31,403 nucleotides of DNA from a virus. Taxonomy: Duplodnaviria > Heunggongvirae > Uroviricota > Caudoviricetes. Numbering within the stretch: the first letter of the stretch is position 1; the number at the start of each line of letters is the position of its first letter. Both the position numbers and the translations under genes were made by a program. Positions 1 through 31,403 of the stretch are shown one piece after another. Under the pieces are notes generated by a model. It was not told where the DNA came from and made no database searches. It saw nothing but the letters and a program-made list of their open reading frames with translations. The stretch is taken from IMG/VR virus record IMGVR_UViG_2623620492_000013; one strand, 5' to 3'.

Positions 1-723
1 AACACTCTGACGTTAATGGATAAAGGTTATTACTCACTGGGACTGTTAAATGCCTGGAGCCTGGCGGGAGAACACCGCCACTGGATGATACCTCTCAGAA
101 AGGGAGCGCAATATGAAGAGATCAGAAAACTGGGTAAAGGCGATCATCTGGTGAAGCTGAAAACCAGCCCGCAGGCACGAAAAAAGTGGCCGGGACTGGG
201 AAATGAAGTGACTGCCCGCCTGCTGACCGTGACGCGCAAAGGAAAAGTCTGCCATCTGCTGACGTCGATGACGGACGCCATGCGCTTCCCCGGAGGAGAA
301 ATGGGGGATCTGTACAGTCATCGCTGGGAAATCGAACTGGGATACAGGGAGATAAAACAGACGATGCAACGGAGCAGGCTGACGCTGAGAAGTAAAAAGC
401 CGGAGCTTGTGGAGCAAGAGCTGTGGGGTGTCTTACTGGCTTATAATCTGGTGAGATATCAGATGATTAAAATGGCGGAACATCTGAAAGGTTACTGGCC
501 GAATCAACTGAGTTTCTCAGAATCATGCGGAATGGTGATGAGAATGCTGATGACATTGCAGGGCGCTTCACCGGGACGTATACCGGAGCTGATGCGCGAT
601 CTTGCAAGTATGGGACAACTTGTGAAATTACCGACAAGAAGGGAAAGGGCCTTCCCGAGAGTGGTAAAGGAGAGGCCCTGGAAATACCCCACAGCCCCGA
701 AAAAGAGCCAGTCAGTTGCTTAA
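1..723 (+). CDS. IS4-family DDE transposase, 3' portion (5' end lies outside the window)
   Basis: Reading frame is open from base 1 to the stop at 723. The C-terminus carries the IS4-family signature Y-(2)-R-(3)-E-(6)-K in YSHRWEIELGYREIK. Confidence 0.75.
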   Translation, partial: NTLTLMDKGYYSLGLLNAWSLAGEHRHWMIPLRKGAQYEEIRKLGKGDHLVKLKTSPQARKKWPGLGNEVTARLLTVTRKGKVCHLLTSMTDAMRFPGGEMGDLYSHRWEIELGYREIKQTMQRSRLTLRSKKPELVEQELWGVLLAYNLVRYQMIKMAEHLKGYWPNQLSFSESCGMVMRMLMTLQGASPGRIPELMRDLASMGQLVKLPTRRERAFPRVVKERPWKYPTAPKKSQSVA

Positions 724-736
724 CTGACTGGCATTA

Positions 737-755
737 GGCCCTTAGGGGCCTTTTA
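737..755 (+). terminator. Hairpin plus T-run after the transposase stop
   Basis: ggccc-ttag-gggcc stem-loop followed by tttt. It may instead be part of the IS terminus. Confidence 0.35.
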
Positions 756-791
756 TTCTATGATAAACGGACTTTGTTTGAGAGTGACGCC

Positions 792-1118
792 ATGAAGCCC
801 AAGAAGCTAAATGCTGAGCAGCAATACAAATTAGACCTTGAATTGGTCAAGAAGAAGCCTGCGAACCGGACCGAGGCAAAAGCCCATTTGGCCGCACAGT
901 TACGGATCAGCAAGTACAAGACGCAGACCTCTTCCAAAATCCGCGTAGGCAGTTTTAAGGGGCGGAAGAAGGTACATTTCAGTAAGGCGGAACAAGCAGC
1001 CAGGGCAGCACTAAATAAAGCAAATGCCATTAGATTTTCCGAAGGGGAGGTCGAGTCCGTCGATACGGATAGAATCTCAGAAAGTAACAAACGCTGGCGC
1101 GGGAGAACTGCTGACTAA
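792..1118 (+). CDS. Hypothetical phage protein, basic
   Basis: ORF with ATG at 792 (TTG at 774 is the alternative). Lysine/arginine rich; stop overlaps the next start as TAATG. Confidence 0.5.
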
Positions 1119-1372
1119 TGTCTGACTGGAATATTGCTGCAAAGCCGCAGGAAGAACGCGACAAGGTTAATGTTGACCTGGCAGCCTCCGGCGTGGCCTA
1201 CAAAGAGCGCCTGAATATGCCGGTTATCGCCGAGCAGGTAGCTCGTGAGCAACCAGAGCATCTACGAGAGTATTTCATGGATCGCGTGCGGCACTATCGC
1301 GAGCAGAGCGTTGCATTGCCTAAGGCATCTGATCCTCGCTACATTGAAATGACTGAGCAAAATGCAAAATAA
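1118..1372 (+). CDS. Hypothetical phage protein
   Basis: 84-aa ORF translationally coupled to its upstream neighbour. No motif recognised. Confidence 0.5.
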
Positions 1373-1388
1373 ATTTCAGGAGATTCAA

Positions 1389-1649
1389 ATGGAAAATAGC
1401 ATGAGCATCACAACGATTCTTGAAAGAGAAAGGGAGCTTGATGATCTTGTTAAGGTGTGCCTCGATGAGCTTGAGGTGATTGACATCCATGGACAGGTTT
1501 ACTCAATTCCTCTTTCCCACCTAACGAACGCAGAGCAGGTGGTACATTGGGTCTGGAAGATTGCTGAGAGAGGTGATTTCGCCATGGATGTTGTTCGTAA
1601 ATTTACTGAAGTTGCGTCCCATCATGTGGGGTTTGACGCTAAAAAATAA
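1389..1649 (+). CDS. Hypothetical phage protein
   Basis: ORF with AGGAG 7 nt upstream of the ATG at 1389; the alternative start at 1362 lacks an RBS. Confidence 0.5.
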   Translation: MENSMSITTILERERELDDLVKVCLDELEVIDIHGQVYSIPLSHLTNAEQVVHWVWKIAERGDFAMDVVRKFTEVASHHVGFDAKK

Positions 1650-1699
1650 ATCGCCAAGGACCGATTTAATAGCTATACACATGTTTTACATTCCGCTCG

Positions 1700-1728
1700 C
1701 ATCTTAACCAAATCTTTCTTGGTATAAT
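1700..1728 (+). promoter_or_regulatory. Candidate sigma70 promoter with extended -10 (TGgTATAAT)
   Basis: tggtataat at 1720-1728 in an AT-rich intergenic region upstream of the zinc-ribbon ORF. Confidence 0.4.
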
Positions 1729-1767
1729 GATTTTTTACAGGCGAATGACGTGTGAGGTCCGGGATTT

Positions 1768-1965
1768 ATGACTTGTGAAGTATGTAACAAACAACCCCTT
1801 GGACGAAGGGACCCGCCTCTTCCATGCATGGTCTTGCAAGGCGATAAATCCGTTAACTTCAGCCATCACGGACGCGAAGCAAACGAGCGTTATTACAAAT
1901 GCTCGGAATGCGGTCATGAGTGGATGAGAGAGACAGGAAATTGCGGCGAAGGCTGGATTCCTTAA
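1768..1965 (+). CDS. Small zinc-ribbon protein
   Basis: 65 aa with two CxxC pairs (CEVC near the N-terminus, CSEC near the C-terminus). Confidence 0.55.
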   Translation: MTCEVCNKQPLGRRDPPLPCMVLQGDKSVNFSHHGREANERYYKCSECGHEWMRETGNCGEGWIP

Positions 1966-2043
1966 CTATATATTGTCGCTATTCGCAAATTGATTTTCTC
2001 AAATCATCCCGCCATAATTAAGTCGCAGTCGGCCTGAACACCC

Positions 2044-2090
2044 GATTGTGACTTCTGCGCATTTAAGGGGACTTAAATGCGACCACAATC
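2044..2090. repeat. Nested imperfect inverted repeat
   Basis: Perfect 10-bp arms cgcatttaag / cttaaatgcg around a GGGA loop, flanked by outer arms gattgtg / cacaatc. No T-run follows. Confidence 0.6.
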
Positions 2091-2112
2091 TGAAATCCTC
2101 ACCTTGTCACAG

Positions 2113-2142
2113 ATGCAGAAATGCACCTGCGATTTTCTGCAT
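2113..2142. repeat. 9-bp inverted repeat upstream of the ninB RBS
   Basis: atgcagaaa and tttctgcat separated by 12 bp, ending about 18 nt before the RBS aaggagg. Confidence 0.55.
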
Positions 2143-2168
2143 TCTGCGGTTTCCGTTAAGGAGGCCGT

Positions 2169-2624
2169 ATGACTCTTCCAGTAGACGGCATCAAGCTCCA
2201 TCGCGGCAACTTCGCAGCCATCGGTCAGCAGATTCAGCCCTTGCTTGATGCCGGGCAATGCTTTCGCCTTCAGGTTAAGCCGTGGCGCGAGAAGCGCAGC
2301 CTGTCGCAGAACGCTCTCAGCCACATGTGGTACACGGAAATCAGCGAATGCCTCATCACCCGCGGCAAGACCTTCGCTACGCCTGAATGGGTCAAAGACG
2401 CGATGAAGCACACCTATCTCGGCTACGAAAGCAAGGACAGGGTAGACGTCGTGTCCGGAGAGGTAACCACGGTCCAATCCCTCCGCCATACGTCAGAGCT
2501 GGAAACCGGCGAGATGTACATCTTCCTGTGCAAAGTCGAAGCCTGGGCGATGAATATTGGATGCCACCTGACCATTCCGCAGAGCTGCGAGTACCAGCAG
2601 CTGCGCGATAAGCAGGAGGCCTGA
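2169..2624 (+). CDS. ninB: NinB-family recombination protein
   Basis: 151 aa with strong RBS (taaggagg). The RSLSQN...W motif resembles lambda NinB (RSLDQN...LW); sits in a nin-like region. Confidence 0.7.
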   Translation: MTLPVDGIKLHRGNFAAIGQQIQPLLDAGQCFRLQVKPWREKRSLSQNALSHMWYTEISECLITRGKTFATPEWVKDAMKHTYLGYESKDRVDVVSGEVTTVQSLRHTSELETGEMYIFLCKVEAWAMNIGCHLTIPQSCEYQQLRDKQEA

Positions 2625-2794
2625 TGTCTACTCCACTTTCCCGCGTCATCACCAACGAAATCTTCCGCGTTCCGGCGCGCCGCAAGCGTAAGCCAGCGGT
2701 TAAGCCGTCCGACATCCCGACTTTCAAGGACTACACCGCCCGCCTGGTCGATCAGAAATGGCTGCGTCTCGCAGCGAGGAGAAAATCCGCATGA
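2624..2794 (+). CDS. Small basic hypothetical protein (56 aa, absent from the ORF track)
   Basis: ATG overlaps the ninB stop (TGATG) and its stop overlaps the phosphatase start (ATGA), a typical coupled chain of small nin-region genes. Confidence 0.45.
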
Positions 2795-3459
2795 GCATGT
2801 ATCAACGCATTAATGGCGCTGACTGGCGCAATATCTTCGTTGTGGGCGATCTGCATGGGTGCTACACGCTGCTGATGAGTGAGCTCGAAAAAGCTTCGTT
2901 CGACCCGGCGCGTGATTTGCTGATCTCGGTTGGAGACCTTGTTGACCGCGGCGCGGAAAACGTCGAGTGCCTGGAGCTGATTACTATGCCGTGGTTCCGG
3001 GCTGTGCGAGGAAACCATGAGCAGATGATGATTGATGGGCTATCGGAGTATGGGAACGTCAATCACTGGTTGGCAAATGGTGGCGGCTGGTTCTTCAATC
3101 TCGACTATGACAAAGAAGTGCTGGCTAAGGCTCTGGTTCACAAAGCAGCTGAGCTGCCACTCGTCATCGAGCTGGTTACCGCTGAGCGTAAAATCGTTAT
3201 CTGCCACGCTGACTACCCGCATAACGAATATGCGTTCGATAAGCCCATCCCGAAAGATATGGTCATCTGGAATCGTGAGAGGGTTAGCGACGCACAGGAC
3301 GGCATAGTATCGACGATAGCCGGTGCTGATCTGTTTATCTTCGGCCACACCCCAGCGCGCCAGCCCCTGAAGTATGCCAACCAGATGTACATCGACACCG
3401 GCGCCGTGTTCTGCGGAAACCTCACGCTGGTAAAGGTGCAAGGCGGTGAACATGCGTAA
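2791..3459 (+). CDS. Serine/threonine protein phosphatase (lambda PPase-like metallophosphoesterase)
   Basis: Motifs GDLHG, GDLVDRG and GNHE are characteristic of calcineurin-like phosphoesterases. Start taken at the ATG at 2791. Confidence 0.9.
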
Positions 3460-4093
3460 ACCATCCCGCCGTAAGTGCAAAGTATGCGGGGAATACTTCG
3501 TGCCGAAATTCCACGATATCCGGATCCGCTGGTGCAGCCCGGAGCACGGCGCAATCCTCGCGATGGAAGAACGTCAAAAGGAGAAGGTGAAAGCCGCTGC
3601 TAAGCGCATTAAGGAGCAGAAGGAGGCAGAGAAGGCCGGGCGCAAACGCCGCAAGGAGAGGCTGGCAGAGCTACGCCCAGCAGGTTACTACAAAGCGCAG
3701 GCTCAGCAGGCATTCAACGCCTACATCCGTGCGCGCGATGCTGATTTGCCATGCATCAGCTGCGGAGAGACCAACCCGCCAGATCTGCATGGCGGCCAAT
3801 GGGACTGCGGCCACTTCAAAACGGTCGGCGCTAACCCTGAACTGCGCTTTGAAGAGCGCAATGCCCATAAGCAGTGCAAATCCTGTAATGCCGGAGCGGG
3901 CAAATATACCGCCAAAGAGGCGACGGTAGCGCAGCAATACGAAGCTGGTCTGGTCGCTCGTTACGGGCAGGAGTACGTGGACTGGCTCAACGGCCCCCAC
4001 GAAATGACCAACTACCGCCGTGAAGACTTCATTCGGATCCGCGATGAATACCGCGCCAAGCTCAAAGCACTGAAACAGTGGGAGGCCGCATGA
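3452..4093 (+). CDS. ninG: NinG/Rap-family recombination protein
   Basis: N-terminal CKVC...WCSPEHG and central PCISCG...WDCGH...HKQCKSCN cysteine clusters match the lambda NinG pattern. Confidence 0.85.
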
Positions 4094-4206
4094 ACCAAGC
4101 CGATTTCCTCCGTTACCAGGCAGAAAGCGTTAAGCGCGCCAGCATGCCGCCAGTAGCAAAGCACAGCCAGACCAAAACCAACCAGCCTCAGAAGGAAGCC
4201 GCATAA
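4090..4206 (+). CDS. Small hypothetical protein (38 aa, absent from the ORF track)
   Basis: ATGA overlap with the ninG stop and ATAATG overlap with the Q start. Weak evidence. Confidence 0.3.
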   Translation: MNQADFLRYQAESVKRASMPPVAKHSQTKTNQPQKEAA

Positions 4207-4706
4207 TGAAACTGGAATTAACCAACGACCAGCATCAATGGGTAGACCAGTGGCTCCAGTTGTGGGGCGCATGGTGCCAGACCGGCAAGATTGATAAAGC
4301 GATGATCAACATGATTGCCAGATTCATGGCTACCGTCGAGCCCCAGCAAGCATCACGACCGGTATGTAGTGATGATGACGGGATGCTCATTGATGCTGTC
4401 ATTCGTCACTATCTGAAGAATGTGGATGAAAATGCCTGGCGGGTTGTCTTCGCCTACTACGTTTGTAACTCCAGCGAGATCCGAATTGCATCATGGCAGC
4501 ATGCAGTAAGTAAGCCTCGCCTGATGAAGACGCGTGGCGGAAATCAGTATAAACACCCAAGCATCTCGACAATCCGTAGAGAGGTGAAGCAAATCATCAA
4601 TGCCTCACTGTTCTGTTTGTACCAACCGCTGCAAAATGCGTTTAACAATCGCGAAAATGTGAGGAAAATTGCAAAAAATCCTCATAACGCGCTTGCTTTT
4701 CAATGA
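4206..4706 (+). CDS. Late-gene antitermination protein Q
   Basis: Position between the nin genes and the lysis cassette, followed by tandem intrinsic terminators. N-terminal QW/W-rich region resembles Q-family proteins as recalled. Confidence 0.7.
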   Translation: MKLELTNDQHQWVDQWLQLWGAWCQTGKIDKAMINMIARFMATVEPQQASRPVCSDDDGMLIDAVIRHYLKNVDENAWRVVFAYYVCNSSEIRIASWQHAVSKPRLMKTRGGNQYKHPSISTIRREVKQIINASLFCLYQPLQNAFNNRENVRKIAKNPHNALAFQ

Positions 4707-4767
4707 ACAAATGAGCAGAATAAATCGTATATGTTGCCGTTGTTGTGTGTGACATGAATGAATGCCA

Positions 4768-4796
4768 AGCCTCGCCATCGTGCGGGGCTTTTTTAT
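4768..4796 (+). terminator. Intrinsic terminator in the late leader (tR'-like)
   Basis: gcctcgc-catcgt-gcggggc hairpin followed by a 7-T run. Confidence 0.55.
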
Positions 4797-4872
4797 TTGC
4801 GGTACGCCGCACACAGAACCCACTACCTGGGACCCTTCGGCCAGAGAGCCGACATTGCCTTACCCTCATCTT

Positions 4873-4897
4873 CCTGGCTTGTCGCCAGGTTTTTTAT
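4873..4897 (+). terminator. Second intrinsic terminator in the late leader
   Basis: cctggc-ttgtc-gccagg hairpin followed by a T-run. Confidence 0.55.
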
Positions 4898-4995
4898 TCC
4901 AGGCCGCAGACAATCAATTCCAGATGCCACGTAGCTAACGTGTCTGACGGCCTTTCCCCTACTACCACACAGCACCCCGGAACCGGAGGTGTGGA

Positions 4996-5316
4996 ATGCA
5001 ACGTATGAACCCAACAGATGGACACAATCTGCCTTACTGGTGGTCAACTCTTCTGGGGTTATTTTCCGTTCTCAGTTTACAGGACTACGTCTTTATTCTC
5101 GGCGCGCTGGTCTCTGCATACTTCACGATTAAGACCTATTACGCGAAACGGAAAGAAGAGCGTGAACGGCTGGAAGAAGAAAAGAAACGTACACAGTTAC
5201 TGGCTAAATACCTTGCTGAGGTAAGCGAGAAACCCCACTCCGAACGTCCGGCATCTGCCGAGGTTGTAACGGAGGCAATGCGGAGAATGTCCAGTGGCGA
5301 ACTTGAAGCTGAGTAA
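4996..5316 (+). CDS. Holin
   Basis: 106 aa with two hydrophobic segments and a highly charged C-terminus; GGAGG RBS; first gene of the lysis cassette. Confidence 0.8.
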   Translation: MQRMNPTDGHNLPYWWSTLLGLFSVLSLQDYVFILGALVSAYFTIKTYYAKRKEERERLEEEKKRTQLLAKYLAEVSEKPHSERPASAEVVTEAMRRMSSGELEAE

Positions 5317-5824
5317 GAAGAGTGGCGCGGCCGGGATCGTTTGTTCAGTGGCTACAATTATCGCAATCGTGATGAATGCGGGCCATGTCAGGACTAACGA
5401 GCGCGGGCTGGAGTTAATCGGCAACGCTGAATCTTGCCGACGTGATCCGTATGTGTGCCCGGCAGGTGTGCTTACTGACGGAATGGGTAATACGCATGGC
5501 GTAAAGCTCGGAACCGTTAAGTCTGACCAGCAGATCGCAGCCGAGTGGGAGCGCAACATCCTTGATGCTGAGTTCTGTGTTAACCGCTACGGGAATGGCA
5601 GAAAGCTATCTGACAATACTTTCTCGGCAGCTGTATCGGTAACGTTTCGTGCTGGCTGCGGAAACATGCGCACCTCCACGATGTTCTCTCTTCTCAGAAG
5701 TGGGGATATCACGGCGGCATGCAACCAGTTCCCTCGCTGGGTATGGGGGGGAGGCAAGGTTCTGCCTGGTCTGGTTACTCGTGCCGGAAAAGAAGAAGCG
5801 CTCTGCCTGGACGGTGTGAAATGA
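5294..5824 (+). CDS. SAR endolysin (phage lysozyme, P21 R-like)
   Basis: N-terminal Gly/Ala-rich signal-anchor-release segment ([16 protein letters not shown]) and ELIGNAE...DPY.CPAGV...GNTHG lysozyme motifs. GTG start at 5294 overlaps the holin end. Confidence 0.85.
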
Positions 5825-6282
5825 GCCGGTTAACAGCAATCATCTGTGCTTTCGTTATATGTCTGCTGGTCTCCATGGACTGGGCGATTAACCATTACCG
5901 CGAAAACGCCATCACCTACAAAGAACAGCGCGATAAAGCCACTGAGAAACTCAGCCTGGCTAACGCCACCATAAAAGACATGCAGACCCGCCAGCGAGAG
6001 GTGGCTGCACTGGATGCCAAATACACCGGAGAACTGGCTGATGCGAAAGAAACCATTGAGCGTCTGCATAGCGATGTCATTGCTGGCCGTAAGCGGCTGC
6101 AGCTCAACGCAAACTGTCCCGCGAACGGAACGGCCGGCGCCAGCAGCATGGGCGATGCTTCCGGCCCCCGACTTACTGACTCCGCTGAACGGGATTATTT
6201 CACCCTCAGAGAGCGAATCGTCACAGTGACGAAGCAGGTCGGCTATCTGCAGGACTACATCAAAGAGCAATGTATTGAGTGA
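5821..6282 (+). CDS. Rz: i-spanin Rz
   Basis: N-terminal transmembrane segment then coiled-coil region; follows the endolysin; contains an embedded out-of-frame lipoprotein ORF. Confidence 0.85.
6044..6229 (+). CDS. Rz1: o-spanin Rz1 (lipoprotein embedded in Rz, +1 frame)
   Basis: [20 protein letters not shown] has a lipobox; Pro-rich mature part; lies wholly inside Rz. Confidence 0.8.
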
Positions 6283-6345
6283 TTTGGCTTTCAATAATTT
6301 GGGAATGTGCAATATATTAACCACCAAAACTATATGGAGGTTAAT

Positions 6346-7029
6346 ATGTCTGCTTGGGAGTGTCCTTTTTGCGGTAGGTTGGCTGTTTATGATTCAATGC
6401 AGAAAAAACGTGATAGCTTCTCAGTTTCTGGGGATACCAAGTTTGGAGTCCTCGTTTTCGAGTCTTTCGTAAACATCTGCCCAAACCCAGAATGCAAAGA
6501 ATTTACATACATTACAACGATGTCTACAGGAAAATATCAGGCCGGTTACTATATACCTGATGATCTCCTAGAGACGTGGGTTAACAGGCCTAACGGAATT
6601 TTTAAACAGTTTCCTGATTATGTGCCGAAGCCGATTTTAGATGACTATAAAGAGGCGGTCTTAATCAAAAACCTTTCACCTAAAGCTTCTGCAACTTTGT
6701 CACGCAGGTGTCTTCAAGGAATGATTAGGAGCGTCTGGAATGTTAAGCCCGCGAGACTTGTTGACGAAATAAAAGCCATCGAGGGGCAGATTGAATCGAA
6801 TGTTTGGAAAGCAATCGATGCCGTAAGGAATATTGGCAACATTGGCGCTCATATGGAAAATGATATCAATATCATTGTTGATGTCGATCCAGACGAAGCT
6901 GAGATGCTGATAGGCCTCCTCGAGCTTCTGATTCAAGAGTGGTATGTTGAAAAGCATGAAAGGCAACTACGAATTGACGCCATTACCGCTTTAGCGGCTG
7001 AGAAAAAAGCATTAAAACAAACAAAATAA
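6346..7029 (+). CDS. Zinc-ribbon plus DUF4145-like domain protein (candidate defence/abortive-infection moron)
   Basis: Strong RBS (GGAGG) before ATG 6346. N-terminal CPFC...CPNPEC zinc ribbon. C-terminal VRNIGNIGAHMEND...EAEMLIGLLELLIQEWY matches the DUF4145 pattern as recalled. Gene is AT-rich relative to its neighbours and has its own terminator. Confidence 0.6.
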   Translation: MSAWECPFCGRLAVYDSMQKKRDSFSVSGDTKFGVLVFESFVNICPNPECKEFTYITTMSTGKYQAGYYIPDDLLETWVNRPNGIFKQFPDYVPKPILDDYKEAVLIKNLSPKASATLSRRCLQGMIRSVWNVKPARLVDEIKAIEGQIESNVWKAIDAVRNIGNIGAHMENDINIIVDVDPDEAEMLIGLLELLIQEWYVEKHERQLRIDAITALAAEKKALKQTK

Positions 7030-7052
7030 ACCGCCTACGGGCGGTTTTTTGT
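7028..7052 (+). terminator. Intrinsic terminator
   Basis: ccgcc-tacg-ggcgg hairpin followed by tttttt. Confidence 0.65.
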
Positions 7053-7116
7053 TGCCATCACCATGGGGTAGCCCATCGTAATGGCAATATCCACATAAGC
7101 GGATAGAGAGGCCTCA

Positions 7117-7320
7117 ATGTCCGACACCTACCAAATCACTATCACCACTACATCGAAAGATACGTTCACTGGCACGATGAATCGAAGCCAGCCTGAAATC
7201 GTTAATGGGTTCGTGGCATTGGCTACCGACACGGGTGAATGGCGTTACTTTCGGCCGGACAGCGTGGAGCAGTTCCACTTTGTACCAGTGTTAGAAGAAA
7301 AAGCATCAGAGGACGCTTAG
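7117..7320 (+). CDS. Hypothetical small protein (67 aa)
   Basis: Stand-alone ORF in the AT-rich moron island. Confidence 0.45.
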   Translation: MSDTYQITITTTSKDTFTGTMNRSQPEIVNGFVALATDTGEWRYFRPDSVEQFHFVPVLEEKASEDA

Positions 7321-7343
7321 TTGCCGCCCCCTGATGGGATTTG

Positions 7344-7517
7344 TTACTGATCTACCATTACACTATGAATAGTAAGGCCGTTCTTATCTTTGAAAACCAC
7401 CGTTAAAGGCAATTCTTTGTCTTGTTCTGGGTTCCCTGTTTTGAGAGAGAGGACATCAATTTTCAATTCATAATTCCCAGTACTGATAAGCATTTTTGCG
7501 AAGTCTTCGAGTGTCAT
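7344..7517 (-). CDS. Hypothetical small protein (57 aa)
   Basis: Reverse-strand ORF with AGGAGG RBS before the ATG at 7517 (MTLEDF...). Convergent with the 67-aa gene and divergent from terS. Confidence 0.5.
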   Translation of the reverse strand: MTLEDFAKMLISTGNYELKIDVLSLKTGNPEQDKELPLTVVFKDKNGLTIHSVMVDQ

Positions 7518-7575
7518 TATTCCTCCTGTTAAAACCATATTATCGGGAAGTGGCACATAACCTTTAAGGAAATAT

Positions 7576-8013
7576 ATGGCGACCAAACAAAAAACTGGCC
7601 GCCCTTCTGATTATTTACCAGAGGTGGCTGCTGACATCTGCTCACTGCTTGCCGATGGGGAAAGCCTGCGCAAAGTTTGTGATCGACCAGGGATGCCTAA
7701 CAAGGCGACGGTGTTCCGCTGGCTGGCGCAGCATGCAGAGTTTCGCGACCAATACGCGAAAGCCACTGAGACACGCGCTGATGCGATTTTCGAAGATATG
7801 TTCGATATTGCTGACGGTGTGAATGAAGAGGCTGCCGCAGTAGCTAAAGCACGTCTTCGCATTGACACGCGAAAATGGGCCCTGGCCCGCATGAACCCGA
7901 AGAAGTACGGCGACAAAGTCAGCCAGGAAATCGACCACAAATCATCTGACGGAACCATGACCCCAAAGCCAACAATCATCCAGCTACTACCTGTTGAGCC
8001 AAAGCATGAGTAA
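7576..8013 (+). CDS. Terminase small subunit
   Basis: 145 aa with N-terminal HTH-like region, immediately upstream of and overlapping terL. Confidence 0.8.
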   Translation: MATKQKTGRPSDYLPEVAADICSLLADGESLRKVCDRPGMPNKATVFRWLAQHAEFRDQYAKATETRADAIFEDMFDIADGVNEEAAAVAKARLRIDTRKWALARMNPKKYGDKVSQEIDHKSSDGTMTPKPTIIQLLPVEPKHE

Positions 8014-9253
8014 CGCCGTTCAACTGCCGATCCCCGCCAAGCTTGCACCACTGTTCACCGCCGTGAATAAGCGTTACCGGTGCTCTCACGGCGGACGCGG
8101 TAGCGCCAAGACGCGCACATTTGCGCTGATGACTGCAGTTAAGGCGTATCAGTCGATGATGAACGGTGAAAGCGGCGTAGTGCTCTGTGCGCGTGAATTC
8201 ATGAACTCGCTGGAAGAGTCGAGTATGCAGGAGGTGAAACAGGCGATCCTGTCTGTACCGTGGCTGGCTTCCAACTTTGATATCGGCGAGAAGTACATCC
8301 GCACCATCGACAAGAGCGTTAACTACGTGTTCTGCGGTCTGCGGCATAACCTCGACAGCATCAAGTCGAAAGCGCGCATCCTGCTGTGCTGGGTTGATGA
8401 AGCGGAATCAGTCAGCGAAATTGCCTGGCAGAAGCTGAGCCCGACCGTTCGTGAAGAGGGGTCAGAGATTTGGGTGACGTGGAACCCGGAGCGAGACGGT
8501 AGCGCCACGGATAAGCGTTTCCGCAAAGAGGCAGGCGACGACTGCATCACCGTTGAAATGAACTATACGGATAACCCGTGGTTCCCTGATGTGCTGGAAG
8601 GCGAGCGACAGAACGATCAGCGCCGCCTCGACCCGGCAACATACGCATGGGTGTGGGAAGGGGCTTATCTCGAAAACTCCGATAAGCAGGTACTGGCCGG
8701 GAAATACCGGATTGCTGAGTTCTCGGACCAACTATGGAAAGAGGCCGAACGTCTGTTCTTCGGTGCTGACTTCGGTTTCGCCAAAGACCCTAACACGTTG
8801 GTGCGTTCGTTCATCCTGCATAACCGGCTGTACATCGAATACGAGGCATACGGTCAGCAAACTGAGCTCGACCACATGCCAAAGCTGTACGACACGATTC
8901 CAGGTGCGCGTGACTGGCCCATTAAAGCCGACTCCGCTCGACCCGAGACGATCAGCTATCTAAAGCGGCAGGGCTTCAACATCTCAGCCGCTGAGAAATG
9001 GCAAGGAAGCGTTGAGGACGGGATCGCACACCTTCGCGGATTCGACGAAATCATTATCCATCCGCGCTGCAAGAATGTGGCGCGAGAGGCCCGCATGTGG
9101 TCGTACAAAACAGACCGCATTACTGGCGAGGTGCTGCCGAAACTGGCCGACGGCTATGAACACTGCTGGGACGGTATCCGCTACAGCCTAGACGGGCACA
9201 TTAAGCGTAAAGGCCAGATGGCCGGGATGATGATCCCAAAACGGCTGCGATAA
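8006..9253 (+). CDS. Terminase large subunit
   Basis: Walker A-like GGRGSAKT near the N-terminus and a C-terminal nuclease-like region; about 416 aa. Confidence 0.9.
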   Translation: MSNAVQLPIPAKLAPLFTAVNKRYRCSHGGRGSAKTRTFALMTAVKAYQSMMNGESGVVLCAREFMNSLEESSMQEVKQAILSVPWLASNFDIGEKYIRTIDKSVNYVFCGLRHNLDSIKSKARILLCWVDEAESVSEIAWQKLSPTVREEGSEIWVTWNPERDGSATDKRFRKEAGDDCITVEMNYTDNPWFPDVLEGERQNDQRRLDPATYAWVWEGAYLENSDKQVLAGKYRIAEFSDQLWKEAERLFFGADFGFAKDPNTLVRSFILHNRLYIEYEAYGQQTELDHMPKLYDTIPGARDWPIKADSARPETISYLKRQGFNISAAEKWQGSVEDGIAHLRGFDEIIIHPRCKNVAREARMWSYKTDRITGEVLPKLADGYEHCWDGIRYSLDGHIKRKGQMAGMMIPKRLR

Positions 9254-9312
9254 TTTGTACGAATACCAAGCGAAGTCATAATTAAACTCCCGCCATATGA
9301 TTCGGAGGTTTT

Positions 9313-9546
9313 ATGCATAGCTTTGAGCACTTGGTTGCAGAAATAAGAGAAGAGTTAAGGCTTAGAGGGCTTGAGCATTCATCGCTAATTTTTACTAAGC
9401 TTGCTCAGCAATACGCCCCTTACTATCAATCATTCGAACCTGAAAGAAAAGAGGCGTTACTGCTAAAGCTTAAGGCGCTTGAGAGAAGCGTGGGGCTACA
9501 GAAACCATTTGATTGGGAATCAGCCCTCTCAACGAAAAAAGAATAG
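9313..9546 (+). CDS. Hypothetical small protein (77 aa, moron)
   Basis: Own RBS (GGAGG) and own terminator; lies between terL and portal. Confidence 0.45.
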   Translation: MHSFEHLVAEIREELRLRGLEHSSLIFTKLAQQYAPYYQSFEPERKEALLLKLKALERSVGLQKPFDWESALSTKKE

Positions 9547-9568
9547 GTCGCTCAGGCGGCCTTTTTTA
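9546..9568 (+). terminator. Intrinsic terminator
   Basis: ggtcgc-tcag-gcggcc hairpin followed by a T-run. Confidence 0.5.
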
Positions 9569-9596
9569 TTGCCATAAATCCACCACCGGACAATCC

Positions 9597-10946
9597 ATGA
9601 ATGACAAATTAACTCTCGCCGTCAACCATGCGTTGAACGATGCGCGGATGGCTCGCGCCCGTATGGGGCTGATGGCGCCTACAATGGGGCTGGACAACAA
9701 GCGCCACTCTGCATGGTGCGAGTATGGATTCCCTGAGCAGGTAACCTACGAAAACCTTTATGCCCTGTACCGACGCGGTGGTATTGCCCACGGCGCAGTA
9801 GAGAAACTGGTGGGCAAGTGCTGGCAGACTAACCCGGAAATCATCGAGGGTGATCAGGCAGACAAAAAGCGCAAAGAAACCGCCTGGGAGAAAAAGGCCA
9901 AACAGGTATTCACCAACCGATTCTGGCGCTCATTCTCTGAGGCCGATCGCCGTCGTCTGGTGGGCCGTTATGCTGGCATCCTTCTGCACGTCCGCGATGA
10001 AAAAGACTGGAACCTTCCGGTAACCAAAGGGCGAGGTCTTCAGAAAATATCGGTGGCGTGGGCAGGATCGCTTACGGTGAGCGAGTGGGACACTGGCCTG
10101 AACTCGAAGACGTACGGCCAGCCTCAGATGTGGCAGTACGCCGAACGCTTGCCGAATGGTTCAAGTCGCCGCGTCAATATCCACCCCGATCGCGTTTTCA
10201 TCCTTGGTGATTACTCAGACGATGCTATTGGCTTCCTTGAGCCAGCTTATAACGCCTTTGTAAGCCTGGAGAAGGTAGAGGGTGGATCCGGCGAGTCATT
10301 CCTGAAGAACGCCGCGCGCCAGCTTAATGTCAACTTTGAGAAGGAAATCGACTTCAACAATCTTGCGTCACTTTATGGCGTGAGCATTGACGAGTTGCAG
10401 GATAAGTTTAACGAAGTTGCCGGGGAAATGAACCGTGGCAACGATGTTTTGATGACAACCCAAGGGGCCACGGTCACACCGCTGGTGACTGCTGTAGCTG
10501 ATCCTTCAGCGACCTATAACGTCAACCTGCAAACGGCTGCCGCCGGTGTTGATATCCCGACGCGCATTCTGGTTGGTAATCAGCAGGCCGAGCGCTCCAG
10601 CACCGAAGACCAGAAATACTTTAATGCTCGTTGTCAGTCGCGACGCGTAGACCTCTCTTTCGAAATAGAGGACTTCTGCGACAAGCTTATCGATCTACAA
10701 ATCGTAGACTCAGTCAGTCAGAAGGCTGTTATCTGGGATGACCTTAACGAACAGACCGGTACTGAGAAGCTCACTAACGCCAAGACCATGGGCGAAATTA
10801 ACCAGACCATGCAGGGCAGCGGCGAAGAGCCAGCGTTCAGCCGTGAAGAGATTCGTACAGCTGCGGGTTATGACAATGACGACGAAGAGCCGTTAGGAGA
10901 AGAGGATGGCGACGAACAAGACGAAGCCACCAATTCTACCGCGTAA
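9597..10946 (+). CDS. Portal protein
   Basis: About 450 aa between terL and the head-morphogenesis gene, with an acidic C-terminal tail. Confidence 0.8.
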   Translation: MNDKLTLAVNHALNDARMARARMGLMAPTMGLDNKRHSAWCEYGFPEQVTYENLYALYRRGGIAHGAVEKLVGKCWQTNPEIIEGDQADKKRKETAWEKKAKQVFTNRFWRSFSEADRRRLVGRYAGILLHVRDEKDWNLPVTKGRGLQKISVAWAGSLTVSEWDTGLNSKTYGQPQMWQYAERLPNGSSRRVNIHPDRVFILGDYSDDAIGFLEPAYNAFVSLEKVEGGSGESFLKNAARQLNVNFEKEIDFNNLASLYGVSIDELQDKFNEVAGEMNRGNDVLMTTQGATVTPLVTAVADPSATYNVNLQTAAAGVDIPTRILVGNQQAERSSTEDQKYFNARCQSRRVDLSFEIEDFCDKLIDLQIVDSVSQKAVIWDDLNEQTGTEKLTNAKTMGEINQTMQGSGEEPAFSREEIRTAAGYDNDDEEPLGEEDGDEQDEATNSTA

Positions 10947-11832
10947 CTATCAGGATCCTACCGGAGCCGATGCGCTGGAACGACGGACAATGAAAGACTT
11001 CGCCAGGCGGATGAAAAAGATTGGCAAGGCGTACAAATCAGCACTCGACAAAATACCTTCCTCCCTCGCAGTAAACGCCAGATACGAATACCAGTTAAAC
11101 CCAACGCTACTCTCCATCATCCTGAACGATGCCAGTTACCTGGTGGATCAGGTGCTGCTTGAAGGTGGCGATTATGACCTGTGGTTTTACGAGTACATCG
11201 ATCTGGCTTCGGAGAAGGGGACCGGGCAGTCATTCTACAACCTCAGCCAGCAGTCGCCGGTGTACGCCGCCGGTCGTGAGTCGCTGGCCTCCATCCTCGC
11301 AAGCGACCCTTACCAGCAACGCATGGCGCTGGTGCATGCCCGTGTGTTTGAGGAAATGAAGGGGCTGACGGCTGACGTTAAGCGCGACATGGCGCGCGTG
11401 CTGACTGATGGTGTGGGGCGCGGTCTCAATCCGCTGGACATTGCCCGCAACCTCACAGAACAGACCGGCATCGAGAAGCGCCGGGCGAACCGGATAGCGC
11501 GCACTGAAGTGACTACCGCGCTGCGCCGGGCCAAGTGGGATGAAGACCAGGAGGCGAATGACCTCTTCGGCCTGAAAACTCTGCTGGTTCACATCTCGGC
11601 TCTGTCGCCGACAACGCGACATACCCACGCAGTGCGCCATGCCCACCTCTACACCAACGAAGAGGTGCGTGACTGGTACAGCAAAGATGGCAACTCCATC
11701 AACTGCAAATGCAGCCAGCAGTCGGTGCTGGTGGATGCGGACGGCAAGCCGGAATACCCGGACACCATTACCAAACTCAAACAGGAATATAAATCGATGC
11801 AGGCGCGCGGTTACGCCTGGGCGGAGAAATAA
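10906..11832 (+). CDS. Head morphogenesis protein (Mu gpF / SPP1 gp7 family)
   Basis: About 308 aa directly after the portal; composition and position typical of this family. Confidence 0.75.
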   Translation: MATNKTKPPILPRNYQDPTGADALERRTMKDFARRMKKIGKAYKSALDKIPSSLAVNARYEYQLNPTLLSIILNDASYLVDQVLLEGGDYDLWFYEYIDLASEKGTGQSFYNLSQQSPVYAAGRESLASILASDPYQQRMALVHARVFEEMKGLTADVKRDMARVLTDGVGRGLNPLDIARNLTEQTGIEKRRANRIARTEVTTALRRAKWDEDQEANDLFGLKTLLVHISALSPTTRHTHAVRHAHLYTNEEVRDWYSKDGNSINCKCSQQSVLVDADGKPEYPDTITKLKQEYKSMQARGYAWAEK

Positions 11833-11835
11833 CCT

Positions 11836-13158
11836 ATGAAATTCCAGGTAAACCACGAAGCAAAGCGTCCGATCCCGGCACCGCAAAATGGTGAGCATAT
11901 TCAGGTCAACATCACCACGAAGGTGAACAGCCAGTCTATCCGGCGCGAAACACATAACGGTCGTGAGCATCTGGTGCTGCCGAGCTACACGCTGCCGGCG
12001 AACGTCGTCATGAATGGCGGGCTGTACACAGAAGATGAAATCAACGCCCACTATCAGGGGCTGGAAGGCACGCTCGCGCCGCTGGGTCATCCACAGGTTA
12101 ACGGTCAGTTCGTGTCGGCCTTCTCTCCTGAAGGTCTTAACGTCGGCTACGTAGGCGCGTGGAACCGTAACGTTAAGAAGTCCGGCAATCGTATCTACGT
12201 AGAAAAATGGGTGGATGTGGCTCGAGCTGAAGAGTCGGAAGGCGGGCGAGAACTACTTGAGCGCGTCGCTGCCATTGAGCGTGGAGATGACGTGCCGCCG
12301 ATTCATACCAGCGTGGCCGCTTTCCTCGACCAACTTGAACCGAACGAACAGCAACGCGCTACCGGCGCCGACTGGGTGGCGAAGATTCACAGCATGGACC
12401 ATGACGCCATTCTGCTGCATGAGGTTGGCGCGGCGACACCAGAGCAGGGCGTGGGCCTGATGGTCAACGCAGACCTCGCGCAGCCTCTGAGGGCTAATTC
12501 AGGCGCGTTGGTGGGTGAATCCTACAGGGAGCGCGAACAGCGTCTCGATCGCGCAGCCAAAGCGAAGTTTGCGGCGGGCGCGGATGAATACGCCTGGATT
12601 GCTGATTTTACTGACTCGCAAGCTGTAATCATCCGCAACGGCGGCAGCGCTGAGGTGTTTGGCTACAAGTCTGATGGTGGGGTAATCACCTTCGACGATA
12701 CCGGCACCGCAGTCGCACGACAGGAGTCGTGGGTGGCTGTCGTTACTAACAAACTAAAAGCTCTATTCACACCGCAGGAACAGCCTGCACCAAACCACAA
12801 AACGGAGGGCGACATGCCTTTAACCAAAGAAGAACTGGAACAAATCGGCAGCATGATCGGCCAGGCTGTTGCGACCAATACTGAAGCGGCTATTAAGCCT
12901 CTCGCGGAAAAGGTTGATGCGCTACAGGCCAACCAGAAGCAACTCGCTGACACCCTGACCGCCAACTCACGCGCTGAAGAGAAAGCCAAACGTGATGCGG
13001 TTGCCAAGGTCCATGGCGACATCGTGGCCAACGCGCTTTCTGGCGATGCGCTGGACGCAATGTTCAAGTCGCTGGGCGAAGCTGCTCCGCTGGGCACCAA
13101 CAATGCTCAACAGCACAAAGAAACCGGCGCACCTGCCGCAGACGAACACTTCAAGTAA
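11836..13158 (+). CDS. DUF2213-type head protein (putative scaffold/prohead protease)
   Basis: 440 aa with an Ala/Lys-rich coiled-coil-like C-terminal half, lying between head morphogenesis and capsid genes. Confidence 0.6.
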   Translation: MKFQVNHEAKRPIPAPQNGEHIQVNITTKVNSQSIRRETHNGREHLVLPSYTLPANVVMNGGLYTEDEINAHYQGLEGTLAPLGHPQVNGQFVSAFSPEGLNVGYVGAWNRNVKKSGNRIYVEKWVDVARAEESEGGRELLERVAAIERGDDVPPIHTSVAAFLDQLEPNEQQRATGADWVAKIHSMDHDAILLHEVGAATPEQGVGLMVNADLAQPLRANSGALVGESYREREQRLDRAAKAKFAAGADEYAWIADFTDSQAVIIRNGGSAEVFGYKSDGGVITFDDTGTAVARQESWVAVVTNKLKALFTPQEQPAPNHKTEGDMPLTKEELEQIGSMIGQAVATNTEAAIKPLAEKVDALQANQKQLADTLTANSRAEEKAKRDAVAKVHGDIVANALSGDALDAMFKSLGEAAPLGTNNAQQHKETGAPAADEHFK

Positions 13159-13170
13159 GGAGCCGGAATA

Positions 13171-13620
13171 ATGCCACGTTATCGTCGCGTTAATATCGAC
13201 GGTCAGTCTCTGTACAAGACCGAAACCCGCACTACGGCCGCAGCGCTACTTCCGGGTACCGCCGCAACCATCAACTCCTCAGATGAATTCGCTCAGGCCA
13301 CTGCGCTAACCGGACGCCTGTACATCATCGATGTCGGTTACCACCAGGGCCTGACAATCACCGAAGAAATCCCTGCCGGGGATTCGGCAGTAGGTAACTA
13401 CGTCGAAGAAGGTCGTGAGCTGGCGCTGCGTTGCCTGCCTGGTGCGTATAAAAAAGACAGCCCGATCAAGCTGGGCACTGCCGGTCAGTTTACCCTGGCA
13501 ACCGATGACACTGATTCAGTGATCGGATACAGCCAGGATGAATACACCATCGCGGCCAGCACTACCGACTTCATCCGCGTGCGCATGCGCGTTGGCACTG
13601 CCGCCGCTGCTGGCGCGTAA
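13171..13620 (+). CDS. Head structural protein (possible decoration/cement protein)
   Basis: 149-aa ORF directly upstream of the major capsid gene. Confidence 0.5.
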   Translation: MPRYRRVNIDGQSLYKTETRTTAAALLPGTAATINSSDEFAQATALTGRLYIIDVGYHQGLTITEEIPAGDSAVGNYVEEGRELALRCLPGAYKKDSPIKLGTAGQFTLATDDTDSVIGYSQDEYTIAASTTDFIRVRMRVGTAAAAGA

Positions 13621-13637
13621 CAAAAGGACAAAAACAT

Positions 13638-14714
13638 ATGTACTTCTCAAAAGAGACGCTGGCGACTAATTCCCGCCTTGGCGGGCACTGGAGTGAGCTG
13701 TGGGCAAACCGCAACATGTGGAACCTACAGAACGATTCCATCATTGCAGCTAACCGCGCGATGATGACTGCTGACATGCTGGCCTGTAACGCAGTGGGCG
13801 GTTTCTCCCGTGACTTCTGGGCTGAGATTGACAACCAGGTGCTGCTACTGCGGGATCAGGAAGTTGGCATGGAAATCGTGAACGACCTGATCGGTGTTCA
13901 GACGGTGCTGCCGGTCGGTAAAACCGCCAAGCTGTATAACGTGGTAGGCGACATCGCTGACGACGTGTCAGTAAGCATCGATGGCCAGGCGCCGTTCTCC
14001 TTCGACCACACTGACTACGCGAGCGACGGCGACCCGATTCCGGTGTTCACTGCTGGTTACGGTGTTAACTGGCGTCATGCTGCTGGCCTGAACTCTGTGG
14101 GCATCGATCTGGTGCTGGACTCGCAGATGGCGAAGATGCGCAAGTTCAACCAGAAGCGCGTTAACTACTACCTCAACGGCGATTCAAAAATTCAGGTTCA
14201 GTCCTACCCGGCGCAGGGCATTAAGAACCACCGAAACACCAAGAAGATCAACCTCGGTTCCGGTGCTGGTGGCGCGAATATCGACCTGACTACTGCCGAC
14301 ATGACCGCGCTCTTTGCGTTCTTCGGTAAAGGCGCGTTCGGTACTACCGCCCGCACGAACAAAGTCGCCGCATACGATGTGATGTGGGTTTCCCCGGAAA
14401 TCTGGGCAAACCTGGCACAGCCGTACGTGGTGAATGGCGTTGTAAGCGGCACTGTATTGCAGGCGGTTCTGCCGTTCGCGCCGGTGAAGGAAATCCGCAT
14501 GAGCTTCGCGCTGACCGGTAACGAGTTTATCGCGTACGTTCGTCGCCGTGACGTGATCTCTCCACTGGTGGGTATGGCTGTCGGTGTTGTTCCGCTGCCG
14601 CGCCCACTGCCTAACGTTAACTACAACTTCCAGATTATGTCTGCTGAAGGTCTGCAAATCACCGCAGATGATCAGGGTCTGTCCGGCGTTGTCTACGGCG
14701 CTAACCTGGCGTAA
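13638..14714 (+). CDS. Major capsid protein
   Basis: 358 aa; size and position in the head module; strong codon bias. Confidence 0.8.
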   Translation: MYFSKETLATNSRLGGHWSELWANRNMWNLQNDSIIAANRAMMTADMLACNAVGGFSRDFWAEIDNQVLLLRDQEVGMEIVNDLIGVQTVLPVGKTAKLYNVVGDIADDVSVSIDGQAPFSFDHTDYASDGDPIPVFTAGYGVNWRHAAGLNSVGIDLVLDSQMAKMRKFNQKRVNYYLNGDSKIQVQSYPAQGIKNHRNTKKINLGSGAGGANIDLTTADMTALFAFFGKGAFGTTARTNKVAAYDVMWVSPEIWANLAQPYVVNGVVSGTVLQAVLPFAPVKEIRMSFALTGNEFIAYVRRRDVISPLVGMAVGVVPLPRPLPNVNYNFQIMSAEGLQITADDQGLSGVVYGANLA

Positions 14715-14723
14715 GGAATCAGC

Positions 14724-15017
14724 ATGGCTAAATACGAAGTTGTGCGCCCATGGTTCGGCGTGAAGGTTGGCGACGTGGTGGAGTTGAAAGAGCTTCATCA
14801 GGCGCTGAAGTCTAACGTCCGGCTGATGAAAGGCGAGGCTGGTGGCGAGCTGAAACCCGCAACACCTGATGCCGGTACCGGTGAGAAATCTCGCAAAGAG
14901 ATTATTCAGAACCGCCTTACTGAACTGGGCATTGATTTCAAAGGCACCCTGGGCGCTGAAAAGCTCAGTGAGCTGTTGCCGGATGGCGAACTCGAAAAGC
15001 TTTTCCCTGCTGAATAA
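14724..15017 (+). CDS. Hypothetical head-associated protein
   Basis: 97-aa ORF after the capsid gene, followed by a terminator. Confidence 0.5.
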   Translation: MAKYEVVRPWFGVKVGDVVELKELHQALKSNVRLMKGEAGGELKPATPDAGTGEKSRKEIIQNRLTELGIDFKGTLGAEKLSELLPDGELEKLFPAE

Positions 15018-15018
15018 C

Positions 15019-15043
15019 AGCCGCCGCTAAGGCGGTTTTTTTA
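15019..15043 (+). terminator. Intrinsic terminator after the head gene block
   Basis: ccgcc-gctaa-ggcgg hairpin followed by ttttttt; a second GC hairpin follows directly. Confidence 0.55.
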
Positions 15044-15079
15044 TGCCCCGCTCCGGCGGGGTATTTCACGGAGTCGATA

Positions 15080-15481
15080 ATGGTAACTCTCGAACAGGCG
15101 AAGGAGTATCTGGAGAGCCAGGGAATTACCATTCCCGATTTTGTTCTTCAGGCTCTCGTCGACCAGGCCAACAGCATACAGGAGTGTCTCGATGCACATT
15201 ATCCTGCATCGACCTCGCTGTTGATTCAGCTCTATCTGCTGGCGCTTATGGGGCTCGGGCAGGGGGATAAATACATCTCCAGCCAGACGGCTCCAAGCGG
15301 GGCGTCGCGCTCTTTCAGGTACCAGTCGTTTACCGATCGCTGGAAGGCCTCGGTTAACCTGTTGCGAGGGCTGGATAAATACGGTTGTGCCACCTCCCTG
15401 ATCCCTGCCGACCCTACCGCCACCCCGGCATTCGCTGGTATCTGGATCGGTAAGGGCGGCTGCATGTGCGGGGATAAGTGA
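15080..15481 (+). CDS. Head-tail connector / DNA-packaging adaptor protein (gp6-like)
   Basis: 133 aa at the first position of the head-tail joining block. Confidence 0.55.
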   Translation: MVTLEQAKEYLESQGITIPDFVLQALVDQANSIQECLDAHYPASTSLLIQLYLLALMGLGQGDKYISSQTAPSGASRSFRYQSFTDRWKASVNLLRGLDKYGCATSLIPADPTATPAFAGIWIGKGGCMCGDK

Positions 15482-15654
15482 TGACGTACAAATCAGTTAA
15501 GCACGGGCTGCCACGTTCGTTTACCCGCGTCTGGGTGATTACCGACACAGGGCGGGAGACTACCGGCTACGTGAAATCGGACGGCGAGTGGCATATCAAC
15601 TGCCCGCGCATCCGGGCGACTGGCGCGAAGGTGCTGCGCTGGAAGGAGGGCTGA
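15481..15654 (+). CDS. Small hypothetical protein (57 aa, absent from the ORF track)
   Basis: GTGATG overlap upstream and TGATG overlap downstream place it in a translationally coupled chain. Confidence 0.4.
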   Translation: MTYKSVKHGLPRSFTRVWVITDTGRETTGYVKSDGEWHINCPRIRATGAKVLRWKEG

Positions 15655-16010
15655 TGTCGTCTACAGCTTCATGGTCCTACAACAAGCCGTGCACGATATG
15701 GCGTAAGGGCGCGGGCGGTAATGACGAGTGGGGCGATCCTGTCGACCCATACGAACCGCCTGAAACCATCATGTGCGACTACATCGGCGGTCTGTCAGCA
15801 AAGCTCGGGTCAATCGGTAAAGAGGTTGTCGTTAAGAACACCTTCTTTACTGCGTATGCGTTGGCTGATGAGGGCGATTACATCCTGATTGGTGTGAGCA
15901 CTGAACCGGACCCGGTCGTGGCCGGTGCCGATGAGGTGCGTCACGTGACGCGCTGGAACGATACTCTCGACGGTCTGGAAGATGACTGGGCGATAATTAC
16001 GGGAGTGTAG
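15654..16010 (+). CDS. Head-tail joining protein (head closure-like)
   Basis: 118-aa ORF starting at the coupled ATG. Confidence 0.5.
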   Translation: MSSTASWSYNKPCTIWRKGAGGNDEWGDPVDPYEPPETIMCDYIGGLSAKLGSIGKEVVVKNTFFTAYALADEGDYILIGVSTEPDPVVAGADEVRHVTRWNDTLDGLEDDWAIITGV

Positions 16011-16012
16011 CC

Positions 16013-16381
16013 ATGGGCATCAAAGTGCGCGGCGTTAAGCAGTCGAAAGTCGGGCTCAACCGCATCATAAACGACGTCAAAGGGCGCAAGGTCGTCAGGG
16101 CGCTACAGTCAGCAATGATAATCGGCAGCTCCCAGGCCGCGCTTTACACGCCGATCGACACCTCGACGCTGTTGAATAGCCAGTATCGGGAGTTGATAAA
16201 CAGCGGCGTTCGGCTGACAGGGCGTGTCGGATACACGGCGAACTACGCTGTGTTCGTTCATGATCCGAATGTGCCGCAAACCTTCCGCCGCGCAACCGCG
16301 CAGAAAGAGTTCCTCACAAAAGGCTTTGAAGATACCCGCAGCCAGATTGATGCCGTAATGCGCAAGGAGCTTTCAGTATGA
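16013..16381 (+). CDS. Tail completion / neck protein (HK97 gp10-like)
   Basis: 122 aa; position and size. Confidence 0.5.
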   Translation: MGIKVRGVKQSKVGLNRIINDVKGRKVVRALQSAMIIGSSQAALYTPIDTSTLLNSQYRELINSGVRLTGRVGYTANYAVFVHDPNVPQTFRRATAQKEFLTKGFEDTRSQIDAVMRKELSV

Positions 16382-16761
16382 CGCCTGCCATGTATGAGCG
16401 CGTGCGTAACTACTTCGTTGATGCCGGGCTTACCACTGGCTTCATTGTTCAGTTGCTGGCATGGGACGACACAAAGAAGCTAACCGATGCATTCATAGTT
16501 TTCCGGCCCAACGGCGGGTCGAACATCCGTAACGACCTTGGCGCCGATCACTATGTATTGGTAGATATCATCTCCGCCAAGGACAAACGCCGCGCGGCAG
16601 CAGAGAAGGCTCAGGAAATCATCAATTATGTCGAACAGAACGACATTGCCGACGAGTGCCTTGGTCTGATTCAAAACCTCGGCAATATGCCTGCACCCAT
16701 CCTGACCGAAGAGGGGCGCCTGGTCTTCAGACTCCAGTTCATGTGCGTTTACGGCGAATAA
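16378..16761 (+). CDS. Tail terminator-like structural protein
   Basis: 127 aa just upstream of the major tail gene, followed by a terminator. Confidence 0.45.
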   Translation: MTPAMYERVRNYFVDAGLTTGFIVQLLAWDDTKKLTDAFIVFRPNGGSNIRNDLGADHYVLVDIISAKDKRRAAAEKAQEIINYVEQNDIADECLGLIQNLGNMPAPILTEEGRLVFRLQFMCVYGE

Positions 16762-16779
16762 CCCAATCACCAACCCATC

Positions 16780-16807
16780 AGGCTGCCATCCGGCGGCCTT
16801 TTTTATT
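16780..16807 (+). terminator. Intrinsic terminator
   Basis: aggctgcc-atcc-ggcggcct hairpin followed by a T-run. Confidence 0.5.
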
Positions 16808-16819
16808 TGAGAGGTACAC

Positions 16820-17575
16820 ATGCAAGGCTGTGCTAATGATTTTGGCAAGCTGATCGGGAAAGTAGCTGTGCTACGCATGGCCTTTGGCTGCCCCGACGCA
16901 GTGCCAGCGCTTTCTGAGTGGAAGCGTCTCGGCGCTATTACGACCAAGGGTATCGACTATTCGATGAACACCATTAACTCCGAAGCTGATGATGCTAAAG
17001 GGCTGGTGGAAAACTTGGTCAACAACATGGATCTGACGATCTCCGGTGAAGGGGAGTTCCGCAAATCTGATAAAGATAACGAGATCGGCGCGTGGCGTCT
17101 GTCGAAGTACATCTTTGACGAAGTTCAGGCAGGCCGTCAGCCTAACCTGTGGGTGCGTTTCGACTTCGCTGGTGAGAACGCCGGTACTTACATCCAGGGT
17201 TACATGAACACAACGTCATGGTCTGGTGATTTCGGAACCAACGATATCTCCACGTTCTCCGGCGAGTGGAAGGTATATGACGCCGACACCGTTGTGTTTG
17301 AAGTCGCTGATTCCATCGCGGCCACTGGCGTCGAAGTTACCCCTGCAACTGCTTCCCTGGTCGTTGGCGCAACCCAGCAGCTGAGCGGCGCAGTTCAGCC
17401 AACCGATGCGACTAACAAGGCGATCACCTGGACGACTTCGGCGGCCTCTATCGCCACTGTCAGCTCAACCGGCCTGGTAACGGCCGTCTCCGCCGGCACC
17501 GCGACTATTACGGCTACCACTGCTGACGGTGACTTCACCGATACCTGCGCTGTTACCGTGACAGCCGCGCCGTAA
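16820..17575 (+). CDS. Major tail protein with C-terminal Ig-like (Big_2-type) domain
   Basis: 251 aa; the C-terminal 90 aa are Thr/Ala/Val-rich beta-strand repeats typical of Ig-like decorations on siphovirus tail tubes. Confidence 0.75.
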   Translation: MQGCANDFGKLIGKVAVLRMAFGCPDAVPALSEWKRLGAITTKGIDYSMNTINSEADDAKGLVENLVNNMDLTISGEGEFRKSDKDNEIGAWRLSKYIFDEVQAGRQPNLWVRFDFAGENAGTYIQGYMNTTSWSGDFGTNDISTFSGEWKVYDADTVVFEVADSIAATGVEVTPATASLVVGATQQLSGAVQPTDATNKAITWTTSAASIATVSSTGLVTAVSAGTATITATTADGDFTDTCAVTVTAAP

Positions 17576-17625
17576 TCACTACAAAGGGCGGCGTGCTGCC
17601 CTTGATACTGGTTATGGAGAACGAT

Positions 17626-18369
17626 ATGACACCCTTGAAAGAGATTGGCGAGTGCATGATTGGTGCTGGAGAGCGGGAATATTTCTTCCGGCCATCGTTC
17701 CGTAACATGACGCGGATCGGTGAACCAGAGCATATCGTCCGCACTTTCTACGCGCTGTTCAATGACGACGTGGCGAAGATGCTTGAGGCGGCGCGCGAAA
17801 TTCACAGTGCGATACCAGAGCATCAGCGCAGATTTTACGCCCACTATATCGGTGACGTTTCGCTGCCACGCTGGGCACTTGATGCAGCAGGCTCTGCCGC
17901 GTTTGTGCGTGAGGCATTACTCTCGGCTATTAACGTCATTCAGTCCTGCTGTGAAGAGGAAGTTTCAGAGCTGACAGGCTGGCATGAGCCATCACGCACT
18001 GGACGGCGCACATTCGTATGGCACCGCGGCGCGCTTCCGCCTGAGAACCTTATTCTGATAGCGCAGTCGCTGATCATGCATGGTGTTATCGGCAGGGCCA
18101 AGGTTCGTAAATTGCAGAAGCACGAAAGCAAGGAAACGACGCCGGAGTTTCACGCGACTGAATACATCATGGCGGCGAGAAACCATTTCGGGATCAGCAG
18201 GGAAGAGGCTGAAAACCTTACCATGACCGAATTCGCCATGATGCTTAACGCCAAATACCCTGACCAGAAAGGCTTCACCAGGGAAGAGTACGACGCTGTT
18301 ATGGACGATGACGATCGCCGCTGGCAGGAAATGGTTGAGCGCGAAAAATCAGCAAAAAAAGCGGCCTGA
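17626..18369 (+). CDS. Tail assembly chaperone
   Basis: Lies between the major tail and tape measure genes; acidic C-terminus. Confidence 0.6.
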   Translation: MTPLKEIGECMIGAGEREYFFRPSFRNMTRIGEPEHIVRTFYALFNDDVAKMLEAAREIHSAIPEHQRRFYAHYIGDVSLPRWALDAAGSAAFVREALLSAINVIQSCCEEEVSELTGWHEPSRTGRRTFVWHRGALPPENLILIAQSLIMHGVIGRAKVRKLQKHESKETTPEFHATEYIMAARNHFGISREEAENLTMTEFAMMLNAKYPDQKGFTREEYDAVMDDDDRRWQEMVEREKSAKKAA

Positions 18370-18441
18370 GTTAATAATGAATGTACCGTAATCGCCTGAC
18401 CGGGCGTAATATGGCTCGACAATAAAACTCAGGGGATAAGA

Positions 18442-18816
18442 GTGAAGAAAATACTTTTGGCTTTGGCTATTCCGCTGGCTCTGGCTGGCTGCAAGCCGGG
18501 TGAAGAAAAGGCAATTTCTTTGGCGCAATCAGAAGTTTCAGCAAACCTGCTTGATCCAAGCAGTGCGCAATTCCGCAACGTGAAAGTTGCAAAAATGATG
18601 GATGCTGACGAGGGCCGGGTCTTTGCTGTAGTTTGCGGGGAAATTAACGGCAAGAACGGTTTTGGGGCCTATGCAGGGTTTCATCCATTCTTCGTTGAGC
18701 TCAAAATGAAATCGAAGGGGATGTTCTCAAAAGGTGTCGACTACACCCTTGGTGATCACTTCCTCAGCTCGAAAGATACGCCACCACCGCCGGCCTACAT
18801 CGAACGATGCCAATAA
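18442..18816 (+). CDS. Lipoprotein (moron inside the tail module)
   Basis: GTG start with AGGGGA RBS. Signal peptide with lipobox LAGC and a PPPP stretch near the C-terminus. Own terminator downstream. Confidence 0.65.
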   Translation: MKKILLALAIPLALAGCKPGEEKAISLAQSEVSANLLDPSSAQFRNVKVAKMMDADEGRVFAVVCGEINGKNGFGAYAGFHPFFVELKMKSKGMFSKGVDYTLGDHFLSSKDTPPPPAYIERCQ

Positions 18817-18835
18817 ACGACACGAATAACAAACC

Positions 18836-18860
18836 CACCAACCGGTGGGTTTTTTTATGC
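18836..18860 (+). terminator. Intrinsic terminator
   Basis: cccacc-aacc-ggtggg hairpin followed by ttttttt. Confidence 0.6.
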
Positions 18861-18873
18861 CCGGAGAAAACTG

Positions 18874-21177
18874 ATGTCTGAGAAAGCAGGCGAGATTTAT
18901 TACGACATCGAGGCCGATGTATCTGGCTTGCTCAAGGCCCAGGGAAAGGCTAATAAGTCGCTCGACTCCATCGGCAACTCGGCGACCAATGCAGCCAAAA
19001 AGATGGATGAGTTGCAGACGAACATCAACCGCGTCGCCGGGGCAATTGCCGCCTCACTCGTTGTTGACTGGGGTAAGGCGTTTCTCGTAGCTGCTGACAA
19101 CATGAGCCAGCTCAACGCGCGTATAGAGAGGCTCACTGGTAGCGCAGCGACAGCCTCGCAGACTATGCAGAATCTGATGCGCATCAGTTCGGCAACGGGT
19201 GGTTCGCTACAGGATACAGCAAAGCTGTGGGAGACTCTCAGCACGGCGTTGCGCGATACCGGAGCGACCAACGGCCAGATAATCCAGCTTACCGAAACAC
19301 TTCAGAAAATAGGTCGCATTGGCGGATCCTCGACAGAAGAAATGGCGAATGCTCTTCGTCAGTTCGGCCAGTCAATTTCATCAGGTACTGTCCGGGCGGA
19401 GGAGTTCAACTCCATCCTTGAGCAAATGCCGGAACTGGCGCGCCAGATTGCCGCCGGGATGGGTGTAAGCATCGGAGAGCTTCGTCAGCTCATGCTGGAC
19501 GGGAAACTGACGGCAGAAGATGCTCTCAACGCCATTCAGAAGCAAACCGGCTCAGTGAATGCAGAGTTCGAGAAACTCCCGCGCACGCTTTCACAGGCTA
19601 ATACCGCGCTGACAAACTCATTCCTGTCGATGATTGACTCTGTTAACCAGGCGACTGGAGCAAGCACAGGGCTGGTTGCGGTTATCGATTCAATGACTGC
19701 TGCACTCGACCGGCTGGTGGGTAAAGCGGCGTCGGCAGATGCTCAGATATCGGATCTGAACAGCACCGCTGAAATGTTTACCCGCCGCGCGCGCACCTGG
19801 TCATGGCTTGGGCTTGATGGTTGGGAGGCGCAAAACAAAGCGCTGGCCGGGCTGAGTAATAAAGCCGCCATGCTGGTTGGCGACCTGGCCGCTGTTTCCA
19901 AAGCATCGCAGACCGCGGCTAACACAAAGCCGATCGAGATTAAAACGACCGCCTCAGCTACTGGCGGCAAAGCGAAAGGCGGAAAGTCTGCTGCACAGAA
20001 AGAAGCTGAGCAATACGCTAAAGCGCAGGACTCGATAAACGAAAAATTGGAAGCCCTGAGACAAGAATCTATTCTTGCAGCAGGTTCAACCAGCGAATTA
20101 ACCCGTGAGCAGCAACTACTAAGGGCAGAGATGTCTCTTGGTGCCGATGCAACGGATGAACAGCGACAGAAGGCAAGAGAGTACAAAGCACAGGCTTTGG
20201 ATACTGCTGAAGCATTGAAAAAGCAAGCCCAGGCAGAAAGAGATAAGCAAGCTGCGCAGTCCAACTTCAGCAGCCTACAAAGCCAAGCTTCTCCTGTGGC
20301 TAGCGTTGAAAGCCAGTTTCAGCAGCAGATTGAGCAACTCAACCAGTACGCTGCGCTCTATCCTCAGAAAATAGCTGAGGTAGAGGCTGTAAGGGCTAGC
20401 ATTGAGGAGCAATATCGCCAAAAAAGACTCGATGCTCAGTGGCAAGAATTAAGTCAAATGAATATCGGCTTCGGCATGCTAACGAGTGCCGTGGATGCCT
20501 TTGGCGGAAACGCATCAAACGTCATAACTGGACTGATCACAGGAACGATGTCAGCTCAGGATGCTATGCGCTCACTCGGTAACACGATGCTGAATAGCGT
20601 GGTAAATGCGCTAGTCCAGGTTGGGGTTGAGGCTCTCAAAAACTTCATTATCGGTCAGACATTGGGCGCAGCAGCTACTGCTGCTGGAGCATCTCAGGCT
20701 GCAATCTTGGCTACAGCTTGGGCTCCTGCCGCCGCCATGGCTAGCCTCGCTTCATTTGGGGCCAACTCAGTTCCTGCCATGACAGGAATTGCTTCAACGG
20801 TAGGCCTGGCACAGGGCCTTGCTTTAACCGGTATGCGTTACAATGGCGGCCCGGTGAATGCAGGAGGTCTTTATCAGGTCGGTGAGCGAGGGAAACCTGA
20901 GATTTACCAGGCCAGTACCGGTAAGCAGTACATGATACCGGGCGACAACGGCAGGGTGATCAGCAATAAGGACATGACTTCGGGTGGAGGGGGCGGTGCT
21001 CCGATTCTCAACATCTACAACTACTCATCCGCGTCTGTAGATGCTCAGGCTACACAGAACGGTGATGGTTCATGGACGCTTGAAGCTTTTATAGCTGACA
21101 TGAATAACGGCGGCCCGGCAAGCAACGCCATTACCAGCAACATGAACGTTAAACGCACGCCAAGAGGGCAGGGCTGA
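18874..21177 (+). CDS. Tail tape measure protein
   Basis: 767 aa, Ala/Gln-rich with low-complexity helical regions and a Gly-rich segment near the C-terminus. Confidence 0.9.
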   Translation: MSEKAGEIYYDIEADVSGLLKAQGKANKSLDSIGNSATNAAKKMDELQTNINRVAGAIAASLVVDWGKAFLVAADNMSQLNARIERLTGSAATASQTMQNLMRISSATGGSLQDTAKLWETLSTALRDTGATNGQIIQLTETLQKIGRIGGSSTEEMANALRQFGQSISSGTVRAEEFNSILEQMPELARQIAAGMGVSIGELRQLMLDGKLTAEDALNAIQKQTGSVNAEFEKLPRTLSQANTALTNSFLSMIDSVNQATGASTGLVAVIDSMTAALDRLVGKAASADAQISDLNSTAEMFTRRARTWSWLGLDGWEAQNKALAGLSNKAAMLVGDLAAVSKASQTAANTKPIEIKTTASATGGKAKGGKSAAQKEAEQYAKAQDSINEKLEALRQESILAAGSTSELTREQQLLRAEMSLGADATDEQRQKAREYKAQALDTAEALKKQAQAERDKQAAQSNFSSLQSQASPVASVESQFQQQIEQLNQYAALYPQKIAEVEAVRASIEEQYRQKRLDAQWQELSQMNIGFGMLTSAVDAFGGNASNVITGLITGTMSAQDAMRSLGNTMLNSVVNALVQVGVEALKNFIIGQTLGAAATAAGASQAAILATAWAPAAAMASLASFGANSVPAMTGIASTVGLAQGLALTGMRYNGGPVNAGGLYQVGERGKPEIYQASTGKQYMIPGDNGRVISNKDMTSGGGGGAPILNIYNYSSASVDAQATQNGDGSWTLEAFIADMNNGGPASNAITSNMNVKRTPRGQG

Positions 21178-21674
21178 TGCCAATTATCGACTATCCCGAC
21201 TGGCTGCCGCTGGCGCAGAAGGCCAGCAAAAACATGACTCTCGATACCGGGTTCCAGACCGATCAGCCAGCGGTCGGCCCGGCTATCTTCGAGAATCAAA
21301 CCGACGACCTGAAAGTGACCTGGTCGCTGACGTGGATCTTCACTCTGGCTGAGGAGCGAGCATTCCAGCAGTGGCTGCGCAGCCCAAACTATCTCAACCG
21401 GGGCCTGAACTGGTTCAGGATGAATATCAATCTGGGCGGCAGTGGTCTCCAGTTGCAAGAGCTTCACTTCACGCAGATGCCGGTGCAAACCAGTATCGAC
21501 GGCGGGGTGGTGACATGGACAGGAACCGTTATTGCCAACCATCTGTACAACGCTGACGACGAGTTTGACGACGTAATTGTTGAGCTGCCGCCGCCGTGGC
21601 CTTCAGTGCTTGATATCGTGGTGACTGGCTATCCGGACGGACGCGATCCAGAAAGTCTTCCGAGGGTTCCCTGA
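21177..21674 (+). CDS. Minor tail protein
   Basis: 165 aa, coupled to the tape measure stop by TGATG. Confidence 0.6.
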   Translation: MPIIDYPDWLPLAQKASKNMTLDTGFQTDQPAVGPAIFENQTDDLKVTWSLTWIFTLAEERAFQQWLRSPNYLNRGLNWFRMNINLGGSGLQLQELHFTQMPVQTSIDGGVVTWTGTVIANHLYNADDEFDDVIVELPPPWPSVLDIVVTGYPDGRDPESLPRVP

Positions 21675-22144
21675 TGCCTTCATATCGTGAATATAATCAG
21701 AAGCGCCCGATTAGCGGCTGTTACAACACCATCACGTTCTATCACCCCTCCTTTGGTTACGTCCGCCTCGTCGACAAACAGTTCTTCCCGAAGACGCTTG
21801 GCGGCCAGACGTACACGCCTGCGCGGTTTGAAATCGAAGAGAGCCAGCAGAGCGGAACTCCGGTAATCGACGCAACGGTGAAGCTTGGGCGACTGTCTTC
21901 AGATATCAAAACGCTGATGAAGAAGTGGAGTGGTGTTTCCAGGCTGTCGCCTATCACGGCAACTCGTCAGGTTTTCGATAGAGTTGATACCTCTACGCCA
22001 ATGAAGAATTGGACATTATTTGTAAAAACTGTCGATGTTGTTTCAGATAACGCATCAGTTACTTTATCAATGACAAACCCGCTAAATAACAACATTGGCC
22101 AACCATATGATCCAGTCGAATACACGGGGCTTCAGTACCTCTGA
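21674..22144 (+). CDS. Minor tail protein (DUF1833-like)
   Basis: 156 aa, translationally coupled. Confidence 0.55.
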   Translation: MPSYREYNQKRPISGCYNTITFYHPSFGYVRLVDKQFFPKTLGGQTYTPARFEIEESQQSGTPVIDATVKLGRLSSDIKTLMKKWSGVSRLSPITATRQVFDRVDTSTPMKNWTLFVKTVDVVSDNASVTLSMTNPLNNNIGQPYDPVEYTGLQYL

Positions 22145-22523
22145 TTTTATCAGCAGGATGATCGGCGTGCCGTGGTCTAACCGCGCCTGCTCATTCGAAA
22201 AGACTGATTGCTGGGGGCTGGTTGTGCTGTATTACCGACATGTGCTCGACATTGAGCTGCACCAGACGCCGGGTTACGAAGCCGGGGAGGATTTCTTCAC
22301 CTGCTATCAGGGAGACGTCGTTTTCTGGCGCAAGGTCGATAAACCGGTCGACGGGGGGATATTTGTCGGGTACCGCGGCGCGCAACCGGCGCACGTTGGC
22401 CTGGTACTGAACCGGCAGGCGCTGCACTCGCGTGGAGAGAACGGAAGCGTGCGCATGGACTCGTTGCTGGTCATTCAGCGGGCATTCACCAAAGTGGAGT
22501 TTTTCGAATATGGCGCTGGTTGA
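22095..22523 (+). CDS. Tail-associated NlpC/P60-family peptidase (start uncertain: 22107 or 22158)
   Basis: TDCWGLV cysteine motif with a downstream His, typical of NlpC/P60 tail proteins such as lambda gpK. Confidence 0.6.
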   Translation: MANHMIQSNTRGFSTSDFISRMIGVPWSNRACSFEKTDCWGLVVLYYRHVLDIELHQTPGYEAGEDFFTCYQGDVVFWRKVDKPVDGGIFVGYRGAQPAHVGLVLNRQALHSRGENGSVRMDSLLVIQRAFTKVEFFEYGAG

Positions 22524-24987
22524 GATATCGAATTTTCCAGGAACGCCTAAGCTGCGTTGCAGGGTGCCAAACGGCACCCTTTTTTATGACTGGCTGGCGG
22601 CCAATGACGCCACTTTCCACCGCGATCTGCTGATCGTCCGCAACGGCGTAAAGCTGGGCGACGATGATGAGCTGGCGTTTGAGCTGAGCGAGCTGGACCA
22701 CATCCAGATATTCGACCAGCCAAAGGGTATTGTCGATGACATCCTGAGCCCGATCTTTAAAGTGGTTGGTCAGGTATTTTCTTTCCTGGCGCCGAAGCCA
22801 GCTATTGCAAACAACGGCGGTAATACCGTCGACTCGCCCAACAATAGCCTGACCGGTCAGACAAACACCGCGCGCGTCTACAAAGCCAAGCCGGACATCT
22901 ACGGGCAGATTCGTTCGTTCCCGGATCTGATCCAGGAATCAGTATTCGAATACGTACACCAGACTTCCACAGACGGCGGCCTGAAGTACGTCACTGAATG
23001 GATGTGTATTGGGATCGGCAAATACGATTACGAGTCTGTGCGCTACTCAGAATCAAGCCTGGGCTCTCTGGCTGGTGCCGAATTCCAGTTCTTCCAGCCA
23101 GGAGAAGTTATCCCGCAGATCGTCGAGGGATACGGGTTCGATGACGTTGACGGCCAGGAGGTTCCCGGGCAGAACGAAGCCAGCGACTTCCCGATCGAAA
23201 CAGCAACGGCAAACACGGTGGTCAGCGGAACGTATTCCGGCGGCCAGATAGCGATGAAAATCGTGAAACAAGCCGAGTTCGATTATTTCATGGGGCTGGT
23301 TCTGCCGCACGCTGTGACTTTCACCATCAACGTGACGTACAGCACGGCCTCAGGCAGCGTCACCACCGACGCGACATTCTCAGGCACGCTGATTTCAGCG
23401 GTTGAAACAAACGACGGTGCAGTGGTTAACCCGGTGCGCTGGTACACGTTTACGATGAACCAGCTCGAGGGACCACAGGACATCCCGGCGAATGCCACTA
23501 TCAACACCACGAAATTCATCCTCAACGATAACGAGGCGCTGGTGGTTGGGCCGTTCTTTTCCCCGGTCGAGTCAACGCAGCTGTGGCTGCATACCCAGTC
23601 CAGCCTCGGTGGTAAGAAGGAGACAAACTGGAAGGTTGTCATCTGGAAAATCGACGACGACTACAACCAGGTGCCGGGAACGCAGCAGACGTTTACGTAC
23701 CGGCAGACGACGCCGCACCAGTCGACGAGCGAGGTGTTTTATCGCACTGACAAGATCACTCCGACCGGCGGGTTCGGGAAATACGCGGTCAGCTTCCAGC
23801 GCACGGATAACTCCGGTGACGCGTCACTGCTGAAGGTAGAAGAGATCCACAGCATCAACATCAGGACAAACGTCGTTCACCCGACCGACACGCTTGTGCG
23901 AGTAAAAGTCCGGGCGACAGAGAACGCTCTTGGCAGCCGCGAGCGCAAATATAACGCACTGGTGACGCGCCATACCATTACGTACGACCTGGACACGCAG
24001 ACGGTGGATTACACCCTGAGGCCGTCGCGCTCGTTCGCTGATGCAGTGGCTCACACCTGGCTCATCATGGGTGAGCAGCCGGTAAGCAGCATTGACCTGT
24101 ACGGGCTGTACTCGATCGCCGAAAGCCTGCCTGATGAGCGACTGGGCTACTTCGACTACACGTTTGACGACGAGAACGACTCACTCGGCGACCGCGTGCA
24201 GGCGATCTGCAATGCGGCGTCGGTGGTGGCGTACTGGGATGACGGCGTGCTGACGTTTACTCGAGACCAGAAGGTTGATTACCCGGCGGCCGTATTCAAC
24301 CGGGCCAACATGAAGACGGACGAGTACAAAATGACGTACGAAGCTACTCTTCCAGGCGGTTATGACGGCGTGCAGGTGTCCTACGTTCACCCGACCACGA
24401 ACAACAAGACGTACATCAACTACCGCGTGCTGAACGGCGCTATCGTTGAACAGGAAGCGGAGAACCCGAACAAGCTGGAGATCGTCGGCTTCCGTAATGA
24501 GTATCAGGCCAGGGAGCGAGCTCTGCGCGAAACCAAGCGCCTGATCTACTCGCGCGTGAAGATGAACGCGAAAGTGTTTGAGGACGGCATTATCCAGGTC
24601 GGTAGCGTCATCCAGATGCCAGACATCTATGACAGCAACCAGCAGGGTGGTTACGTCACCGGCCGCTCCGGGAATGACTTCGATACCAGCGAGCCGATCA
24701 CGTTTACCGGCTCGATGTATGTGCTGGTTACCGACAGCCTGGGTAACCCAACTCTGCGTTATCCGGCCACCGCCCGTAGCGACACGAAGTACGGATTCAC
24801 CGCGGCTATCCCTAACATTCAGCTCAACATATGGAACGGTGACACTGTGCAGCTACCGTCGCGCTATCTCATCGCGACAGTGGAAGAGCTGGACAGTCAG
24901 CTATGGACGGTCAACAGCATCAAACCGAACACAGACAATACGGTTTCCCTGACGATCGCAGAGTACAGCGACGCCATCTACCAATAA
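22510..24987 (+). CDS. Tail tip / central tail fibre protein (host specificity protein)
   Basis: About 825 aa starting at the ATG overlapping the previous gene's end; last large gene of the tail block, followed by a terminator. Confidence 0.75.
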   Translation: MALVEISNFPGTPKLRCRVPNGTLFYDWLAANDATFHRDLLIVRNGVKLGDDDELAFELSELDHIQIFDQPKGIVDDILSPIFKVVGQVFSFLAPKPAIANNGGNTVDSPNNSLTGQTNTARVYKAKPDIYGQIRSFPDLIQESVFEYVHQTSTDGGLKYVTEWMCIGIGKYDYESVRYSESSLGSLAGAEFQFFQPGEVIPQIVEGYGFDDVDGQEVPGQNEASDFPIETATANTVVSGTYSGGQIAMKIVKQAEFDYFMGLVLPHAVTFTINVTYSTASGSVTTDATFSGTLISAVETNDGAVVNPVRWYTFTMNQLEGPQDIPANATINTTKFILNDNEALVVGPFFSPVESTQLWLHTQSSLGGKKETNWKVVIWKIDDDYNQVPGTQQTFTYRQTTPHQSTSEVFYRTDKITPTGGFGKYAVSFQRTDNSGDASLLKVEEIHSINIRTNVVHPTDTLVRVKVRATENALGSRERKYNALVTRHTITYDLDTQTVDYTLRPSRSFADAVAHTWLIMGEQPVSSIDLYGLYSIAESLPDERLGYFDYTFDDENDSLGDRVQAICNAASVVAYWDDGVLTFTRDQKVDYPAAVFNRANMKTDEYKMTYEATLPGGYDGVQVSYVHPTTNNKTYINYRVLNGAIVEQEAENPNKLEIVGFRNEYQARERALRETKRLIYSRVKMNAKVFEDGIIQVGSVIQMPDIYDSNQQGGYVTGRSGNDFDTSEPITFTGSMYVLVTDSLGNPTLRYPATARSDTKYGFTAAIPNIQLNIWNGDTVQLPSRYLIATVEELDSQLWTVNSIKPNTDNTVSLTIAEYSDAIYQ

Positions 24988-25007
24988 GAACCGTCCCCGA
25001 CCAACCG

Positions 25008-25035
25008 AACCCGGCCACCGCGCCGGGTTTTTTAT
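25008..25035 (+). terminator. Intrinsic terminator
   Basis: cccggc-caccgc-gccggg hairpin followed by tttttt. Confidence 0.6.
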
Positions 25036-25044
25036 GGAACTAAT

Positions 25045-27021
25045 ATGGCTACGACACCTACCAACCTGTCAGTACCGAGCGAGTCCCCCCGCGATCTGAA
25101 ATTTAACGCAGGGAAAATTGATGAATTTGTGACATCGCTGGCACTTCAGTACATTGATCGCTTTGGCAATGCTCATTACACCATCGAAGGCCTGCGCTGG
25201 ATGGCGCAGCAGGCTATTTCCCAGTATGGGTGGGTTCCGATCGGAACATTCCAGGATGGTGCAACATTAACTCTGCCTAACCAAATCCTGAAAGACACCA
25301 CCGACGGTGAATACTATCGCTGGGACGGTTCATTTTTGCCATCAGGGAAGGTTGTGCCAAATGGTTCTACGCCAGGATCAACAGGTGGGGTTGGTGTAGG
25401 TGCATGGATAAGTGTTGGTGATTCGGCATTGCGCTCAATGCTTGCTTCTGAGCAAGGAGTTTCCATGGTTGGCGGCATTGCCATGGAGCTCGACTCTCAG
25501 GCCGATTTGGCAACAAACACAACTGTTCAGGGACGGCTGGTGGCAGTAAAGAACACTGTCGGTAGTTACAATAAATACTCCATAATTCCAAACTCTGGTG
25601 TGCTTGGCGATGGCGATGTAATCATCGACAGGGTGGATGGATTGCAGGCAGAGCTTCAGATTGAAGGGGTTCTGGATGTACGGGCTTTTGCAAAGTCTGG
25701 TAGGACAGACCAACAAATAATTCAGGCGGCATTAGATTACGCTGGATCTAAATCAGGTCATTGGGTTGTTGGCTTGACGGCCAAAGATAAAACCGGAACA
25801 CCATGGAGATTCAGCACACTTAACGTACCTGACAGCACTGTTTTTCAGGGGCATGGTGGCGCTCTTAAGCTAAATGACAATGTCTGTGTCGATGCTTCAG
25901 TTAGCTATTACTTGCTGCATAACATAAACGGCAATGATGTATGGCTGGACGGGTTATATATCGATGGCAATATGAGCAATAACTCCTTGTTCACCGTTGC
26001 TGATCTTGTAACCCTCATCGGAGAAGGGTCAAAAATCACCAATTGCACCCTTATGAATGCCCCCGACTCTGGTCTAATGTTCTCAGGTGTAAAGAATGGT
26101 CTAGCGTCTGCAAACACCATCGGCAATGGCAGAGATGTTGCTATCTATGCAAATGCAAGCGCAGACGGCAGCGCAAGGAACAATGTGTTATCTGACAATG
26201 TTCTGTACGGATTCCCGGCAGGAGGAATAGGATTTAAACGTTATTTTGCTGATTGTGTAGCCAGCGGGAACGCAATTTATCTCTGTGGAAACGGCGTGAC
26301 ATTTGAGGACTTTACTGTTGAGACCGAAGGTAAATTCCCCAAAAGGATTACGCTGTCTGGTACTTTTATGCGAGACATCGGCTTTCCACACCGCGCCACT
26401 GCTAACGTAGCAGAGCGAGGAATTAGCATTCAGCGTGCCTCTGATATCAGCATCACTGGTCTTCAGACAGTTAACGTTTCTGGCAATATATTATACATTG
26501 GAAATGGCACAGATATCTGCGTTGATAACGCCATGCTTAGAGGTTATGTTGCAAGTCCACAAAGCAACGGAAATAACGGAGTGCTAGTCGTTAATGCCCA
26601 AGGAGGGCACCTGAGTAATGTGAATGTTACCGCAGTGGCAAGCAGGGCAGGATATTTCCAGACCGTTAATGGCATGTCCGTTCGTGGCGGAAGATGGGTC
26701 AGTTCAGGGACTCAGTCTGGCATCAGGGTAGATGCTACCGCTCAATTTTCAATATTTAATCCTGACTATATTTCTGGTGGATCTGGAGCTGACGAAGAGT
26801 GGTTTGAAGGAGCAACAGGGATATCGAACGGATACATCCGGGCTAATGCAACAGGCCCAGGCAGATACGGAATAAGAGAGCTTTCTGCTGGGCAGGGCAC
26901 TAACCCAAATACAAGGCTTATCCCCAGATTTATTGGAGAGAAATGCGTTACCTTGTCAGATAGCGCAATCTGGATGGCAAAAGGTATGTCTAACTCTGAT
27001 TGGGTTAAGTTATCTAACTGA
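25045..27021 (+). CDS. Tail spike protein with right-handed beta-helix domain (putative polysaccharide depolymerase)
   Basis: 658 aa. The N-terminal ~110 aa look like a conserved tail-attachment module. The rest has Gly/Asn/Val-rich repeats (GNGRDVAIYANASADGSARNNVLSDNVLYG) typical of pectate-lyase-like beta-helices, and is more AT-rich than the N-terminus. Confidence 0.75.
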   Translation: MATTPTNLSVPSESPRDLKFNAGKIDEFVTSLALQYIDRFGNAHYTIEGLRWMAQQAISQYGWVPIGTFQDGATLTLPNQILKDTTDGEYYRWDGSFLPSGKVVPNGSTPGSTGGVGVGAWISVGDSALRSMLASEQGVSMVGGIAMELDSQADLATNTTVQGRLVAVKNTVGSYNKYSIIPNSGVLGDGDVIIDRVDGLQAELQIEGVLDVRAFAKSGRTDQQIIQAALDYAGSKSGHWVVGLTAKDKTGTPWRFSTLNVPDSTVFQGHGGALKLNDNVCVDASVSYYLLHNINGNDVWLDGLYIDGNMSNNSLFTVADLVTLIGEGSKITNCTLMNAPDSGLMFSGVKNGLASANTIGNGRDVAIYANASADGSARNNVLSDNVLYGFPAGGIGFKRYFADCVASGNAIYLCGNGVTFEDFTVETEGKFPKRITLSGTFMRDIGFPHRATANVAERGISIQRASDISITGLQTVNVSGNILYIGNGTDICVDNAMLRGYVASPQSNGNNGVLVVNAQGGHLSNVNVTAVASRAGYFQTVNGMSVRGGRWVSSGTQSGIRVDATAQFSIFNPDYISGGSGADEEWFEGATGISNGYIRANATGPGRYGIRELSAGQGTNPNTRLIPRFIGEKCVTLSDSAIWMAKGMSNSDWVKLSN

Positions 27022-28255
27022 AGTCAGGCCGCTGATGCGGCCTTTTCTCTGATAAAAACTGATTTATTAACTGCATAGTGTAAATAAGCATTAATACTTG
27101 AAAAACGAAAAGTACTCTCTTGCCTGAGCCATATGCTGAAGGCGAGAACATAATCATCATCACTGACGCACACGCCAGGAGAATGGTGAAACAACTGTAA
27201 AATGCATCATTTTTACACCTGGCATTAAAAACTGCGAGGCATATCATTGAACTAATTGTCAGTAGAGTCACTGCGTGAGATATGTAAACAGTAGTTCCAG
27301 CCCAATTACTTCCTGATAGATAATTAGAGTTTACCATTCCTTTGAATATATTCGCCCCAAGGAGAAAAGATAAGAACATTATTAATTTTACGGCTACAAT
27401 CGCAGCCGAAATTGATGGCAGGACTTTAAAATCTTTTCTTTTCACATAGAGTAACAACAAAGTAAGCATAGCGATATTGATTAGTACGTTGCCAGAAGAT
27501 GATACGTGACTGCTTAAGACATCCACACCTATTGATAGTTTTTGAAAGATGCCATAGCTAACGTAATCTGGAAGCCAGTTTTTTGACTCACTAAAATATC
27601 TTAACTTATTACCGGGAGCAGAAAAAAGAATAATGGCGCAAGCAATAGTTGTAACGAACATTGCGGCTATGATTGGAGTTATCCTTTTGAGATAGATAGC
27701 TCTGCATGCTAGAAATATCAAGAAGCAGATAGATATCTGTTCGTTGAACCCAAAGTACATAGCAGGTAAAACAGAGAGTGACTTAAGTATAATATTTAAT
27801 GATTTCTCGTTAAGTACTGCATAAACAGACAGTAGGCAAAGAGTTGCTGGCATTAGATAGTTATATGACCCTGCGATCCACCATGATGCATCCGCATTAA
27901 CTTCAGGTTCTATTAAGAAAAACATAAATAAAGAAACTGTGAAAGGAATCATCGCTCCTTGCTTTTCTCGAAGAGTTATCTTACTTATAATAAAAGATAT
28001 CAAAATAACACATGCTGGTATGAAAGTTTTCCAAAAGTATTCATAACGTATTGTATAGACCATGAGAGCATCTATAGTTAATCTCCCACTCCATTTTATA
28101 TATCTGTCATATATAACATCATATACATTAGAGTTTAAAAGCAAGCGTGAGAAATTTAAATCATCTCCTGAGTGACGCAAGGATAAACCAGAAAAAAGAA
28201 ATGCAATAATAGCGATAATAAGCATGGCGGCAGTGACTTTTATGGCCACTATCAT
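27014..28255 (-). CDS. Polytopic inner-membrane protein (putative serotype-specific O-antigen glucosyltransferase, GtrC-like)
   Basis: About 413 aa, many predicted transmembrane helices, very AT-rich, last gene of an operon that begins gtrA-gtrB. Start taken at ATG 28255 (TAAAATG junction); 28282 is the alternative. Confidence 0.6.
   Translation of the reverse strand: MIVAIKVTAAMLIIAIIAFLFSGLSLRHSGDDLNFSRLLLNSNVYDVIYDRYIKWSGRLTIDALMVYTIRYEYFWKTFIPACVILISFIISKITLREKQGAMIPFTVSLFMFFLIEPEVNADASWWIAGSYNYLMPATLCLLSVYAVLNEKSLNIILKSLSVLPAMYFGFNEQISICFLIFLACRAIYLKRITPIIAAMFVTTIACAIILFSAPGNKLRYFSESKNWLPDYVSYGIFQKLSIGVDVLSSHVSSSGNVLINIAMLTLLLLYVKRKDFKVLPSISAAIVAVKLIMFLSFLLGANIFKGMVNSNYLSGSNWAGTTVYISHAVTLLTISSMICLAVFNARCKNDAFYSCFTILLACASVMMIMFSPSAYGSGKRVLFVFQVLMLIYTMQLINQFLSEKRPHQRPDFS
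27026..27047. terminator. Hairpin between the convergent tail spike and gtr genes
   Basis: aggccgc-tgat-gcggcct palindrome. It overlaps the last codons of the reverse-strand membrane protein gene. Confidence 0.45.
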
Positions 28256-28256
28256 T

Positions 28257-28721
28257 TTATTTGCATTGGTAATGGATTTCATAATTATGGAGTCCGTCGT
28301 TAATCAATATAGCAATATTGCCAGTGAATTTTTTAACCTTTTTGTTTCTTACTTGAGAGTTAAACCCAGAGCGATCATAAAGCAATGGTTTTCCAAAAGC
28401 TCGACTTACATCACTTCTTCTGGTCATTGACTTGGGTATGCGCAACCATTTATCTCCGCCTATGCCAGCATAGATATTAACACTATAAAGTGTTTGCAAA
28501 TTGTAGTTTTTTACTGCTGCCCAACCATTAACTACAAGTCTGCCGTCCTCAACCCGGCATCTATCTATATGATATATAATTCCTGAACTTGTTTTAGCAT
28601 TGTCAAATTTAAATGTCGAAACGTCTGCTTTGTTAATATAAAAATAAAAGCCAGCAGGCAACATAATAGATGTTACAAACAATCCGACAAGTAATGTTTT
28701 TACAGGTAGTGAGACCTTCAT
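28257..28721 (-). CDS. Membrane-anchored hypothetical protein in the gtr operon
   Basis: 154 aa with one N-terminal transmembrane segment and a soluble domain. Coupled to gtrB upstream (ATGA) and the membrane protein downstream. Confidence 0.55.
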
Positions 28722-29635
28722 CCTTTCCTCTTCAAAATATATCTAGGACGGCTCTTTACTTCGGTGTAAATTCTTCCGATGTACTCACCAAGCACCCCGA
28801 TACCAATCAATTGGACTCCACCAAGGAAAAGGATAGAAACAAGAAGTGACGGGTAGCCCCGCACTGCGTTACCAAAAGCAAGGGTATCAACTATCATCCA
28901 TGAGCCATAGAGGAACGCCACGCCTGCAACCAGAAGGCCGATGTAAGTCCACATGCGAAGCGGGAAAGTAGAGAAACTCGTGATACCCTCAAGTGCCAGG
29001 TTCCACAACTTCCAGCCGTTAAATTTCGTACTTCCTGCGACGCGTTCTGCGCGGGCATATTCAACGACATCTGTACGGCCGCCAACCCAGCTCAATACGC
29101 CCTTCATGAACAGGTTGCGCTCTGGCATGAGCTTAATGTTTTCCACCACCTCGCGGGACATAAGGCGGAAGTCACCAACGTTTTCTTCAATCTTCGGGTT
29201 GCTGATTTTGTTGTGCAGCTTATAGAACCATTCAGCGGTCTTGCGCTTCAGTCTGCCATCTGTAGAGCGATCAGAGCGTTTAGCGAGAACCATATCAGCA
29301 CCGGCCTGCCATTTCTCGATAAGGTGAGGAATGACTTCGATAGGGTCCTGCAAGTCTACGTCAATCGGGATAATTGCTTCACCGGTCGCGTGGTCAAGGC
29401 CGGCGAACAGGGCTGGTTCTTTCCCAAAGTTACGAGTAAATGACAATGGAACAACAAGCGTATCGGCAACAGCAAGCGCGTTAATAATTGATTCTGTCGC
29501 GTCTTTGCTGCCGTCATTGATGAATACTATCTCGACTTCATGCTGCTGAAGGCCTTCAAATTCCCGAACCGTTTTATAAAAAATCGGTATCGCGTCTTCT
29601 TCGTTGAAGACGGGAACGACCAGAGAAATTTTCAT
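28718..29635 (-). CDS. gtrB: Bactoprenol glucosyltransferase GtrB (GT2 family)
   Basis: 305 aa with the N-terminal glycosyltransferase-2 fold motif VVPVFNEE...INDGSKD and two C-terminal transmembrane helices; close match to GtrB as recalled from Shigella and Salmonella serotype-converting phages. Confidence 0.9.
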
Positions 29636-29994
29636 TTCGCATCCCTAAAGACAATAAACTTAGAATAGAAAAAGCCACATACAAGACTAATGGCGGAGAA
29701 CGCCACCAGTGTGACGATTGGCGGTAAGCCACACCTGTCAGCAGCCCAACCTACAGCAGCACTCAGCGTTCCCATAAACCCAACGTAAAGCATGTAACGC
29801 AGCGTGGAAGTGGATGCTTTAAAAGTGAAGCGTGCGTTAGCGTAGAAACTAAAGCTGACGGCTACCACGAAACCTGCAAAGTTAGCCAATGCCTGACTTG
29901 TGGATAGGCCATACACGCAAACACCAAACACGACCCAGTGAATGAGTGTGTTCAGTACGCCAATCGATGTGTACTTAGCAAAAAGTTTTAACAT
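29632..29994 (-). CDS. gtrA: Bactoprenol-linked glucose translocase GtrA
   Basis: 120-aa four-helix membrane protein; [20 protein letters not shown]...FIVFRDAK matches GtrA closely. Confidence 0.9.
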
Positions 29995-30070
29995 TAGAAA
30001 AATCAGTCAATTCTGAGAAGGCAGAAGTTTAGCACCAACAAACAACTTGATCGACTATCAGAATAAGATG

Positions 30071-30090
30071 TACTGTATATGTGTACAGTA
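30071..30090 (+). promoter_or_regulatory. LexA (SOS) box
   Basis: TACTGTATATGTGTACAGTA is a near-perfect match to the enterobacterial LexA consensus CTGT-N8-ACAG with AT-rich spacer, 19 nt upstream of the ATG at 30110. Confidence 0.8.
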
Positions 30091-30109
30091 TTTATTTTTG
30101 GGTGACTAT

Positions 30110-30349
30110 ATGCCGCGTCGTTCAGATATCGTGATCGCCTTCAGAGCCTCTATTGTGCATGAAAGGTCAGGCCGCAGGATTGTGAAAACTGCTGATTTTG
30201 TTCAGGAACTACTAAAGGTCAACTGGGACCTAAGTATGGAAGAGGCGAATCAGTGGATAGATAGGTACACAACCTGCTTCAAAGACATCACTCCTGACCA
30301 CGGAGAGAACAAGACGTGGTTCATGTACAACCCGAATGGAGGGCTTTGA
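30110..30349 (+). CDS. Hypothetical 79-aa protein, first gene of the LexA-box operon
   Basis: ATG at 30110 directly downstream of the LexA box; the longer reading frame from 30047 would include the box. No similarity recognised to DinI or other known small SOS proteins. Confidence 0.5.
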   Translation: MPRRSDIVIAFRASIVHERSGRRIVKTADFVQELLKVNWDLSMEEANQWIDRYTTCFKDITPDHGENKTWFMYNPNGGL

Positions 30350-30350
30350 T

Positions 30351-30734
30351 ATGGCATTTGCATCCCCGGCTAAGGACTATGTGGAGCGCGGCATCTCTTT
30401 AGATGCTGAGTTGATTAGCCATCCATCGGCGACTTACTATGTCAGGTCTGATGTGGCTATTTTGCGTGCCGGCATTAAGCAAGGCGCGCTGCTTGTCGTG
30501 GACTCAGCAGTAAATCCATGTGATGGCTCGATCGTTCTCTGTTCCATCGATGGCCAGTTTGTCCTGAGGTATTACCGTATGTTCCCATGCTTGCATCTGG
30601 AGAACATGGAGACAGGTCGGAAGGAAAGGGCGCGCGGACTCGACGACGGAAGTGCAATCGATGTTTTCGGCGTGGTGACATACATCATTAACAATGCGCG
30701 CACCGGTGAATTCGACGACAACCCGGTTATTTAA
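30351..30734 (+). CDS. UmuD'-like protein (pre-truncated UmuD homologue, HumD-like)
   Basis: Aligns by eye with E. coli UmuD from Gly25 onward (ASPAKDYVE..., HPSATY, LLVVDSA, DVFGVV). GGAGG RBS 8 nt before ATG 30351; the alternative start is 30336. The Ser and Lys positions of the catalytic dyad appear substituted in my manual alignment. Confidence 0.7.
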   Translation: MAFASPAKDYVERGISLDAELISHPSATYYVRSDVAILRAGIKQGALLVVDSAVNPCDGSIVLCSIDGQFVLRYYRMFPCLHLENMETGRKERARGLDDGSAIDVFGVVTYIINNARTGEFDDNPVI

Positions 30735-31403
30735 TCAGACGGGCTCGATTAACTCCGGGCCCTGATTCTTCACATTACCAACAGCGCGCGACACTGCGTG
30801 CCAGATAAATGCATCTGCTGGCACCGAACCGTCGGAAACAATCTCCTCTGCTTCTTTCCCGCCCACATCCTGCCGCATCCATTCGCGTGCTGCTTCCGGT
30901 GACAGAACGAGTTGCCTGCGGTCGTGAATATCGACCAGTCCTTTATCGGCAGCCGCCGTGACTATCATAAAGCCTTCCGCTTCATCATCACGCTCAAACG
31001 GCGTACTGCCTATCGCCGCCATGAATATCGGCTTACCGTCCGCCCGATGAATGAAGTACGGCTGCTTCTTTTCGCCTTGCTTCTTCCATTCGAACCAGCC
31101 ATCAGCAAAGACTATCGCCCGGCCATGTTGCCAGAGCGGTTTGAACATCCGACTGGTGGCCGCAGTTTCCACACGTGCGTTTATCAGAGGCGGCTTATCC
31201 CACCATCCTGGAGCATAGCCCCAGTAAACCGGATCGAGGTGTAGTTGTTCATCTCGTTCGCTCAGCAGCAAAACTTTAGTGCCTGGCGCCACGTTGTACC
31301 GGCCAATGGGTTCCGGGTCGAACGGAATGTCACACTCGGCCTCTTCAGCGATTAACGCCAGATAATCTTCACGGGTCATTGATTGAGAGAAACGTCCGCA
31401 CAT
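30735..31403 (-). CDS. yedK: SOS-response-associated peptidase (SRAP), YedK-like host gene
   Basis: 222 aa starting MCGRF (the Cys2 nucleophile is the SRAP hallmark); the start codon is the last three bases of the window. Confidence 0.8.
   Translation of the reverse strand: MCGRFSQSMTREDYLALIAEEAECDIPFDPEPIGRYNVAPGTKVLLLSERDEQLHLDPVYWGYAPGWWDKPPLINARVETAATSRMFKPLWQHGRAIVFADGWFEWKKQGEKKQPYFIHRADGKPIFMAAIGSTPFERDDEAEGFMIVTAAADKGLVDIHDRRQLVLSPEAAREWMRQDVGGKEAEEIVSDGSVPADAFIWHAVSRAVGNVKNQGPELIEPV

Follow-up and report, generated by a model that had tools for sequence, protein, structure and literature searches.

The DNA analysed here, a stretch of 31,403 nucleotides from IMG/VR record IMGVR_UViG_2623620492_000013 (referred to in its entirety as the window), is in our confident view best explained as a prophage that has received a recent IS4 insertion in a terminator-like hairpin, with expression of the late-gene antiterminator Q probably impaired. 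Comparison with related sequences demonstrates the identity and orientation of the element, both of its junctions, its target-site duplication and the recency of its arrival, and shows the prophage to be otherwise intact. The event itself is an ordinary one of a known kind, that is, a known insertion sequence at a new site of the type it prefers in an intact prophage. In the course of events that we propose, canonical IS4 would have transposed recently into a lambda-like, Cobrasixvirus-related prophage of an Escherichia coli ST10 lineage, the carrier lineage being that of strain 131/07 or a near-identical isolate.

The initial annotation had recognized an IS4-family transposase at the start of the window, and this was borne out by matches to Pfam DDE_Tnp_1 and NCBIfam NF033592 and by identity to full-length IS4. 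The open frame at positions 1–723 of the plus strand comprises 240 codons and a stop (TAA, 721–723) and represents the C-terminal part of the IS4 transposase InsG, with the second D, the E and the YREK motif. This partial transposase matched DDE_Tnp_1 with an E-value of 2.6e-19 and, scored on the partial protein alone, the curated NCBI model NF033592 (IS4 family transposase) with 140.9 bits, above the cut-off of 115 bits. At its residue 105 is the Y-2-R-3-E-6-K motif (YSHRWEIELGYREIK), the Y(2)R(3)E(6)K motif being the defining trait of the IS4 family (PMC2266710). Positions 1–736 of the plus strand (nt 691–1426 of the 1426-bp element) were identical at 736/736 bases to the full-length IS4 copies at loci L002, L036, L053 and L066, our references being copies from two E. 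coli genomes, the prophage locus L002 and phage Lambda_4B5. No amino-acid difference separates the partial transposase from the L002 copy, and the matching E. coli records label the element "IS4-like element IS4 family transposase." By its sequence the element is IS4 itself, the canonical E. coli copy and not a mere relative.

The boundary of IS4 lies at base 736 (...CTGACTGGCATTA), at neither 723 nor 791, and positions 737–791 are phage intergenic DNA. The spacing of about 70 bp originally noted between the transposase stop and the first phage ORF was accurate, the gap being 68 nt to the ATG at 792. The right terminal inverted repeat of 18 bp (CTTAACTGACTGGCATTA, 719–736) was recognized by its match to the left end; read inwards, the right end (TAATGCCAGTCAGTTAAG) and the left end present in contigs L166 and L167 (TAATGCCGATCAGTTAAG) match at 16/18 positions, and both fit the signature -AATR--------WTW- of the IS4 subgroup (PMC2266710). 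A terminator-like scan identified a subterminal IS4 hairpin with an 11-bp stem that spans the transposase stop (707–732) and has its T-rich tail on the minus strand, and the RNA fold of positions 700–775 was −31 kcal/mol (z = −5.5). The right 736 bp of IS4 (from the window) and the left 78 bp (from L166) are canonical at this locus, from which we infer that the element is full-length there; nt 79–690 are absent from the sequences covering the locus. The truncated 240-aa transposase product also ends 11 unrelated contigs, none of which is this prophage.

The left junction is not visible in the window and was recovered from other assemblies that are tied to the window through sequence identity. 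A rare variant of the cro-like protein (P0133) led to contigs SRR3492224_188 (L167) and JXUH01000035.1 (L166), both of which finish with phage early-region sequence (...ATAAATCAAGGCCCTTAGGGG) joined to the left end of IS4 (TAATGCCGATCAGTTAAGG...), and a rare lysozyme variant led to the Logan contig SRR3492224_453 (L022), which carries the right junction and begins with 30 nt of the IS4 right end joined to a flank identical to that in the window. It is feasible that SRR3492224 represents reads of the same isolate as the window. The left junction upheld the proposed position of the element between the early region and the nin region and showed the upstream sequence to be a regular left end of IS4 bordered by a target duplication and not a larger non-IS gene, which was the outcome the initial annotation had named as contrary to its reading. 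The 12-bp sequence GGCCCTTAGGGG at positions 737–748 is the right copy of this duplication; in L166 and L167 it also immediately precedes the left end of IS4, and it is present as a single copy in the empty site. Because the left and right junctions carry the same 12 bp, the event is, as read from these assemblies, a simple insertion in which the transposase gene is co-directional with the early-right operon. An exact match to the right junction was sought in 50,697 phage records, 5,426 complete E. coli genomes, viral and metagenome contigs and species-representative genomes, and none was found; the predicted left junction had no match in viral or metagenome contigs. Look-ups via common phage proteins and variants of the 222-aa upstream protein retrieved empty sites only. 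One contig that had looked as if it stopped close to the site (L026) was discarded, the contig merely having ended in intact sequence. The insertion site of IS4 is thus new among the collections searched.

In several prophages that have no IS at this position, the match to the window starts at precisely base 736, with zero mismatches across 15,089 bases in L020 and 11,889 bases in L016, in both of which the site reads ...GATATAAATCAAGGCCCTTAGGGGCCTTTTATTCTATG. On the upstream side, IS4-bearing L166 and empty-site L164 are the same over 14.3 kb except for a single synonymous base in the integrase gene. The IS4-bearing assembly (JXUH) is that of E. coli 131/07 and the sister assembly with the empty site (LCVH) is that of strain 3234/A, both strains being ST10 isolates from bovine mastitis (PMC4966475). 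As the empty-site prophages match at every base but this one synonymous change, the IS4 insertion is recent by this measure, and IS4 is essentially the sole difference between the 131/07 and 3234/A prophages over the parts compared. A different mobile unit was observed in a close relative from E. coli FDAARGOS_1277, in which 6.3 kb comprising ISEcp1, ISKpn26 and blaCTX-M-32 (L001 16356–22625) lies in the holin gene at a point equivalent to approximately window 5085–5091, the holin gene (4996–5316) coming shortly after Q; apart from this unit, the prophage and the window are 100% identical across 736–5091.

The first phage ORF (792–1118, plus strand) encodes a 108-aa protein (PHROG 14068, E-value 3.4e-69) that occurs in exactly this form in many lambdoid prophages, always 93 nt past the upstream gene. 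It is followed at 1118–1372 by a homologue of the DNA polymerase III theta subunit (HolE-like; Pfam DNA_pol3_theta, E-value 6e-35), a gene kept in this module across many lambdoid prophages, and then by two small ORFs, a YbcN/NinB-like gene, NinE, a Ser/Thr phosphatase, NinG and Q. Domain matches supported the names that had been given to ninB, the phosphatase, ninG and Q, and that of NinE as well. Q itself (4206–4706, plus strand) matched Pfam Phage_antitermQ (E-value 2e-21) and PHROG 943 (E-value 1.5e-70). Two terminator-like sites follow it (4767–4790 and 4873–4889), and beyond these are the holin, lysozyme, Rz, terminase, portal, head and tail genes and a tail spike. Upstream of the IS are an integrase, recombination genes, an S24 repressor, cro-like and cII/YdaT-like genes, O, P and accessory genes. 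The resulting succession of replication genes, nin genes, Q, terminators, lysis genes and structural genes is the lambdoid gene order, and the nearest isolated phage, Enterobacter phage CobraSix, has the same order. No tRNA was found in the window.

The essential late and lysis proteins of CobraSix are all represented in the window by counterparts of full length. The tape-measure protein (18874–21177) is 767 aa long vs. 1029 aa in CobraSix and aligns with it in two in-frame blocks, so that the gene appears not to be broken and the tail is presumably shorter. The right part of the window contains, on the minus strand, a cluster of gtrA, gtrB and a type-specific O-antigen modification gene (27014–29994), followed by UmuD/UmuC-like (HumD/Pol V) genes at 30047–31403, the window stopping before attR; the gtr cluster and the UmuD/UmuC-like genes have only 80–91% identity to anything in complete E. 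coli genomes. The suggestion that the prophage is cryptic did not hold in the sense of decay, as all essential late genes are full length relative to CobraSix, identity to the empty-site prophages extends over 15.1 kb and a single synonymous base differs upstream. We consequently rejected a decayed prophage, the late genes being intact and the flanks near-identical to those of empty-site prophages, and conclude from the gene content that the prophage is otherwise intact.

The empty site consists of a 7-bp GC stem and tetraloop between A-rich and T-rich arms (AAGGCCC-TTAG-GGGCCTT), and the stem, the tetraloop and a following TTTTATT are features of a predicted terminator. In L016, where it is intact, this hairpin is the sole strong plus-strand terminator-like site from the immunity region to Q, and it is kept in relatives with different upstream genes. 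In L003–L012 (approximately 9880–9945) the upstream genes are unrelated, yet the last ~60 nt of the upstream gene and the hairpin are common to them; this puts the mosaic joint within the 3′ end of that gene rather than at the hairpin. The insertion broke the left copy of the hairpin, whereas the right copy was re-formed directly after the 11-bp end hairpin of IS4, and the terminator-like scan placed this rebuilt hairpin and T-run (AGGCCC-TTAG-GGGCCT then TTTATT) at 736–757 on the plus strand.

Such a site is typical of IS4. Right ends collected from species-representative genomes yielded 115 unique right flanks, in which T occurs at +17 to +21 in 74–96, G at +9 to +12 in 61–66, and C at +1 in 96 and at +4 in 84 of the 115. 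For the 28 surveyed sites with both ends in the locus, the duplications were 11–14 bp and the rebuilt empty sites had a median fold of −16.5 kcal/mol vs. −10.5 kcal/mol for controls at random positions from the same loci (p = 2.6e-7), with 79% of the sites and 22% of the controls reaching −14 kcal/mol or lower. The pattern to emerge is an A-run, a GC hairpin and a T-run, and the window flank fits it at most of the informative positions, its departures being a G in place of the common C at +1 and an A that breaks the T-run at +19. A marked target-arm specificity has been described for the IS4 subgroup (PMC2266710). In our proposed mechanism IS4 would have entered the loop and inner stem of this conserved GC-rich hairpin between an A-run and a T-run, the site having been chosen because IS4 prefers such terminator-like palindromes, and the hairpin would sit between the replication and accessory genes and the module leading to the ninB-like gene, ninG and Q. 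The choice of site follows a preference seen both in the literature and in our survey, and as such carries little weight for general biology.

The consequence of the insertion for Q is less certain than the insertion itself. Because IS4 lies between the early promoters and the nin and Q genes, pR transcripts must cross it to reach Q, and this part of the initial annotation stands, the early promoters being upstream and the element co-directional; polarity on Q, the other part, is a plausible prediction. Full-length IS4 has a promoter-like site at nt 25–52 and, just inside its left end, a hairpin (−18.8 kcal/mol) with a subsequent U7 that together immediately precede the transposase ATG. Folding predicts that a transcript entering IS4 from outside would form this hairpin-U7 structure; the transcript of IS4 itself would probably start inside the left hairpin arm and so escape it. 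Rightward early transcripts would accordingly meet the entry hairpin with its U7 as a first obstacle, 1.4 kb of IS DNA as a second and the rebuilt target terminator as a third, and their passage to Q would depend on early antitermination.

Signals for antitermination were sought in the isogenic empty-site early region, in which PHROGs and Pfam returned no N homologue, no boxA was present within one mismatch, no put-like repeat common to the pL leader and the pR operon was found and no Rfam family matched. Phage_N_antitermin had no match in early regions of the L016, L020 and L164 type, and has one in the relative L009. The features of lambda N/nut early antitermination were thus not found, although N-like proteins are small and divergent and could be missed. 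The first ORF past the putative pL encodes an acidic protein that is unlike N and has no informative PHROG match; it is 113–115 aa long (L016 2782–3129, minus strand) and is overlapped on the plus strand by an ORF at L016 2488–3042 whose RefSeq name is ECs_2282-family zinc-binding protein, annotations differing in which of the two overlapping ORFs is called. Operator-like repeats (TAGCAT..CGCTAAA) flank pL and pR. Given the three obstacles and the lack of recognisable N/nut or put-type antitermination, we lean toward the view that the insertion would substantially reduce or delay expression of Q and the late genes on induction. Precise loss of the IS would restore the prophage.

The alternative that we take most seriously, and would place slightly short of probable, is that the insertion is neutral, with early transcription being termination-resistant through an unrecognised factor or RNA, or the terminators being leaky, such that Q is expressed and bursts are normal. 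The prophage shows no decay, and even in the intact phage, transcripts bound for Q must already pass a terminator-like hairpin; moreover, a co-directional IS4 is found inside the late operon in the phage record PhiR70_1 and in five complete-genome prophages. Weighing on the other side are an isogenic early region devoid of any recognised N homologue, boxA, put-like repeat or Rfam element and a predicted IS4 entry hairpin much stronger than the native one (−18.8 kcal/mol and U7 vs. a 7-bp stem and UUUUAUU), and the PhiR70_1 precedent is one of Q-modified late transcription and not of early transcription. A site resembling a sigma-70 promoter (TTGATT-17-CATAAT, 9/12) at 1990–2018, within the 203-bp gap that precedes the ninB-like gene, could, if active, feed nin and Q transcription independently of pR. 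A stronger form of the impairment that we favor, in which IS4 would have swapped a leaky tR2-like terminator for its own strong entry terminator and, in one step that can be undone, silenced Q together with the late genes, is put forward tentatively and is rather doubtful.

Outward transcription from IS4 into the nin genes had been suggested as an alternative to polarity. It is very unlikely that transcripts leaving IS4 feed the 108-aa, theta and nin genes and make their expression constitutive in the lysogen. The transposase gene is aimed at the phage genes, its stop falling 68 nt from the first ORF, and one low-stringency promoter match (TAGGCC-18-TATGAT) extends across the junction at 735–764. 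This match scores just 8/12, the plus strand has no promoter-like site of normal stringency before 1990, and any read-through from the transposase gene would run first into the 11-bp hairpin at the IS4 end and next into the re-formed GC hairpin and T-run (736–757). With a lone 8/12 match and these hairpins between IS4 and the first phage gene, an outward promoter was rejected. Least credible of all is a reading of the IS4 end as the edge of a deletion or rearrangement, or as a chimeric assembly, in a prophage that would lack its early region, for which it may be said that the window opens inside IS4 with its own upstream side out of view and that strains rich in IS4 (up to 32 places per genome) can recombine between copies, and which we rejected on the strength of both junctions and the collinear flanks, as in 131/07 and SRR3492224 the early region runs up to the corresponding left end of IS4 and 12 bp of the window flank are perfectly duplicated there, the right junction was seen again in an independent assembly and both flanks are collinear with empty-site prophages.

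The insertion has modest practical value, which lies in the strains, 131/07 and 3234/A forming a natural near-isogenic pair with IS4 present in one and absent from the other. Such a pair could show how a lambdoid phage with no recognisable N gets transcription to Q, and also the degree of polarity that IS4 exerts within the early operon of a phage.

Of the systems to which this insertion can be compared, the closest is IS4 of E. coli itself (InsG; the type element of the IS4 family, IS4 subgroup), from which there is no difference within the element, and the 12-bp duplication falls within the 10–13 bp of the subgroup (PMC2266710). Insertions of the same IS4 into other lambdoid phages were seen in PhiR70_1 (PV340577.1) and in lambda-like prophages of five complete E. 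coli genomes, where it occupies a hairpin between E (major capsid) and FI, co-directional with the phage operon and with a 12-bp duplication (GGCCCTTCGGGG), the hairpin differing from that in the window by one loop base within the duplicated 12 bp (IS4 coordinates L002 5311–6736 and L035 3752–5177), and in Lambda_4B5 (LR595863.1), where it occupies a hairpin between tail-fibre genes with a 14-bp duplication. Both resemble the window in having as target a GC hairpin with A/T-rich arms between genes, but they lie in the late operon, which is read by Q-modified polymerase, whereas the window site is in the early-right operon upstream of Q. The PhiR70_1 record names E. coli C as host and suggests by analogy that antiterminated phage transcription can cross IS4; we found no papers on PhiR70_1 or Lambda_4B5, and their viability is taken from the records.

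Polar IS insertions in operons were reportedly relieved by lambda N antitermination in work by Adhya, Gottesman and de Crombrugghe from 1974. The likeness to those systems is an IS between a promoter and distal genes, with an outcome that hangs on a termination-resistant polymerase; the difference is that N and nut are not recognisable in this prophage, and relief of polarity therefore cannot be assumed. Lambda tR2 and the nin-region terminators are intrinsic terminators in the early-right operon, and the target hairpin differs from tR2 in that four small genes separate it from the ninB-like gene. The resemblance to tR2 is one of position only, that of a terminator-like hairpin after the replication genes and ahead of the nin genes and Q.

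Follow-up and report, generated by a model that had tools for sequence, protein, structure and literature searches.

What the strong inverted repeats immediately upstream of ninB do, and whether they act as DNA or as RNA, is the question raised by this locus of the Caudoviricetes record IMGVR_UViG_2623620492_000013, of which the whole 31,403 nucleotide stretch (hereafter the window) was analysed. The first-pass annotation of positions 2044-2142 had described two hairpin-forming repeats, the first extended by outer arms, and had favoured an RNA processing or antitermination structure, a protein-binding palindrome or a translational control element over terminators. All three inverted repeats were recovered by a repeat search and fold far better than shuffled sequences. 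The two repeats are parts of one larger mRNA leader heading the nin block: comparison identified a structured leader of approximately 150 nt that opens this block (ninB to Q) in many lambdoid phages, and whose four hairpins (H0, H1, H2' and H3) have been kept via compensatory changes among more than 100 distinct phage and prophage copies. The whole-leader fold is -63.7 kcal/mol (z -5.7), and the leader comprises, in order, a promoter-like site, H0, H1, a 31-codon ORF with a G-poor stretch, H2' and a U-rich run, and H3. The features of the locus are as follows.

1990..2018, + strand: sigma-70 promoter-like site identified by a consensus scan (-35 TTGATT at 1990-1995, 17-bp spacer, -10 CATAAT at 2013-2018)
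2020..2054, + strand: H0 hairpin of up to 13 bp (2020-2032 with 2042-2054), loop CCUGAACAC at 2033-2041
2044-2050/2084-2090, + strand: outer 7-bp arms, 100% complementary, the 5' arm being the 3' arm of H0
2050..2060, + strand: H0-H1 junction, nearly invariant GACUUCUGCGC, with columns at least 90% conserved
2058..2081, + strand: H1, a 10-bp stem (2058-2067/2072-2081), 100% complementary, with a GGGA (GNRA) tetraloop
2077..2172, + strand: leader ORF of 31 codons (MRPQSEILTLSQMQKCTCDFLHSAVSVKEAV), homolog of K-12 ylcH and phage 82 orf33
2082..2111, + strand: C-rich, G-poor stretch with 11 C and 2 G in 30 nt
2106..2142, + strand: H2' (2106-2117 with 2122-2133, loop GAAA at 2118-2121) and the U-rich run
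2113-2121/2134-2142, + strand: second 9-bp repeat, 100% complementary, with 12 nt between the arms
2145..2169, + strand: H3, a 10-bp stem (2145-2154 with 2160-2169) with the loop GUUAA
2169..2624, + strand: ninB, encoding a YbcN-type Orf recombination mediator (NCBIfam PRK09741, 2.7e-78; PHROG 72)

A match to the leader is present in 3025 of 5426 complete E. coli genomes, and the element was found in Escherichia, Klebsiella and Enterobacter phages, among them phages of differing immunity type (phi80, phage 82, HK639 and DLP12) and phages whose early regions differ. Rfam 15 returned no match at the gathering threshold for the whole window, while a scan of 1950-2220 gave a single chance-level match at E<=10 (tp2, at E=5). 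Mechanistic studies on ylcH, ybcN or nin-region leaders were not found in the searchable literature. The leader is a widespread, conserved and uncharacterised element, which has no entry in Rfam, Pfam, NCBIfam or PHROG. The apparent conservation reported below is inflated by the collection of leader copies with fixed sequence patterns, by an H0/H1 alignment that was fitted to its model and by an H2' alignment of hand-assembled haplotypes. For H0 and H1, column pair counts from a plain MAFFT alignment, in which unequal stem lengths had been misaligned, were replaced by those of the model-guided alignment. A scan of the genome collection with the pattern TGAACN{8,12}GACTTCTGCGC yielded matches that were nearly all due to chance and lay in unrelated phyla, the sole genuine match being a Lelliottia locus (L157). 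Additionally, second copies of the promoter, H0 and H1 bracket an inserted cassette at one locus (L029), second copies also being present at L030, L096 and L108, and the cassette appears to be a recombination joint flanking inserted accessory genes. Frequent recombination among these phages could preserve blocks of the leader for non-functional reasons.

The first of the noted hairpins, H1, folds at -13.3 kcal/mol (z -5.9), with none of 200 dinucleotide shuffles being as good. A Shine-Dalgarno sequence, AAGGGGA (2065-2071), spans its loop, and the ATG of the leader ORF (2077-2079) lies in its 3' arm. At least nine stem haplotypes were distinguished among the copies, with energies of -13 to -17 kcal/mol and the loop GGGA in all of them; compensatory change was observed in all ten pairs (99.8% of cells paired), each of 13 versions folds better on the + strand, and the 3' arm invariably holds the start codon of the ORF that follows. 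In four Klebsiella phages no leader ORF intervenes, and the ATG in H1 is itself annotated as the start of a 198-aa DUF1367 gene; H1 may therefore be viewed, from its sequence context, as a portable initiation region. Of the functions originally offered, a translational control element is the one that fits this hairpin, given that its stem covaries, its GGGA loop forms part of the Shine-Dalgarno sequence and its 3' arm contains the start codon. The outer 7-bp arms, which had been read as an extension of H1 (-18.2 kcal/mol together, z -5.5), fared differently, as they are not complementary in phi80 or phage 82 and are missing from the minimum-energy fold of the whole leader, where they lose to H0, which uses the same bases. 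The outer pairing is probably a fortuitous alternative to H0, and as an extension it is specific to the H0 variant of this phage.

Upstream of H1, homology with other phages starts at the -35 hexamer of the promoter-like site. CATAAT is present in 71 of 102 copies and TTGATT, at 17 bp, in 78 of 102, while two other promoter-like sequences substitute in other copies at the same distance from H0. The phage 82 record (X92588) marks the matching promoter signals as putative, and no transcription start site for this promoter was listed in the supplements of Adams 2021, Cappable-seq or SMRT-Cappable-seq, as far as these are searchable. A palindrome (TGATTT/AAATCA, 1991-1996/2001-2006) spans the -35 hexamer and spacer. 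H0 begins 1-6 nt past the -10 hexamer and would thus form the extreme 5' end of a transcript from this site. It folds at -17.5 kcal/mol (z -4.7 against dinucleotide shuffles) and is highly variable in its stem, with 38 distinct 8-bp stems and three to six pair types at each stem position; stem positions 3-8 contain 32 G.U and three A.C pairs, and ten of 11 pairs change on both sides in the model-guided alignment. For H0 and H1 combined, 94.8% of cells are paired (78.6% in shuffles) and changes affect both sides of 20 of the 21 pairs; no shuffle out of 500 reached any of the measures, and slid controls gave 25-48%. The stems vary around a conserved loop, YUGRAC, which resembles the YUNR U-turn motif. 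The UUCUGCG motif of the adjoining junction recurs just 5' of H3 (2142-2148, direct repeat D1), and no excess of copies was found elsewhere within the window. In K-12, Term-seq data place + strand 3' ends 5-6 nt beyond the H0 stem in two supplement sheets that, according to the file description, come from separate growth conditions (PMC7815308). The tail 3' of H0 consists only of UUCUG. H0 may act as a 5' stabiliser, as a weak terminator or pause, or as a recognition loop.

The region had been described as intergenic, and while it does lie upstream of ninB, the stretch is overlapped by a 31-codon ORF (2077-2172) whose homolog is annotated as a gene in K-12 and phage 82. This leader ORF starts inside H1, and its TGA stop overlaps the ninB ATG (ATGA, 2169-2172). 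It is open in all 104 distinct copies; as a second reading frame is also open in 86 of the 104, an open frame is by itself weak evidence. The leader stop overlaps the next ATG or GTG in 102 of 103 scored copies, and this overlap persists with differing next genes (YbcN-type, those with a lambda-NinB-like N-terminal pattern, and others). ATGA coupling is a general trait of nin regions (PMC8022706). Variable sites in the leader ORF are equal across codon positions 1, 2 and 3, nonsynonymous variants exceed synonymous ones 1.7- to 3.1-fold, and three unrelated N-termini and three C-termini of the peptide reassort freely. Searches with the 31-aa peptide gave no Pfam, NCBIfam or PHROG family match. 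Judged from these patterns of variation, the leader peptide itself is not under selection, and what is annotated as the 'protein' YlcH probably marks an ORF that serves coupling, not a functional product. The G-poor stretch near the start of the ORF occurs in 42 distinct versions, encoding three unrelated peptide N-termini, with 8.7% G and 37% C (27% and 25%, respectively, in the window); it may represent an unstructured or Rho-loading segment.

Further downstream, the second 9-bp repeat had been placed close to the ninB ribosome binding site (RBS), and its last arm indeed ends 17 nt before GGAGG (2160-2164). As a conserved structure, the repeat did not hold: 85.2% of cells are paired (85.8% in shuffles), no pair changes on both sides, and 13 of 24 haplotypes, the Klebsiella-type copies among them, have lost the two central pairs. 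What is conserved instead is the overlapping GAAA-loop hairpin H2', which is mutually exclusive with the repeat, the 3' arm of the latter being the U-rich run. The region as a whole folds at -16.4 kcal/mol (z -3.6 against dinucleotide shuffles) and H2' at -10.0 kcal/mol, with a mean of -10.2 kcal/mol (range -7 to -14) in 68 distinct versions. In H2', pairing extends to 98.2% of cells (76.8% for shuffles), changes on both sides are seen in three pairs and its score was not reached by any of 500 shuffles, while two A.C mismatches (2113/2126 and 2109/2130) are themselves conserved. Covariation, which had been put forward as a check of the noted repeats, was thus found as compensatory change in the H1 stem; the outer arms were not conserved and the second repeat showed no covariation.

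Directly 3' of H2' lies the U-rich UUUUCUGCAU (2133-2142), and all of these elements are located within the leader ORF. All 68 versions have four to seven T in the 9 nt after H2', the window mean being 1.98. The absence of a T-run, as first reported, applies to the repeats as parsed (H1 is followed by ACCACAAU and the second repeat by UCUGCGGU), but not to the overlapping H2'. By the criterion of a GC-rich stem-loop with at least 5 U in 8 nt beginning 0-2 nt downstream, these two pairings are not intrinsic terminators. Similarly, neither repeat as parsed was listed by a terminator scan, but the T-rich run after H2' makes the verdict that they are not terminators too strong for the second-repeat region. 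A consensus scan identified terminator-like sites at 2114-2131 and 2137-2149, which are weak 5-bp sub-hairpins in a register that differs from that of H2'. No 3' end was recorded at the H2' U-run in the K-12 Term-seq data, the run of the K-12 copy being degenerate. H2' and its U-run may be regarded as attenuator- or terminator-like; being modest and carrying two A.C mismatches, H2' would be a weak terminator at best. As the hairpin and run are contained within the leader ORF, translation through them would stop the hairpin forming.

The last hairpin, H3, sequesters the ninB Shine-Dalgarno sequence GGAGG (2160-2164) together with the first base of the ninB ATG, and folds at -15.4 kcal/mol (z -4.5). 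Of 48 distinct H3 versions, which belong to three structural classes (mean -14.2 kcal/mol), 43 pair the Shine-Dalgarno sequence completely, and the ninB initiation region is the most structured among the 35 long ORFs of the window (-16.0 versus -7.6 +/- 3.3 kcal/mol). ninB is the first long gene of a block comprising ninB, NinE, a phosphatase, NinG and Q (the downstream genes being assigned by Pfam).

We propose that this leader most likely keeps translation of the ninB-to-Q block off by default, and perhaps its transcription too. While the structures are established by comparison of the copies, the function that we infer from them would operate as follows. In the default, off state, H1 (-13 to -17 kcal/mol) would block initiation on the leader ORF, and its stability is such that, without an opener, leader translation might be almost nil. 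In the untranslated RNA, H2' and the U-run would act together as an attenuator, to which Rho loaded on the G-poor stretch may contribute, and H3 would block direct initiation at ninB. Once the leader is translated, the ribosome would melt H2', allowing transcription to go on, and would then melt H3 and pass to the ninB start by termination-reinitiation. This model, in which H1 gates a leader translation event that both suppresses the attenuator-like H2' and opens H3 for coupled ninB translation, is on balance probable.

Several other readings of the locus were weighed against it. The palindromes could be DNA operators for a dimeric regulator, since the phage 82 record labels the H0 repeat a 'possible regulator-binding site', directly 3' of the -10 hexamer; H0 moreover overlaps the expected transcription start, a typical repressor position, and the -35 hexamer and spacer lie under a palindrome of their own. 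However, in the leader the stems vary and the loops are conserved, which is the reverse of an operator pattern, the element is common to phages of differing immunity types (phi80, phage 82, HK639 and DLP12), and H1 folds better on the + strand in all 13 versions. The ratio of 32 G.U-type to three A.C pairs in the body of the H0 stem is a strand-specific RNA signature, and the protein-binding palindrome of the original proposal is disfavoured because G.U pairs outnumber A.C pairs. We therefore consider the operator reading improbable. The notion that the small ORF encodes a functional micro-protein, YlcH, with the conserved core and second repeat reflecting coding constraint, draws on the annotated gene in K-12 and phage 82, on a Shine-Dalgarno sequence at the correct spacing before an ORF that is always open, and on a recurrent SQMQKCTC..FLH motif in E. 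coli-type copies. That motif was, however, fixed by the search pattern, and Klebsiella-type copies have SPMAKATG in its place, without either cysteine; the six nucleotide differences involved are all at codon position 1 or 2 and amount to three compensatory RNA pairs. Together with the flat variation across codon positions, the reassorting N- and C-termini and the lack of a family match in the databases searched, this renders a functional micro-protein very improbable indeed. As regards RNA processing, nothing points to an RNase III site, the conserved stems being just 7-13 bp.

Two further readings accept an RNA function. The element may be mainly a transcription stop, i.e. a counterpart of lambda tR2, in which H0 and/or H2' halt or pause polymerase unmodified by antitermination and the ORF and RBS hairpins are secondary. 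Lambda has its intrinsic terminator tR2 at the corresponding place, the consensus scan flags 2114-2131 and 2137-2149, and every version has its four to seven T in the 9 nt after H2'. The K-12 Term-seq ends 5-6 nt past H0, in two supplement sheets, point the same way (PMC7815308). Set against this, the H0 tail is only UUCUG, H1 has no U-run and its conserved features are a Shine-Dalgarno loop and a start codon, no K-12 3' end is recorded at the H2' run, and termination alone leaves H3 and the stop-start overlap unexplained. As the principal function, a transcription stop is unlikely, although it is largely compatible with, and not exclusive of, the default-off model. Alternatively, the leader may be a regulated switch, in which a trans-acting antisense RNA, sRNA or RNA-binding protein recognises the H0 loop or the junction and either releases H1 or holds it shut. 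Variable stems flank an H0 loop and a GACUUCUGCGC junction that are themselves conserved, H1 seems too stable to open unaided, and the layout matches that of tap-repA and repY-repZ. The search for a partner nevertheless gave no candidate in the window or in phi80: a consensus scan of 1000-3500 detected no minus-strand promoter-like site near the leader, complementary sequence was not in excess within the window, and the whole phi80 genome contained one 12-mer match, where approximately 0.3 would be expected by chance (a back-of-envelope estimate). Such a switch is considered rather unlikely. The sRNAs AgvB and AsxR, which are situated 3' of PR', and the Pas sRNAs, which typically lie beside the holin/lysozyme operon, were rejected as they are not at the leader locus. 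A pseudoknot between the H0 loop and sequence near H3 was inconsistent between variants when inspected by eye.

The importance of the default-off leader would derive from its position, since the block that it heads has as its last gene Q, which activates the late genes. A default-off gate at this point would set the nin and Q expression attainable without N-mediated antitermination, and it could be relevant to late expression in prophages, whether leaky or induced. Expression of the rusA locus of K-12, located downstream of ybcN, reportedly needs insertions that bring in an active promoter, a requirement that fits a default-off leader and on which the gate could bear (PMC4118853). It is tentatively suggested, as an unlikely extension of the model, that the promoter, H0, H1, leader ORF, H2' and H3 constitute a self-contained riboregulatory cassette whose H0 loop or junction is read by a trans-acting RNA or protein. 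If true, this cassette would provide N-independent conditional control of the ninB-to-Q block and would govern late-gene timing, including that of Shiga toxin in toxin-converting phages.

Among previously described systems, phage 82 orf33 (X92588) and ylcH of the K-12 prophage DLP12 (b4588) represent the same element as the leader, since they align with the window in their promoter signals, in the H0 inverted repeat that follows the -10 hexamer, in the small ORF and in the 4 nt by which this overlaps a YbcN-type gene. Those records mark the features alone (the promoter as 'putative', H0 as a 'possible regulator-binding site', the ORF without a name), and no mechanism, RNA structure or covariation analysis of the orf33/ylcH region was found in the searchable literature. 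In phi80, H1 is annotated as 'IR4' and the small ORF is unannotated. The PeSL cassettes of T4-type phages, of which each genome has many, join a strong early promoter to an efficient terminator (PMC2839356). Like the leader, they are small promoter-plus-stem-loop cassettes at module boundaries that flank inserted genes, while the leader is present once or twice per genome, includes a leader ORF as well as an RBS hairpin, and has no sequence relationship to them.

The put RNAs of HK022 are cis-acting antiterminators that consist of two stem-loops directly downstream of a promoter (PMC9378689). Both put and the leader have two stem-loops, totalling approximately 60-70 nt, 3' of a promoter in a lambdoid phage; put stems are, however, long, irregular and unspaced and bind the beta' zinc-binding domain, whereas the leader hairpins are regular, lie 3-7 nt apart and include one that is an RBS. 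A covariance model of H0 and H1 (i.e. built from these hairpins and not from put) found no match at E<=1 in HK022 22000-36000, which is expected to contain PL, PR and both put sites. The antitermination RNA suggested at the outset is thus unsupported in its put-like form, and a put-like action of H0 and H1 on RNA polymerase itself is a less likely version of the riboregulatory cassette suggested above. HK639, which we take to be a put-type phage, carries the leader module in its nin region. An N-utilisation site (a boxA-like sequence 5' of a short hairpin with a GNRA-like pentaloop, specific for the resident N protein) was also considered and rejected, as inspection by eye showed nothing in common between the phi80 nutL region and H0, H1 or H2' and no boxA-like sequence 5' of the hairpins, and as the leader is shared by phages whose early regions differ. 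Lambda tR2 occupies the same map position, between the replication/accessory genes and ninB, and likewise places a stem-loop before the ninB RBS. It differs in being a canonical GC-rich stem followed by the run TTTTTATTT, with no ORF or promoter, and the lambda locus gave no match to the H0 and H1 model and no sequence similarity with the leader. With attenuators such as E. coli pyrBI, in which a ribosome close behind the polymerase keeps the terminator from forming, the leader shares a hairpin and U-rich run inside a short ORF; its hairpin is by comparison weak, with two A.C mismatches, its start codon is locked in a hairpin and its terminator role is putative.

The closest parallel in layout is provided by tap-repA of IncFII plasmids and repY-repZ of IncI-alpha/IncB plasmids, where translation of a short leader ORF opens a hairpin that buries the RBS of the next gene. 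In these devices of plasmid replication control, the leader stop abuts or overlaps the next start, the leader RBS is preceded by a stem-loop, a cis-encoded antisense RNA acts on the stem-loop at or upstream of that RBS, and the peptide sequence is unimportant. The phage leader belongs to an early operon rather than a replicon, and it differs further in that no antisense RNA gene or promoter was found: a minus-strand promoter-like site was absent from 1000-3500, no partner was detected in the window, and none in phi80 was convincing, although a trans-encoded one may lie outside the window. By eye, the aligned leaders showed no consistent pseudoknot complementarity between a loop and downstream sequence. 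The remaining features of the coupling devices are present in the leader, namely a short ORF whose stop overlaps the next start (102 of 103 scored copies), a hairpin (H3) within the 3' part of the leader ORF that contains the RBS of the next gene, and a leader peptide that appears to be free of selection on its sequence.

The inverted repeats that the first-pass annotation had reported upstream of ninB were correctly observed: a repeat search recovered both the perfect 10-bp repeat 2058-2067/2072-2081 around GGGA and the perfect 9-bp repeat 2113-2121/2134-2142, the latter ending 17 nt 5' of the GGAGG of ninB. The region is, however, not simply intergenic as had been supposed, since it is occupied by a 31-codon ORF (2077-2172) whose ATG lies within the 3' arm of the first hairpin and whose TGA overlaps the ATG of ninB (ATGA). 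The latter gene is of the YbcN type (NCBIfam PRK09741, 2.7e-78) and is followed by genes for NinE, a metallophosphatase, NinG and the Q antiterminator. From position 1990 onwards, homology extends to phages 82, phi80, HK225 and HK639, several Enterobacter and Klebsiella phages and the K-12 DLP12 prophage, and the leader (i.e. the structured mRNA segment preceding ninB) has a match in 3025 of 5426 complete E. coli genomes. The phage 82 record X92588 annotates a putative -35/-10, orf33 and the overlap of orf33 with orf151, and labels an inverted repeat here as a 'possible regulator-binding site'; the K-12 ORF is annotated as ylcH, 'uncharacterized protein', while the first hairpin is marked in phi80 merely as 'IR4'. 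No functional study of this leader was found in the searchable literature. The leader is a real and conserved feature, and contains the following hairpins:

2020-2054 (+), H0, hairpin with loop CCUGAACAC, absent from the first-pass annotation
2058-2081 (+), H1, the 10-bp stem described initially
2106-2133 (+), H2', overlapping the second repeat with a different pairing
2145-2169 (+), H3, burying the ninB Shine-Dalgarno sequence and the A of its ATG (-15.4 kcal/mol), likewise newly described

Copies were collected with an exact 21-mer of the leader core, which retrieved 120 viral contigs (103 distinct versions once the copies from phages and K-12 were added), and with a second pattern excluding the E. 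coli-type core, which retrieved a Klebsiella-type clade and intermediates; GenBank Klebsiella phages supplied further copies. As conservation of a fixed search pattern carries no meaning in copies ascertained by it, we drew on compensatory changes and on variation at sites that the patterns did not cover. H0 occurs with 38 distinct 8-bp stems, with three to six pair types at each position, while the YUGRAC motif of its loop is kept and both the loop and the GACUUCUGCGC junction are conserved. The stem body contains 32 G.U pairs against three A.C pairs, and thus bears a strand-specific RNA signature rather than that of a DNA palindrome. H1 was found in at least nine stem versions (e.g. AUUUAAG/CUUAAAU, CUAAACG/CGUUUA and CUUUGAG/CUCAAAG), each of -13 to -17 kcal/mol, with a GGGA loop and with the ATG or GTG start always within the 3' arm, bearing out the translational control that had been among the roles suggested for this hairpin. 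A covariance model of H0 and H1 built from eight seeds gave 92 aligned matches (56 distinct), in which 94.8% of cells were paired (78.6% in shuffles) and 20 of 21 pairs showed changes on both sides, although fitting the alignment to the model favours structure; none of 500 shuffles matched any of five measures, and slid controls reached 25-48%. Additionally, in four Klebsiella phages (RothC, ST101-KPC2phi6.1, Mulock and RAH1; loci L246-L249) there is no leader ORF and the start codon within the H0 and H1 unit is the annotated one of a 198-aa DUF1367 gene, which makes H1 a portable initiation region.

As single-stranded RNA, and relative to dinucleotide shuffles, H1 folds at -13.3 kcal/mol (z -5.9), H1 with its outer arms at -18.2 kcal/mol (z -5.5) and the region of the second repeat at -16.4 kcal/mol (z -3.6). 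The outer arms (2044-2050/2084-2090) are indeed a perfect 7-bp match in the window, but they are non-complementary in phi80 and phage 82, and when the whole leader is folded (-63.7 kcal/mol, z -5.7) they do not form in the minimum-energy structure; the 5' outer arm consists of the same bases as the 3' arm of H0. Similarly, the second repeat exists and folds better than shuffles, but on an alignment of 24 haplotypes it was 85.2% paired (85.8% when shuffled), with no compensatory change and with two central pairs broken in 13 of the 24. What is conserved instead is H2', in which 2110-2112 pair with 2127-2129 and 2114-2117 with 2122-2125, with a GAAA loop, a 3-bp extension and conserved A.C mismatches. 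On the same alignment H2' was 98.2% paired (76.8% when shuffled), three pairs changed on both sides and 0 of 500 shuffles equalled its score; the E. coli-type core differs from the Klebsiella-type one at six nucleotides, which make up precisely three compensatory pairs of H2'. H3 was examined in 48 versions, falling into three structural classes that each bury the initiation site of whichever gene comes next, with the Shine-Dalgarno sequence fully paired in 43. The ninB initiation region (-16.0 against -7.6 +/- 3.3 kcal/mol) is the most structured among the 35 long ORFs of the window. A UUCUGC(G) motif occurs at 2053-2059 (before H1), 2136-2141 (in the U-rich run after H2') and 2142-2148 (before H3).

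The leader ORF remains open throughout the 104 distinct copies. In 102 of 103 scored, its stop codon shares bases with the start of the following gene (ATGA or GTGA), although that gene is not always the same one. A functional micro-protein is nevertheless disfavoured. One further reading frame is open in 86 of the 104 copies, and openness alone is therefore weak evidence; ATGA overlaps are general in nin regions (PMC8022706). Variable sites fall equally on the three codon positions, nonsynonymous variants are 1.7 to 3.1 times as numerous as synonymous ones, free reassortment is seen among three unrelated N-termini and three C-termini, and the core differences are those compensating in H2'. 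Furthermore, both cysteines of an apparent peptide motif are gone in the Klebsiella type, and what is retained in the segment following the start codon is its base composition (8.7% G, 37% C), not the peptide. Judged by these patterns, the small ORF behaves as a coupling ORF and not as a protein gene.

Three promoter-like sequences lie 5' of H0: the majority form TTGATT-17-CATAAT, which the window carries, an extended -10 form TGTTATAAT, and TTGCTT-17-GATAAT in three of the four Klebsiella phages, RothC having a TTGATT-type sequence instead. As all three hold a constant distance to H0, the hairpin would start at, or a few nucleotides from, the transcript 5' end; no mapped start for this promoter was found in the Adams 2021, Cappable-seq or SMRT-Cappable-seq supplements. 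A palindrome, TGATTT/AAATCA (1991-2006, +), spans the -35 hexamer and spacer; it is conserved in the majority promoter type (TTGAT-N8-ATCAA in most copies) and may be an operator for some regulator. Term-seq 3' ends at MG1655 572349(+) and 572350(+) are listed by Adams et al. 2021 (supplementary files 1 and 3, PMC7815308), in two different sheets that, according to the description of the file, represent separate growth conditions. In the DLP12 copy they fall 5-6 nt 3' of the H0 stem (positions 250-251 of that locus), at ...CUCCGGUGAC UUCUG^C, which shows that + strand RNA containing H0 is made and is compatible with pausing, weak termination or RNA processing 3' of H0.

From the observed hairpins, the ORF geometry and the absence of peptide constraint, we infer the following functional steps. 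H1 should be a strong brake on leader initiation, as its 4-nt loop could reach the anti-Shine-Dalgarno sequence only after melting and the ATG lies in the stem, while H3 should keep ribosomes from starting on ninB independently. On reaching the end of the leader, a ribosome would open H3 and start again at the ATG that overlaps the stop; its passage would also stop H2' forming before its U-rich run, and might mask the G-poor stretch from Rho. The outcome would be a default-off gate heading the ninB-to-Q block, which fits the report that expression of the K-12 rusA locus needs promoter-supplying insertions (PMC4118853). We consider this coupling/attenuation model, taken as a whole, moderately probable.

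A pure terminator or attenuator is partly compatible with this model. Neither repeat is followed by a T-run when parsed as in the first-pass annotation, which had argued against terminators, but the conserved H2' has a U-rich run directly 3' (UUUUCUGCAU in the window, UUUUUUUGCAU in phage 82), itself the 3' arm of the second repeat, with 4-7 T per 9 nt in 68 of 68 versions (window mean 1.98); no Term-seq end is listed at this run in K-12, where the copy is degenerate. The protein-binding palindrome, or DNA operator, also proposed initially and recalling the X92588 label, is disfavoured by the G.U excess, by variable stems with conserved loops and by the presence of the element across immunity types. 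A switch controlled by a trans-acting factor is attractive, but a minus-strand promoter scan and a search for complementarity in the window and phi80 found no partner. A single 12-nt complement to the H0 5' side in phi80 (33417-33428, +), between the PL operators and gene 40A, is probably due to chance, since a rough estimate puts the expected number at about 0.3 per genome. The suggested antitermination structure gained no support as a put-like or nut-like element from a search of HK022 positions 22-36 kb with the H0 and H1 model or from comparison with put and, by eye, with the phi80 nutL region. Rfam returned no match for the leader region or, at the gathering threshold, the window, and the prophage small RNAs AgvB, AsxR and Pas were rejected as they are located elsewhere.

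Several features surround the leader in the window. A truncated IS4-family transposase (16-723, +; Pfam DDE_Tnp_1, 4.6e-18) at the left edge lies directly upstream of the accessory genes preceding the leader. An 84-aa DNA polymerase III theta subunit homolog is encoded at 1118-1372 (+; Pfam DNA_pol3_theta, 6e-35), a type of gene also found 5' of the leader in HK639 and RothC. A strong extended -10 motif, TGGTATAAT (1720-1728, +), precedes a 65-aa zinc-ribbon-like ORF (1768-1965) with weak zinc-ribbon Pfam matches, and 1720-1965 resembles a self-contained accessory gene that has been inserted immediately 5' of the leader. Beyond the Q gene (4206-4706), a gap of ~290 bp (4707-4995) before a holin-like ORF (4996-5316) should hold the predicted late promoter and terminator; it has no Rfam match at the gathering threshold.

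In some contigs (L029, L030, L096 and L108) the promoter-H0-H1 unit is present twice, with the second copy lying 2.3-4 kb upstream. In L029 (copies at 2250-2400 and 4587-4744), the leader of the first copy is cut by TAG; an inserted cassette, containing one ORF of 201 aa and a pair of 138 and 133 aa, separates this copy from the complete module, which includes ylcH-ybcN. Since second copies flank an insert and the leader halves reassort freely, these arrangements suggest that the promoter-H0-H1 cassette is also a recombination joint, a role comparable to that of the PeSL cassettes of T4-type phages (PMC2839356). In lambda, the map position of the leader is occupied by the canonical terminator tR2. 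The leader described here is best filed with leader-ORF coupling and attenuation devices.

What the first reader, a model, noticed from the sequence alone, without database searches (positions are those of the whole stretch)
6283..7060. AT-rich single-gene moron encoding a zinc-ribbon plus DUF4145-like protein, between lysis cassette and terminase
The gene at 6346-7029 is markedly AT-richer than the flanking lysis and packaging genes and has its own promoter-like region, strong RBS and terminator, so it looks like an independently expressed moron. The protein pairs an N-terminal CxxC...CxxxxC zinc ribbon with a C-terminal region that I read as DUF4145. That domain is often fused to restriction or nuclease components and enriched in defence islands. 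A stand-alone protein of this type in a prophage is a plausible superinfection-exclusion or abortive-infection effector with no characterised mechanism that I know of.
Basis: partly seen in the sequence, partly recalled or inferred. Interest (0 to 1): 0.75.

Follow-up and report, generated by a model that had tools for sequence, protein, structure and literature searches.

The report
Prophage zinc-ribbon HEPN RNase defence gene
This AT-rich single gene in an E. coli prophage encodes a zinc-ribbon plus HEPN-RNase protein that is a distant relative of the recently solved anti-phage protein RAZR (PD-T7-4), so it is a real but largely explained kind of phage-defence cargo gene.

Summary

This architecture is that of PD-T7-4, renamed RAZR (Nature 2026). 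RAZR is an abortive-infection RNase whose zinc-finger domain binds ring-shaped phage proteins. Its DUF4145/HEPN domain, with catalytic R146 and H154, then cleaves RNA.

The window protein shares the linker, the HEPN domain and the RxxGNxxxH motif (R161, H169). It nevertheless belongs to a separate, widespread subfamily. It scores 43 bits on the PD-T7-4 model, against 213-340 bits for true RAZR relatives. Its zinc ribbon is larger and cannot be aligned with RAZR's.

Within the subfamily the zinc ribbon is hypervariable and is swapped between otherwise near-identical proteins, as expected of a sensor domain. No neighbouring gene is conserved.

Verdict: a divergent, untested member of a known kind of defence system; its trigger is unknown.

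The parts
6283..6345 (+). Upstream intergenic region (GC 0.30). It holds the conserved block TGCAATATATTAACC (6308-6322) with the -10-like TATATT (6313-6318), a weak -35 position (about 6291-6296), and the Shine-Dalgarno GGAGG (6336-6340).
   Evidence: Sequence; GC. The block is conserved in L008 and L012 while the flanks diverge. The scan calls a promoter with this -10 in L008 and L012 but not in the window.
6346..7029 (+). CDS, 227 aa: a RAZR/PD-T7-4-like protein with a zinc-ribbon domain and a HEPN (DUF4145) domain. RefSeq WP_063610194.1, annotated only as 'DUF4145 domain-containing protein'.
6346..6585 (+). N-terminal Cys4 zinc-ribbon domain (aa 1-80), the putative sensor. The cysteine codons are C6 6361-6363, C9 6370-6372, C45 6478-6480 and C50 6493-6495. 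The model is all-beta (strands 3-5, 12-14, 19-27, 36-44, 53-65, 68-80).
   Evidence: The cysteines are invariant. AF2 model. This is the most variable region (mean column identity 0.48) and is swapped between close relatives. Only the first knuckle [WF]xCPxCG aligns with RAZR.
6586..6648 (+). Linker (aa 81-101; RPNGIFKQFPDYVPKPILDDY). It aligns with the conserved RAZR linker (residues 65-87).
   Evidence: The hhalign alignment starts at aa 81 against RAZR residue 65. P82, P90, P94, D100 and Y101 are invariant. The role of the RAZR linker is described.
6649..6945 (+). DUF4145/HEPN domain (aa 102-200) with the motif R161-x2-G164-N165-x3-H169. The R161 codon is 6826-6828 and the H169 codon is 6850-6852.
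6946..7026 (+). C-terminal tail (aa 201-227), part of a long predicted helix (aa 182-226). It has no counterpart by sequence in the RAZR tail.
   Evidence: AF2 secondary structure. The alignments end at about aa 204-217.
7028..7053 (+). Intrinsic terminator (stem 7028-7047, then a T-run). It belongs to the conserved right edge of the cargo slot, because it is shared with a prophage that carries a different cargo gene.
   Evidence: It is conserved in L011, where a different 66-aa cargo occupies the slot.
7053..7086 (+). Second conserved hairpin (TTGCCATCACCATGGGGTAGCCCATCGTAATGGCAA) just after the terminator. Function unknown; it is part of the slot's conserved right flank.
   Evidence: RNA fold z = -4.97 for 7020-7120. 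Conserved in L008, L011, L012 and L018.

Best explanation
The gene is a prophage-carried, single-protein abortive-infection defence of the RAZR/PD-T7-4 type.

Proposed mechanism:
- In the lysogen it is made from a weak promoter of its own. During lytic growth it is also read through from the late operon.
- The N-terminal Cys4 zinc-ribbon domain acts as the infection sensor by binding a protein of a superinfecting phage.
- Binding and oligomerisation bring HEPN domains together so that R161 and H169 from paired subunits form an active RNase site.
- RNA cleavage stops translation, and the infected cell fails to release phage.

Shown here:
- the gene and its expression signals;
- the domain architecture and the HEPN fold;
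- conservation of the catalytic motif and the linker, and homology to RAZR over the linker and HEPN domain;
- hypervariability and swapping of the zinc ribbon;
- the absence of a conserved partner gene;
- recurrent prophage cargo slots.

Inferred from RAZR, not shown:
- RNase activity;
- an anti-phage phenotype;
- abortive infection;
- activation by ring-shaped phage proteins such as portals or recombinases.
For: Family matches:
- PADLOC PD-T7-4: E 5.7e-12, covering aa 3-203 and 82% of the model.
- RAZR chain 9y9c_OA: phmmer E 2.9e-6; family-profile E 6.2e-9.
- BLASTP against the reconstructed RAZR-Ec: 32% identity over 111 aa, E 4e-10.
- hhalign of the two clades: 97.9% probability, E 4.4e-13, covering linker plus HEPN.
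- DUF4145 above Pfam's cut-off.

Conserved residues:
- R161 and H169 are invariant and align with RAZR R146 and H154, whose mutation abolishes defence.
- The four cysteines are invariant.

Sensor-like variability:
- The zinc ribbon is much more variable than the HEPN domain. P0002 is 64% against 97% identical; P0038 is 19% against 90%.
- Other relatives keep a 51-59% identical HEPN domain behind unalignable CPxC...CPxC N-termini.
- This matches the RAZR finding that the zinc-finger domain is the most variable part and sets specificity.

Genomic context:
- No neighbouring gene family is shared by more than 4 of 80 loci.
- It occupies the same Rz-to-terminase slot in E. coli, Klebsiella, Cronobacter, Serratia and Kluyvera prophages.
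- It lies directly after cI in a Vibrio P2-like prophage.
- It lies at the left end of Streptococcus temperate phage genomes, 3-5 kb in for seven of eight records.
Against: - No member of this subfamily has been tested, as far as the literature searches show.
- The PD-T7-4 model gives the subfamily only 40-47 bits, against 213-340 bits for the RAZR clade.
- The zinc ribbon is about 15 residues longer than RAZR's. Apart from the first knuckle it cannot be aligned with it (local hhalign 55% over 14 columns).
- The RAZR inter-dimer residues D179, D180 and R184 correspond to Q197, E198 and E202.
- The C-terminal tails differ.
- Foldseek against the PDB gave no significant hit and did not list 9y9c among its top 50 hits.
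- The prophage makes its own portal ring from the same late operon, so ring sensing would require blindness to self.
- The window copy has a poor -35.
Confidence: 0.65

Rival explanations
1. It has the same effector but a different trigger logic. The protein is a defensive HEPN RNase, but its larger, unalignable zinc ribbon senses something other than a 170-angstrom phage protein ring. Candidates are a monomeric phage protein, a nucleic acid, or a host perturbation. Activation would then not need a 24-mer ring assembly.
For: - Zinc-ribbon homology to RAZR is limited to one knuckle.
- The inter-dimer salt-bridge residues are not conserved.
- The authors of DS-38, another ZF-HEPN defence protein, also argue for a distinct use of its zinc finger.
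- The gene is co-transcribed with its own phage's portal gene.
Against: - The RAZR zinc-finger domain is itself the most variable part of the protein and already recognises two unrelated proteins.
- The linker, which RAZR needs for higher-order oligomerisation, is conserved.
Confidence: 0.22
2. It is a phage-benefit RNase rather than host defence. The HEPN protein would be made late in the lytic cycle from the Q-dependent operon, to degrade host or competitor RNA or to tune late gene expression. Alternatively it acts as a selfish toxin that stabilises the prophage.
For: - It has the same orientation as the late operon, and the scan shows no terminator between Rz and the gene.
- HEPN domains are common toxins.
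Against: - In Vibrio the gene sits directly after the cI repressor.
- In Streptococcus phages it lies at the left end of the genome, on the minus strand.
- It has a conserved -10 of its own and a terminator.
- The slot is empty or holds other cargo in related prophages, so the gene is dispensable for lysis and packaging.
- No antitoxin-like partner is conserved.
- Most homologues in non-enteric phyla show no shared phage neighbour.
Confidence: 0.1
3. It is a DNA-binding or regulatory zinc-finger protein, as the PHROG label suggests, or a Lar-like restriction-alleviation protein.
For: - PHROG 1305 is labelled 'DNA binding protein' (E 1e-33).
- There are weak matches to Lar: Pfam PF14354 E 0.11 and TIGR03655 E 0.12.
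Against: - The Lar matches are far below their cut-offs (13 bits against 28.6 and 39.6) and cover only the CxxC knuckle.
- The PHROG label is an inherited annotation, not a test.
- The C-terminal two-thirds is a HEPN fold with invariant Arg and His.
Confidence: 0.03

Closest known systems
RAZR (ring-activated zinc-finger RNase) = PD-T7-4, E. coli UMB1727; PDB 9y9c; PMC13017515, PMC9519451
   Same: - It is a single protein of similar size (219 against 227 aa).
- It has an N-terminal Cys4 zinc ribbon starting with [WF]xCPxCG.
- The Pro-rich linker is conserved.
- It has a C-terminal DUF4145/HEPN domain with RxxGNxxxH (Rx7H, one residue beyond the canonical Rx4-6H).
- The zinc ribbon is the most variable region.
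- It is carried on mobile elements and has no partner gene.
   Different: - Identity is only 32%, and only over the linker and HEPN domain.
- The PD-T7-4 model gives 43 bits, against 213-340 bits for the RAZR clade.
- The second cysteine pair is CxxxxC, not CxxC.
- The zinc ribbon has a longer beta-hairpin (80 against 65 aa).
- The HEPN signature is IGNIGAHME(K/N)DI, not VGNxAVHPGEI.
- The inter-dimer residues D179, D180 and R184 are not kept.
- The tail is a long C-terminal helix rather than RAZR's tail.
- It sits in the lysis-terminase slot of lambdoid prophages, whereas a RAZR-clade relative examined here lies in an integrase island.
- It is untested.
DS-38 (HEP2), a ZF + HEPN defence protein from the DefensePredictor study (WP_001313577.1)
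   Same: It is a validated single-protein E. coli defence that combines a zinc finger with a HEPN domain. Only its HEPN domain superimposes on PD-T7-4.
   Different: DS-38 is encoded by an 1101-nt gene (366 aa), so it is not this 227-aa protein. No sequence was available here for a direct comparison.
Pfam DUF4145 (PF13643), a HEPN superfamily family (Anantharaman et al. 2013)
   Same: It is a member above the gathering threshold. Zinc-ribbon fusions and links to defence had already been noted.
   Different: The Pfam family is broad and includes fusions to restriction enzymes, helicases and membrane domains. This is one specific stand-alone architecture within it.
Lambdoid prophage morons in the lysis-terminase gap (for example lambda bor; from my own knowledge)
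   Same: It is an AT-rich cargo gene with its own expression signals, in a variable slot after Rz. It is present or absent among related prophages.
   Different: It is co-oriented with the late operon. The cargo is an immunity RNase rather than a surface or virulence factor.

Membership tests
RAZR / PD-T7-4 | N-terminal Cys4 zinc-ribbon (zinc-finger) domain | tested here: met
   C6, C9, C45 and C50 are invariant in 36 homologues. The model is all-beta for aa 3-80. The first knuckle WECPFCG matches RAZR FNCPHCG.
RAZR / PD-T7-4 | Zinc-finger domain homologous to that of RAZR (same sensor fold and register) | tested here: inconclusive
   hhalign on the zinc-ribbon regions alone aligns only 14 columns: 55% probability in local mode and 2.6% in global mode. 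The full-length profile comparison omits the zinc ribbon. Only five RAZR-clade sequences with a complete zinc ribbon were available.
RAZR / PD-T7-4 | Conserved linker between the zinc-finger and HEPN domains | tested here: met
   hhalign aligns aa 81-101 with RAZR residues 65-87. P82, P90, P94, D100 and Y101 are invariant.
RAZR / PD-T7-4 | C-terminal DUF4145 domain with a HEPN fold | tested here: met
RAZR / PD-T7-4 | Catalytic Arg and His (R146, H154) in the RxxGNxxxH motif | tested here: met
   R161, G164, N165 and H169 are invariant and align with R146 and H154.
RAZR / PD-T7-4 | Scores as a family member with the PADLOC PD-T7-4 model | tested here: inconclusive
   The score is 43.5 bits (E 5.7e-12), covering aa 3-203 and model positions 13-185 of 211. 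RAZR-Ec scores 339.7 bits and its clade 213-295 bits, while this subfamily scores 40-47 bits. PADLOC's own calling thresholds were not available.
RAZR / PD-T7-4 | Single-gene system without a conserved partner | tested here: met
   All-against-all comparison of ORFs within 2.5 kb in 80 loci from diverse species found no neighbour family in more than 4 loci.
RAZR / PD-T7-4 | Higher-order oligomerisation through HEPN-HEPN and ZFD-ZFD contacts between dimers | not testable with these tools
   No multimer prediction was available. At residue level, RAZR D179, D180 and R184 correspond to Q197, E198 and E202, so they are not conserved. W199 and Y200 are invariant here instead.
RAZR / PD-T7-4 | Activation by ring-shaped phage proteins (portal, Gp77 recombinase), non-specific RNA cleavage, and an abortive-infection phenotype | not testable with these tools
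   These need experiments. They are known only for RAZR-Ec and RAZR-Kv.
Pfam DUF4145 (PF13643) | Score above the curated gathering threshold | tested here: met
   38.4 bits against 23.1, aa 102-189, model positions 1-84 of 88. All listed homologues carry PF13643.
HEPN superfamily | Alpha-helical HEPN core and an Rx4-6H catalytic motif | tested here: met
   The fold is met. The motif spacing is Rx7H, one residue longer than canonical and the same as in RAZR.
Phage moron (autonomous cargo gene) | Own promoter | tested here: inconclusive
   The scan finds no site in the window. The -10 TATATT is conserved, and promoters are called with it in L008 and L012. No transcript data were available.
Phage moron (autonomous cargo gene) | Terminator, deviant base composition, and presence/absence among related phages | tested here: met
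   Terminator. GC 0.418 against about 0.54, and GC3 0.41 against 0.62-0.69. The E. coli AST215 prophage has the same flanks with a different 66-aa cargo. Only 3 of 5426 complete E. coli genomes carry the gene.
Lar restriction-alleviation family | Score above the curated cut-off | tested here: not met
   PF14354 scores 13.2 bits against 28.6. TIGR03655 scores 12.7 bits against 39.6.

The most novel reading that the evidence does not exclude
This 'IGNIGAHME' subfamily may be a separate class of ZF-HEPN immune sensor. It comprises 360 clusters at 50% identity with E <= 1e-30, and it occurs in 540 species-representative genomes across many phyla. Its enlarged zinc ribbon is swapped like a cassette and may read a different feature of infection than RAZR's ring geometry. 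In lambdoid prophages the gene sits in the same late operon as the phage's own portal gene, so it would have to tell foreign assemblies from self. If so, the natural set of swapped zinc ribbons on a near-constant RNase would be a ready-made library for decoding how bacterial sensors recognise phage structural proteins.
Probability: 0.2. Interest if true: 0.6.

Novelty: new member of a known kind. Interest (0 to 1): 0.35.

Why it matters
The finding extends the newly solved RAZR mechanism to a much larger and more divergent group of proteins than the clade studied so far, which public annotation labels only 'DUF4145 domain-containing protein'.

It places that group in a defined cargo slot of lambdoid prophages, between Rz and the terminase genes. 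It also shows, from sequence alone, the pattern expected of a sensor-effector immunity protein: a hypervariable, exchangeable zinc ribbon on a conserved HEPN RNase.

It raises a testable question: how does a portal-sensing type of immunity protein coexist with its own phage's portal?

Tried and rejected
- Megablast of 6283-7060 against the phage collection found no match. tblastn found only Streptococcus temperate phages at 39-50% identity.
- Foldseek against BFVD gave one unnamed viral protein (E 4.6e-8, TMq 0.50) and nothing informative. The afdb50 library was unavailable.
- Rfam found no family anywhere in the window.
- DS-38 from the DefensePredictor study was considered as a possible identity and rejected on length (366 aa, WP_001313577.1).
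- Lar restriction alleviation was rejected because the matches are below threshold. The 'DNA binding protein' PHROG label was rejected as an untested annotation.
- A dedicated partner or antitoxin was rejected. The downstream 67-aa gene (phrog_6581) is also present next to a different cargo in L011, and no neighbour is conserved across 80 loci.
- The RAZR-Ec sequence was not directly retrievable. It was rebuilt from a frameshifted copy (P0227) and a partial copy (P0151). It was then checked against the length of the PDB chain (219 aa), the published positions AGN 68-70, R146 and H154, and a 339.7-bit PD-T7-4 score.
- I looked for a link between the zinc-ribbon allele and the portal family. None is evident in the few loci seen: PF06381 portals accompany zinc ribbons that are 19%, 34% and 100% identical, and a PF04860 portal accompanies one that is 51% identical.

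Full report
**1. What is in the sequence**

The + strand carries an ORF at 6346-7029 (ATG, 227 aa), with GGAGG at 6336-6340. An upstream GTG at 6307 would give 240 aa. However, homologues begin at the conserved MS[AS]W, so 6346 is the likely start.

The gene's GC content is 0.418 and its GC3 is 0.414. Rz has GC 0.539, TerS 0.527 and TerL 0.559, with GC3 of 0.62-0.69. Only 5.8% of equally long windows in the 31-kb window are as AT-rich.

A strong intrinsic terminator follows the stop codon: an 8-bp stem at 7028-7047, then a T-run.

Upstream lie the Q antiterminator (4206-4706), holin, SAR-type endolysin and Rz spanin. Downstream lie a 67-aa gene (phrog_6581), a small minus-strand ORF, TerS, TerL and a PF06381 portal gene.

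The exact DNA occurs in 3 of 5426 complete E. coli genomes, annotated as 'DUF4145 domain-containing protein', WP_063610194.1. The exact protein is recorded in Escherichia, and near-identical cluster members in Klebsiella and Enterobacter.

**2. The protein**

- Pfam DUF4145 is met: 38.4 bits against a cut-off of 23.1, aa 102-189.
- The PADLOC model PD-T7-4 matches aa 3-203 at E 5.7e-12.
- PHROG 1305 matches at E 1e-33.
- In an alignment of 36 homologues, C6, C9, C45 and C50 are invariant. So is the motif R161-x2-G164-N165-x3-H169.
- An AlphaFold2 model (mean pLDDT 84.6) has an all-beta N-terminal domain (aa 3-80) and a helical C-terminal domain (aa 95-226).

**3. What is known about this architecture**

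PD-T7-4 was found in a functional selection for anti-phage systems in E. coli (PMC9519451). In 2026 it was renamed RAZR, for ring-activated zinc-finger RNase (PMC13017515).

RAZR has an N-terminal Cys4 zinc-finger domain, a conserved linker, and a DUF4145 domain that is a divergent HEPN RNase. R146 and H154 are needed for defence. The protein forms a 24-mer around rings made by a phage recombinase (Gp77) or by portal proteins. It then cleaves RNA non-specifically and acts by abortive infection. The zinc-finger domain is the most variable region and sets phage specificity.

DUF4145 was assigned to the HEPN superfamily in 2013, with zinc-ribbon fusions already noted (PMC3710099).

**4. How close the window protein is to RAZR**

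The PDB chain 9y9c_OA (219 aa) matches the window protein at E 2.9e-6, and the family profile at E 6.2e-9. Both matches cover the linker and HEPN domain.

I rebuilt the RAZR-Ec sequence from a frameshifted copy and a partial copy. The rebuilt sequence fits the published length and residue numbers, and it scores 339.7 bits on the PD-T7-4 model.

- BLASTP gives 32% identity over 111 aa (E 4e-10). R161 aligns with R146 and H169 with H154.
- Profile-profile comparison of the two clades gives 97.9% probability (E 4.4e-13). It covers aa 81-215 against RAZR residues 65-193.

Three results mark the window protein as a separate subfamily:

- The PD-T7-4 model gives this clade only 40-47 bits, against 213-340 bits for RAZR-clade proteins.
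- The zinc ribbons align only at the first knuckle, [WF]xCPxCG (55% probability over 14 columns). The window domain is about 15 residues longer, and its second cysteine pair is CxxxxC.
- The RAZR inter-dimer residues D179, D180 and R184 correspond to Q197, E198 and E202.

The window protein is therefore a homologue with the same architecture, but not a member of the studied clade.

DS-38, another ZF-HEPN defence protein, is 366 aa and so is a different protein.

**5. Evidence on function from comparative data**

The subfamily is large:

- 7729 proteins with E <= 0.001 among the 8000 candidates that were scored.
- 360 clusters at 50% identity with E <= 1e-30, and 1487 with E <= 1e-10.
- 540 of 185,579 species-representative genomes, spread over many phyla at 45-60% identity.

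Within it, the zinc ribbon has a mean column identity of 0.48, against 0.79 for the HEPN domain. Close relatives show domain swapping: P0029, P0038, P0049 and P0064 are 86-91% identical in the HEPN domain but only 19-24% identical in the zinc ribbon. More distant relatives keep a 51-59% identical HEPN domain behind unalignable CPxC...CPxC N-termini. This is the pattern expected of a sensor domain under diversifying selection, and it parallels RAZR.

No neighbouring gene is conserved: at most 4 of 80 loci share any neighbour family. That supports a one-protein system.

**6. Genomic setting**

In E. coli, Klebsiella aerogenes, Cronobacter, Serratia and Kluyvera the gene sits between the lysis genes and the terminase genes of prophages. 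These prophages differ in Q antiterminator, holin, terminase and portal families (PF06381 or PF04860).

In a Vibrio P2-like prophage it directly follows the cI repressor gene. In seven of eight Streptococcus temperate phage records it lies 3-5 kb from the left end, on the minus strand.

An E. coli prophage (strain AST215) has the same flanks but a different 66-aa cargo gene. Homology with the window runs over 5821-6299 and resumes at 7004. The terminator and a second conserved hairpin (7053-7086) therefore belong to the conserved right edge of a cargo slot.

The upstream block TGCAATATATTAACC, with its -10-like TATATT, travels with the gene. It is identical in orthologues of 85% and 59% protein identity, and there the scan calls promoters at 10/12 and 9/12. 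The window copy has only 3 of 6 at the -35 position and is not called.

The gene is co-oriented with the late operon, and the scan shows no terminator between Rz and the gene. It is probably also transcribed late in lytic growth. This last point is an inference.

**7. Explanation, rivals and novelty**

The best-supported reading is a RAZR-like, single-protein abortive-infection RNase carried as prophage cargo (confidence 0.65). RNase activity, the defence phenotype and ring-templated activation are inferred from RAZR and are not shown here.

The main rival keeps the HEPN effector but proposes a different trigger logic. It rests on the unalignable zinc ribbon, the changed inter-dimer residues, and co-expression with the phage's own portal. 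A phage-benefit or toxin role and a DNA-binding or Lar-like role are less likely.

On novelty, this is a divergent and untested member of a known kind of system.

Noticed in passing
L003 657-6109 (E. coli FDAARGOS_1277, CP070103.1; same prophage as the window): In this copy of the prophage, about 5.5 kb lies between the Q gene and the holin gene. It carries two DDE transposases, a beta-lactamase gene and a resolvase. An antibiotic-resistance transposon has therefore inserted into the late-operon leader of the same phage.
   Followed up: no
window 27014-29994 (- strand): This is a second AT-rich cargo block (windows down to 33% GC) after the tail-spike gene (25045-27021). It encodes GtrA-like (PF04138), GtrB-like glycosyltransferase (PF00535), a 153-aa ORF with no Pfam match, and DUF6056 proteins. 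It looks like a gtrABC-type O-antigen modification (serotype-conversion) cluster.
   Followed up: partly
window 7344-7517 (- strand) and 7301-7318: A small minus-strand ORF (57 aa by public gene calls, GC 0.37) lies between the 67-aa gene and TerS, with a terminator-like hairpin downstream. It has no Pfam or PHROG match. It is probably another small cargo gene in the same variable gap.
   Followed up: partly
window 7053-7086: A conserved hairpin (TTGCCATCACC ATGGG gtag CCCAT CGTAATGGCAA) lies immediately after the terminator. It is retained in prophages with different cargo and different hosts (L008, L011, L012, L018). Its function is unknown, and there is no Rfam match.
   Followed up: partly
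L011 2845-3045 (E. coli AST215 prophage): The same Rz-to-terminator slot holds an unrelated 66-aa gene (WP_045622346.1, no Pfam match). Further on, a 171-aa minus-strand gene precedes TerS. The gap is a cargo hotspot.
   Followed up: partly
window about 9597-10946; L010 12315-13664: RefSeq names the prophage portal protein (PF06381, phrog_146) 'anti-CBASS protein Acb1 family protein'. This looks like a naming artefact.
   Followed up: no
window 16-723: The left end of the window encodes the C-terminal part of a DDE transposase (PF01609). An IS element appears to be inserted in or next to the prophage's early region.
   Followed up: no
P0136, P0139 (168 aa); L100-L102: Some RAZR-clade proteins, 91-92% identical to RAZR-Ec in the HEPN domain, are called with only the second CxxC pair. 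They appear to be truncated or alternative N-termini. One lies in an integrase/IS island rather than in a prophage late region.
   Followed up: partly
window 6860-6887 (- strand): An antisense promoter-like site (TCGACA-16-TATCAT with an upstream TG, 10/12) lies inside the HEPN-coding region. It is also present in L008. It may simply reflect the conserved coding sequence.
   Followed up: no
window 30735-31403 (- strand): An SRAP (YedK-like) gene lies at the right end of the window (PF02586). It may be a host gene, but the prophage boundary was not mapped.
   Followed up: no

Follow-up and report, generated by a model that had tools for sequence, protein, structure and literature searches.

Two small convergent ORFs, p67 (67 aa) and p57 (57 aa), lie directly upstream of the packaging genes of a lambdoid E. 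coli/Enterobacter prophage. In the reading that we consider clearly the most probable, p67 is a conserved late gene, while p57 is a classical moron, inserted between p67 and the small terminase gene terS as a transcription unit of its own and perhaps protective of the lysogen. Both ORFs are part of a stretch of 31,403 nucleotides of viral DNA, hereafter the window. The gene set that surrounds them (NinG, Q, holin, lysozyme, Rz, terS, terL and portal) is that of a lambdoid prophage. The genes concerned are the following:

7117-7320, + strand: p67, an ORF of 67 aa read from the sequence, with an ATG start and a TAG stop at 7318-7320
7344-7517, - strand: p57, an ORF of 57 aa, with its ATG at 7517-7515 and a TAA stop at 7346-7344
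7527..7522, - strand: Shine-Dalgarno AGGAGG of p57, 4 nt 5' of the ATG and invariant across the aligned alleles
7576..8013, + strand: terS, an Sf6-type small terminase (Pfam Sf6_terminase, 6e-45), right-hand border of the slot that holds p57

The limits and strands that the initial annotation gave for the two ORFs, the AGGAGG of p57 and the 23 bp between the converging stops (7321-7343) proved to be exact. Both ORFs are also called as CDS for hypothetical proteins by PGAP in E. coli 20A24 (WP_061351783.1 and WP_155404554.1), and the segment 6250-8100 was found at 100% identity in 3 of 5,426 complete E. coli genomes. The pair had been described as AT-rich, which holds for p57 (37.4% GC) but not for p67, whose 49.5% is near the values of its flanks (52.7% for terS and 51.9% for the whole window).

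Coding evidence and protein families of p57 and p67

Since ORFs as short as these arise by chance, coding was tested against a divergent allele, the reference being the most divergent one, L003 from Enterobacter sp. BNK-18. For p57, this comparison yielded a dS of 0.75, a dN of 0.16 and a dN/dS of 0.21, with 36 substitutions, of which 9, 5 and 22 fall at the first, second and third codon positions of the minus frame (binomial P = 6e-4). As for p67, the dN/dS ratio is 0.09 and the 35 substitutions are distributed 6/4/25 over the codon positions (P = 5e-6). The replacements between p57 alleles are conservative, and no aligned allele alters the start codon, the Shine-Dalgarno or the stop. To judge from these substitution patterns, p57 and p67 are real protein-coding genes under purifying selection; a lack of conservation as coding sequences in related prophages, named beforehand as the outcome that would count against them, was not observed. 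An 80-aa reading of the reverse ORF, starting from TTG 7586, was discarded, its frame being broken in L003 by a 1-nt indel just upstream of the ATG. An Rfam scan of 6000-8300 found nothing in the region, the sole match being a chance-level miRNA.

At the protein level, p57 is an orphan. Neither its 57-aa nor its 80-aa reading matched any family at E <= 1 in Pfam, PHROGs, NCBIfam and PADLOC, and no known anti-phage defence model of PADLOC, Pfam or NCBIfam recognises it. A word-indexed homology search among 5.8 billion proteins returned only seven near-identical clusters, the most distant being 72% identical, and an exhaustive HMMER profile search of 1.84 billion representatives retrieved p57's own family only; short multi-stretch matches of the profile in giant repetitive proteins were treated as spurious. 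A tblastn search against 50,697 phage records gave no match at E <= 1, and the best PDB sequence match, AbiQ (E 0.37), was regarded as noise. The identical protein is present on more than 400 contigs of Enterobacteriaceae, and clinical genomes of Enterobacter, E. coli and Citrobacter commonly carry p57. With a mass of 6.4 kDa and a pI of 4.8, p57 is an acidic, soluble protein without hydrophobic segment; its AF2 model is compact (pLDDT 82), with no fold that could be assigned. The dsRBD or HicA-like alpha-beta-beta-beta(-alpha) fold was among the closest systems considered; HicA itself was dropped at an hhalign probability of 1%, and the combination of sequence or profile similarity with a significant fold match that would place p57 among the HicA or dsRBD-fold toxins was not found.

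Concerning p67, a full-length match was obtained to PHROG 6581 (E = 2.8e-27, residues 1-64 on profile positions 1-64 of 66), a family without assigned function. Its relatives form 78 clusters at 90% identity in a large protein database and account for more than 534 matches in IMG/VR, with distant ones in cultured Enterobacter, Erwinia, Cronobacter and Hafnia phages. In several cultured-phage records (CobraSix, vB_EhrS_49/59, Pocitis76), the relative of p67 is found at the very end of the record, which we read as a position just before terS. The family combines a conserved core of about 58 residues with a variable acidic tail, and p67 itself is soluble and acidic (pI 4.4).

The p67 product is predicted by its model to be a small SH3/Sm-like beta-barrel with a disordered acidic tail. 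The model was compared with the small barrels of this fold, i.e. the putative lipoprotein 3bdu_A, Hfq and YaeO/Rof. No sequence similarity links p67 to Hfq, Rof or 3bdu_A (Pfam, no match at E <= 1); unlike the 3bdu_A lipoprotein, p67 has no lipobox or signal peptide, and the predicted acidic disordered tail is an addition with respect to the known SH3/Sm-like barrels. A PDB sequence search with p67 returned nothing significant, and the SH3/Sm-like fold is too common to imply a function for it.

Distribution of the two genes and the slot between p67 and terS

The distribution of the pair was analysed in 77 IMG/VR loci having a terS 88-100% identical to that of the window and sufficient upstream sequence. 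p67 was found upstream of terS in 62 of these relatives, and p57 in only four. In about 35 of the 77, p67 adjoins terS with a gap of about 7-25 bp; L119 and L121, for instance, have a 98.6% identical terS located 25 bp after p67. Taken together, the four occurrences of p57 and the direct contact of p67 with terS in about 35 loci make p57 a sporadic insertion between normally adjacent genes. In the comparison of related prophages that had been recommended as a check, p57 is polymorphic and missing from most phages with a near-identical terS. Two marks of a moron, extra DNA between genes adjacent in relatives and a composition that differs from the surroundings, are thus present in p57. As for the 15 relatives without p67, other ORFs of the reverse strand often precede terS there, among them an 81-aa membrane protein and a 65-aa lipoprotein-like ORF.

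All loci with p57 share a constant order of p67, p57 (on the opposite strand), terS of the Sf6 type, terL and portal. The gene upstream of p67 varies among them (DUF4145, pRha, DUF2513 or a 74-aa ORF), as do the lysis cassettes, and the loci become homologous at the DNA level about 15 bp ahead of the p67 ATG. p67 also occurs next to several other, unrelated terminase types. There are two independent variable slots, Rz-p67 and p67-terS, with p67 standing between them.

The content of the second slot was surveyed in 121 further loci with a p67 homologue, the next large forward ORF being located in 118 of them. The gap that separates it from p67 was classified as follows:

gap of at most 60 bp: 41 of 118 loci
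gap filled to at least 60% by reverse-strand ORFs: 39 of 118 loci
gap filled to at least 60% by small forward ORFs: 17 of 118 loci

The slot is a hotspot: the reverse ORFs of the p67-terS gap belong to at least 20 unrelated families. In an Erwinia MAG (L057, 4202-6667), it holds a reverse-strand RnlA-family toxin of 357 aa, with Pfam RnlA domains at 1e-14 to 3e-31, and a downstream partner of 118 aa, the two being RnlA/RnlB-like. Enterobacter sp. ECC-219 (L038, 5082-7635) carries there a reverse-strand GtrA/GtrB/GtrC-like O-antigen modification operon, assigned by reading the sequences, and two weakly HEPN-like proteins are also among the cargo. Between loci of differing content, homology resumes exactly at the terS ATG. 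Of note, the p67 homologue of E. coli AST215 (L002, 5121-5913) is an annotated pseudogene with an internal stop, followed by a reverse-strand hypothetical gene of 171 aa and another terS type, i.e. the same architecture with a different cargo.

In the window, the first slot (Rz-p67) is filled by a forward-oriented gene with a terminator of its own:

6346..7029, + strand: DUF4145 / PD-T7-4-like cargo gene (Pfam DUF4145, 1.4e-9; PADLOC PD-T7-4, 1.3e-12; GC 41%), the start coordinate being that of the PGAP annotation
7028..7052, + strand: intrinsic terminator closing the DUF4145 unit, an 8-bp stem with 5 G-C pairs, then TTTTTTGTT (-14.3 kcal/mol, z -3.3)

This gene, which ends in the strong terminator and is replaced by pRha, DUF2513 or the 74-aa gene in related loci, looks like a separate defence moron, outside the convergent pair. 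The terminator at 7028-7052 and about 60 bp after it are common to the window, L004, L010 and L017, despite the different genes upstream (DUF4145, DUF2513 and the 74-aa ORF), whereas the pRha-type loci have unrelated sequence at the position of 7028-7116. This shared cassette end (7028-7116) might be a recombination joint.

Other variable points were noticed in the vicinity. Between terL and portal, the window has a 77-aa ORF (9313-9546), and related loci hold ORFs of 57, 65, 77, 79 or 83 aa, or none at all; this position looks like a third small variable slot in the packaging/head module. The 449-aa protein encoded at 9513-10946 (L001 12348-13697) is named 'anti-CBASS protein Acb1 family protein' by PGAP; the same gene matches Pfam Phage_portal_3 in related loci and sits in the portal position, so that the Acb1 label may be a naming artefact or may denote a portal with an added domain. 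Finally, in L009/L014 (E. coli FDAARGOS_1277 and CREC_5), the prophage is broken by resolvase and beta-lactamase genes just upstream of a truncated holin, some 2.5-5 kb before p67, which points to a transposon that inserted into the late regulatory region. The intact Q-holin version is kept in the window, as in strain 20A24.

Transcription signals around p57

Two elements of the - strand flank p57, one on either side:

7293..7336, - strand: terminator-like element of p57, formed by a 12-bp hairpin (7336..7304) and the U-rich tract downstream of it (7303..7293)
7539..7567, - strand: candidate sigma-70 promoter of p57, with -10 GATAAT (7544..7539), a 17-nt spacer and a weak -35 TTAAAG (7567..7562)

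The hairpin starts 7 nt past the p57 stop codon and overlaps the 3' end of p67, the stop of which lies in the loop, while the 3' arm corresponds to the last five p67 codons. Its - strand fold has a free energy of -19.6 kcal/mol (z -3.6), and CUUUUUCUUCU comes after it. The same segment on the + strand reaches only -13.3 kcal/mol, because three G.U pairs turn into A.C mismatches, and no U-tract follows. With a weak fold and no U-tract on the + strand, the hairpin should stop the antisense transcripts but not the late ones. The terminator scan also calls a - strand terminator at 7318..7301.

The hairpin is conserved. Across five alleles, 95% of the cells are paired, vs. 38-57% in slid controls; two pairs are altered in both partners (A-U to G-C and C-G to U-A) and five in one only, via G.U. 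Covariation as such was not above that of shuffles (114/500), with five sequences only. L004 and L080 have a poor U-tract; with this reservation for the two alleles, p57 has its own terminator.

At the other end of p57, the -10 GATAAT is invariant while the spacer differs among alleles, and the candidate -35 TTAAAG matches the consensus at three of six positions. A consensus promoter scan gave no call in 7518-7575, candidate promoter included, because only three of six positions match at the -35. It did call a - strand site at 7637..7610, inside terS, its overall count being at chance level (4 sites found, 3.1 expected). From the sequence, p57 would have its own sigma-70 promoter at the GATAAT.

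The initial annotation had placed in this interval a divergent promoter region shared with terS, a proposal that is not supported: the promoter scan found no + strand promoter-like site before terS, terS belongs to the Q-antiterminated late operon, and homology among the alternative slot contents starts exactly at the terS ATG. Another terminator-like hairpin of the - strand, with nine pairs and then AUAUAUUUCC, is located at 7578-7603, where it overlaps the first terS codons and immediately precedes the proposed p57 promoter. Its role could be to shield p57 from antisense transcription that originates in terS, unless the hairpin is due to chance.

Around p67, the promoter and terminator scan found no + strand promoter or terminator of its own. 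Having the orientation of the late operon and a GC content like that of the flanks, p67 displays neither the differing composition nor the transcription signals of a moron. It is read here as a conserved, possibly dispensable late gene, which forms the left border of the cargo slot and is not itself cargo.

Interpretation, alternatives and known systems

In the scheme that we propose, p67 would be the gene that many lambdoid prophages of Enterobacteriaceae have directly ahead of their packaging module, and p57 a horizontally acquired, AT-rich, self-contained unit that came to lie between p67 and terS. In the lysogen, where the late operon would be silent, p57 would be transcribed from its own sigma-70 promoter (-10 GATAAT, 7544-7539) and translated from the strong AGGAGG, its transcript ending at the strand-specific hairpin shared with the 3' end of p67. 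In the lytic cycle, late transcription antiterminated by Q would pass through the p57 unit in antisense, the hairpin being weak in that direction. The acidic, cytoplasmic p57 protein may then bind a partner to the benefit of the lysogen, for example by excluding or aborting superinfecting phages. A protective role is proposed because the known cargo of the p67-terS slot acts in this way. Most of the other cargo is uncharacterised, and 'protective' is for p57 a matter of guilt by location only; our best guess, of low confidence and drawn from location and from the other slot cargo, is a lysogen-expressed protective or host-modulating binder.

The initial annotation had seen both genes as completing one moron island, and opposite-strand genes inside the late operon as typical of accessory cargo. 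The second description stands for p57, which is mostly absent, deviates in GC and occupies a variable slot of reverse genes; the first is not supported, p67 being present in 62 of the 77 terS relatives, similar to the flanks in GC and adjacent to several terminase types. An island of wider extent, in which p67, p57 and the DUF4145 gene would form one contiguous moron upstream of terS, was also weighed and appears unlikely. All three genes do lie between the lysis cassette and terS, p67 is not universal (absent from 15 of the 77 relatives) and no function is known for it from Pfam or PHROGs. However, its composition and orientation are those of the late operon, the scan found neither a promoter nor a + strand terminator belonging to it, and it is very strongly constrained (dN/dS 0.09). 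Moreover, p67 stays fixed while the gene upstream and the content downstream swap independently, and it is found beside several unrelated terminases and at the record end in cultured phages. A slighter chance is left to the idea that the reverse ORF is not a gene, 7344-7575 being an AT-rich non-coding spacer or regulatory region for terS (a leader, a packaging signal or a + strand RNA). The shortness of the ORF, its lack of any known family and its place directly before terS would suit such a region; its codon-periodic substitutions in the minus frame (9/5/22, dN/dS 0.21), conservative replacements, constant Shine-Dalgarno, ATG and stop, and compact AF2 model (pLDDT 82) would not. Rfam matches nothing in the region, and phages with a 97-99% identical terS are devoid of the whole segment, so that terS does not need it.

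It is just as improbable that p57 and p67 form a functional pair (toxin-antitoxin or regulator-target), coupled by antisense RNA of convergent, 3'-overlapping transcripts. p57 was only ever seen next to p67, in every locus; its terminator lies inside the 3' end of p67, so that the two transcripts would overlap, and the p67 tail co-varies with the p57 allele. This adjacency, however, is explained by the fact that p67 usually borders the slot on the left, and p57 is missing from 58 of the 62 terS relatives with p67 and from more than 110 other p67 loci. No similarity to toxin or antitoxin families was found, the hhalign probability for HicA being 1%, and known type II toxin-antitoxin pairs are co-transcribed, not convergent.

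The reading of p57 as a moron next to a conserved late gene can be carried further, to p57 as the founding member of a new 57-aa family of lysogen-expressed anti-phage or host-modulating proteins, in a precisely bounded, reverse-oriented hotspot between p67 and terS. This extension is tentative, and we think it rather doubtful. Were it true, the at least 20 uncharacterised families of the slot could be mined for new defence or anti-defence systems. For annotation, the value of the analysis is to separate the conserved late gene p67 from the true cargo p57 and to define the cargo slot to the base in lambdoid prophages of Enterobacteriaceae, from the p67 stop on the left to the terS ATG on the right. 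With its protective or conversion genes (RnlA-like toxin, GtrABC) and its many uncharacterised families, the slot is a practical place to look for new prophage functions. None of this challenges the current view of phage genome organisation, p57 and p67 being an ordinary kind of prophage feature.

Among known systems, the bor gene of lambda is a reverse-oriented gene just downstream of Rz. Like bor, p57 is located inside or at the edge of the late operon and oriented against it. Compared with Bor, a lipoprotein, and with HK97 gp15, a membrane exclusion protein, it is an orphan cytoplasmic acidic protein of 57 aa.

Morons are characterised by a differing GC content and by their own promoter and terminator, which allows expression from repressed prophages (PMC3594210). 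As in the lambdoid morons of HK97 and HK022 described there, p57 is extra DNA of deviating GC between genes adjacent in relatives, with its own terminator and a candidate promoter (PMC3594210). Judged by its sequence, p57 has three features of a moron (insertion, composition and terminator), a promoter of its own being plausible.

The position is also a familiar one, since lambdoid phages mostly carry their defence genes upstream of the packaging module (PMC11364771), and the Tai systems of phi80-like phages occupy the same place, immediately upstream of terS (PMC11364771). As in prophage defence hotspots, the p67-terS cargo is highly variable and includes a defence toxin family (RnlA, in L057) and lysogenic-conversion genes (GtrABC, in L038), whereas p57 itself matches no PADLOC model; the P2/P4 hotspots provide a further comparison for the slot (PMC9122126). 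The region upstream of the packaging module is thus an already recognised location of morons and defence genes, and this kind of element is well known; what is new here is the orphan cargo family and the base-precise description of the slot that holds it.

Follow-up and report, generated by a model that had tools for sequence, protein, structure and literature searches.

A lipoprotein gene in the accessory slot before the tape measure gene of an Enterobacter-like prophage belongs to a very large, mostly phage-borne family and encodes a candidate envelope protection factor

Introduction

The term moron was first applied to gp15 of phage HK97, the gene for which occupies the interval between the tail chaperone genes and the tape measure gene; this protein is expressed from the prophage and stops genome entry without blocking the receptor, its effect depending on the incoming tail (PMC3594210). 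Lipoprotein genes are also found in the structural cluster of temperate coliphages, where those encoding Lpp021 and Lpp010 of the mEpimmI group exclude cognate phages upon plasmid expression, with a specificity that tracks the outer-membrane receptor, OmpA or LamB (PMC11893012). A further precedent for an envelope defence gene within a tail cluster is P-FimU (PMC12952977).

Cor (phi80, N15, HK022 and T1) and Llp (T5) are likewise small, phage-excluding lipoproteins encoded near tail genes; they are ~77 aa in length, act on FhuA and have a narrow host range. In phage T4, the tail lysozyme gp5 is inhibited in the periplasm by Spackle, and the target of Ltp from phage TP-J34 is a tape measure protein. 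Ltp is described as belonging to an exported lipoprotein family with a role in phage exclusion (PMC3952083).

Herein we analysed a gene that had been annotated as a lipoprotein moron from a stretch of 31,403 nt of viral DNA (IMG/VR record IMGVR_UViG_2623620492_000013; hereafter the window). It is a homologue of gp20 of Salmonella phage ES18, the database record of which reads ‘possible moron; function unknown’. For ES18 gp20, DUF6246 proteins and the Gordonia phage lipoproteins encoded between chaperone and tape measure genes, no functional study was found in the searchable literature, nor was an experiment on any member of the family to which the window lipoprotein belongs.

Results

The prophage and its tail gene cluster

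The host element was shown to be an Enterobacter-like lambdoid prophage with a Q-antiterminated late operon, and the closest genomic relatives are Enterobacter. When the locus was compared by megablast with 50,697 phage genomes, no match was obtained, and an exact 60-mer was absent from the GTDB species representatives. The lipoprotein gene is bordered on its left by a DUF6246 gene and on its right by a gene with a TMP_3 domain (Table 1), and these flanks bear out its initial placement between tail chaperone and tape measure genes.

Table 1. Coordinates of the lipoprotein gene, its signals and other features of the window
Feature	Position	Strand	Details
Q	4206-4706
Major tail protein	16820-17575		Big_2 domain; upstream
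DUF6246 protein, tail-assembly-chaperone position	17593-18369	+	Left slot border; Pfam DUF6246 8.5e-72; PHROG 791
Leader	18370-18441	+	72 nt; Shine-Dalgarno AGGGG 18431-18435; weak -10-like TAATAT 18407-18412
Lipoprotein CDS	18442-18816	+	GTG start; 124 aa, 108 aa mature; PHROG 2320/ES18 gp20 family
Signal peptide and lipobox	18442-18492	+	Residues 1-17, LAG/C; sequence reading and LPAM_1
Intrinsic terminator	18831-18859	+	9-bp stem, 4-nt loop, T-run; terminator scan
Tape measure protein	18874-21177	+	Right slot border; Pfam TMP_3 6e-58; PHROG 1107/1538; RBS GGAG 18863-18866
NlpC/P60 endopeptidase	22095-22523
TipJ	22432-24987
Tailspike	25045-27021

A separate lipoprotein gene under purifying selection

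The Shine-Dalgarno sequence lies 6 nt upstream of the GTG start codon, and the N-terminus of the product reads MKKILLALAIPLALAG followed by CKPGEEK..., with the codon for Cys17 at positions 18490-18492. Using [LVI][ASTVI][GAS]C as the definition of a lipobox, one was found in the signal peptide (MKKILLALAIPLALAG-C17), and its Cys is kept in most of the homologues; the corresponding Pfam model, LPAM_1, was matched just below its 20-bit cut-off (18 bits, E-value 0.0039). At position +2 the protein has Lys and not Asp, and by the +2 rule the Lol pathway is predicted to sort it to the outer membrane.

Searches identified 161 homologues at an E-value ≤ 1e-3 and a match to PHROG 2320 (E-value 4.8e-32, residues 1-102), whilst the median dN/dS was 0.067 over 653 sequence pairs, a value that denotes purifying selection. 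These results confirm that the reading frame is a genuine gene rather than an ORF that arose by chance. Moreover, stop codons are present in all three frames between the DUF6246 stop and the lipoprotein start, and as such the gene constitutes a separate cistron; every frame being closed, a G/GT-like frameshift that would add the lipoprotein to DUF6246 as an extension was ruled out. In ES18, the annotation of the DUF6246 homologue (gene 17) notes that a frameshift may occur near the 3′ terminus. The initial description of a 124-aa lipoprotein was thus upheld by the Shine-Dalgarno sequence, the lipobox, the homologues and the mode of selection.

The promoter of the window copy looks degenerate and the terminator is shared

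The leader lacks a -35 box and an extended TG, and it contains no terminator dividing the DUF6246 gene from the lipoprotein gene, and a scan of positions 17500-19500 did not find a convincing sigma-70 promoter, with no site at 9/12 matches and only the -10-like TAATAT to record. In relatives that are ~50 % identical, scanning and alignment placed TTGCCA-N16-TGnTAnnAT at an equal distance from the start codon; these relatives thus conserve an extended -10 promoter, with a terminator located upstream, and the window type retains TAnnAT alone. Judged from the sequence, the window copy's own promoter looks degenerate, which would mean that the lipoprotein is probably produced for the most part alongside the late genes, any constitutive expression being weak at best.

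Downstream of the gene, the hairpin AAACCCACC-AACC-GGTGGGTTT (18831-18852) together with its T-run was the top terminator match in positions 17500-19500, and a terminator is found 3′ of family members in nearly every slot. The junction formed by this hairpin and TTTTTTTATGCCYGGAGA is conserved 5′ of the tape measure gene; it is kept, with compensatory stem changes, at loci where the slot is vacant or differently filled, as well as in tail modules whose tape measure proteins share only 37-50 % identity. The initial annotation had given the lipoprotein a terminator of its own: the hairpin and T-run are real, but they are not private to the gene, as the same junction precedes the tape measure gene at loci where the slot is vacant or taken by a different gene.

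The gene occupies an accessory slot

In a prophage of Escherichia coli CUPF06 the slot is empty, the gap between the DUF6246 and tape measure genes being only 36 nt, with the hairpin inside it. In GB089 and three sister genomes it is occupied by the gene for an unrelated secreted 119-aa protein, for which the GB089 copy gave only a borderline profile match (65 %, E-value 6e-5), and in XJ5.2 and M37H it is occupied by the lipoprotein gene. As near-identical tail modules exist in E. coli prophages with the slot empty or differently filled, the lipoprotein gene is dispensable to the tail module; it is an accessory, independently translated gene of the moron type. Its base composition is distinct, with a GC content of 0.47-0.50 across positions 18300-18900 vs 0.54-0.58 in both flanks. 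Together with the HK97 gp15 slot, these features support its being called a moron in the first place.

Other cargo at this position, and at the K/I position, includes KilA-N/Rha-like genes, RNase T, DUF4041 and, in T5, an HNH endonuclease. Both positions are general cargo hotspots, and position alone therefore does not prove that the gene is functionally tied to the tape measure protein.

PHROG 2320 is a very large family with an invariant motif

A profile search for the family recovered 13,320 clusters at 50 % identity, and members are present on at least 486 IMG/VR contigs. They are carried by phages that infect Enterobacteria, Pseudomonas, Acinetobacter, alpha-proteobacteria and Gordonia, and in 11 of the 13 contexts that we inspected gene by gene the surroundings were phage or prophage; some members are plainly chromosomal, and some lie in myovirus prophages. 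PHROG 2320 was thus shown to be a very large, uncharacterized and mostly phage-borne family, which includes ES18 gp20 and the Gordonia phage ‘lipoprotein’.

The family motif, D-P-x-S-A-x-F ... C-G-x-[VI]-N-x-K-N-x-x-G-x-Y-x-G-F followed by a C-terminal Cys, is present in the window protein as well as in the ES18, Gordonia, Pseudomonas and Paracoccus members. Eleven of its residues were invariant in 59 sequences (D38, P39, S41, F44, C65, G66, N72, G75, Y77, G79 and F83) and C123 was near-invariant; a C65-C123 disulfide is probable. The window lipoprotein has a ~100-residue alpha+beta domain that classifies as cystatin/NTF2-like, and the best-conserved residues are located in its beta2-beta3 hairpin and the connector between the helix and beta1. 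Its resemblance to the cystatin, NTF2-like and VirB8-like folds is at the level of fold only, with sequence identities of 5-17 %; the QxVxG motif of cystatins is absent from the window lipoprotein, where the hairpin reads GEINGKNGFGAYAG.

Some family members are fused to SPOR (7e-16) and PG_binding_1 (7.5e-07) domains; in the long members, Pro-rich tails of low complexity predominate and a single SH3_3 domain was identified, neither of which was informative. Pfam, NCBIfam and PADLOC returned nothing for the window lipoprotein beyond the lipobox model, and Pfam was equally without result on sets of 59 and 25 family members. Whether started from the single sequence or from the profile, sequence searches of the PDB produced chance matches only (E-value > 0.5), and Foldseek found nothing in the PDB below an E-value of 1e-3. 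In BFVD, Foldseek retrieved unannotated phage lipoproteins only, at the top a ‘Lipoprotein’ of Gordonia phage Sidious.

Members recur next to tape measure genes of unrelated tail modules

Among close IMG/VR loci the gene lies directly 5′ of the tape measure gene in every case (52/52). In a second, divergent sample of 73 loci it directly precedes the tape measure gene in 24 and follows a K-like gene in 23. At least seven unrelated tape measure lineages adjoin family members, in addition to those of ES18, Gordonia and Paracoccus. Some members neighbour genes for CI-like repressors or HTH regulators, others are found at the ogr/att end of P2-like myovirus prophages, and in Gordonia phage Bosnia, Paracoccus phage Pkon1 and one further locus (L099) the gene is on the strand opposite to the tail operon.

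Discussion

The window lipoprotein is probably a cell-envelope protection factor, and it is plausible as a candidate exclusion factor. The explanation that we favour, tentatively and at somewhat short of an even chance, is that it acts in the periplasm against phages that have already adsorbed and is not a receptor mask. The Sec/Lsp-exported protein would be lipidated at Cys17 and held on the periplasmic side of the outer membrane, from where it would shield the cell after adsorption. It would hinder the tail tip or tape measure protein in crossing the periplasm and peptidoglycan or, alternatively, interfere with a conserved envelope component that this crossing requires; the masking of a single outer-membrane receptor, as by Cor and Llp, forms no part of the proposed mechanism. 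As precedents we invoke, by analogy, HK97 gp15 from the same slot, TP-J34 Ltp and T4 Spackle. The explanation is also favoured by the accessory status of the gene, by the recurrent linkage of family members to tail and tape measure genes, and by signs that relatives are expressed independently, namely a promoter of their own, the opposite strand, or repressor and regulator neighbours.

A periplasmic or peptidoglycan-level site of action is suggested by the SPOR and PG_binding_1 fusions and the near-invariant Cys pair. As the motif is invariant across hosts that have no outer-membrane receptor in common, these sequence features taken together point to a conserved target at that level rather than to one outer-membrane receptor. 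Several points count against the explanation. Tape measure proteins differ far too much among themselves for an invariant motif to have them as its direct partner and, with no clear promoter in the window copy, expression in the lysogen is only putative. The chromosomal members of the family and those in myovirus prophages also count against it, as does the variety of other cargo at the positions that the family occupies.

A second explanation, which we consider unlikely, is that the protein is a host-fitness factor of lysogenic conversion unrelated to phages: a periplasmic cystatin-like inhibitor or binder that would protect the cell wall from exogenous peptidoglycan hydrolases (animal lysozymes, type VI amidase effectors and bacteriocins) or from other envelope stress, in the manner of lambda Bor or the inhibitors MliC, PliC and Ivy. 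Such a role would accord with the inhibitor-like fold and its conservation peaks, with the fusions to peptidoglycan-binding domains, and with the enormous size and taxonomic breadth of a family that includes plainly chromosomal members; moreover, the same prophage already carries a conversion cassette, gtrABC. However, MliC, PliC, Ivy and Bor gave neither a sequence nor a fold match, and the predominance of phage and prophage contexts speaks against it. The frequent placement beside tape measure or tail-tip genes, even on the opposite strand, would also be left unexplained.

Rather more doubtful is a role as a helper in the lytic cycle, made with the late genes and not expressed by the lysogen, for instance by sparing progeny from debris or from already infected cells (cf. 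T5 Llp), or through late modulation of the wall or of lysis. As the window type has neither a terminator after DUF6246 nor a recognizable -35 box or extended -10, the gene would be transcribed with the Q-antiterminated late operon. Furthermore, within the window tail-module lineage its divergence is roughly in step with that of its neighbours (54 % identity, vs ~47 % for DUF6246 and 42-50 % for the tape measure protein). Against this stand the dispensability of the gene in sister prophages and the relatives that have their own promoter, the opposite strand, or repressor and integrase neighbours, all of which argues for expression outside the late programme.

Returning to a periplasmic exclusion factor, one could envisage, though we regard this as improbable, that the family constitutes a widespread and previously unrecognized set of periplasmic inhibitors with a cystatin-like fold, which neutralize the wall-degrading or wall-penetrating activity of incoming siphovirus tails. 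The targets would be the NlpC/P60-type lambda-K-like protein, a papain-like enzyme, or lysin modules of the tape measure protein, giving a Spackle-like exclusion conserved from Gordonia to Enterobacteria. As the gene travels with a tape measure or K-like gene, each tail module would on this account carry its matching ‘immunity’.

The initial annotation had drawn an analogy with Cor, in which a small outer-membrane lipoprotein inactivates the phage receptor. This fared poorly, and we hold it to be very improbable. The window product is indeed a small predicted outer-membrane lipoprotein from a tail gene cluster; Cor, Llp and the mEpimmI Lpp proteins, which exclude OmpA- and LamB-dependent phages (PMC11893012), are precedents, and residues 48-62 and 108-121, which are variable among close homologues, could carry specificity. 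Sequence comparison, however, revealed no homology of the mature protein to Cor or Llp by hhalign or BLASTP: with Fraca Cor both programs aligned residues 1-20 or 1-23 only, which is the signal peptide, and with T5 Llp the family profile alignment covered only the 20-residue signal peptide and lipobox. No superinfection-exclusion family was matched in PHROGs, Pfam, NCBIfam or PADLOC. Additionally, phage Fraca has one member of the family together with a separate cor gene, the motif is invariant over hosts with unrelated surfaces (including Gordonia), peptidoglycan-anchored variants exist, and the low dN/dS gives no overall sign of diversifying selection. The mEpimmI Lpp proteins themselves appear from sequence to be unrelated to the window family, and no mEp phage was among the tblastn matches when 50,697 phage records were searched with three queries from the family.

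That the protein forms part of the tail or serves in its assembly, for instance as a second chaperone or a tape-measure-associated protein, is hardly credible: only its location among the tail assembly genes and its divergence in step with them speak for it, and against it are a cleavable lipoprotein signal peptide, which takes the product out of the cytoplasm, where tails assemble, its absence or replacement in otherwise near-identical tail modules, and the members at the ogr/att end of P2-like myoviruses and beside repressor genes.

On its own, the locus is one more moron at a textbook position, and its homologue ES18 gp20 is already so flagged in GenBank. The family is of wider interest: it comprises at least 13,000 clusters without a Pfam or NCBIfam model, a published function was not found for it in the searchable literature, and its adjacency to tape measure genes in unrelated tail modules across two phyla is striking. 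Should its members be exclusion factors, they would rank among the most widespread envelope-level anti-phage proteins known and would bear on the host range of therapeutic phages against lysogens of Enterobacter, Klebsiella, E. coli, Pseudomonas and Acinetobacter; should they be general inhibitors of wall hydrolases, they would represent a new prophage-borne fitness factor.

Comparison with known systems

The homologue in ES18 (gp20; NC_006949, 12786-13241) is 151 aa in length and ~26 % identical to the window lipoprotein, and has a lipobox (LTAC), the motif KDPESAKF...VNAKNSYGGYTG and the C-terminal Cys. Gene order in ES18 is as in the window, with the major tail protein, DUF6246 (gene 17), cargo, gp20, a terminator and the tape measure gene (gene 21); unlike the window, ES18 has the extra cargo genes 18 and 19 (DUF4041) and a terminator 5′ of gp20. 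Tail-assembly-interference systems of the Tai type were rejected as relatives, being located upstream of the packaging genes and not being lipoproteins.

HK97 gp15 has the identical slot and layout, in which chaperone genes are followed by the gene for a small envelope protein, a terminator and the tape measure gene. It is, however, a 62-aa inner-membrane protein, unlike the window lipoprotein with its folded periplasmic domain, and homology between the two was excluded (hhalign probability 0.4 %). The genes for Cor and Llp adjoin receptor-binding genes, llp of T5 being divergent from oad and cor of Fraca following J; the window gene does not, TipJ and the tailspike being encoded 3.6-6 kb downstream of it. 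Ltp and Spackle are functional analogues only, with other folds and hosts, and neither gene is known to adjoin a tape measure gene; what they would have in common with the window lipoprotein is that they are exported and halt infection after adsorption.

The lipoprotein gene and its surroundings

The 124 aa ORF lying between the DUF6246 and tape measure genes (see table) is a genuine gene: it has 161 homologues, matches the PHROG 2320 profile (4.8e-32) and shows a median dN/dS of 0.067 (37 different alleles, all of this tail-module lineage), comparable to those of its neighbours DUF6246 (0.049) and the major tail protein (0.033). A Shine–Dalgarno sequence (AGGGG) is located 6 nt 5' of the GTG start, a canonical lipobox (LAG↓C) occupies residues 14–17, and the Pfam model LPAM_1 scored 18 bits, slightly below the 20-bit cut-off. 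Both the lipoprotein itself and its placement between a gene in chaperone position and the tape measure gene, as proposed in the initial annotation, were thereby confirmed. Searches against Pfam, NCBIfam and PADLOC assigned no family, and no sequence relatives were found in the PDB. As stop codons close all three frames between DUF6246 and the lipoprotein start, the latter is its own cistron, and a G/GT-type frameshift product of DUF6246 was ruled out. An A7 run (CAGCAAAAAAAGCGG) is present at the 3' end of DUF6246 (18351–18365), and the record for the homologous gene 17 of Salmonella phage ES18 notes a 'possible +1 frameshift at 3' end'; a long frameshift product is impossible in the window, where each frame ends within ~30 codons. 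Median dS across one set of loci (L017–L064) was clearly higher for the lipoprotein gene (0.66) than for DUF6246 (0.42) and the major tail protein (0.34), which suggests that the cargo gene has a history partly separate from its flanks.

Features of the window discussed in the text
Feature	Position	Strand	Remarks
DDE transposase fragment	16–723		Window start
Q antiterminator gene	4206–4706
Major tail protein	16820–17575		With Big_2
DUF6246 protein	17593–18369		PHROG 791; usual tail assembly chaperone location
Lipoprotein ORF	18442–18816	+	GTG start, 124 aa, N-terminal MKKILLALAIPLALAGCKPGEEK; from ORF listing and raw sequence
Intrinsic terminator	18831–18852		9 bp GC-rich hairpin, then T-run; 14 bases past lipoprotein stop
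Tape measure protein	18874–21177		TMP_3
Beta-helix tailspike	25045–27021		Tail_spike_N and Beta_helix
DUF6056 membrane protein	27014–28282	-
gtrB	28718–29635	-
gtrA	29632–29994	-
154 aa ORF		-	Part of O-antigen modification cassette
S24 peptidase	30336–30734		umuD-like
SRAP gene	30735–31403	-	Window end

The tailspike gene is followed by a minus-strand O-antigen modification cassette (region 25045–29994). With this cassette the same prophage has a second module for lysogenic conversion and exclusion, one of classical type.

Slot occupancy and transcription signals

The same tail module was found in 13 of 5,426 complete E. coli genomes, where the slot exists in three states: filled by the lipoprotein gene (XJ5.2 and M37H), filled by a gene for a 119 aa Sec-signal protein listed as unrelated (GB089 and three other genomes), or empty (CUPF06), with the DUF6246 stop followed by the hairpin and, 36 nt on, the tape measure start. 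It is bounded on the left by the 3' end of DUF6246 and on the right by a hairpin-TTTTTTTATGCCYGGAGA junction common to all three states (alignment A2), whilst GC content is 0.47–0.50 across the insert versus 0.54–0.58 around it. The lipoprotein gene is accessory to the tail module, in line with its previous designation as a moron. The GB089-type cargo (3158–3517 in locus L005) ends in a C-terminal Cys and has no Pfam match; a borderline hhalign result (65 %, E 6e-5, 57 columns) raises the possibility of a very remote relationship to the lipoprotein family. In the sister prophage of XJ5.2 (L003, 25736–33426), the tail module has an insertion of ISEcp1-blaCTX-M-15, a Tn3 remnant, an IS3 remnant and qnrS1, with the post-tape-measure genes on one side and the NlpC/P60 gene on the other; its tail genes are followed by an S24 peptidase, a Y-family polymerase and SRAP, an arrangement as at the window end.

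The lipoprotein gene had also been credited with its own terminator. The hairpin and T-run are real, representing the top terminator-like site in a 2 kb scan, and the stem shows compensatory changes (CCCGC/GCGGG versus CCCAC/GTGGG); because it is retained with other cargo or an empty slot, however, it is a property of the junction rather than of the lipoprotein gene alone. This non-coding junction (18817–18873 in the window; 3518–3605 in L005; 5571–5606 in L006; about 6385–6448 in the comparison loci L069, L072, L085 and L090) is kept even where the tape measure proteins of the tail modules are just 37–50 % identical, and could be a recombination boundary for swapping cargo. A terminator follows the family gene in almost all settings. 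In lambdoid phages, Q-modified late transcription passes terminators at which unmodified transcripts stop; as the window encodes a Q antiterminator, late transcripts should read through the hairpin, with unmodified ones ending before the tape measure gene.

No promoter for the lipoprotein gene was detected by a consensus scan of the surrounding 2 kb. In relatives of ~50 % identity, from the pre-tape-measure slot, the slot between lambda K- and I-like genes and the P2-like phage SEN5, a TTGCCA-N16-TGnTAnnAT element is conserved ~31 nt 5' of the start and has a terminator upstream of it (our scan and alignment A4), which is the textbook moron layout. The window type has solely TAATAT (18407–18412) at the matching distance, lacking the TG, a -35 box and the upstream terminator; this copy is therefore probably expressed chiefly with the late operon, any independent transcription being weak at most.

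A large phage-borne family with preferred positions

A family profile search returned 13,320 clusters (50 % identity, E ≤ 1e-3), 5,777 of them at E ≤ 1e-10, and a pattern scan of IMG/VR found at least 486 viral contigs. Named members include ES18 gp20, 'lipoprotein' genes in some 39 Gordonia phages, and proteins of Pseudomonas AUS531phi and PAJU2, Acinetobacter Ab105-2phi, Paracoccus Pkon1, Escherichia Fraca and LMessi, and Salmonella SEN4/SEN5. Of the 13 contexts examined at the level of single genes, phages or prophages accounted for 11; the other two were a chromosomal site and one next to fragments of transposases. Alignment of 59 homologues revealed invariant D38, P39, S41, F44, C65, G66, N72, G75, Y77, G79 and F83 and a near-invariant C123; the C65/C123 pair suggests a periplasmic disulfide, and Lys at +2 would direct the protein to the outer membrane by the +2 rule.

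The order DUF6246, lipoprotein, tape measure holds in all 52 close IMG/VR loci. In distant tail modules (DUF6246 ~47 % and tape measure 31–50 % identical, or with classical G/T chaperones) the family member is the last cargo gene, 44–64 nt before the tape measure gene and often preceded by one to four others; it is likewise last in a Rhizorhabdus wittichii prophage. Gordonia Bosnia, Pkon1 and locus L099 have the gene in or beside the slot on the opposite strand. Of 80 viral contigs in a further, divergent sample, 73 had an identifiable family ORF: in 24 it lay 12–75 nt upstream of an ORF of ≥ 870 aa (the one examined encodes a tape measure protein; PHROG 339, E 0), and in 23 it occupied a Fraca-like position between lambda K-like (NlpC/P60) and I-like genes. 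The adjoining large proteins form at least seven unrelated clusters. Other positions were the ogr/att end of P2-like prophages, the inside of a head module, and sites beside a CI-like S24 repressor or an HTH regulator. In the multi-gene cargo block of L069, the gene directly 5' of the family member (5689–5889) encodes another small lipoprotein (66 aa, lipobox LSGC). Different cargo fills these slots in other phages: in T5 an HNH endonuclease gene lies after the chaperone genes and before the tape measure gene (L191, 11778–12530), and HK97 has a 32 aa hydrophobic ORF plus terminator between K and I (L193, 6061–6325).

Possible function and comparison with known exclusion systems

The ORF is thus a genuine accessory gene for an exported protein. 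Its family is very large and carried by phages, and the slot it fills is a classical site for cargo, with a terminator at the junction. Two independent fusions, to SPOR in AUS531phi (7e-16) and to PG_binding_1 in Pkon1 (7.5e-07), join the family domain to peptidoglycan-binding modules. Family members may be anchored by a lipid, a peptidoglycan-binding domain or a transmembrane segment, or have no anchor, these being interchangeable; the conserved property is periplasmic exposure, or its Gordonia equivalent.

Our tentative reading, held with less than even confidence, is that the lipoprotein is a periplasmic exclusion factor that would block infection after adsorption. Prophage-typical placements and independent transcription signals among relatives argue for this, as does localization at the level of peptidoglycan. 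A further reason is the repeated linkage of the family to tape measure and tail-tip genes, as known exclusion genes tend to adjoin the gene whose step they block. The motif is both widespread and invariant, which disfavours a single outer-membrane receptor as target. Its wide distribution likewise disfavours the hypervariable tape measure protein as the molecule directly bound; a more likely partner is a component of the wall or envelope, or an enzymatic module of tails, that is itself conserved. The main weakness of the exclusion reading is that the pre-tape-measure and K/I positions are general cargo hotspots, together with the fact that we found no experimental work on any family member in the literature. 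A wall-protection or fitness factor unrelated to phage is somewhat unlikely, and a helper late in the lytic cycle more doubtful still. The Cor/Llp-type receptor mask, the model initially put forward, was not borne out and is improbable: motif breadth and invariance speak against one outer-membrane receptor, Cor and T5 Llp have the signal peptide alone in common with the family, their genes adjoin receptor-binding genes, and Fraca encodes both cor and a family member. A structural or assembly role for this accessory protein can practically be dismissed.

Morons that lie in tail operons and encode envelope proteins are already known, and the locus is another of them; its interest comes from how large and conserved its uncharacterized family is, and from the positions that this family favours. 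ES18 has the order 16 (major tail protein), 17 (DUF6246), 18, 19, 20, terminator, 21 (tape measure), and its gp20 is annotated 'possible moron; function unknown'. Tail-cluster, receptor-linked exclusion factors are exemplified by the mEpimmI Lpp lipoproteins (PMC11893012), and P-FimU is an envelope defence gene between tail tube and chaperone genes (PMC12952977). HK97 gp15, which is expressed from the prophage and prevents the entry of DNA in a manner that depends on the tail, occupies the slot for which the term 'moron' was coined (PMC3594210); its gene has the chaperone genes 5', the tape measure gene 3' and a terminator after it, but the product is a 62 aa inner-membrane protein without similarity to the lipoprotein family.

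Follow-up and report, generated by a model that had tools for sequence, protein, structure and literature searches.

A four-gene prophage gtr operon with a putative dedicated partner for its GT-C glycosyltransferase

Open reading frame analysis of an Escherichia coli prophage (IMG/VR record IMGVR_UViG_2623620492_000013; the whole stretch of 31,403 nucleotides is referred to as the window) resolved four translationally coupled genes on the minus strand: gtrA, gtrB, a gene for a 154-aa protein and a gene for a GT-C enzyme (Table 1). The locus is probably a functional gtr operon for O-antigen glucosylation in which the GT-C enzyme has a dedicated partner, most likely one that binds the acceptor and/or stabilises the enzyme. 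Gene structure, homology, conserved adjacency, co-divergence and fold were directly supported; we infer a physical complex of the small protein and the GT-C enzyme, glycan binding in the periplasm, a need for both proteins in O-antigen modification, and the sugar added and its linkage. No description of the small protein or of its pairing with a GT-C enzyme was found in the literature, and a four-gene gtr operon with a small accessory gene does not seem to have been described as a variant of the known gtr system.

Operon layout and the conserved gtrA and gtrB genes

Table 1. Positions of the gtr genes and neighbouring features in the window.
Feature	Position	Strand	Description
gtrA	29632-29994	-	120 aa, small polytopic GtrA-family protein; proposed undecaprenyl-phosphate-glucose flippase
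gtrB	28718-29635	-	305 aa, GT2 bactoprenol glucosyltransferase
Small accessory gene	28257-28721	-	154 aa, single-pass; homologues, conserved position, predicted structure
GT-C gene (GtrC)	27014-28282	-	422 aa (413 aa from alternative start 28255), polytopic
Tail-spike gene	25045-27021	+	PF18668 Tail_spike_N E 2e-16, PF13229 beta-helix; many tail fiber/tail spike PHROGs
GC-rich hairpin + T-run	27026-27043	+	read as tail-spike terminator; inside last GT-C codons

The coupling by overlapping start and stop codons noted in a preliminary description of this DNA was recovered, with overlaps of 4 nt between gtrA and gtrB, 4 nt between gtrB and the small gene (ATGA, with GAGGAAAGG just ahead of the small-gene ATG) and 26 nt, in different frames, between the small gene and the GT-C gene. 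The placement beside a tail spike was likewise borne out, with an 8-nt overlap between the convergent tail-spike gene and the GT-C stop. The terminator-like site of this gene reads AGGCCGC-TGAT-GCGGCCT, then TTTCTCTGAT; the C-terminal tail RPHQRPDFS of the GT-C protein is encoded across the hairpin, and the GT-C homologue of another locus, L003, is without the tail.

Both upstream genes were canonical, as had been stated. GtrA matched PF04138 (E 1e-14) and, over its full length, phrog_2224 ('GtrA-like O-antigen conversion', E 1e-67), while GtrB matched PF00535 (E 3e-29) and phrog_34335 (E 2.5e-178), in line with a Gtr-type GT2 polyprenyl-phosphate glucosyltransferase that has a C-terminal membrane anchor. 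At the DNA level gtrB was about 80% identical to yfdH/gtrB in 173 E. coli genomes and in Shigella phages SfI, SfII, SfIV and SfV, and the DNA matches to other gtr loci all ended at approximately 28723-28770, the 3' end of gtrB, which marks where the conserved part of the cassette ends. The locus had been called strongly AT-rich, which holds for the two distal genes (GC 0.35 and 0.36) but not for gtrA (0.47) and gtrB (0.49); phage structural genes lie at about 0.52-0.57. The fall from 0.49 to 0.35 occurs exactly at the junction of gtrB and the small gene. Amino acid identity between the window and L003 was 95% for GtrB and 81% for GtrA, whereas the small proteins shared approximately 47-48% and the GT-C enzymes 46%. 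Because of this contrast, the drop in GC and the end of the DNA matches at gtrB, the small gene is placed with the GT-C gene in the variable cassette behind conserved gtrAB.

The two distal proteins

The single-pass 154-aa protein and the polytopic protein of the preliminary description were both found as minus-strand ORFs, and their structure models gave a transmembrane (TM) helix with a beta-sandwich and a GT-C fold, respectively. The larger protein, with its GT-C fold, is assigned to the DUF6056/GT_STM0557_N family as a GtrC of full length, and is the serotype-specific component. It matched PF19528 (DUF6056; the name GT_STM0557_N was taken from a precomputed table) with 51.0 bits at a gathering threshold of 27, residues 18-414 aligning with model positions 10-341 of 442. 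Its relatives (404-452 aa) aligned over their whole length with just the 422-aa ORF and shared an invariant DD at residues 40-41, after TM1, and the fold was modelled with moderate confidence (pLDDT 66). A polytopic transferase of GT-C fold was found as the variable last component of the Gtr system. An O-acetylating, OafA-like GtrC of the acyltransferase-3 type, which had been put forward for comparison, was rejected, neither distal protein matching the Pfam family Acyl_transf_3 at E<=0.1. The length of roughly 413 aa first given corresponds to an internal ATG at 28255, which is also the start in the NCBI call (P0002). The 422-aa start is nevertheless favoured, because the L003 homologue has no Met at the equivalent of 28255 and has the upstream MKSI..ANK start in common with the window.

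In the small protein an N-terminal TM helix (approximately residues 5-29) is followed by a beta-sandwich that spans about 105 aa, with the conserved motifs ID.C, GWA, R.DVS, YD.SGF and a C-terminal Cys. It matched no Pfam, NCBIfam or PHROG family, but 115 homologues were found at E<=1e-3 among 1.8 billion representative proteins, approximately 70 of them single-TM proteins of 130-170 aa. The homologue in L003 occupies the same position and is 48% identical (E 7e-49); between the two gene copies dN was 0.49 and dS 1.9, a ratio of about 0.25 with dS near saturation. Sequence comparison thus indicates that the small ORF is a real gene under constraint and no chance ORF, because of the 115 homologues and this dN/dS ratio. 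The protein models confidently as a TM helix followed by an Ig-like beta-sandwich (AlphaFold2, pLDDT 93; helix 5-29 and eight strands). Cys55 and Cys153 covary in the family (both present in 30 sequences, neither in 11), which fits a periplasmic disulfide. A beta-sandwich predicted to lie outside the cytoplasm is also what is expected of a carbohydrate- or cell-wall-binding module.

Pairing of the distal genes and the role of the small protein

The gene immediately upstream of the GT-C gene encoded a small homologue in 13 of 15 GTDB loci (13 species genomes) and in all six IMG/VR viral loci; of the remaining two GTDB loci, one was cut by a contig end and one, from Clostridia, was without a small homologue. 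The same adjacency was recovered in seven informative look-ups begun from small-protein homologues, the window's own protein left out. Among the paired loci were polysaccharide clusters outside phages and an element resembling a plasmid. The ATG of the GT-C gene is nearly always contained within the final codons of the small ORF, where the same bases encode Y-E-C-K-stop and M-N-A-N. The layout, termed atypical in the preliminary description, is so relative to published gtr operons, but it recurs in many bacteria and phages and is not unique to this prophage. At one locus (L011) the order is small gene, GT-C gene, gtrB, gtrA, and the pair therefore stays joined when the operon is rearranged. 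Two others (L018 and L023) carry a tandem small-GT-C-small-GT-C arrangement, preceded in L023 by a single gtrAB. These arrangements support a link of the small gene with the GT-C gene and not with gtrB, and a pair that is duplicated as a unit. A further locus (L036) contains an additional small gene and the remnant of a gtrB. Pairwise identities of small proteins correlated with those of their GT-C partners (r 0.57, a value reached in 0 of 5000 permutations), although this co-divergence could reflect co-inheritance alone. Equally small DUF6056 enzymes without a small partner were found in Oenococcus phage phi9805, Enterococcus phage VEsP-1 and the Clostridia locus (L030), and a partner is therefore no general requirement of small GT-C enzymes. 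Of the two readings first offered, a split GtrC or a two-component variant, these comparisons favour the second, since the small gene adjoins the GT-C gene in every informative locus, diverges in step with it and is duplicated with it.

The domain of the small protein is also found repeated in extracytoplasmic cell-wall enzymes (by HMMER in Glucosaminidase, YkuD, Amidase_2 and M23 proteins, and also in AlgX-type and KxYKxGKxW proteins) and C-terminally in polytopic DUF6311 proteins. The family profile further matched, weakly (E 4e-4; 23 bits), the C-terminal domain of EfAmi1, an Enterococcus faecium prophage endolysin (PDB 8C4D sequence), which by this match belongs to the same domain family. 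That domain is unclassified, and a new carbohydrate-binding module (CBM) was proposed by its authors (PMC10167349); it is absent from the 8C4D crystal. EfAmi1 and the wall enzymes are soluble or secreted hydrolases that carry the domain as an appendage, frequently in multiple copies; in the small protein a single copy sits on a membrane anchor, and the partner is a transferase. Precedents for acceptor binding come from the GT-C enzyme ORF12 (GT136), the fused C-terminal CBM of which binds its O-polysaccharide acceptor (PMC11127046), and from acceptor-binding CBMs in EmbC and AftD, as cited in that paper. Whether smaller GT-C enzymes need extra proteins to recognise their acceptor has been raised as a question in a review (PMC8035078). 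By analogy, the domain of the small protein may bind glycans.

In the proposed mechanism, GtrB would make undecaprenyl-phosphate-glucose, GtrA would flip it to the periplasmic face, and the 422-aa DUF6056-type enzyme would transfer the sugar onto the O-antigen. The 154-aa protein would be the dedicated partner of this enzyme, anchored in the inner membrane by its one N-terminal helix and exposing a disulfide-stabilised Ig-like beta-sandwich in the periplasm, where it most likely would bind or position the polysaccharide acceptor, stabilise the enzyme, or both. In larger GT-C enzymes a carbohydrate-binding module is fused at the C-terminus; here the small protein would provide that module in trans, and the two genes would form a variable, specificity-determining cassette recombining behind conserved gtrAB. 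A stronger version, advanced here tentatively, is that the pair is an obligate two-subunit glycosyltransferase and the beta-sandwich a new CBM family common to endolysins and wall enzymes that selects the O-antigen acceptor.

Less probably, the small protein could be a subunit that stabilises the GT-C enzyme or helps it to assemble, without glycan binding, or could hand over the lipid-linked donor to it, and be required without determining specificity. The analogy is with PIG-X/Pbn1, a single-pass partner needed for the stability of the GT-C enzyme GPI mannosyltransferase I. Against this, the soluble domain has diverged to the same degree as the GT-C enzyme (25-47% identity), with GtrA and GtrB remaining conserved, as expected of a part that meets a variable acceptor, the undecaprenyl-phosphate-glucose donor being presumably constant; the same domain also sits where cell-wall-binding modules sit in hydrolases and an endolysin. 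It is improbable that the small protein acts independently of the glycosyltransferase, as a lysogenic-conversion or superinfection-exclusion factor or as a modulator of another envelope enzyme riding in the cassette: unrelated small membrane proteins are common in prophage moron regions, the domain is without a family match and some DUF6056 enzymes are without a partner, but the constant adjacency extends to the non-phage polysaccharide clusters and the plasmid-like element, the two genes overlap and are duplicated together, and free-standing single-domain homologues without a GT-C gene beside them were not encountered in the informative loci examined. That the distal ORFs are one frameshifted GtrC gene, or the small ORF a remnant of a displaced gtrC, as their overlap in different frames and the mosaic nature of gtr cassettes (for example L036) might suggest, is rejected as exceedingly improbable, as the 422-aa ORF alone covers the family model at the length of its relatives and models as a GT-C fold, leaving nothing split by a frameshift, the helix and beta-sandwich of the small protein are unlike any GtrC N-terminus, the two-ORF layout and frame relation are kept in more than 25 loci at 25-47% protein identity, and no fused form occurred among the 115 homologues.

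In Shigella, Salmonella and E. coli, gtr operons are a driver of serotype diversity in the O-antigen, of resistance to phages and of escape from vaccines. They are taught and annotated as three-gene systems with specificity set by GtrC alone. Where a large GtrC subfamily has a conserved fourth component, attempts at heterologous expression or at glycoengineering may fail if 'gtrABC' alone is supplied, and in genome-based serotype prediction the small gene and the GT-C gene should count as one unit. Two small genes and a separable soluble domain would offer a tractable model for how minimal GT-C enzymes find their acceptor, the question posed in PMC8035078, and an unclassified 'cell-wall-binding' domain of an endolysin is linked to a much wider domain family. 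If the obligate two-subunit reading is true, a widespread four-component Gtr system is defined, and how minimal GT-C enzymes recognise polymer substrates is answered for one family.

Comparison with known systems

That a Gtr-like pathway can have a small membrane protein as its fourth component has a precedent in Streptococcus pyogenes, where GacJ assists the GtrB-type enzyme GacI (PMC8035078). With its three TM helices, GacJ targets the cytoplasmic lipid-sugar synthase, whereas the small protein has one TM helix and a beta-sandwich; a GacJ-like activator of GtrB is ruled out by this topology of one TM helix and a soluble domain, and by the small gene staying with the GT-C gene when gtrB is elsewhere. 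In Citrobacter ORF12 (GT136) and mycobacterial EmbC and AftD (PMC11127046), the module is C-terminal in the same chain, whereas in the window it is a separate protein encoded upstream with its own N-terminal anchor; these modules and the small protein are compared by arrangement, not by sequence homology.

Closer to the window is the GtrC of phage epsilon34 (PF19528, together with Salmonella STM0557), with which the window enzyme aligned over residues 60-228. The epsilon34 protein is about 130 aa longer, with a C-terminal extension after the membrane domain and no small gene upstream; the window enzyme, in contrast, ends right after its last helix. No sequence similarity was detected between this extension and the small protein. 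The classical gtrABC systems (Shigella phages SfI, SfII, SfIV, SfV and SfX; Salmonella phages P22 and epsilon34; yfdGHI of E. coli CPS-53) share with the window gtrA and gtrB DNA of approximately 77-84% identity, the gene order, the place between the tail-spike gene and the prophage end, and the logic by which an AT-rich, variable cassette for specificity comes after a conserved gtrAB. The window does not conform to a strict three-gene Gtr system with a single GtrC, a conserved fourth gene standing between gtrB and the GT-C gene: where the classical cassette is one GtrC gene (551 aa in epsilon34, 485 aa in Enterobacter phages), that of the window consists of two genes.

Organisation of the gtr region

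The first two genes of the operon in the window are canonical gtrA and gtrB by their Pfam and PHROG matches, as the preliminary description had it, and its proposal that the genes are coupled by overlapping starts and stops was likewise confirmed, with overlaps of 4, 4 and 26 nt at the three gtr junctions in operon order. The ATG of the small ORF shares bases with the gtrB stop (ATGA) and stands just after GAGGAAAGG. The locus had also been described as strongly AT-rich, which applies to the distal module only, since the GC content of the two distal genes was 0.35 and 0.36 relative to 0.47 and 0.49 for gtrA and gtrB. At the distal end, the tail-spike gene and the GT-C stop overlap by 8 nt. The putative terminator hairpin of the tail-spike gene, read on the opposite strand, encodes the GT-C tail RPHQRPDFS, a tail missing from the homologue on L003 (a contig with the same four-gene layout).

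Features of the gtr operon and the adjoining tail-spike gene in the window
Feature	Coordinates	Strand	Product and matches
gtrA	29632-29994	-	120 aa; PF04138, phrog_2224 (E 1e-67)
gtrB	28718-29635	-	305 aa; PF00535, phrog_34335 (E 2.5e-178)
Small ORF	28257-28721	-	154 aa; no Pfam, NCBIfam or PHROG match
GT-C (polytopic) ORF	27014-28282	-	422 aa; PF19528
Tail-spike gene	25045-27021	+	convergent with the gtr operon
Hairpin and T-run	27026-27043		inside the last GT-C codons; putative tail-spike terminator

Upstream of gtrA, two plus-strand genes (30047-30734) are divergently oriented. The first encodes a phrog_3893 protein of unknown function, for which the Pfam/PHROG match starts at residue 22, and the second a 132-aa Peptidase_S24 (UmuD-like) protein with no umuC adjacent; at the matching position beside gtrA, Enterobacter phage vB_Ecl_MII_001 carries a 'UmuD' gene and another compared locus (L008) carries umuD-umuC. 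An exact LexA-box-type palindrome, TACTGTATATGTGTACAGTA (CTG-N10-CAG; chance expectation 0.05), is present at 30071-30090, 77-96 nt 5' of the start codon of gtrA and some 20 nt 5' of a divergent plus-strand ATG at 30110, and the possible SOS-controlled divergent promoter region adjoining the operon deserves attention. Another LexA-box-like sequence (27815-27834), which has one mismatch and falls within the GT-C coding region, is probably a chance occurrence in AT-rich sequence. Those Salmonella gtr operons that phase-vary via Dam/OxyR carry four GATC sites upstream; the region upstream of gtrA in the window (29995-30110) contains only one GATC, which makes phase variation by this mechanism unlikely here.

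The exact locus was found in E. coli GCA_001637635.1, beside an SRAP gene, yciB/ispA, ompW and trpA, in a siphovirus prophage that is kin of Enterobacter phage CobraSix. The full-length SRAP gene (YedK-like, SOS-response associated peptidase; 30735-31403, minus strand) abuts the S24 gene stop-to-stop with zero spacer, and it is probably part of the prophage or island end, because at locus L001 the SRAP gene stands between the gtr region and host yciB/ispA. The four-gene architecture is widespread although the allele in the window is rare: the latter occurred on about ten contigs in a large sequence collection, and the distal module was absent from all 5,426 complete E. coli genomes searched, even at distant-blastn sensitivity.

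A complete GtrC preceded by a linked small gene

The large protein is a complete GT-C GtrC. It scores above the Pfam cut-off of PF19528 (DUF6056, renamed GT_STM0557_N in the newer release), a family that also takes in GtrC of Salmonella phage epsilon34, and its relatives (404-452 aa) align with it end to end, with 16 invariant residues in common, including a DD pair directly past the first TM helix. A word-indexed protein search with it gave just 3-6 matches, a structure model built on 6 sequences reached moderate confidence, and neither the GT-C profile nor a DUF6311 protein found a match in sequence searches of the PDB. The start of the gene is ambiguous. The ATG at 28255, chosen by NCBI and in the preliminary description, would give 413 aa; a 46%-identical homologue has no Met at the equivalent position and has an upstream MKSI..ANK start in common with the protein in the window, and the N-A-N residues line up with the MNAN with which family members usually begin. 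For these reasons the comparison favours the 422-aa start, so that of the earlier reading the polytopic ORF stands and its length of roughly 413 aa probably does not. The serotype-specific part had been proposed to be either split or a two-component variant. A GtrC gene split by a frameshift was ruled out by the conserved two-gene layout and the full-length large protein in relatives, and what held of the proposal is that the small gene is conserved beside the GT-C gene as a separate gene.

Databases annotate the small protein as hypothetical; a tblastn search of 50,697 phage genomes was negative, and a word-indexed search returned only the protein itself. The family became visible by exhaustive HMMER search alone, which yielded 115 homologues, about 70 of which are 130-170 aa long, share the TM-plus-domain layout and carry the motifs ID.C, GWA, R.DVS, YD.SGF and a C-terminal Cys. 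The contig of the nearest GT-C relative (P0003, 46% identity) has the same four genes with the same overlaps, and there GtrB is 95% and the small protein 48% identical (E 7e-49) to that of the window. The dN/dS of the small gene was about 0.25 against its nearest relative, with dS near saturation.

These comparisons show that the small ORF is a genuine gene, and its neighbourhood links it to the GT-C gene. Starting from small-protein homologues, a DUF6056-type GT-C gene was immediately 3' in all 7 informative cases (the window's own excluded), two further contigs being uninformative on the neighbour as they end straight after the small gene. Starting from the GT-C side in GTDB species-representative genomes, the small gene was directly upstream in 13 of 15 (among them Edaphovirga, Klebsiella, Chimaeribacter, Erwinia, Enterobacter, Pantoea, Franconibacter, Photobacterium, Marinomonas, Phytohalomonas, Luteimonas and a Lysobacteraceae MAG), the remaining two being a locus cut by a contig end and a Clostridia locus without the small gene. 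These loci came from a sister-group alignment profile; a two-sequence profile (window and L003) found nothing in GTDB. On IMG/VR viral contigs the small gene was directly upstream in 6/6. The GT-C ATG lies within the final small-ORF codons in nearly all loci, the same nucleotides reading Y-E-C-K-stop in the small ORF and M-N-A-N in the GT-C gene.

The linkage is to the GT-C gene and not to gtrB, because a Firmicute-like polysaccharide cluster has the rearranged order small, GT-C, gtrB, gtrA, two genomes carry tandem small-GT-C-small-GT-C arrangements (in L023 behind a single gtrAB), and DNA similarity to other gtr operons ends in every case at the gtrB 3' end. Pairwise identities of small proteins and of their GT-C partners were correlated (r 0.57, reached by 0 of 5,000 permutations), which could be explained by co-inheritance alone.

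Several loci show further arrangements. The tandem loci (L018 811-5122, Chimaeribacter arupi; L023 1804-5140, an Enterobacter MAG) each hold two different pairs with a mutual identity of only about 26-34%, which suggests two specificities in one operon. Just 5' of an intact small-GT-C pair on an IMG/VR contig (L036 2320-4769) are an additional small-protein gene and a gtrB remnant of 69 aa, an arrangement that resembles a scar left by cassette exchange. In L042 (1-7480), gtrA-gtrB-small-GT-C is flanked by ParE/RHH toxin-antitoxin, resolvase, ParA and replication-protein genes, so that the operon there lies on a plasmid-like or mobile element and not in a prophage. On a chromosome, beside fliDST-amyA-yedD (L005 3718-10453), the four-gene operon is followed by an EpsG-family (polymerase-like) gene and a second gtrA-gtrB, within 5 kb.

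Fold and proposed role of the small protein

The AF2 model of the small protein (41 homologues; pLDDT 93) consists of a helix (residues 5-29) and, after it, a beta-sandwich of eight strands. Of the homologues, 30 have both Cys55 and the C-terminal Cys153, 11 have neither, and none has just one of the two, a pattern that fits a disulfide formed in an oxidising compartment. Large extracytoplasmic proteins with Glucosaminidase, YkuD, Amidase_2, M23, AlgX-type or KxYKxGKxW domains contain the same domain in 2-6 copies, and polytopic DUF6311 proteins have two copies of it at the C-terminus. The small-family profile matches residues 217-301 of EfAmi1, an E. faecium prophage endolysin (E 4e-4), the C-terminal domain of which is unclassified, absent from the crystal and, according to its authors, probably a new carbohydrate-binding module (PMC10167349). 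By hhalign, the GT-C family had no similarity to a DUF6311 fusion protein.

The operon thus combines canonical GtrAB and a complete GT-C enzyme with a co-diverging, coupled small gene for a predicted membrane-anchored beta-sandwich. The sandwich would face the periplasm, where the small protein may form a complex with the GT-C enzyme and assist in binding or positioning the O-antigen acceptor or, at a minimum, stabilise the enzyme. An acceptor-side role is preferred over other roles because the small protein varies to the same degree as its presumed GT-C partner, in contrast to the conserved donor-side proteins, and because the domain occupies the positions of wall-binding modules in hydrolases. 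A precedent is the GT-C enzyme ORF12, in which a fused C-terminal CBM binds the O-polysaccharide, and CBMs in EmbC and AftD are cited in the same study (PMC11127046); a review raises the question of whether smaller GT-C enzymes require extra proteins for acceptor recognition (PMC8035078). Small DUF6056 enzymes of Oenococcus and Enterococcus phages have no partner, which cautions against over-reading.

Comparison with known gtr systems

No description of a fourth gene was found in the survey of Salmonella gtr operons, the review of E. coli O-antigens, the Hf4s and epsilon34 papers or literature searches on DUF6056 and STM0557. Comparison by hhalign of the small family with epsilon34 GtrC, including the C-terminal extension of the latter, gave no similarity. 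In other phages whose gtrAB is nearly identical, a single GtrC of 485 or 551 aa is present, whereas the window has two distal genes. The small gene is not a new principle but a component of a well-studied system that had gone unrecognised and can be tested, and in every tested respect except 'three genes, one GtrC' the system in the window is of the Gtr O-antigen modification type.

Follow-up and report, generated by a model that had tools for sequence, protein, structure and literature searches.

A modular tailspike gene converging on a four-gene gtr operon in a temperate-phage locus

What is new at this locus, within the 31,403-nt stretch of phage DNA that was analysed (hereafter "the window"), is a gtr operon of four genes, in which a conserved gene for a 154-aa protein separates gtrB from the type-specific transferase gene. 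The operon converges on the gene of a tailspike whose receptor-recognition module has been exchanged between different virion anchors. We consider it likely that the locus as a whole represents a modular tailspike combined with a lysogenic-conversion gtr operon that would alter the phage's own receptor, with the 154-aa protein as an added subunit and a terminator for the late transcript inside the coding end of gtrC. The tailspike/gtr layout itself is ordinary and well known in phages, and the pairing is textbook lysogenic conversion that will not surprise a phage biologist.

Locus layout and tailspike modules

The list of open reading frames places the tailspike gene at 25045-27021 (+ strand, 658 aa) and the gtr operon tail-to-tail with it at 27014-29994 (- strand), the 3' ends of the tailspike gene and gtrC overlapping by 8 bp (27014-27021). 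The operon consists of four overlapping genes, namely gtrA, gtrB, the 154-aa ORF, and a 422-aa GtrC-like ORF, a composition that the first-pass annotation had not pointed out. The convergence of a tailspike gene on a gtr operon, as proposed in the first-pass annotation, is thus borne out by both the ORF calls and the Pfam families. The main features are:

25045..25428, + strand: tailspike N-terminal particle-binding anchor, aa 1-128 (Pfam Tail_spike_N, PDB matches)
25429..27021, + strand: receptor-binding, probable depolymerase module, aa 129-658, predicted right-handed beta-helix (Pfam Beta_helix, AF2, Foldseek)
27014..28282, - strand: GtrC-like type-specific polytopic glycosyltransferase (predicted), DUF6056/GT_STM0557_N, 422 aa (Pfam, hydropathy, conserved Asp)
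27026..27047, + strand: GC-rich hairpin and T-run resembling an intrinsic terminator (folding, conservation in the related locus L005)
28257..28721, - strand: fourth gtr gene, 154 aa, predicted N-terminal TM helix and extracytoplasmic Ig-like beta-sandwich (AF2, gene context)
28718..29635, - strand: gtrB, predicted undecaprenyl-phosphate glucosyltransferase (GT2) (Pfam Glycos_transf_2, phrog_34335)
29632..29994, - strand: gtrA, small membrane protein thought to flip lipid-linked sugar (Pfam GtrA_DPMS_TM, phrog_2224)
29995..30109, no strand: divergent intergenic region with the presumed gtr promoter and a LexA-box-like palindrome ahead of an orf100-humD operon

We interpret this region as the right-hand accessory end of a temperate siphovirus that resembles CobraSix/ES18 and is integrated in E. 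coli, and in locus L003 the prophage adjoins yciB/ompW/trp in E. coli. Within the divergent intergenic region, the core of the LexA-box-like palindrome lies at 30073-30088, and the motif CTGT-N8-ACAG occurs only once in the whole window. Phase-variable gtr promoters of the P22 type, controlled by Dam and OxyR, carry four GATC sites, arranged as two pairs inside the OxyR half-sites that precede gtrA (PMC2909390), whereas upstream of gtrA we found only the GATC sites at 30049 and 30133, which are 84 bp apart and unpaired, a single one of them lying inside 29995-30109.

The N-terminal virion-attachment domain of the tailspike is homologous to those of known tailspikes (9occ_G; CBA120 TSP1/3/4), with a Pfam Tail_spike_N match (PF18668) at aa 67-126 (E 1.6e-16), a match of aa 1-144 to gp13 in PDB chain 9occ_G (E 4.6e-44), and one of aa 57-142 to CBA120 TSP1. 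It is also the conserved anchor that had been suggested from the sequence, common to many siphoviruses, since residues 1-130/170 are 58-66% identical to the tailspikes of CobraSix, ENT47670, and Jersey-like siphoviruses. The body of the protein is predicted to form a right-handed parallel beta-helix, based on a Pfam Beta_helix match (PF13229) at aa 309-422 (27.9 bits vs a cutoff of 25.9) and an AF2 model of the module with a pLDDT of 83.4, exceeding 90 across most of aa 220-600. The best Foldseek matches of this model in the PDB were CBA120 TSP3 (E 1.7e-11), TSP4, and TSP2, along with the K2-2, HK620, and Sf6 tailspikes. The module would bind, and probably cleave, a surface polysaccharide, most likely O-antigen.

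Comparison with related phages directly supports the proposed horizontal exchange of this recognition module, and reveals a domain boundary at aa 129-133. Over the module, tailspike identity to ChubbyThor and MK-13, phages of Shigella boydii type 1, is 44.7%. Homology to an E. fergusonii prophage tailspike (P0121) begins exactly at aa 129 and continues to the end of the protein at 85% identity, behind a P22-type head-binding N-terminus (PF09008). In another tailspike (P0122), the same module starts from aa 133 (81% identity) behind an N-terminus of a third kind. As a single receptor-binding module (81-86% identity) carried by three virion anchors, it is a clean natural example of such exchange. 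The AT-richer C-terminus noted in the first-pass annotation is real, although the difference is modest, with a GC content of 51.0% for aa 1-130 vs 46.4% for aa 201-658 (GC3 47.7 and 41.5); the adjacent tail-tip gene has a GC content of 56.0%, and gtrC and the small ORF 35-36%.

The gtr operon and its fourth gene

GtrA (Pfam GtrA_DPMS_TM, PF04138, E 9.8e-15; phrog_2224, E 1.3e-67), GtrB (Pfam Glycos_transf_2, PF00535, E 2.6e-29; phrog_34335 GtrB, E 2.5e-178), and a variable polytopic transferase are all encoded, so that the components of a three-component gtr system are present. The operon nevertheless departs from the gtrA-gtrB-gtrC architecture, as the conserved 154-aa ORF splits the transferase gene from gtrB. 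GtrB shares 92-96% identity with its counterparts in related prophages, and the variable block begins exactly at the gtrB stop codon: between this locus and L005, identity drops from 93.8% for gtrB to 46.8% for the small ORF and 45.0% for gtrC.

The GtrC-like protein is predicted to be a DUF6056-type GT-C enzyme (Pfam DUF6056, E 1.3e-13, 51 bits vs a gathering cutoff of 27), with at least eight hydrophobic segments in a hydropathy scan and, after the first of its TM segments, an invariant D40 and a nearly invariant D41 across 33 family members. It had only 3 matches in 5.8 billion clusters, shares 26.7% identity with epsilon34 GtrC across 40% of its length, and is encoded at a GC content of 35.8%; a profile search found no related solved structure.

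The small ORF is a genuine and conserved gene. Its overlaps are 4 nt with gtrB and 26 nt with gtrC, and it appears translationally coupled to the 422-aa transferase. Its product matched no family in Pfam, NCBIfam, or PHROG, although 115 relatives were retrieved at E<=1e-3 among 1.84 billion representatives, with YxIDxC, GWA, RxDV, YDxSGF, and a C-terminal CK as conserved motifs; the AF2 model has a pLDDT of 93.7. Family members are located directly upstream of a DUF6056-type GT-C gene in all 13 contexts, spanning Enterobacteria, Firmicutes, and Bacteroides, and the same domain is also found joined to enzymes that act on glycans outside the cytoplasm (YkuD, glucosaminidase, AlgX-like SGNH proteins, and DUF6311 membrane proteins). 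We propose that the 154-aa protein may be a partner of GtrC, serving as a subunit that binds or positions the acceptor glycan. In most DUF6056 relatives the core is equally long although no small partner is present, indicating that the partner does not simply substitute for a missing domain.

This protein could instead be an independent envelope protein travelling with the operon, for instance a superinfection-exclusion factor or a modulator of O-antigen chain length or of the polymerase. Its fold gives no readable catalytic or binding function, most DUF6056 enzymes work without such a partner, and the seroconverting phages epsilon15 and D3 encode small inhibitors of O-antigen polymerase. We regard this as quite improbable, however, as the family is paired, and usually overlapping, with a DUF6056 GT-C gene in 13/13 contexts, including non-phage polysaccharide loci of Firmicutes and Bacteroides, and is fused to other glycan-acting enzymes.

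The partner role finds a parallel in GT136 (ORF12) and EmbC (C-terminal CBM), in which beta-rich or lectin-like periplasmic domains form part of the enzyme polypeptide itself (PMC11127046). As would be the case here, these enzymes combine a polytopic GT-C core with a beta-rich domain on the periplasmic side that is believed to deal with the acceptor glycan, although the beta-sandwich here sits on a separate membrane-anchored protein whose association with the enzyme is suggested by gene neighbourhood, and no sequence similarity was found. More broadly, we tentatively suggest, with slightly less than even confidence, that the 154-aa protein founds a previously undescribed family of extracytoplasmic beta-sandwich proteins, anchored in the membrane, that act as subunits of some DUF6056 GT-C enzymes across Proteobacteria, Firmicutes, and Bacteroidota and supply acceptor recognition. 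If so, these surface-glycan modification systems would have four rather than three components, and the phage gtr version would offer an easily assayed model via the O-antigen ladder and phage adsorption. A conserved small partner gene also bears on the question, raised in a review, of whether acceptor-polymer recognition by smaller GT-C enzymes depends on additional proteins (PMC8035078). As the prophage resides in E. coli, the gene could readily be studied by deletion, LPS gels, and adsorption assays.

Pairing of the receptor module with O-antigen modifiers

In the proposed mechanism, the N-terminal anchor would fix the tailspike to the tail tip while the exchangeable beta-helix module would bind the surface polysaccharide. 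GtrB would charge undecaprenyl phosphate with a hexose, presumably glucose, GtrA would flip the lipid-linked hexose to the periplasmic face, and the DUF6056-type GT-C enzyme would transfer it to the O-unit. On a lysogen, the modified O-antigen would no longer be a substrate or receptor for the phage's own tailspike, which would prevent both superinfection and the trapping of released virions on lysogens.

This receptor/anti-receptor relationship, suggested in the first-pass annotation, gains support from the gene neighbourhoods of closely or moderately related receptor modules. In all four contexts read, a convergent O-antigen modifier follows the tailspike gene, either gtr genes with one of three GtrC families or an acyltransferase: a 555-aa DUF6056 GtrC, a Glucos_trans_II GtrC, an Acyl_transf_3 (Oac-like) protein, and the present pair of small ORF and DUF6056 enzyme. 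An O-antigen modifier is also found directly behind the tailspike in L005. Since receptor modules 81-86% identical are paired with unrelated modifiers, tailspike module and modifier do not travel together as a unit, and the present gtr type is a putative match for the present tailspike. Four different modifiers behind one receptor module would mean that several chemical routes exist to mask the same receptor, and such sets of module, anchor, and modifier may be useful for host-range prediction and tailspike engineering.

Self-protection of this kind has been established experimentally in analogous phages. The GtrC of the Salmonella prophage BTP1 shields O-antigen from the phage's own tailspike and blocks BTP1 infection (PMC4413052), which makes BTP1 the experimental model for the proposed logic, although this phage is P22-like and its GtrC belongs to a different family and works without GtrA/B (PMC4413052). 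Lysogens of Hf4s, a temperate E. coli phage with an O-antigen-specific tailspike, a gtr cluster, and a GtrC distantly related to that of epsilon34, likewise no longer adsorb Hf4s, and gtr-based protection was shown experimentally (10.1101/2021.06.09.447823); unlike the present phage, Hf4s is a podovirus (Lederbergvirus) with a three-gene cluster described. In epsilon34 (and P22), the gene order is the same, running from the attP side (int-attP) through gtrA, gtrB, gtrC, and a terminator hairpin to the tailspike gene on the opposite strand, and GtrC in epsilon34 is of the DUF6056/STM0557 type, as here, with GtrA and GtrB conserved and GtrC variable and of low GC content. Epsilon34, however, belongs to the podoviruses and attaches its tailspike through a head-binding anchor. 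Its GtrC, at 551 aa (vs 422 aa here), is one polypeptide that includes an additional C-terminal region, and a profile of the small ORF finds no counterpart in this phage. Sibling siphoviruses are the Enterobacter prophage L067 and phage ENT1, which have in common with this phage the tail backbone, tailspike architecture (66% tailspike identity for L067), convergent gtr operon, and an end region with umuD-like and SRAP accessory genes. They differ in having a classical three-gene gtrABC with a GtrC of 480-500 aa (Glucos_trans_II, PF14264, in L067) and no small ORF.

Part of the adjacency of tailspike and gtr genes can be put down to accessory genes usually settling at the end of the late operon. 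The same end region carries the unrelated accessory genes orf100, humD, and SRAP, with umuDC found there in L067 and CobraSix. The gtr operon might be an accessory set at its customary position (last late gene/prophage end), unrelated to the tailspike receptor and benefiting the host via immune evasion or defence against other phages. The presence of a related tailspike anchor without a gtr operon in CobraSix, the association of closely related receptor modules with differing modifiers, and the high mobility of gtr clusters between phage types (PMC2629481) would all fit such a coincidence. Yet what stands directly behind the tailspike in all four module-relative contexts and in L005 is an O-antigen modifier and not just any accessory gene, and self-protection has been demonstrated in BTP1 and Hf4s, so that we judge a coincidental arrangement unlikely. 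We see still less probability in the tailspike targeting another polysaccharide (capsule/K antigen, colanic acid, or ECA), with the two modules acting on different molecules. Some of the fold matches are indeed capsule depolymerases (K2-2 TSP, a K1 lyase, and Acinetobacter capsule tailspikes), and no close homolog of known specificity was found, the Shigella boydii type 1 phages being the best match. Nonetheless, phages of this class infect Shigella boydii type 1 and E. coli, the closest hosts that have been characterised, through the O-antigen, and O-antigen modifiers, among them the Oac-like acyltransferase, consistently accompany relatives of the module.

A hairpin at the convergent gene ends

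Beyond the tailspike stop codon (27019-21), a hairpin, AGGCCGC-TGAT-GCGGCCT (27026-27043), has a stem of 7 bp, 6 of them GC, and is followed on the + strand by TTTCTCTG, a short and interrupted T-run. Its folding energy is -18.2 kcal/mol (z = -4.8), with 0 of 200 shuffles equally stable. As the first-pass annotation had stated, it overlaps the 3' end of the last gtr gene, falling within the last 11 codons of gtrC (stop 27014-16). Its description as shared holds less well, as the T-run exists on the + strand only: the - strand continues with GACTTCAG, and the T-runs on both transcripts that would mark a bidirectional terminator were not found. The hairpin thus looks like a terminator for the tailspike strand only, where it would stop the late transcript, its position inside the coding end of gtrC being happenstance. 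In L005, the sole related locus, it is kept at 17/18 nt even though the proteins on either side are only 43-47% identical, and the gtrC stop codon falls in the hairpin loop.

A tailspike gene converging on four gtr genes

ORF listing and family scans (Pfam, NCBIfam, PHROGs) bore out the first-pass annotation of a tailspike gene converging on a gtr operon. The tailspike and DUF6056 genes meet tail to tail in an 8-bp overlap, and the four minus-strand gtr genes overlap successively by 4, 4 and 26 nt.

Genes of the tailspike–gtr locus, with positions in the window
22432/22510-24987, + strand: tail-tip J-like protein (phrog_469)
25045-27021, + strand: tailspike, 658 aa (Tail_spike_N at aa 67-126; Beta_helix at aa 309-422)
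27014-28282, - strand: GtrC, 422 aa (DUF6056, GT_STM0557_N in newer Pfam)
28257-28721, - strand: small ORF, 154 aa (matches no Pfam, NCBIfam or PHROGs family)
28718-29635, - strand: gtrB (Glycos_transf_2; GtrB PHROG, E 2.5e-178)
29632-29994, - strand: gtrA (GtrA_DPMS_TM)

The mechanical tail-tip ORF starts at GTG 22432 (851 aa); public assemblies call an 825-aa product, corresponding to ATG 22510, and from that start the gene overlaps the NlpC/P60 tail gene before it only briefly (22432-22523).

The window is a CobraSix/ES18-like prophage (temperate siphovirus) lying beside yciB/ompW/trp in E. coli, and its tailspike/gtr layout is classical, already known biology. Phage epsilon34 has the same layout, in the order int, attP, gtrA, gtrB, gtrC (DUF6056, 551 aa), terminator and tailspike, while in Enterobacter phage ENT1 and in L067, a sibling prophage from Enterobacter hormaechei, tail tip and tailspike are followed by convergent gtrC-gtrB-gtrA. 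A search of 5,426 complete E. coli genomes and of sequenced phages did not turn up the tailspike–gtr region itself; gtrAB alone matched, at 76-84% identity. The locus is a new, rare member of this known arrangement, and what goes beyond known biology is that the operon has four genes, one of them for a conserved, as yet unnamed protein proposed to be a partner of DUF6056 glycosyltransferases. In the literature searched, no relevant description of a fourth gtr gene or of DUF6056 was found, an absence that is no proof that none exists.

GC content falls by steps from 56.0% in the tail tip to 51.0% in tailspike aa 1-130 and 46.4% in tailspike aa 201-658, then to 35.8% in gtrC and 35.3% in the small ORF, before rising again to 48.8% in gtrB. 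The tailspike C-terminal domain is indeed AT-richer, as had been noted earlier, but the difference is modest, and the strongly foreign DNA is the type-specific part of the gtr operon rather than the tailspike C-terminus. These type-specific genes (27014-28721) stand at 35-36% GC inside a 52-56% GC phage and have their closest relatives beyond E. coli in Firmicutes, Methanobrevibacter and Bacteroides, at ≤29% identity; low GC and remote relatives together point to a distant origin. GtrC is rare: with 5.8 billion clusters searched, it matched three only, namely an identical E. coli protein, one at 28%, and the protein of L005 (46%), the only related locus. All GtrC relatives in species-representative genomes, from Firmicutes, Methanobrevibacter, Bacteroides and a few others, are at ≤29% identity, and these taxa fit the 36% GC of gtrC. 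Behind the first TM segment, D40 is unchanged in all of 33 relatives and D41 in nearly all, which is consistent with the acidic motif typical of GT-C enzymes; no solved structure related to GtrC was found by sequence.

Tailspike modularity and the O-antigen modifiers behind it

A conserved N-terminal tailspike anchor and horizontal exchange of the recognition module, both suggested in the first-pass annotation, are supported by comparison with related phages. Tailspike aa 1-130/170 are 58-66% identical to many siphovirus tailspikes (CobraSix, ENT47670, Jersey-like phages), aa 1-144 match the solved gp13 chain 9occ_G (E 4.6e-44), and N-terminal residues also match CBA120 tailspikes. The beta-helix receptor module recurs at 81-85% identity on differing N-termini: P0121, the tailspike of an E. 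fergusonii P22-like prophage, carries a PF09008 head-binding N-terminus and is 85% identical, without gaps, from aa 129 to the end, and the tailspike P0122 joins a module that is 81% identical from aa 133 onwards to a different kind of N-terminus, 216 aa long. Because homology begins at these two residues, the domain-boundary comparison proposed earlier places the exchange point at aa 129-133, about nt 25429. The tailspike of L067 is 66% identical over its full length, and more distant module copies (44.7%) occur in ChubbyThor and MK-13, large Shigella boydii type 1 phages. An AlphaFold model of the tailspike, drawing on 32 homologues, reached a pLDDT of 83.4 (>90 across most of aa 220-600), and its best PDB neighbours are phage tailspikes, namely CBA120 TSP3 (E 1.7e-11), TSP4, TSP2, K2-2 TSP, HK620 and Sf6.

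For loci with relatives of the receptor module, we asked which gene follows the tailspike. A convergent O-antigen modifier lies there in every such locus, although the kinds differ.

Modifiers behind the tailspike at loci with receptor-module relatives
L064: single 555-aa DUF6056 GtrC, 24% identical to the window GtrC
L066: 380-aa Acyl_transf_3 protein, Oac-like
L067: 480-aa Glucos_trans_II GtrC
Window and L005: small ORF and DUF6056 pair

Since an O-antigen modifier was found behind this module at every locus read, the association is consistent and favours, over pure positional coincidence, a receptor/anti-receptor reading in which the prophage gtr genes mask the O-antigen receptor of their own tailspike. 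Apparently one phage counters this receptor module by acetylation, others by glycosylation. In L066 (7001-10406), a tailspike module 81% identical to that of the window is followed by the convergent 380-aa Acyl_transf_3 gene, with no gtr. In characterized systems, the GtrC of BTP1 shields O-antigen from the phage's own tailspike and is both required and sufficient for BTP1 resistance (PMC4413052), and Hf4s lysogens of E. coli 4s lose Hf4s adsorption (10.1101/2021.06.09.447823). By analogy, the gtr genes at the present locus may likewise be protective, and the earlier interpretation of the pairing, that the prophage alters the receptor recognized by its own virion, is reasonable.

Between L005 and the window, identity is 43% at the tailspike end, 47% in the small ORF, 45% in gtrC and 94% in gtrB, with the break lying exactly at the gtrB stop. 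The co-inheritance of receptor module and type-specific gtr genes as a block, which L005 suggests, is not general, as modules at 81-86% identity adjoin unrelated modifiers; module and modifier are thus not inherited as one unit.

The fourth gtr gene and its family

Because L005 has a counterpart of the small ORF (152 aa, 48% identity, E 7e-49) in the same position and with the same 26-nt overlap, the small ORF is no artefact. When 1.84 billion representatives were searched exhaustively with phmmer, 115 relatives were returned (E <= 1e-3). Roughly two in three stand alone as proteins of ~150 aa, with an N-terminal hydrophobic helix and the motifs YxIDxC, GWA, RxDV, YDxSGF and a C-terminal CK; the rest occur as a domain, in tandem or C-terminal, in larger proteins, where it is fused to YkuD L,D-transpeptidase, glucosaminidase, an AlgX-like SGNH domain or the C-terminus of DUF6311 membrane proteins. 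The domain looks like an unnamed module peculiar to enzymes of cell-envelope glycans. In the large proteins P0025, P0085, P0088, P0095, P0051, P0009, P0048 and P0006 it spans ~100 aa, often in tandem, and the YkuD L,D-transpeptidases that carry it have a KxYKxGKxW signal peptide.

In 13 of 13 independent readable contexts, the small gene immediately precedes a gene for a 380-450 aa protein and in most cases overlaps it, and these neighbours match a profile of DUF6056 relatives (E 1e-25 to 1e-119). The contexts read include the window, L005, L054, L055, L056/57, L058/59, L061/62 and L060, the last a Firmicute polysaccharide locus; scanning one genome per species added two loci in Lachnospiraceae and four in Bacteroides. 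In L056/57, a Mu-like prophage, the order is umuDC, gtrA, gtrB, small gene and GT-C, then convergent tail-fibre genes, and the four-gene gtr variant thus also adjoins a receptor-binding gene in another type of phage. This myovirus prophage (Baseplate_J, Mu Gp48; L056 2731-6754) encodes a 148-aa small ORF and a 407-aa DUF6056 protein.

Given this invariant DUF6056 neighbourhood and the fusions to extracytoplasmic glycan enzymes, we propose that the small protein is a partner of this GT-C subset, which most plausibly would hold or select the acceptor glycan. As precedents, two enzymes carry such a domain themselves: EmbC has a lectin-like one at its C-terminus, and GT136 a beta-rich one in the periplasm (PMC11127046). 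[quoted passage not shown] Alternatively, the small ORF could be the detached C-terminal domain of a longer GtrC of the epsilon34/STM0557 type. This is unsupported at the sequence level, because the small-family profile matches neither the epsilon34 GtrC, including its C-terminal extension, nor the 555-aa GtrC of L064, and because most DUF6056 relatives have no small partner, yet are of equal core length. The missing profile match and the many unpartnered relatives also set limits to the partner proposal.

The tailspike/gtrC junction and the gtrA upstream region

Just past the tailspike stop and inside the final 11 codons of gtrC lies a hairpin, AGGCCGC-TGAT-GCGGCCT (27026-27043), followed by TTTCTCTG. 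Its folding energy is -18.2 kcal/mol (z = -4.8), and none of 200 shuffles was equally stable. L005, the only related locus, keeps 17 of its 18 nt although the flanking proteins there are just 43-47% identical, so the hairpin is under selection; the T-run is better in L005 (TTCTCTTTTTTT), and the gtrC stop codon falls within the loop. The first-pass annotation had described a shared hairpin overlapping the 3' end of gtrC: the overlap is confirmed, but a shared bidirectional terminator is rejected, as the T-run follows the hairpin on the tailspike strand only. The element therefore reads as a putative late-operon terminator, not a symmetric one. Each related locus has its own, differing GC hairpin at the same tailspike/gtr junction, and in epsilon34 it is annotated; no known RNA element or tRNA was found at the junction of the window.

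The window gtrC reads the conserved hairpin in a frame different from that of L005 (window 27014-27047, L005 3015-3045). The in-loop TAA stop of the L005 gtrC is absent, the window loop being TCA, so that gtrC here extends by another 9-10 codons into sequence antisense to the tailspike stop region, which produces the 8-bp overlap. The hairpin, together with the antisense of the tailspike end, codes for the C-terminal RPHQRPDFS of GtrC.

Upstream of gtrA, the signature of Dam/OxyR phase variation as in P22 gtr, two pairs of GATC sites and thus four in all (PMC2909390), is absent; only two unpaired GATC sites occur there (30049 and 30133). The sole perfect CTGT-N8-ACAG palindrome of the window (core 30073-30088, within TACTGTATATGTGTACAGTA at 30071-30090) lies in the gap that separates gtrA from the divergent orf100-humD genes; it precedes the probable orf100-humD start (30110) by ~20 nt and the gtrA start by 77-96 nt. 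It looks like a candidate LexA box for orf100-humD, so that a predicted SOS-controlled accessory operon would share the intergenic region with the gtr promoter. The prophage end (30047-31403) holds a cluster of DNA-damage-tolerance accessory genes.

Genes at the prophage end
orf100: 100-aa protein (phrog_3893)
humD: HumD/UmuD'-like S24 peptidase (NCBIfam HumD, E 1.2e-48), lacking a umuC partner
SRAP (YedK-like) gene

Unlike the window, the sibling elements CobraSix, L067 and L056 have a umuD-like gene together with umuC at the same place.

Follow-up and report, generated by a model that had tools for sequence, protein, structure and literature searches.

When a prophage carries, behind a LexA box, a gene for a small protein that is followed almost immediately by a gene for a shortened UmuD-like protein, is the second product a ready-made UmuD', and what is the first one for? 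This question is raised by the 31.4-kb stretch of DNA that was analyzed here (the window), in which the original prediction had recognized a LexA-box operon of two genes. The comparisons presented here support this two-gene reading. They allow one gene to be assigned to a known family, and the other, named ORF-A in what follows, to be described by its conservation, its predicted fold, and the company it keeps in other genomes.

The operon is located at the right end of the prophage late region, after the morphogenesis genes and a cluster of O-antigen modification genes (Table 1), in which the GtrB label comes from the annotation of related E. coli genomes. The LexA box is contained in the 115-nt gap between gtrA and ORF-A. 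The same trio of ORF-A, humD, and a convergent SRAP gene is found in E. coli M171-1, with 91% nucleotide identity, where it constitutes the final prophage genes, with the host gene yciB coming next. Identical ORF-A and HumD proteins have already been deposited under E. coli, and one IMG/VR contig is an exact copy of the window from 27110 to 31403. When the phage collection was searched at the nucleotide level for the operon, 0 matches were obtained, the relatives being visible at the protein level only. With gtrABC-like genes in front of it, the operon is an accessory module (a 'moron') at the end of a temperate siphovirus-type prophage of E. coli.

Table 1. Coordinates of the operon, its signals, and the neighboring genes in the 31.4-kb window.
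Feature	Position	Strand	Remarks
Large terminase subunit	7994		Upstream morphogenesis gene
Portal	9513		Upstream morphogenesis gene
Tape measure	18874		Upstream morphogenesis gene
Tailspike	25045		Upstream morphogenesis gene
DUF6056 protein	27014-28282	-	O-antigen modification cluster
154-aa ORF		-	O-antigen modification cluster, after the DUF6056 protein
GtrB-like glycosyltransferase		-	O-antigen modification cluster
GtrA	29632-29994	-	O-antigen modification cluster; PF04138
-35-like hexamer TTGATC	30047-30052	+	Spacing conserved among relatives
LexA (SOS) box TACTGTATATGTGTACAGTA	30071-30090		Single CTGT-N8-ACAG in the window
Shine-Dalgarno-like GGGTGA for ORF-A	30100-30105	+	4 nt before the ATG; G-rich stretch here in relatives
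ORF-A	30110-30349	+	79 aa; PHROG 3893; predicted winged helix; stop TGA 30347-30349
GGAGG Shine-Dalgarno for humD	30338-30342	+	Inside ORF-A codons Gly77-Gly78, 8 nt before ATG 30351
humD-family gene	30351-30734	+	127 codons; UmuD'-like; NF051876 HumD equivalog
SRAP/YedK-like gene	30735-31403	-	222 aa; MCGRF start; PF02586, PRK09951
G+C-rich hairpin, possible operon terminator	30741-30762	+	Within the 3' end of the convergent SRAP gene

The LexA box announced by the original prediction is indeed near-consensus: TACTGTATATGTGTACAGTA shows 2 mismatches with the 20-mer consensus palindrome of LexA, 100 shuffles gave 0 matches, and the distance from the box to the ATG of ORF-A is exactly 19 nt. 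Among 155 related loci, 148 have a LexA box in the 200 nt that precede the ORF-A homologue. The set of 155, which comprises the window as well as phage records, IMG/VR contigs, and GTDB genomes, was retrieved with a small number of query proteins; its counts, therefore, apply to the lineages in question and should not be taken for an unbiased census. (A scan of the genome collection with a shallow alignment had found 4 loci only.) In P1 and phiKO2, LexA sites are annotated before humD at the equivalent position.

The start coordinate first proposed, 30047, has to be abandoned. It corresponds to the TTG at which a mechanical ORF call of 100 aa begins and in fact belongs to the hexamer TTGATC, while all ORF-A homologues begin at the methionine of MPR..., which places the gene start at 30110. 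This hexamer and the left half of the box remain 17-18 nt apart even in the distant phiES15 and IMG/VR contig L019, in which the remaining upstream sequence differs from that of the window. The left half of the box, TACTGT, is likely to be the -10, and the likely promoter would then be TTGATC-N18-TACTGT, with the box lying over the -10. As a generic promoter scanner made no call there, the promoter is put forward on the strength of conservation. At the other end of the operon, the hairpin in the convergent gene (7-bp stem, 6 G-C pairs, weak T tract) is a possible, but weak, candidate terminator, given that about 0.8 such sites are expected by chance in a consensus scan.

The second gene could be classified with the NCBIfam model NF051876 ('HumD family translesion DNA polymerase'), which its product matches over the full length (residues 1-127 on positions 1-129) with 164.5 bits, for a cut-off of 120. 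On this model it scores lower than P1 HumD (221.5 bits) and N15 gp26 (204.1 bits). The resemblance to P1 HumD that had been suspected thus goes beyond mere likeness. The same protein falls below the cut-offs of PRK10276 (UmuD; 80.9 vs 110) and of the LexA model TIGR00498 (18.6 vs 110.95), and it is matched by the UmuD' structure 1i4v of the PDB (E 3.8e-21).

The bond cleaved in UmuD is Cys24-Gly25. When aligned with full-length UmuD (8gmt_B), residue 2 of the window HumD corresponds to Gly25, and a MAFFT alignment with UmuD, P1 HumD, and N15 gp26 agrees on a start at the cleavage point. The N-terminus, Met-Ala-Phe, is aligned with Gly25-Phe26 of UmuD, leaving neither an arm nor a Cys-Gly cleavage site. 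The sole in-frame ATG upstream, at 30336, would add 5 residues within ORF-A and is not conserved as a start. The claim that the protein is born as UmuD', therefore, withstood the alignment check, and so did the claim that the catalytic Ser and Lys are replaced: Ser60 of UmuD has become Ala, and Lys97 has become Arg. Judging from these alignments, the window HumD is devoid of the defining features of autoproteolytic S24 peptidases such as UmuD, LexA, and lambda CI, as it has no dyad and no cleavage site.

Such a loss of the dyad is to be expected, because no arm is left to cleave. Nevertheless, it is not general. The distinct long-form partners of ORF-A homologues (the two forms of partner are described below) carry Ser/Lys at these positions in 37 cases, Thr/Lys in 4, and Ala/Arg in 3, the latter being the clade of the window and a minority of the roughly 49 distinct long-form HumDs. 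On this alignment, the dyad loss is real but specific to the Ala/Arg clade. The rest of the protein is more conventional, with 54% identity to P1 HumD, 51% to N15 gp26, and a C-terminal tail, GEFDDxPVI, common to all three. E. coli UmuD/UmuD' (S24; PDB 1umu, 1i4v, 8gmt) belongs to the same fold family (E ~4e-21, about 40% identity over UmuD residues 25-136), but the window HumD differs from it by its missing arm and dyad, by the extra tail, which UmuD does not have, and by the lack of an adjacent umuC.

P1 HumD (and, with it, the HumD proteins of P7, D6, and SJ46, also of NF051876) offers an instructive comparison. It resembles the window protein in length (129 vs 127 aa) and in its start at the UmuD cleavage point, with the shared pattern M-G/A-F-P/A-S-P-A. 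In P1, as in the window, the LexA box stands 19 nt before the first gene of the unit, and no umuC is adjacent. The differences are that P1 humD is monocistronic, with lxr as its divergent neighbor, whereas the window humD comes second after ORF-A, and that P1 HumD keeps Ser and Lys where the window HumD has Ala and Arg. P1 HumD is reportedly the subject of an experimental paper by McLenigan et al. dating from 1999. Its GenBank record states that it functionally complements UmuD', and P1 HumD is the one family member for which a replacement of UmuD' in UmuC-dependent SOS mutagenesis is known.

Other UmuD-like genes of this type (N15 gp26, phiKO2 gp23, HK639 gp28) are hosted by linear-plasmid and lambdoid prophages, and, as in the window, they are HumD-family accessory genes placed after tail-fibre genes. 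Unlike the window, N15, phiKO2, and HK639 carry humD without ORF-A, and the same is true of P1. In phiKO2, humD is accompanied by a divergent dinI, whereas gtrA lies upstream in the window. The match to the family model, the start at the cleavage point, and the LexA box, i.e., every defining feature of the HumD family that can be tested on a sequence, are all found at this locus, and the gene can be placed as a further member of the family alongside P1 HumD, N15 gp26, and phiKO2 gp23.

The surroundings of the operon were also largely described correctly. No umuC was found in the 31.4-kb window, whose ORFs of 300 aa or more are all either gtr genes or genes of phage morphogenesis, nor within 6 kb of the M171-1 trio. 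The next gene on the opposite strand, initially named yedK, does encode an SRAP/YedK-like protein (PF02586, 175 bits over 1-211 of 214 positions; PRK09951, 458 bits for a cut-off of 349), but it is a prophage-borne copy and not the chromosomal yedK locus. The protein is complete, with its N-terminal Cys2, and the window ends with the first base of its gene. Among the 155 ORF-A loci, 19 have an SRAP gene. Because no LexA box was found upstream of the SRAP gene in seven related loci, it is treated as a neighbor that probably lies outside the SOS operon.

Concerning ORF-A, it had been stated that no recognized family contains it. This holds for Pfam, NCBIfam, and PADLOC, in which no significant match was obtained, as well as for the PDB, searched with the single sequence and with a profile, but not for the PHROGs, as PHROG 3893 (function unknown) matches ORF-A with an E-value of 8.9e-33. 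The NCBI product name of ORF-A is 'DNA polymerase V', a name that is not supported by any NCBIfam model. A profile search of 1.84 billion cluster representatives yielded 127 clusters only, nearly all of about 79 aa. The dN/dS ratio is 0.06-0.12 between ORF-A and its close relatives, with a median of 0.105 across 1,517 family pairs; ORF-A is under purifying selection.

Several candidate relationships were tried for ORF-A and rejected. Homology to the LexA N-terminal domain received an hhalign probability of 0.08%, and kinship with Lxr, the LexA-regulated neighbor of P1 humD, one of 0.2%. A paper on Gifsy-1 STM14_3218-3220, considered as a possible description of the ORF-A/humD module, proved unrelated. 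Membership of ORF-A, HumD, or SRAP in a defence system was discarded for want of PADLOC matches. Five apparent natural fusions of ORF-A with an S24 domain (P0064, P0102, P0137, P0179, P0188) are frameshift products instead, since HumD's own Met is kept and the linker sequence is out of frame.

A structural model of ORF-A was generated with AF2 from a 39-sequence alignment, superseding a 4-sequence model with a pLDDT of 69. Its topology is H1-(beta)-H2-H3-beta hairpin, its structural matches are to winged-helix domains, and a winged-helix fold is confidently predicted for ORF-A. The sole significant structural match in BFVD is the HK225 homologue K7P7N3. A dN/dS ratio of about 0.1, combined with a confident winged-helix model, leads to the conclusion that ORF-A is a real gene.

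The relationship between the two genes is best seen in their arrangement. Only 1 nt separates the ORF-A stop from the humD ATG, and the ribosome-binding site of humD is embedded in ORF-A (Table 1). As the two genes are -1, +1, or +2 nt apart in 114 of 119 distinct related pairs, the translational coupling initially proposed is well borne out. A HumD- or UmuD'-like gene is found directly 3' of ORF-A in 116 of the 121 loci that have enough downstream sequence. The reverse does not apply, as ORF-A accompanies none of 80 P1-type humD loci and only 1 of 33 N15-type loci.

Two forms of partner can be distinguished. The long form, of about 129 aa, belongs to the HumD family, while the short form, of about 105 aa, lacks the Ser60 loop and, with 28-31 bits, fails on the HumD model. 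The short UmuD'-like form is the commonest partner of ORF-A, and it may lie outside translesion synthesis altogether. ORF-A subtypes follow the partner forms, with some reassortment. Sequenced phages provide examples, as HK140 (gp27-gp28), phiES15 (gp51-gp52), and Midgardsormr38 (gp33-gp34) all have, near the prophage end as in the window, a LexA box followed by an ORF-A homologue and a UmuD'-like gene. The partner is of the short form in phiES15 and Midgardsormr38 (about 107 aa, 28-31 bits) and of the long form in the window. HK140 has an extra divergent dinI, which is missing from the window. Since these phages and RefSeq E. coli prophages contain it, the arrangement of LexA box, ORF-A, and a UmuD'-like gene cannot be called rare or novel.

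ORF-A is hardly ever encountered without a UmuD'-like gene, humD is often encountered without ORF-A, and the two genes are translationally coupled. For these reasons, ORF-A is probably an accessory factor of HumD. Proteins of about 50-80 aa that bind an S24-domain partner have precedents, to which ORF-A can be likened by analogy only, namely, gp7 of phage GIL01, a small protein said to bind the host LexA, and DdrR of Acinetobacter. According to PMC11332147, DdrR is a small co-repressor that works with UmuDAb, a UmuD homologue acting as a repressor.

The interpretation preferred here, with moderate confidence, is that of an SOS-induced operon whose UmuD'-type HumD joins the host UmuC, with ORF-A as an accessory to HumD. 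In the lysogen, the host LexA would sit on the box, over the -10, and keep the operon off. Upon DNA damage, RecA* would trigger the self-cleavage of LexA, and a single mRNA would be produced, from which the two proteins would be made in tight coupling. HumD would be UmuD' made directly, the 24-residue N-terminal arm being absent, and, therefore, no RecA*-dependent processing would be needed; the Ser/Lys dyad, having become useless, would have drifted to Ala/Arg. By analogy with P1 HumD, the protein would dimerize and join the host UmuC, so that an active translesion polymerase of the Pol V type would be available sooner than the host UmuD permits. ORF-A would most likely be a binding partner of HumD that modulates its activity, stability, or targeting.

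A more ambitious version of this interpretation gives ORF-A a larger part. It would be the founder of a winged-helix family that binds UmuD'-like dimers, and the pair would work as a single SOS-induced machine, which HumD by itself would not form. ORF-A could, for example, tether HumD or Pol V to particular DNA, could shield HumD from heterodimerization with the host UmuD and from ClpXP, or, with the short form of partner, could constitute a DNA-bound split regulator of the LexA/UmuDAb type. This extension is regarded as unlikely.

Alternatively, ORF-A could be an independent SOS-induced winged-helix regulator, i.e., a DNA-binding transcription factor or a switch resembling an antirepressor, with phage or host genes as its targets, which would merely share the LexA-controlled promoter with humD. 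In 5 loci, including that of phage HK225, ORF-A stands without a HumD- or UmuD'-like gene, and it can, therefore, have a HumD-independent role. Nevertheless, as a general explanation this is doubtful, because ORF-A is almost always linked and coupled to a UmuD'-like gene. In addition, no match to an antirepressor or HTH family was obtained in Pfam, PHROGs, or NCBIfam; for antirepressors of the Tum, Ant, and Gifsy types, this applies to Pfam and the PHROGs, and the BFVD entries named 'antirepressor' gave E-values above 0.2. The predicted fold does not decide in favor of a regulator either, as winged helices also serve as protein-protein modules, and PCI, ESCRT-II, and cullin domains are among the fold matches of ORF-A. 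Finally, the family is only mildly basic (median net charge +2), and its helix 3, with the conserved A46-N47-x-W49-I50, has few conserved basic or polar residues and no basic face, so that DNA binding by ORF-A is possible but not indicated.

Another explanation would have the module act on RecA* and the SOS response itself. Having no cleavage site and no dyad, HumD could be an uncleavable competitor that occupies the groove of the RecA filament and slows the cleavage of LexA, UmuD, or the phage repressor, with the assistance of ORF-A and, in many relatives, alongside a phage DinI. The dinI product is a RecA-filament binder, and in 64 of the 155 ORF-A loci, as well as in HK140, HK225, and phiKO2, the LexA box is shared with a divergent dinI gene. 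The dispensability of the dyad in the clade of the window and the deletion of the Ser loop in the short-form partners would also be compatible with such a function. This explanation is, however, rather improbable, as the record of P1 HumD credits it with complementation of UmuD' in mutagenesis, and as the window has no dinI, its upstream gene being gtrA.

Last, it is very improbable that ORF-A and HumD are the two halves of a split LexA- or UmuDAb-like repressor, whose winged-helix and S24-type dimerization modules would assemble on DNA as two polypeptides, even if the predicted succession of three helices and a beta hairpin in ORF-A corresponds to the general plan of the N-terminal domain of LexA and the Acinetobacter pair of UmuDAb repressor and small co-repressor DdrR provides a parallel.

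HumD has been known since 1999, its family has a curated model, and sequenced phages and RefSeq prophages already contain the module with ORF-A, which had passed there without comment. The gain is modest: the locus is now classified, and the name 'DNA polymerase V' given to a 79-aa protein is found to be without profile support. The fresh point, which is mildly interesting, is that a small winged-helix protein (as predicted) almost always precedes related HumD/UmuD'-like genes at the ORF-A loci. Error-prone Pol V is normally held back until RecA*-dependent processing has taken place. A HumD-type gene, through which a prophage supplies a ready-made UmuD', can do away with this delay, so that lysogens with such a gene may have a higher mutation rate when exposed to DNA-damaging antibiotics. 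For the family, a lead is now defined, in the form of a conserved protein, predicted to be a winged helix, that is co-made with HumD-like proteins in many enterobacterial prophages.

The convergent SRAP/YedK-like gene of the prophage directly adjoins the stop codon of humD, with zero spacer. No LexA box was found upstream of it in the seven related loci searched, and its place is taken by a conserved minus-strand leader, CTATACTTTCAGTC...CTGGAGG, comprising a TATACT -10-like element and a Shine-Dalgarno sequence. In spite of its family name, the gene therefore looks, from its upstream sequence, constitutive and not SOS-controlled. On the other side, the SOS promoter and gtrA are divergent, with 77 nt between gtrA and the LexA box; the conserved -35-like hexamer in this interval contains a Dam site (GATC). 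gtrA (PF04138) belongs to an O-antigen modification cluster with three further members: a GtrB-like glycosyltransferase, a 154-aa ORF that has no Pfam match and shares 26 nt with the next gene, and a DUF6056 membrane protein of 422 aa. At this position, the related prophage of E. coli M171-1 carries an acyltransferase instead.

The 79-aa ORF-A protein is named 'DNA polymerase V' by NCBI and RefSeq, and likewise in one phage record. No NCBIfam or Pfam model matches this protein, and its predicted fold is a winged helix; the name seems to have been transferred from the gene next to it. In two proteins of Pseudocitrobacter faecalis, ORF-A is joined to HumD via the alternative frame, by a frameshift after ORF-A residue Gly65 (...DHGRTRPGSCTTRTEGFD-MAFASPA...). 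One version of this fusion is present on 11 contigs, which makes it a variant of a lineage and not a one-off sequencing error.

Features of the ORF-A/humD region and related loci (L, related loci; P, homologous proteins)
Feature	Location	Strand	Details
O-antigen modification cluster	window 27014-29994	minus	GtrA, GtrB-like, 154-aa ORF, DUF6056 protein
-35-like hexamer TTGATC	window 30047-30052		
'DNA polymerase V'-named protein	window 30110-30349; L006 6039-6278		79 aa
GEFDDxPVI tail	window 30696-30731		HumD residues 116-127; equivalents in L004, L005
SRAP/YedK-like gene	window 30735-31403	minus	
SRAP/YedK-like upstream regions	L006 7332-7497; L010 5294-5550; L027 4301-4560		conserved leader, without LexA box
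ORF-A/HumD frameshift fusion	P0179 and P0188		Pseudocitrobacter faecalis, 207 aa
HumD fragments	for example NC_049944.1 54773-54931; FM180578.1 56985-57143		Stx2-converting phages
Short UmuD'-like form	L001 2743-3069; L002 2743-3066; most of L079-L158		phiES15 gp52 (L001); Midgardsormr38 gp34 (L002)

The window protein, P1 HumD and N15 gp26 share the C-terminal extension GEFDDxPVI, common to HumD-family proteins, whereas E. coli UmuD lacks it. In several Stx2-converting phages, all that is present of HumD is a C-terminal piece, residues 75-126, lying at the extreme genome end; such pieces appear to be leftovers of the same module, truncated at the attachment site. ORF-A homologues are more commonly paired with a short UmuD'-like protein (about 105 aa), which retains the N-terminus MGFPSPAxDY and ends in PVI, but in which the Ser60 loop and one further segment are deleted. 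It scores only 28-31 bits with the HumD model, against a cut-off of 120, and its role may lie outside translesion synthesis.
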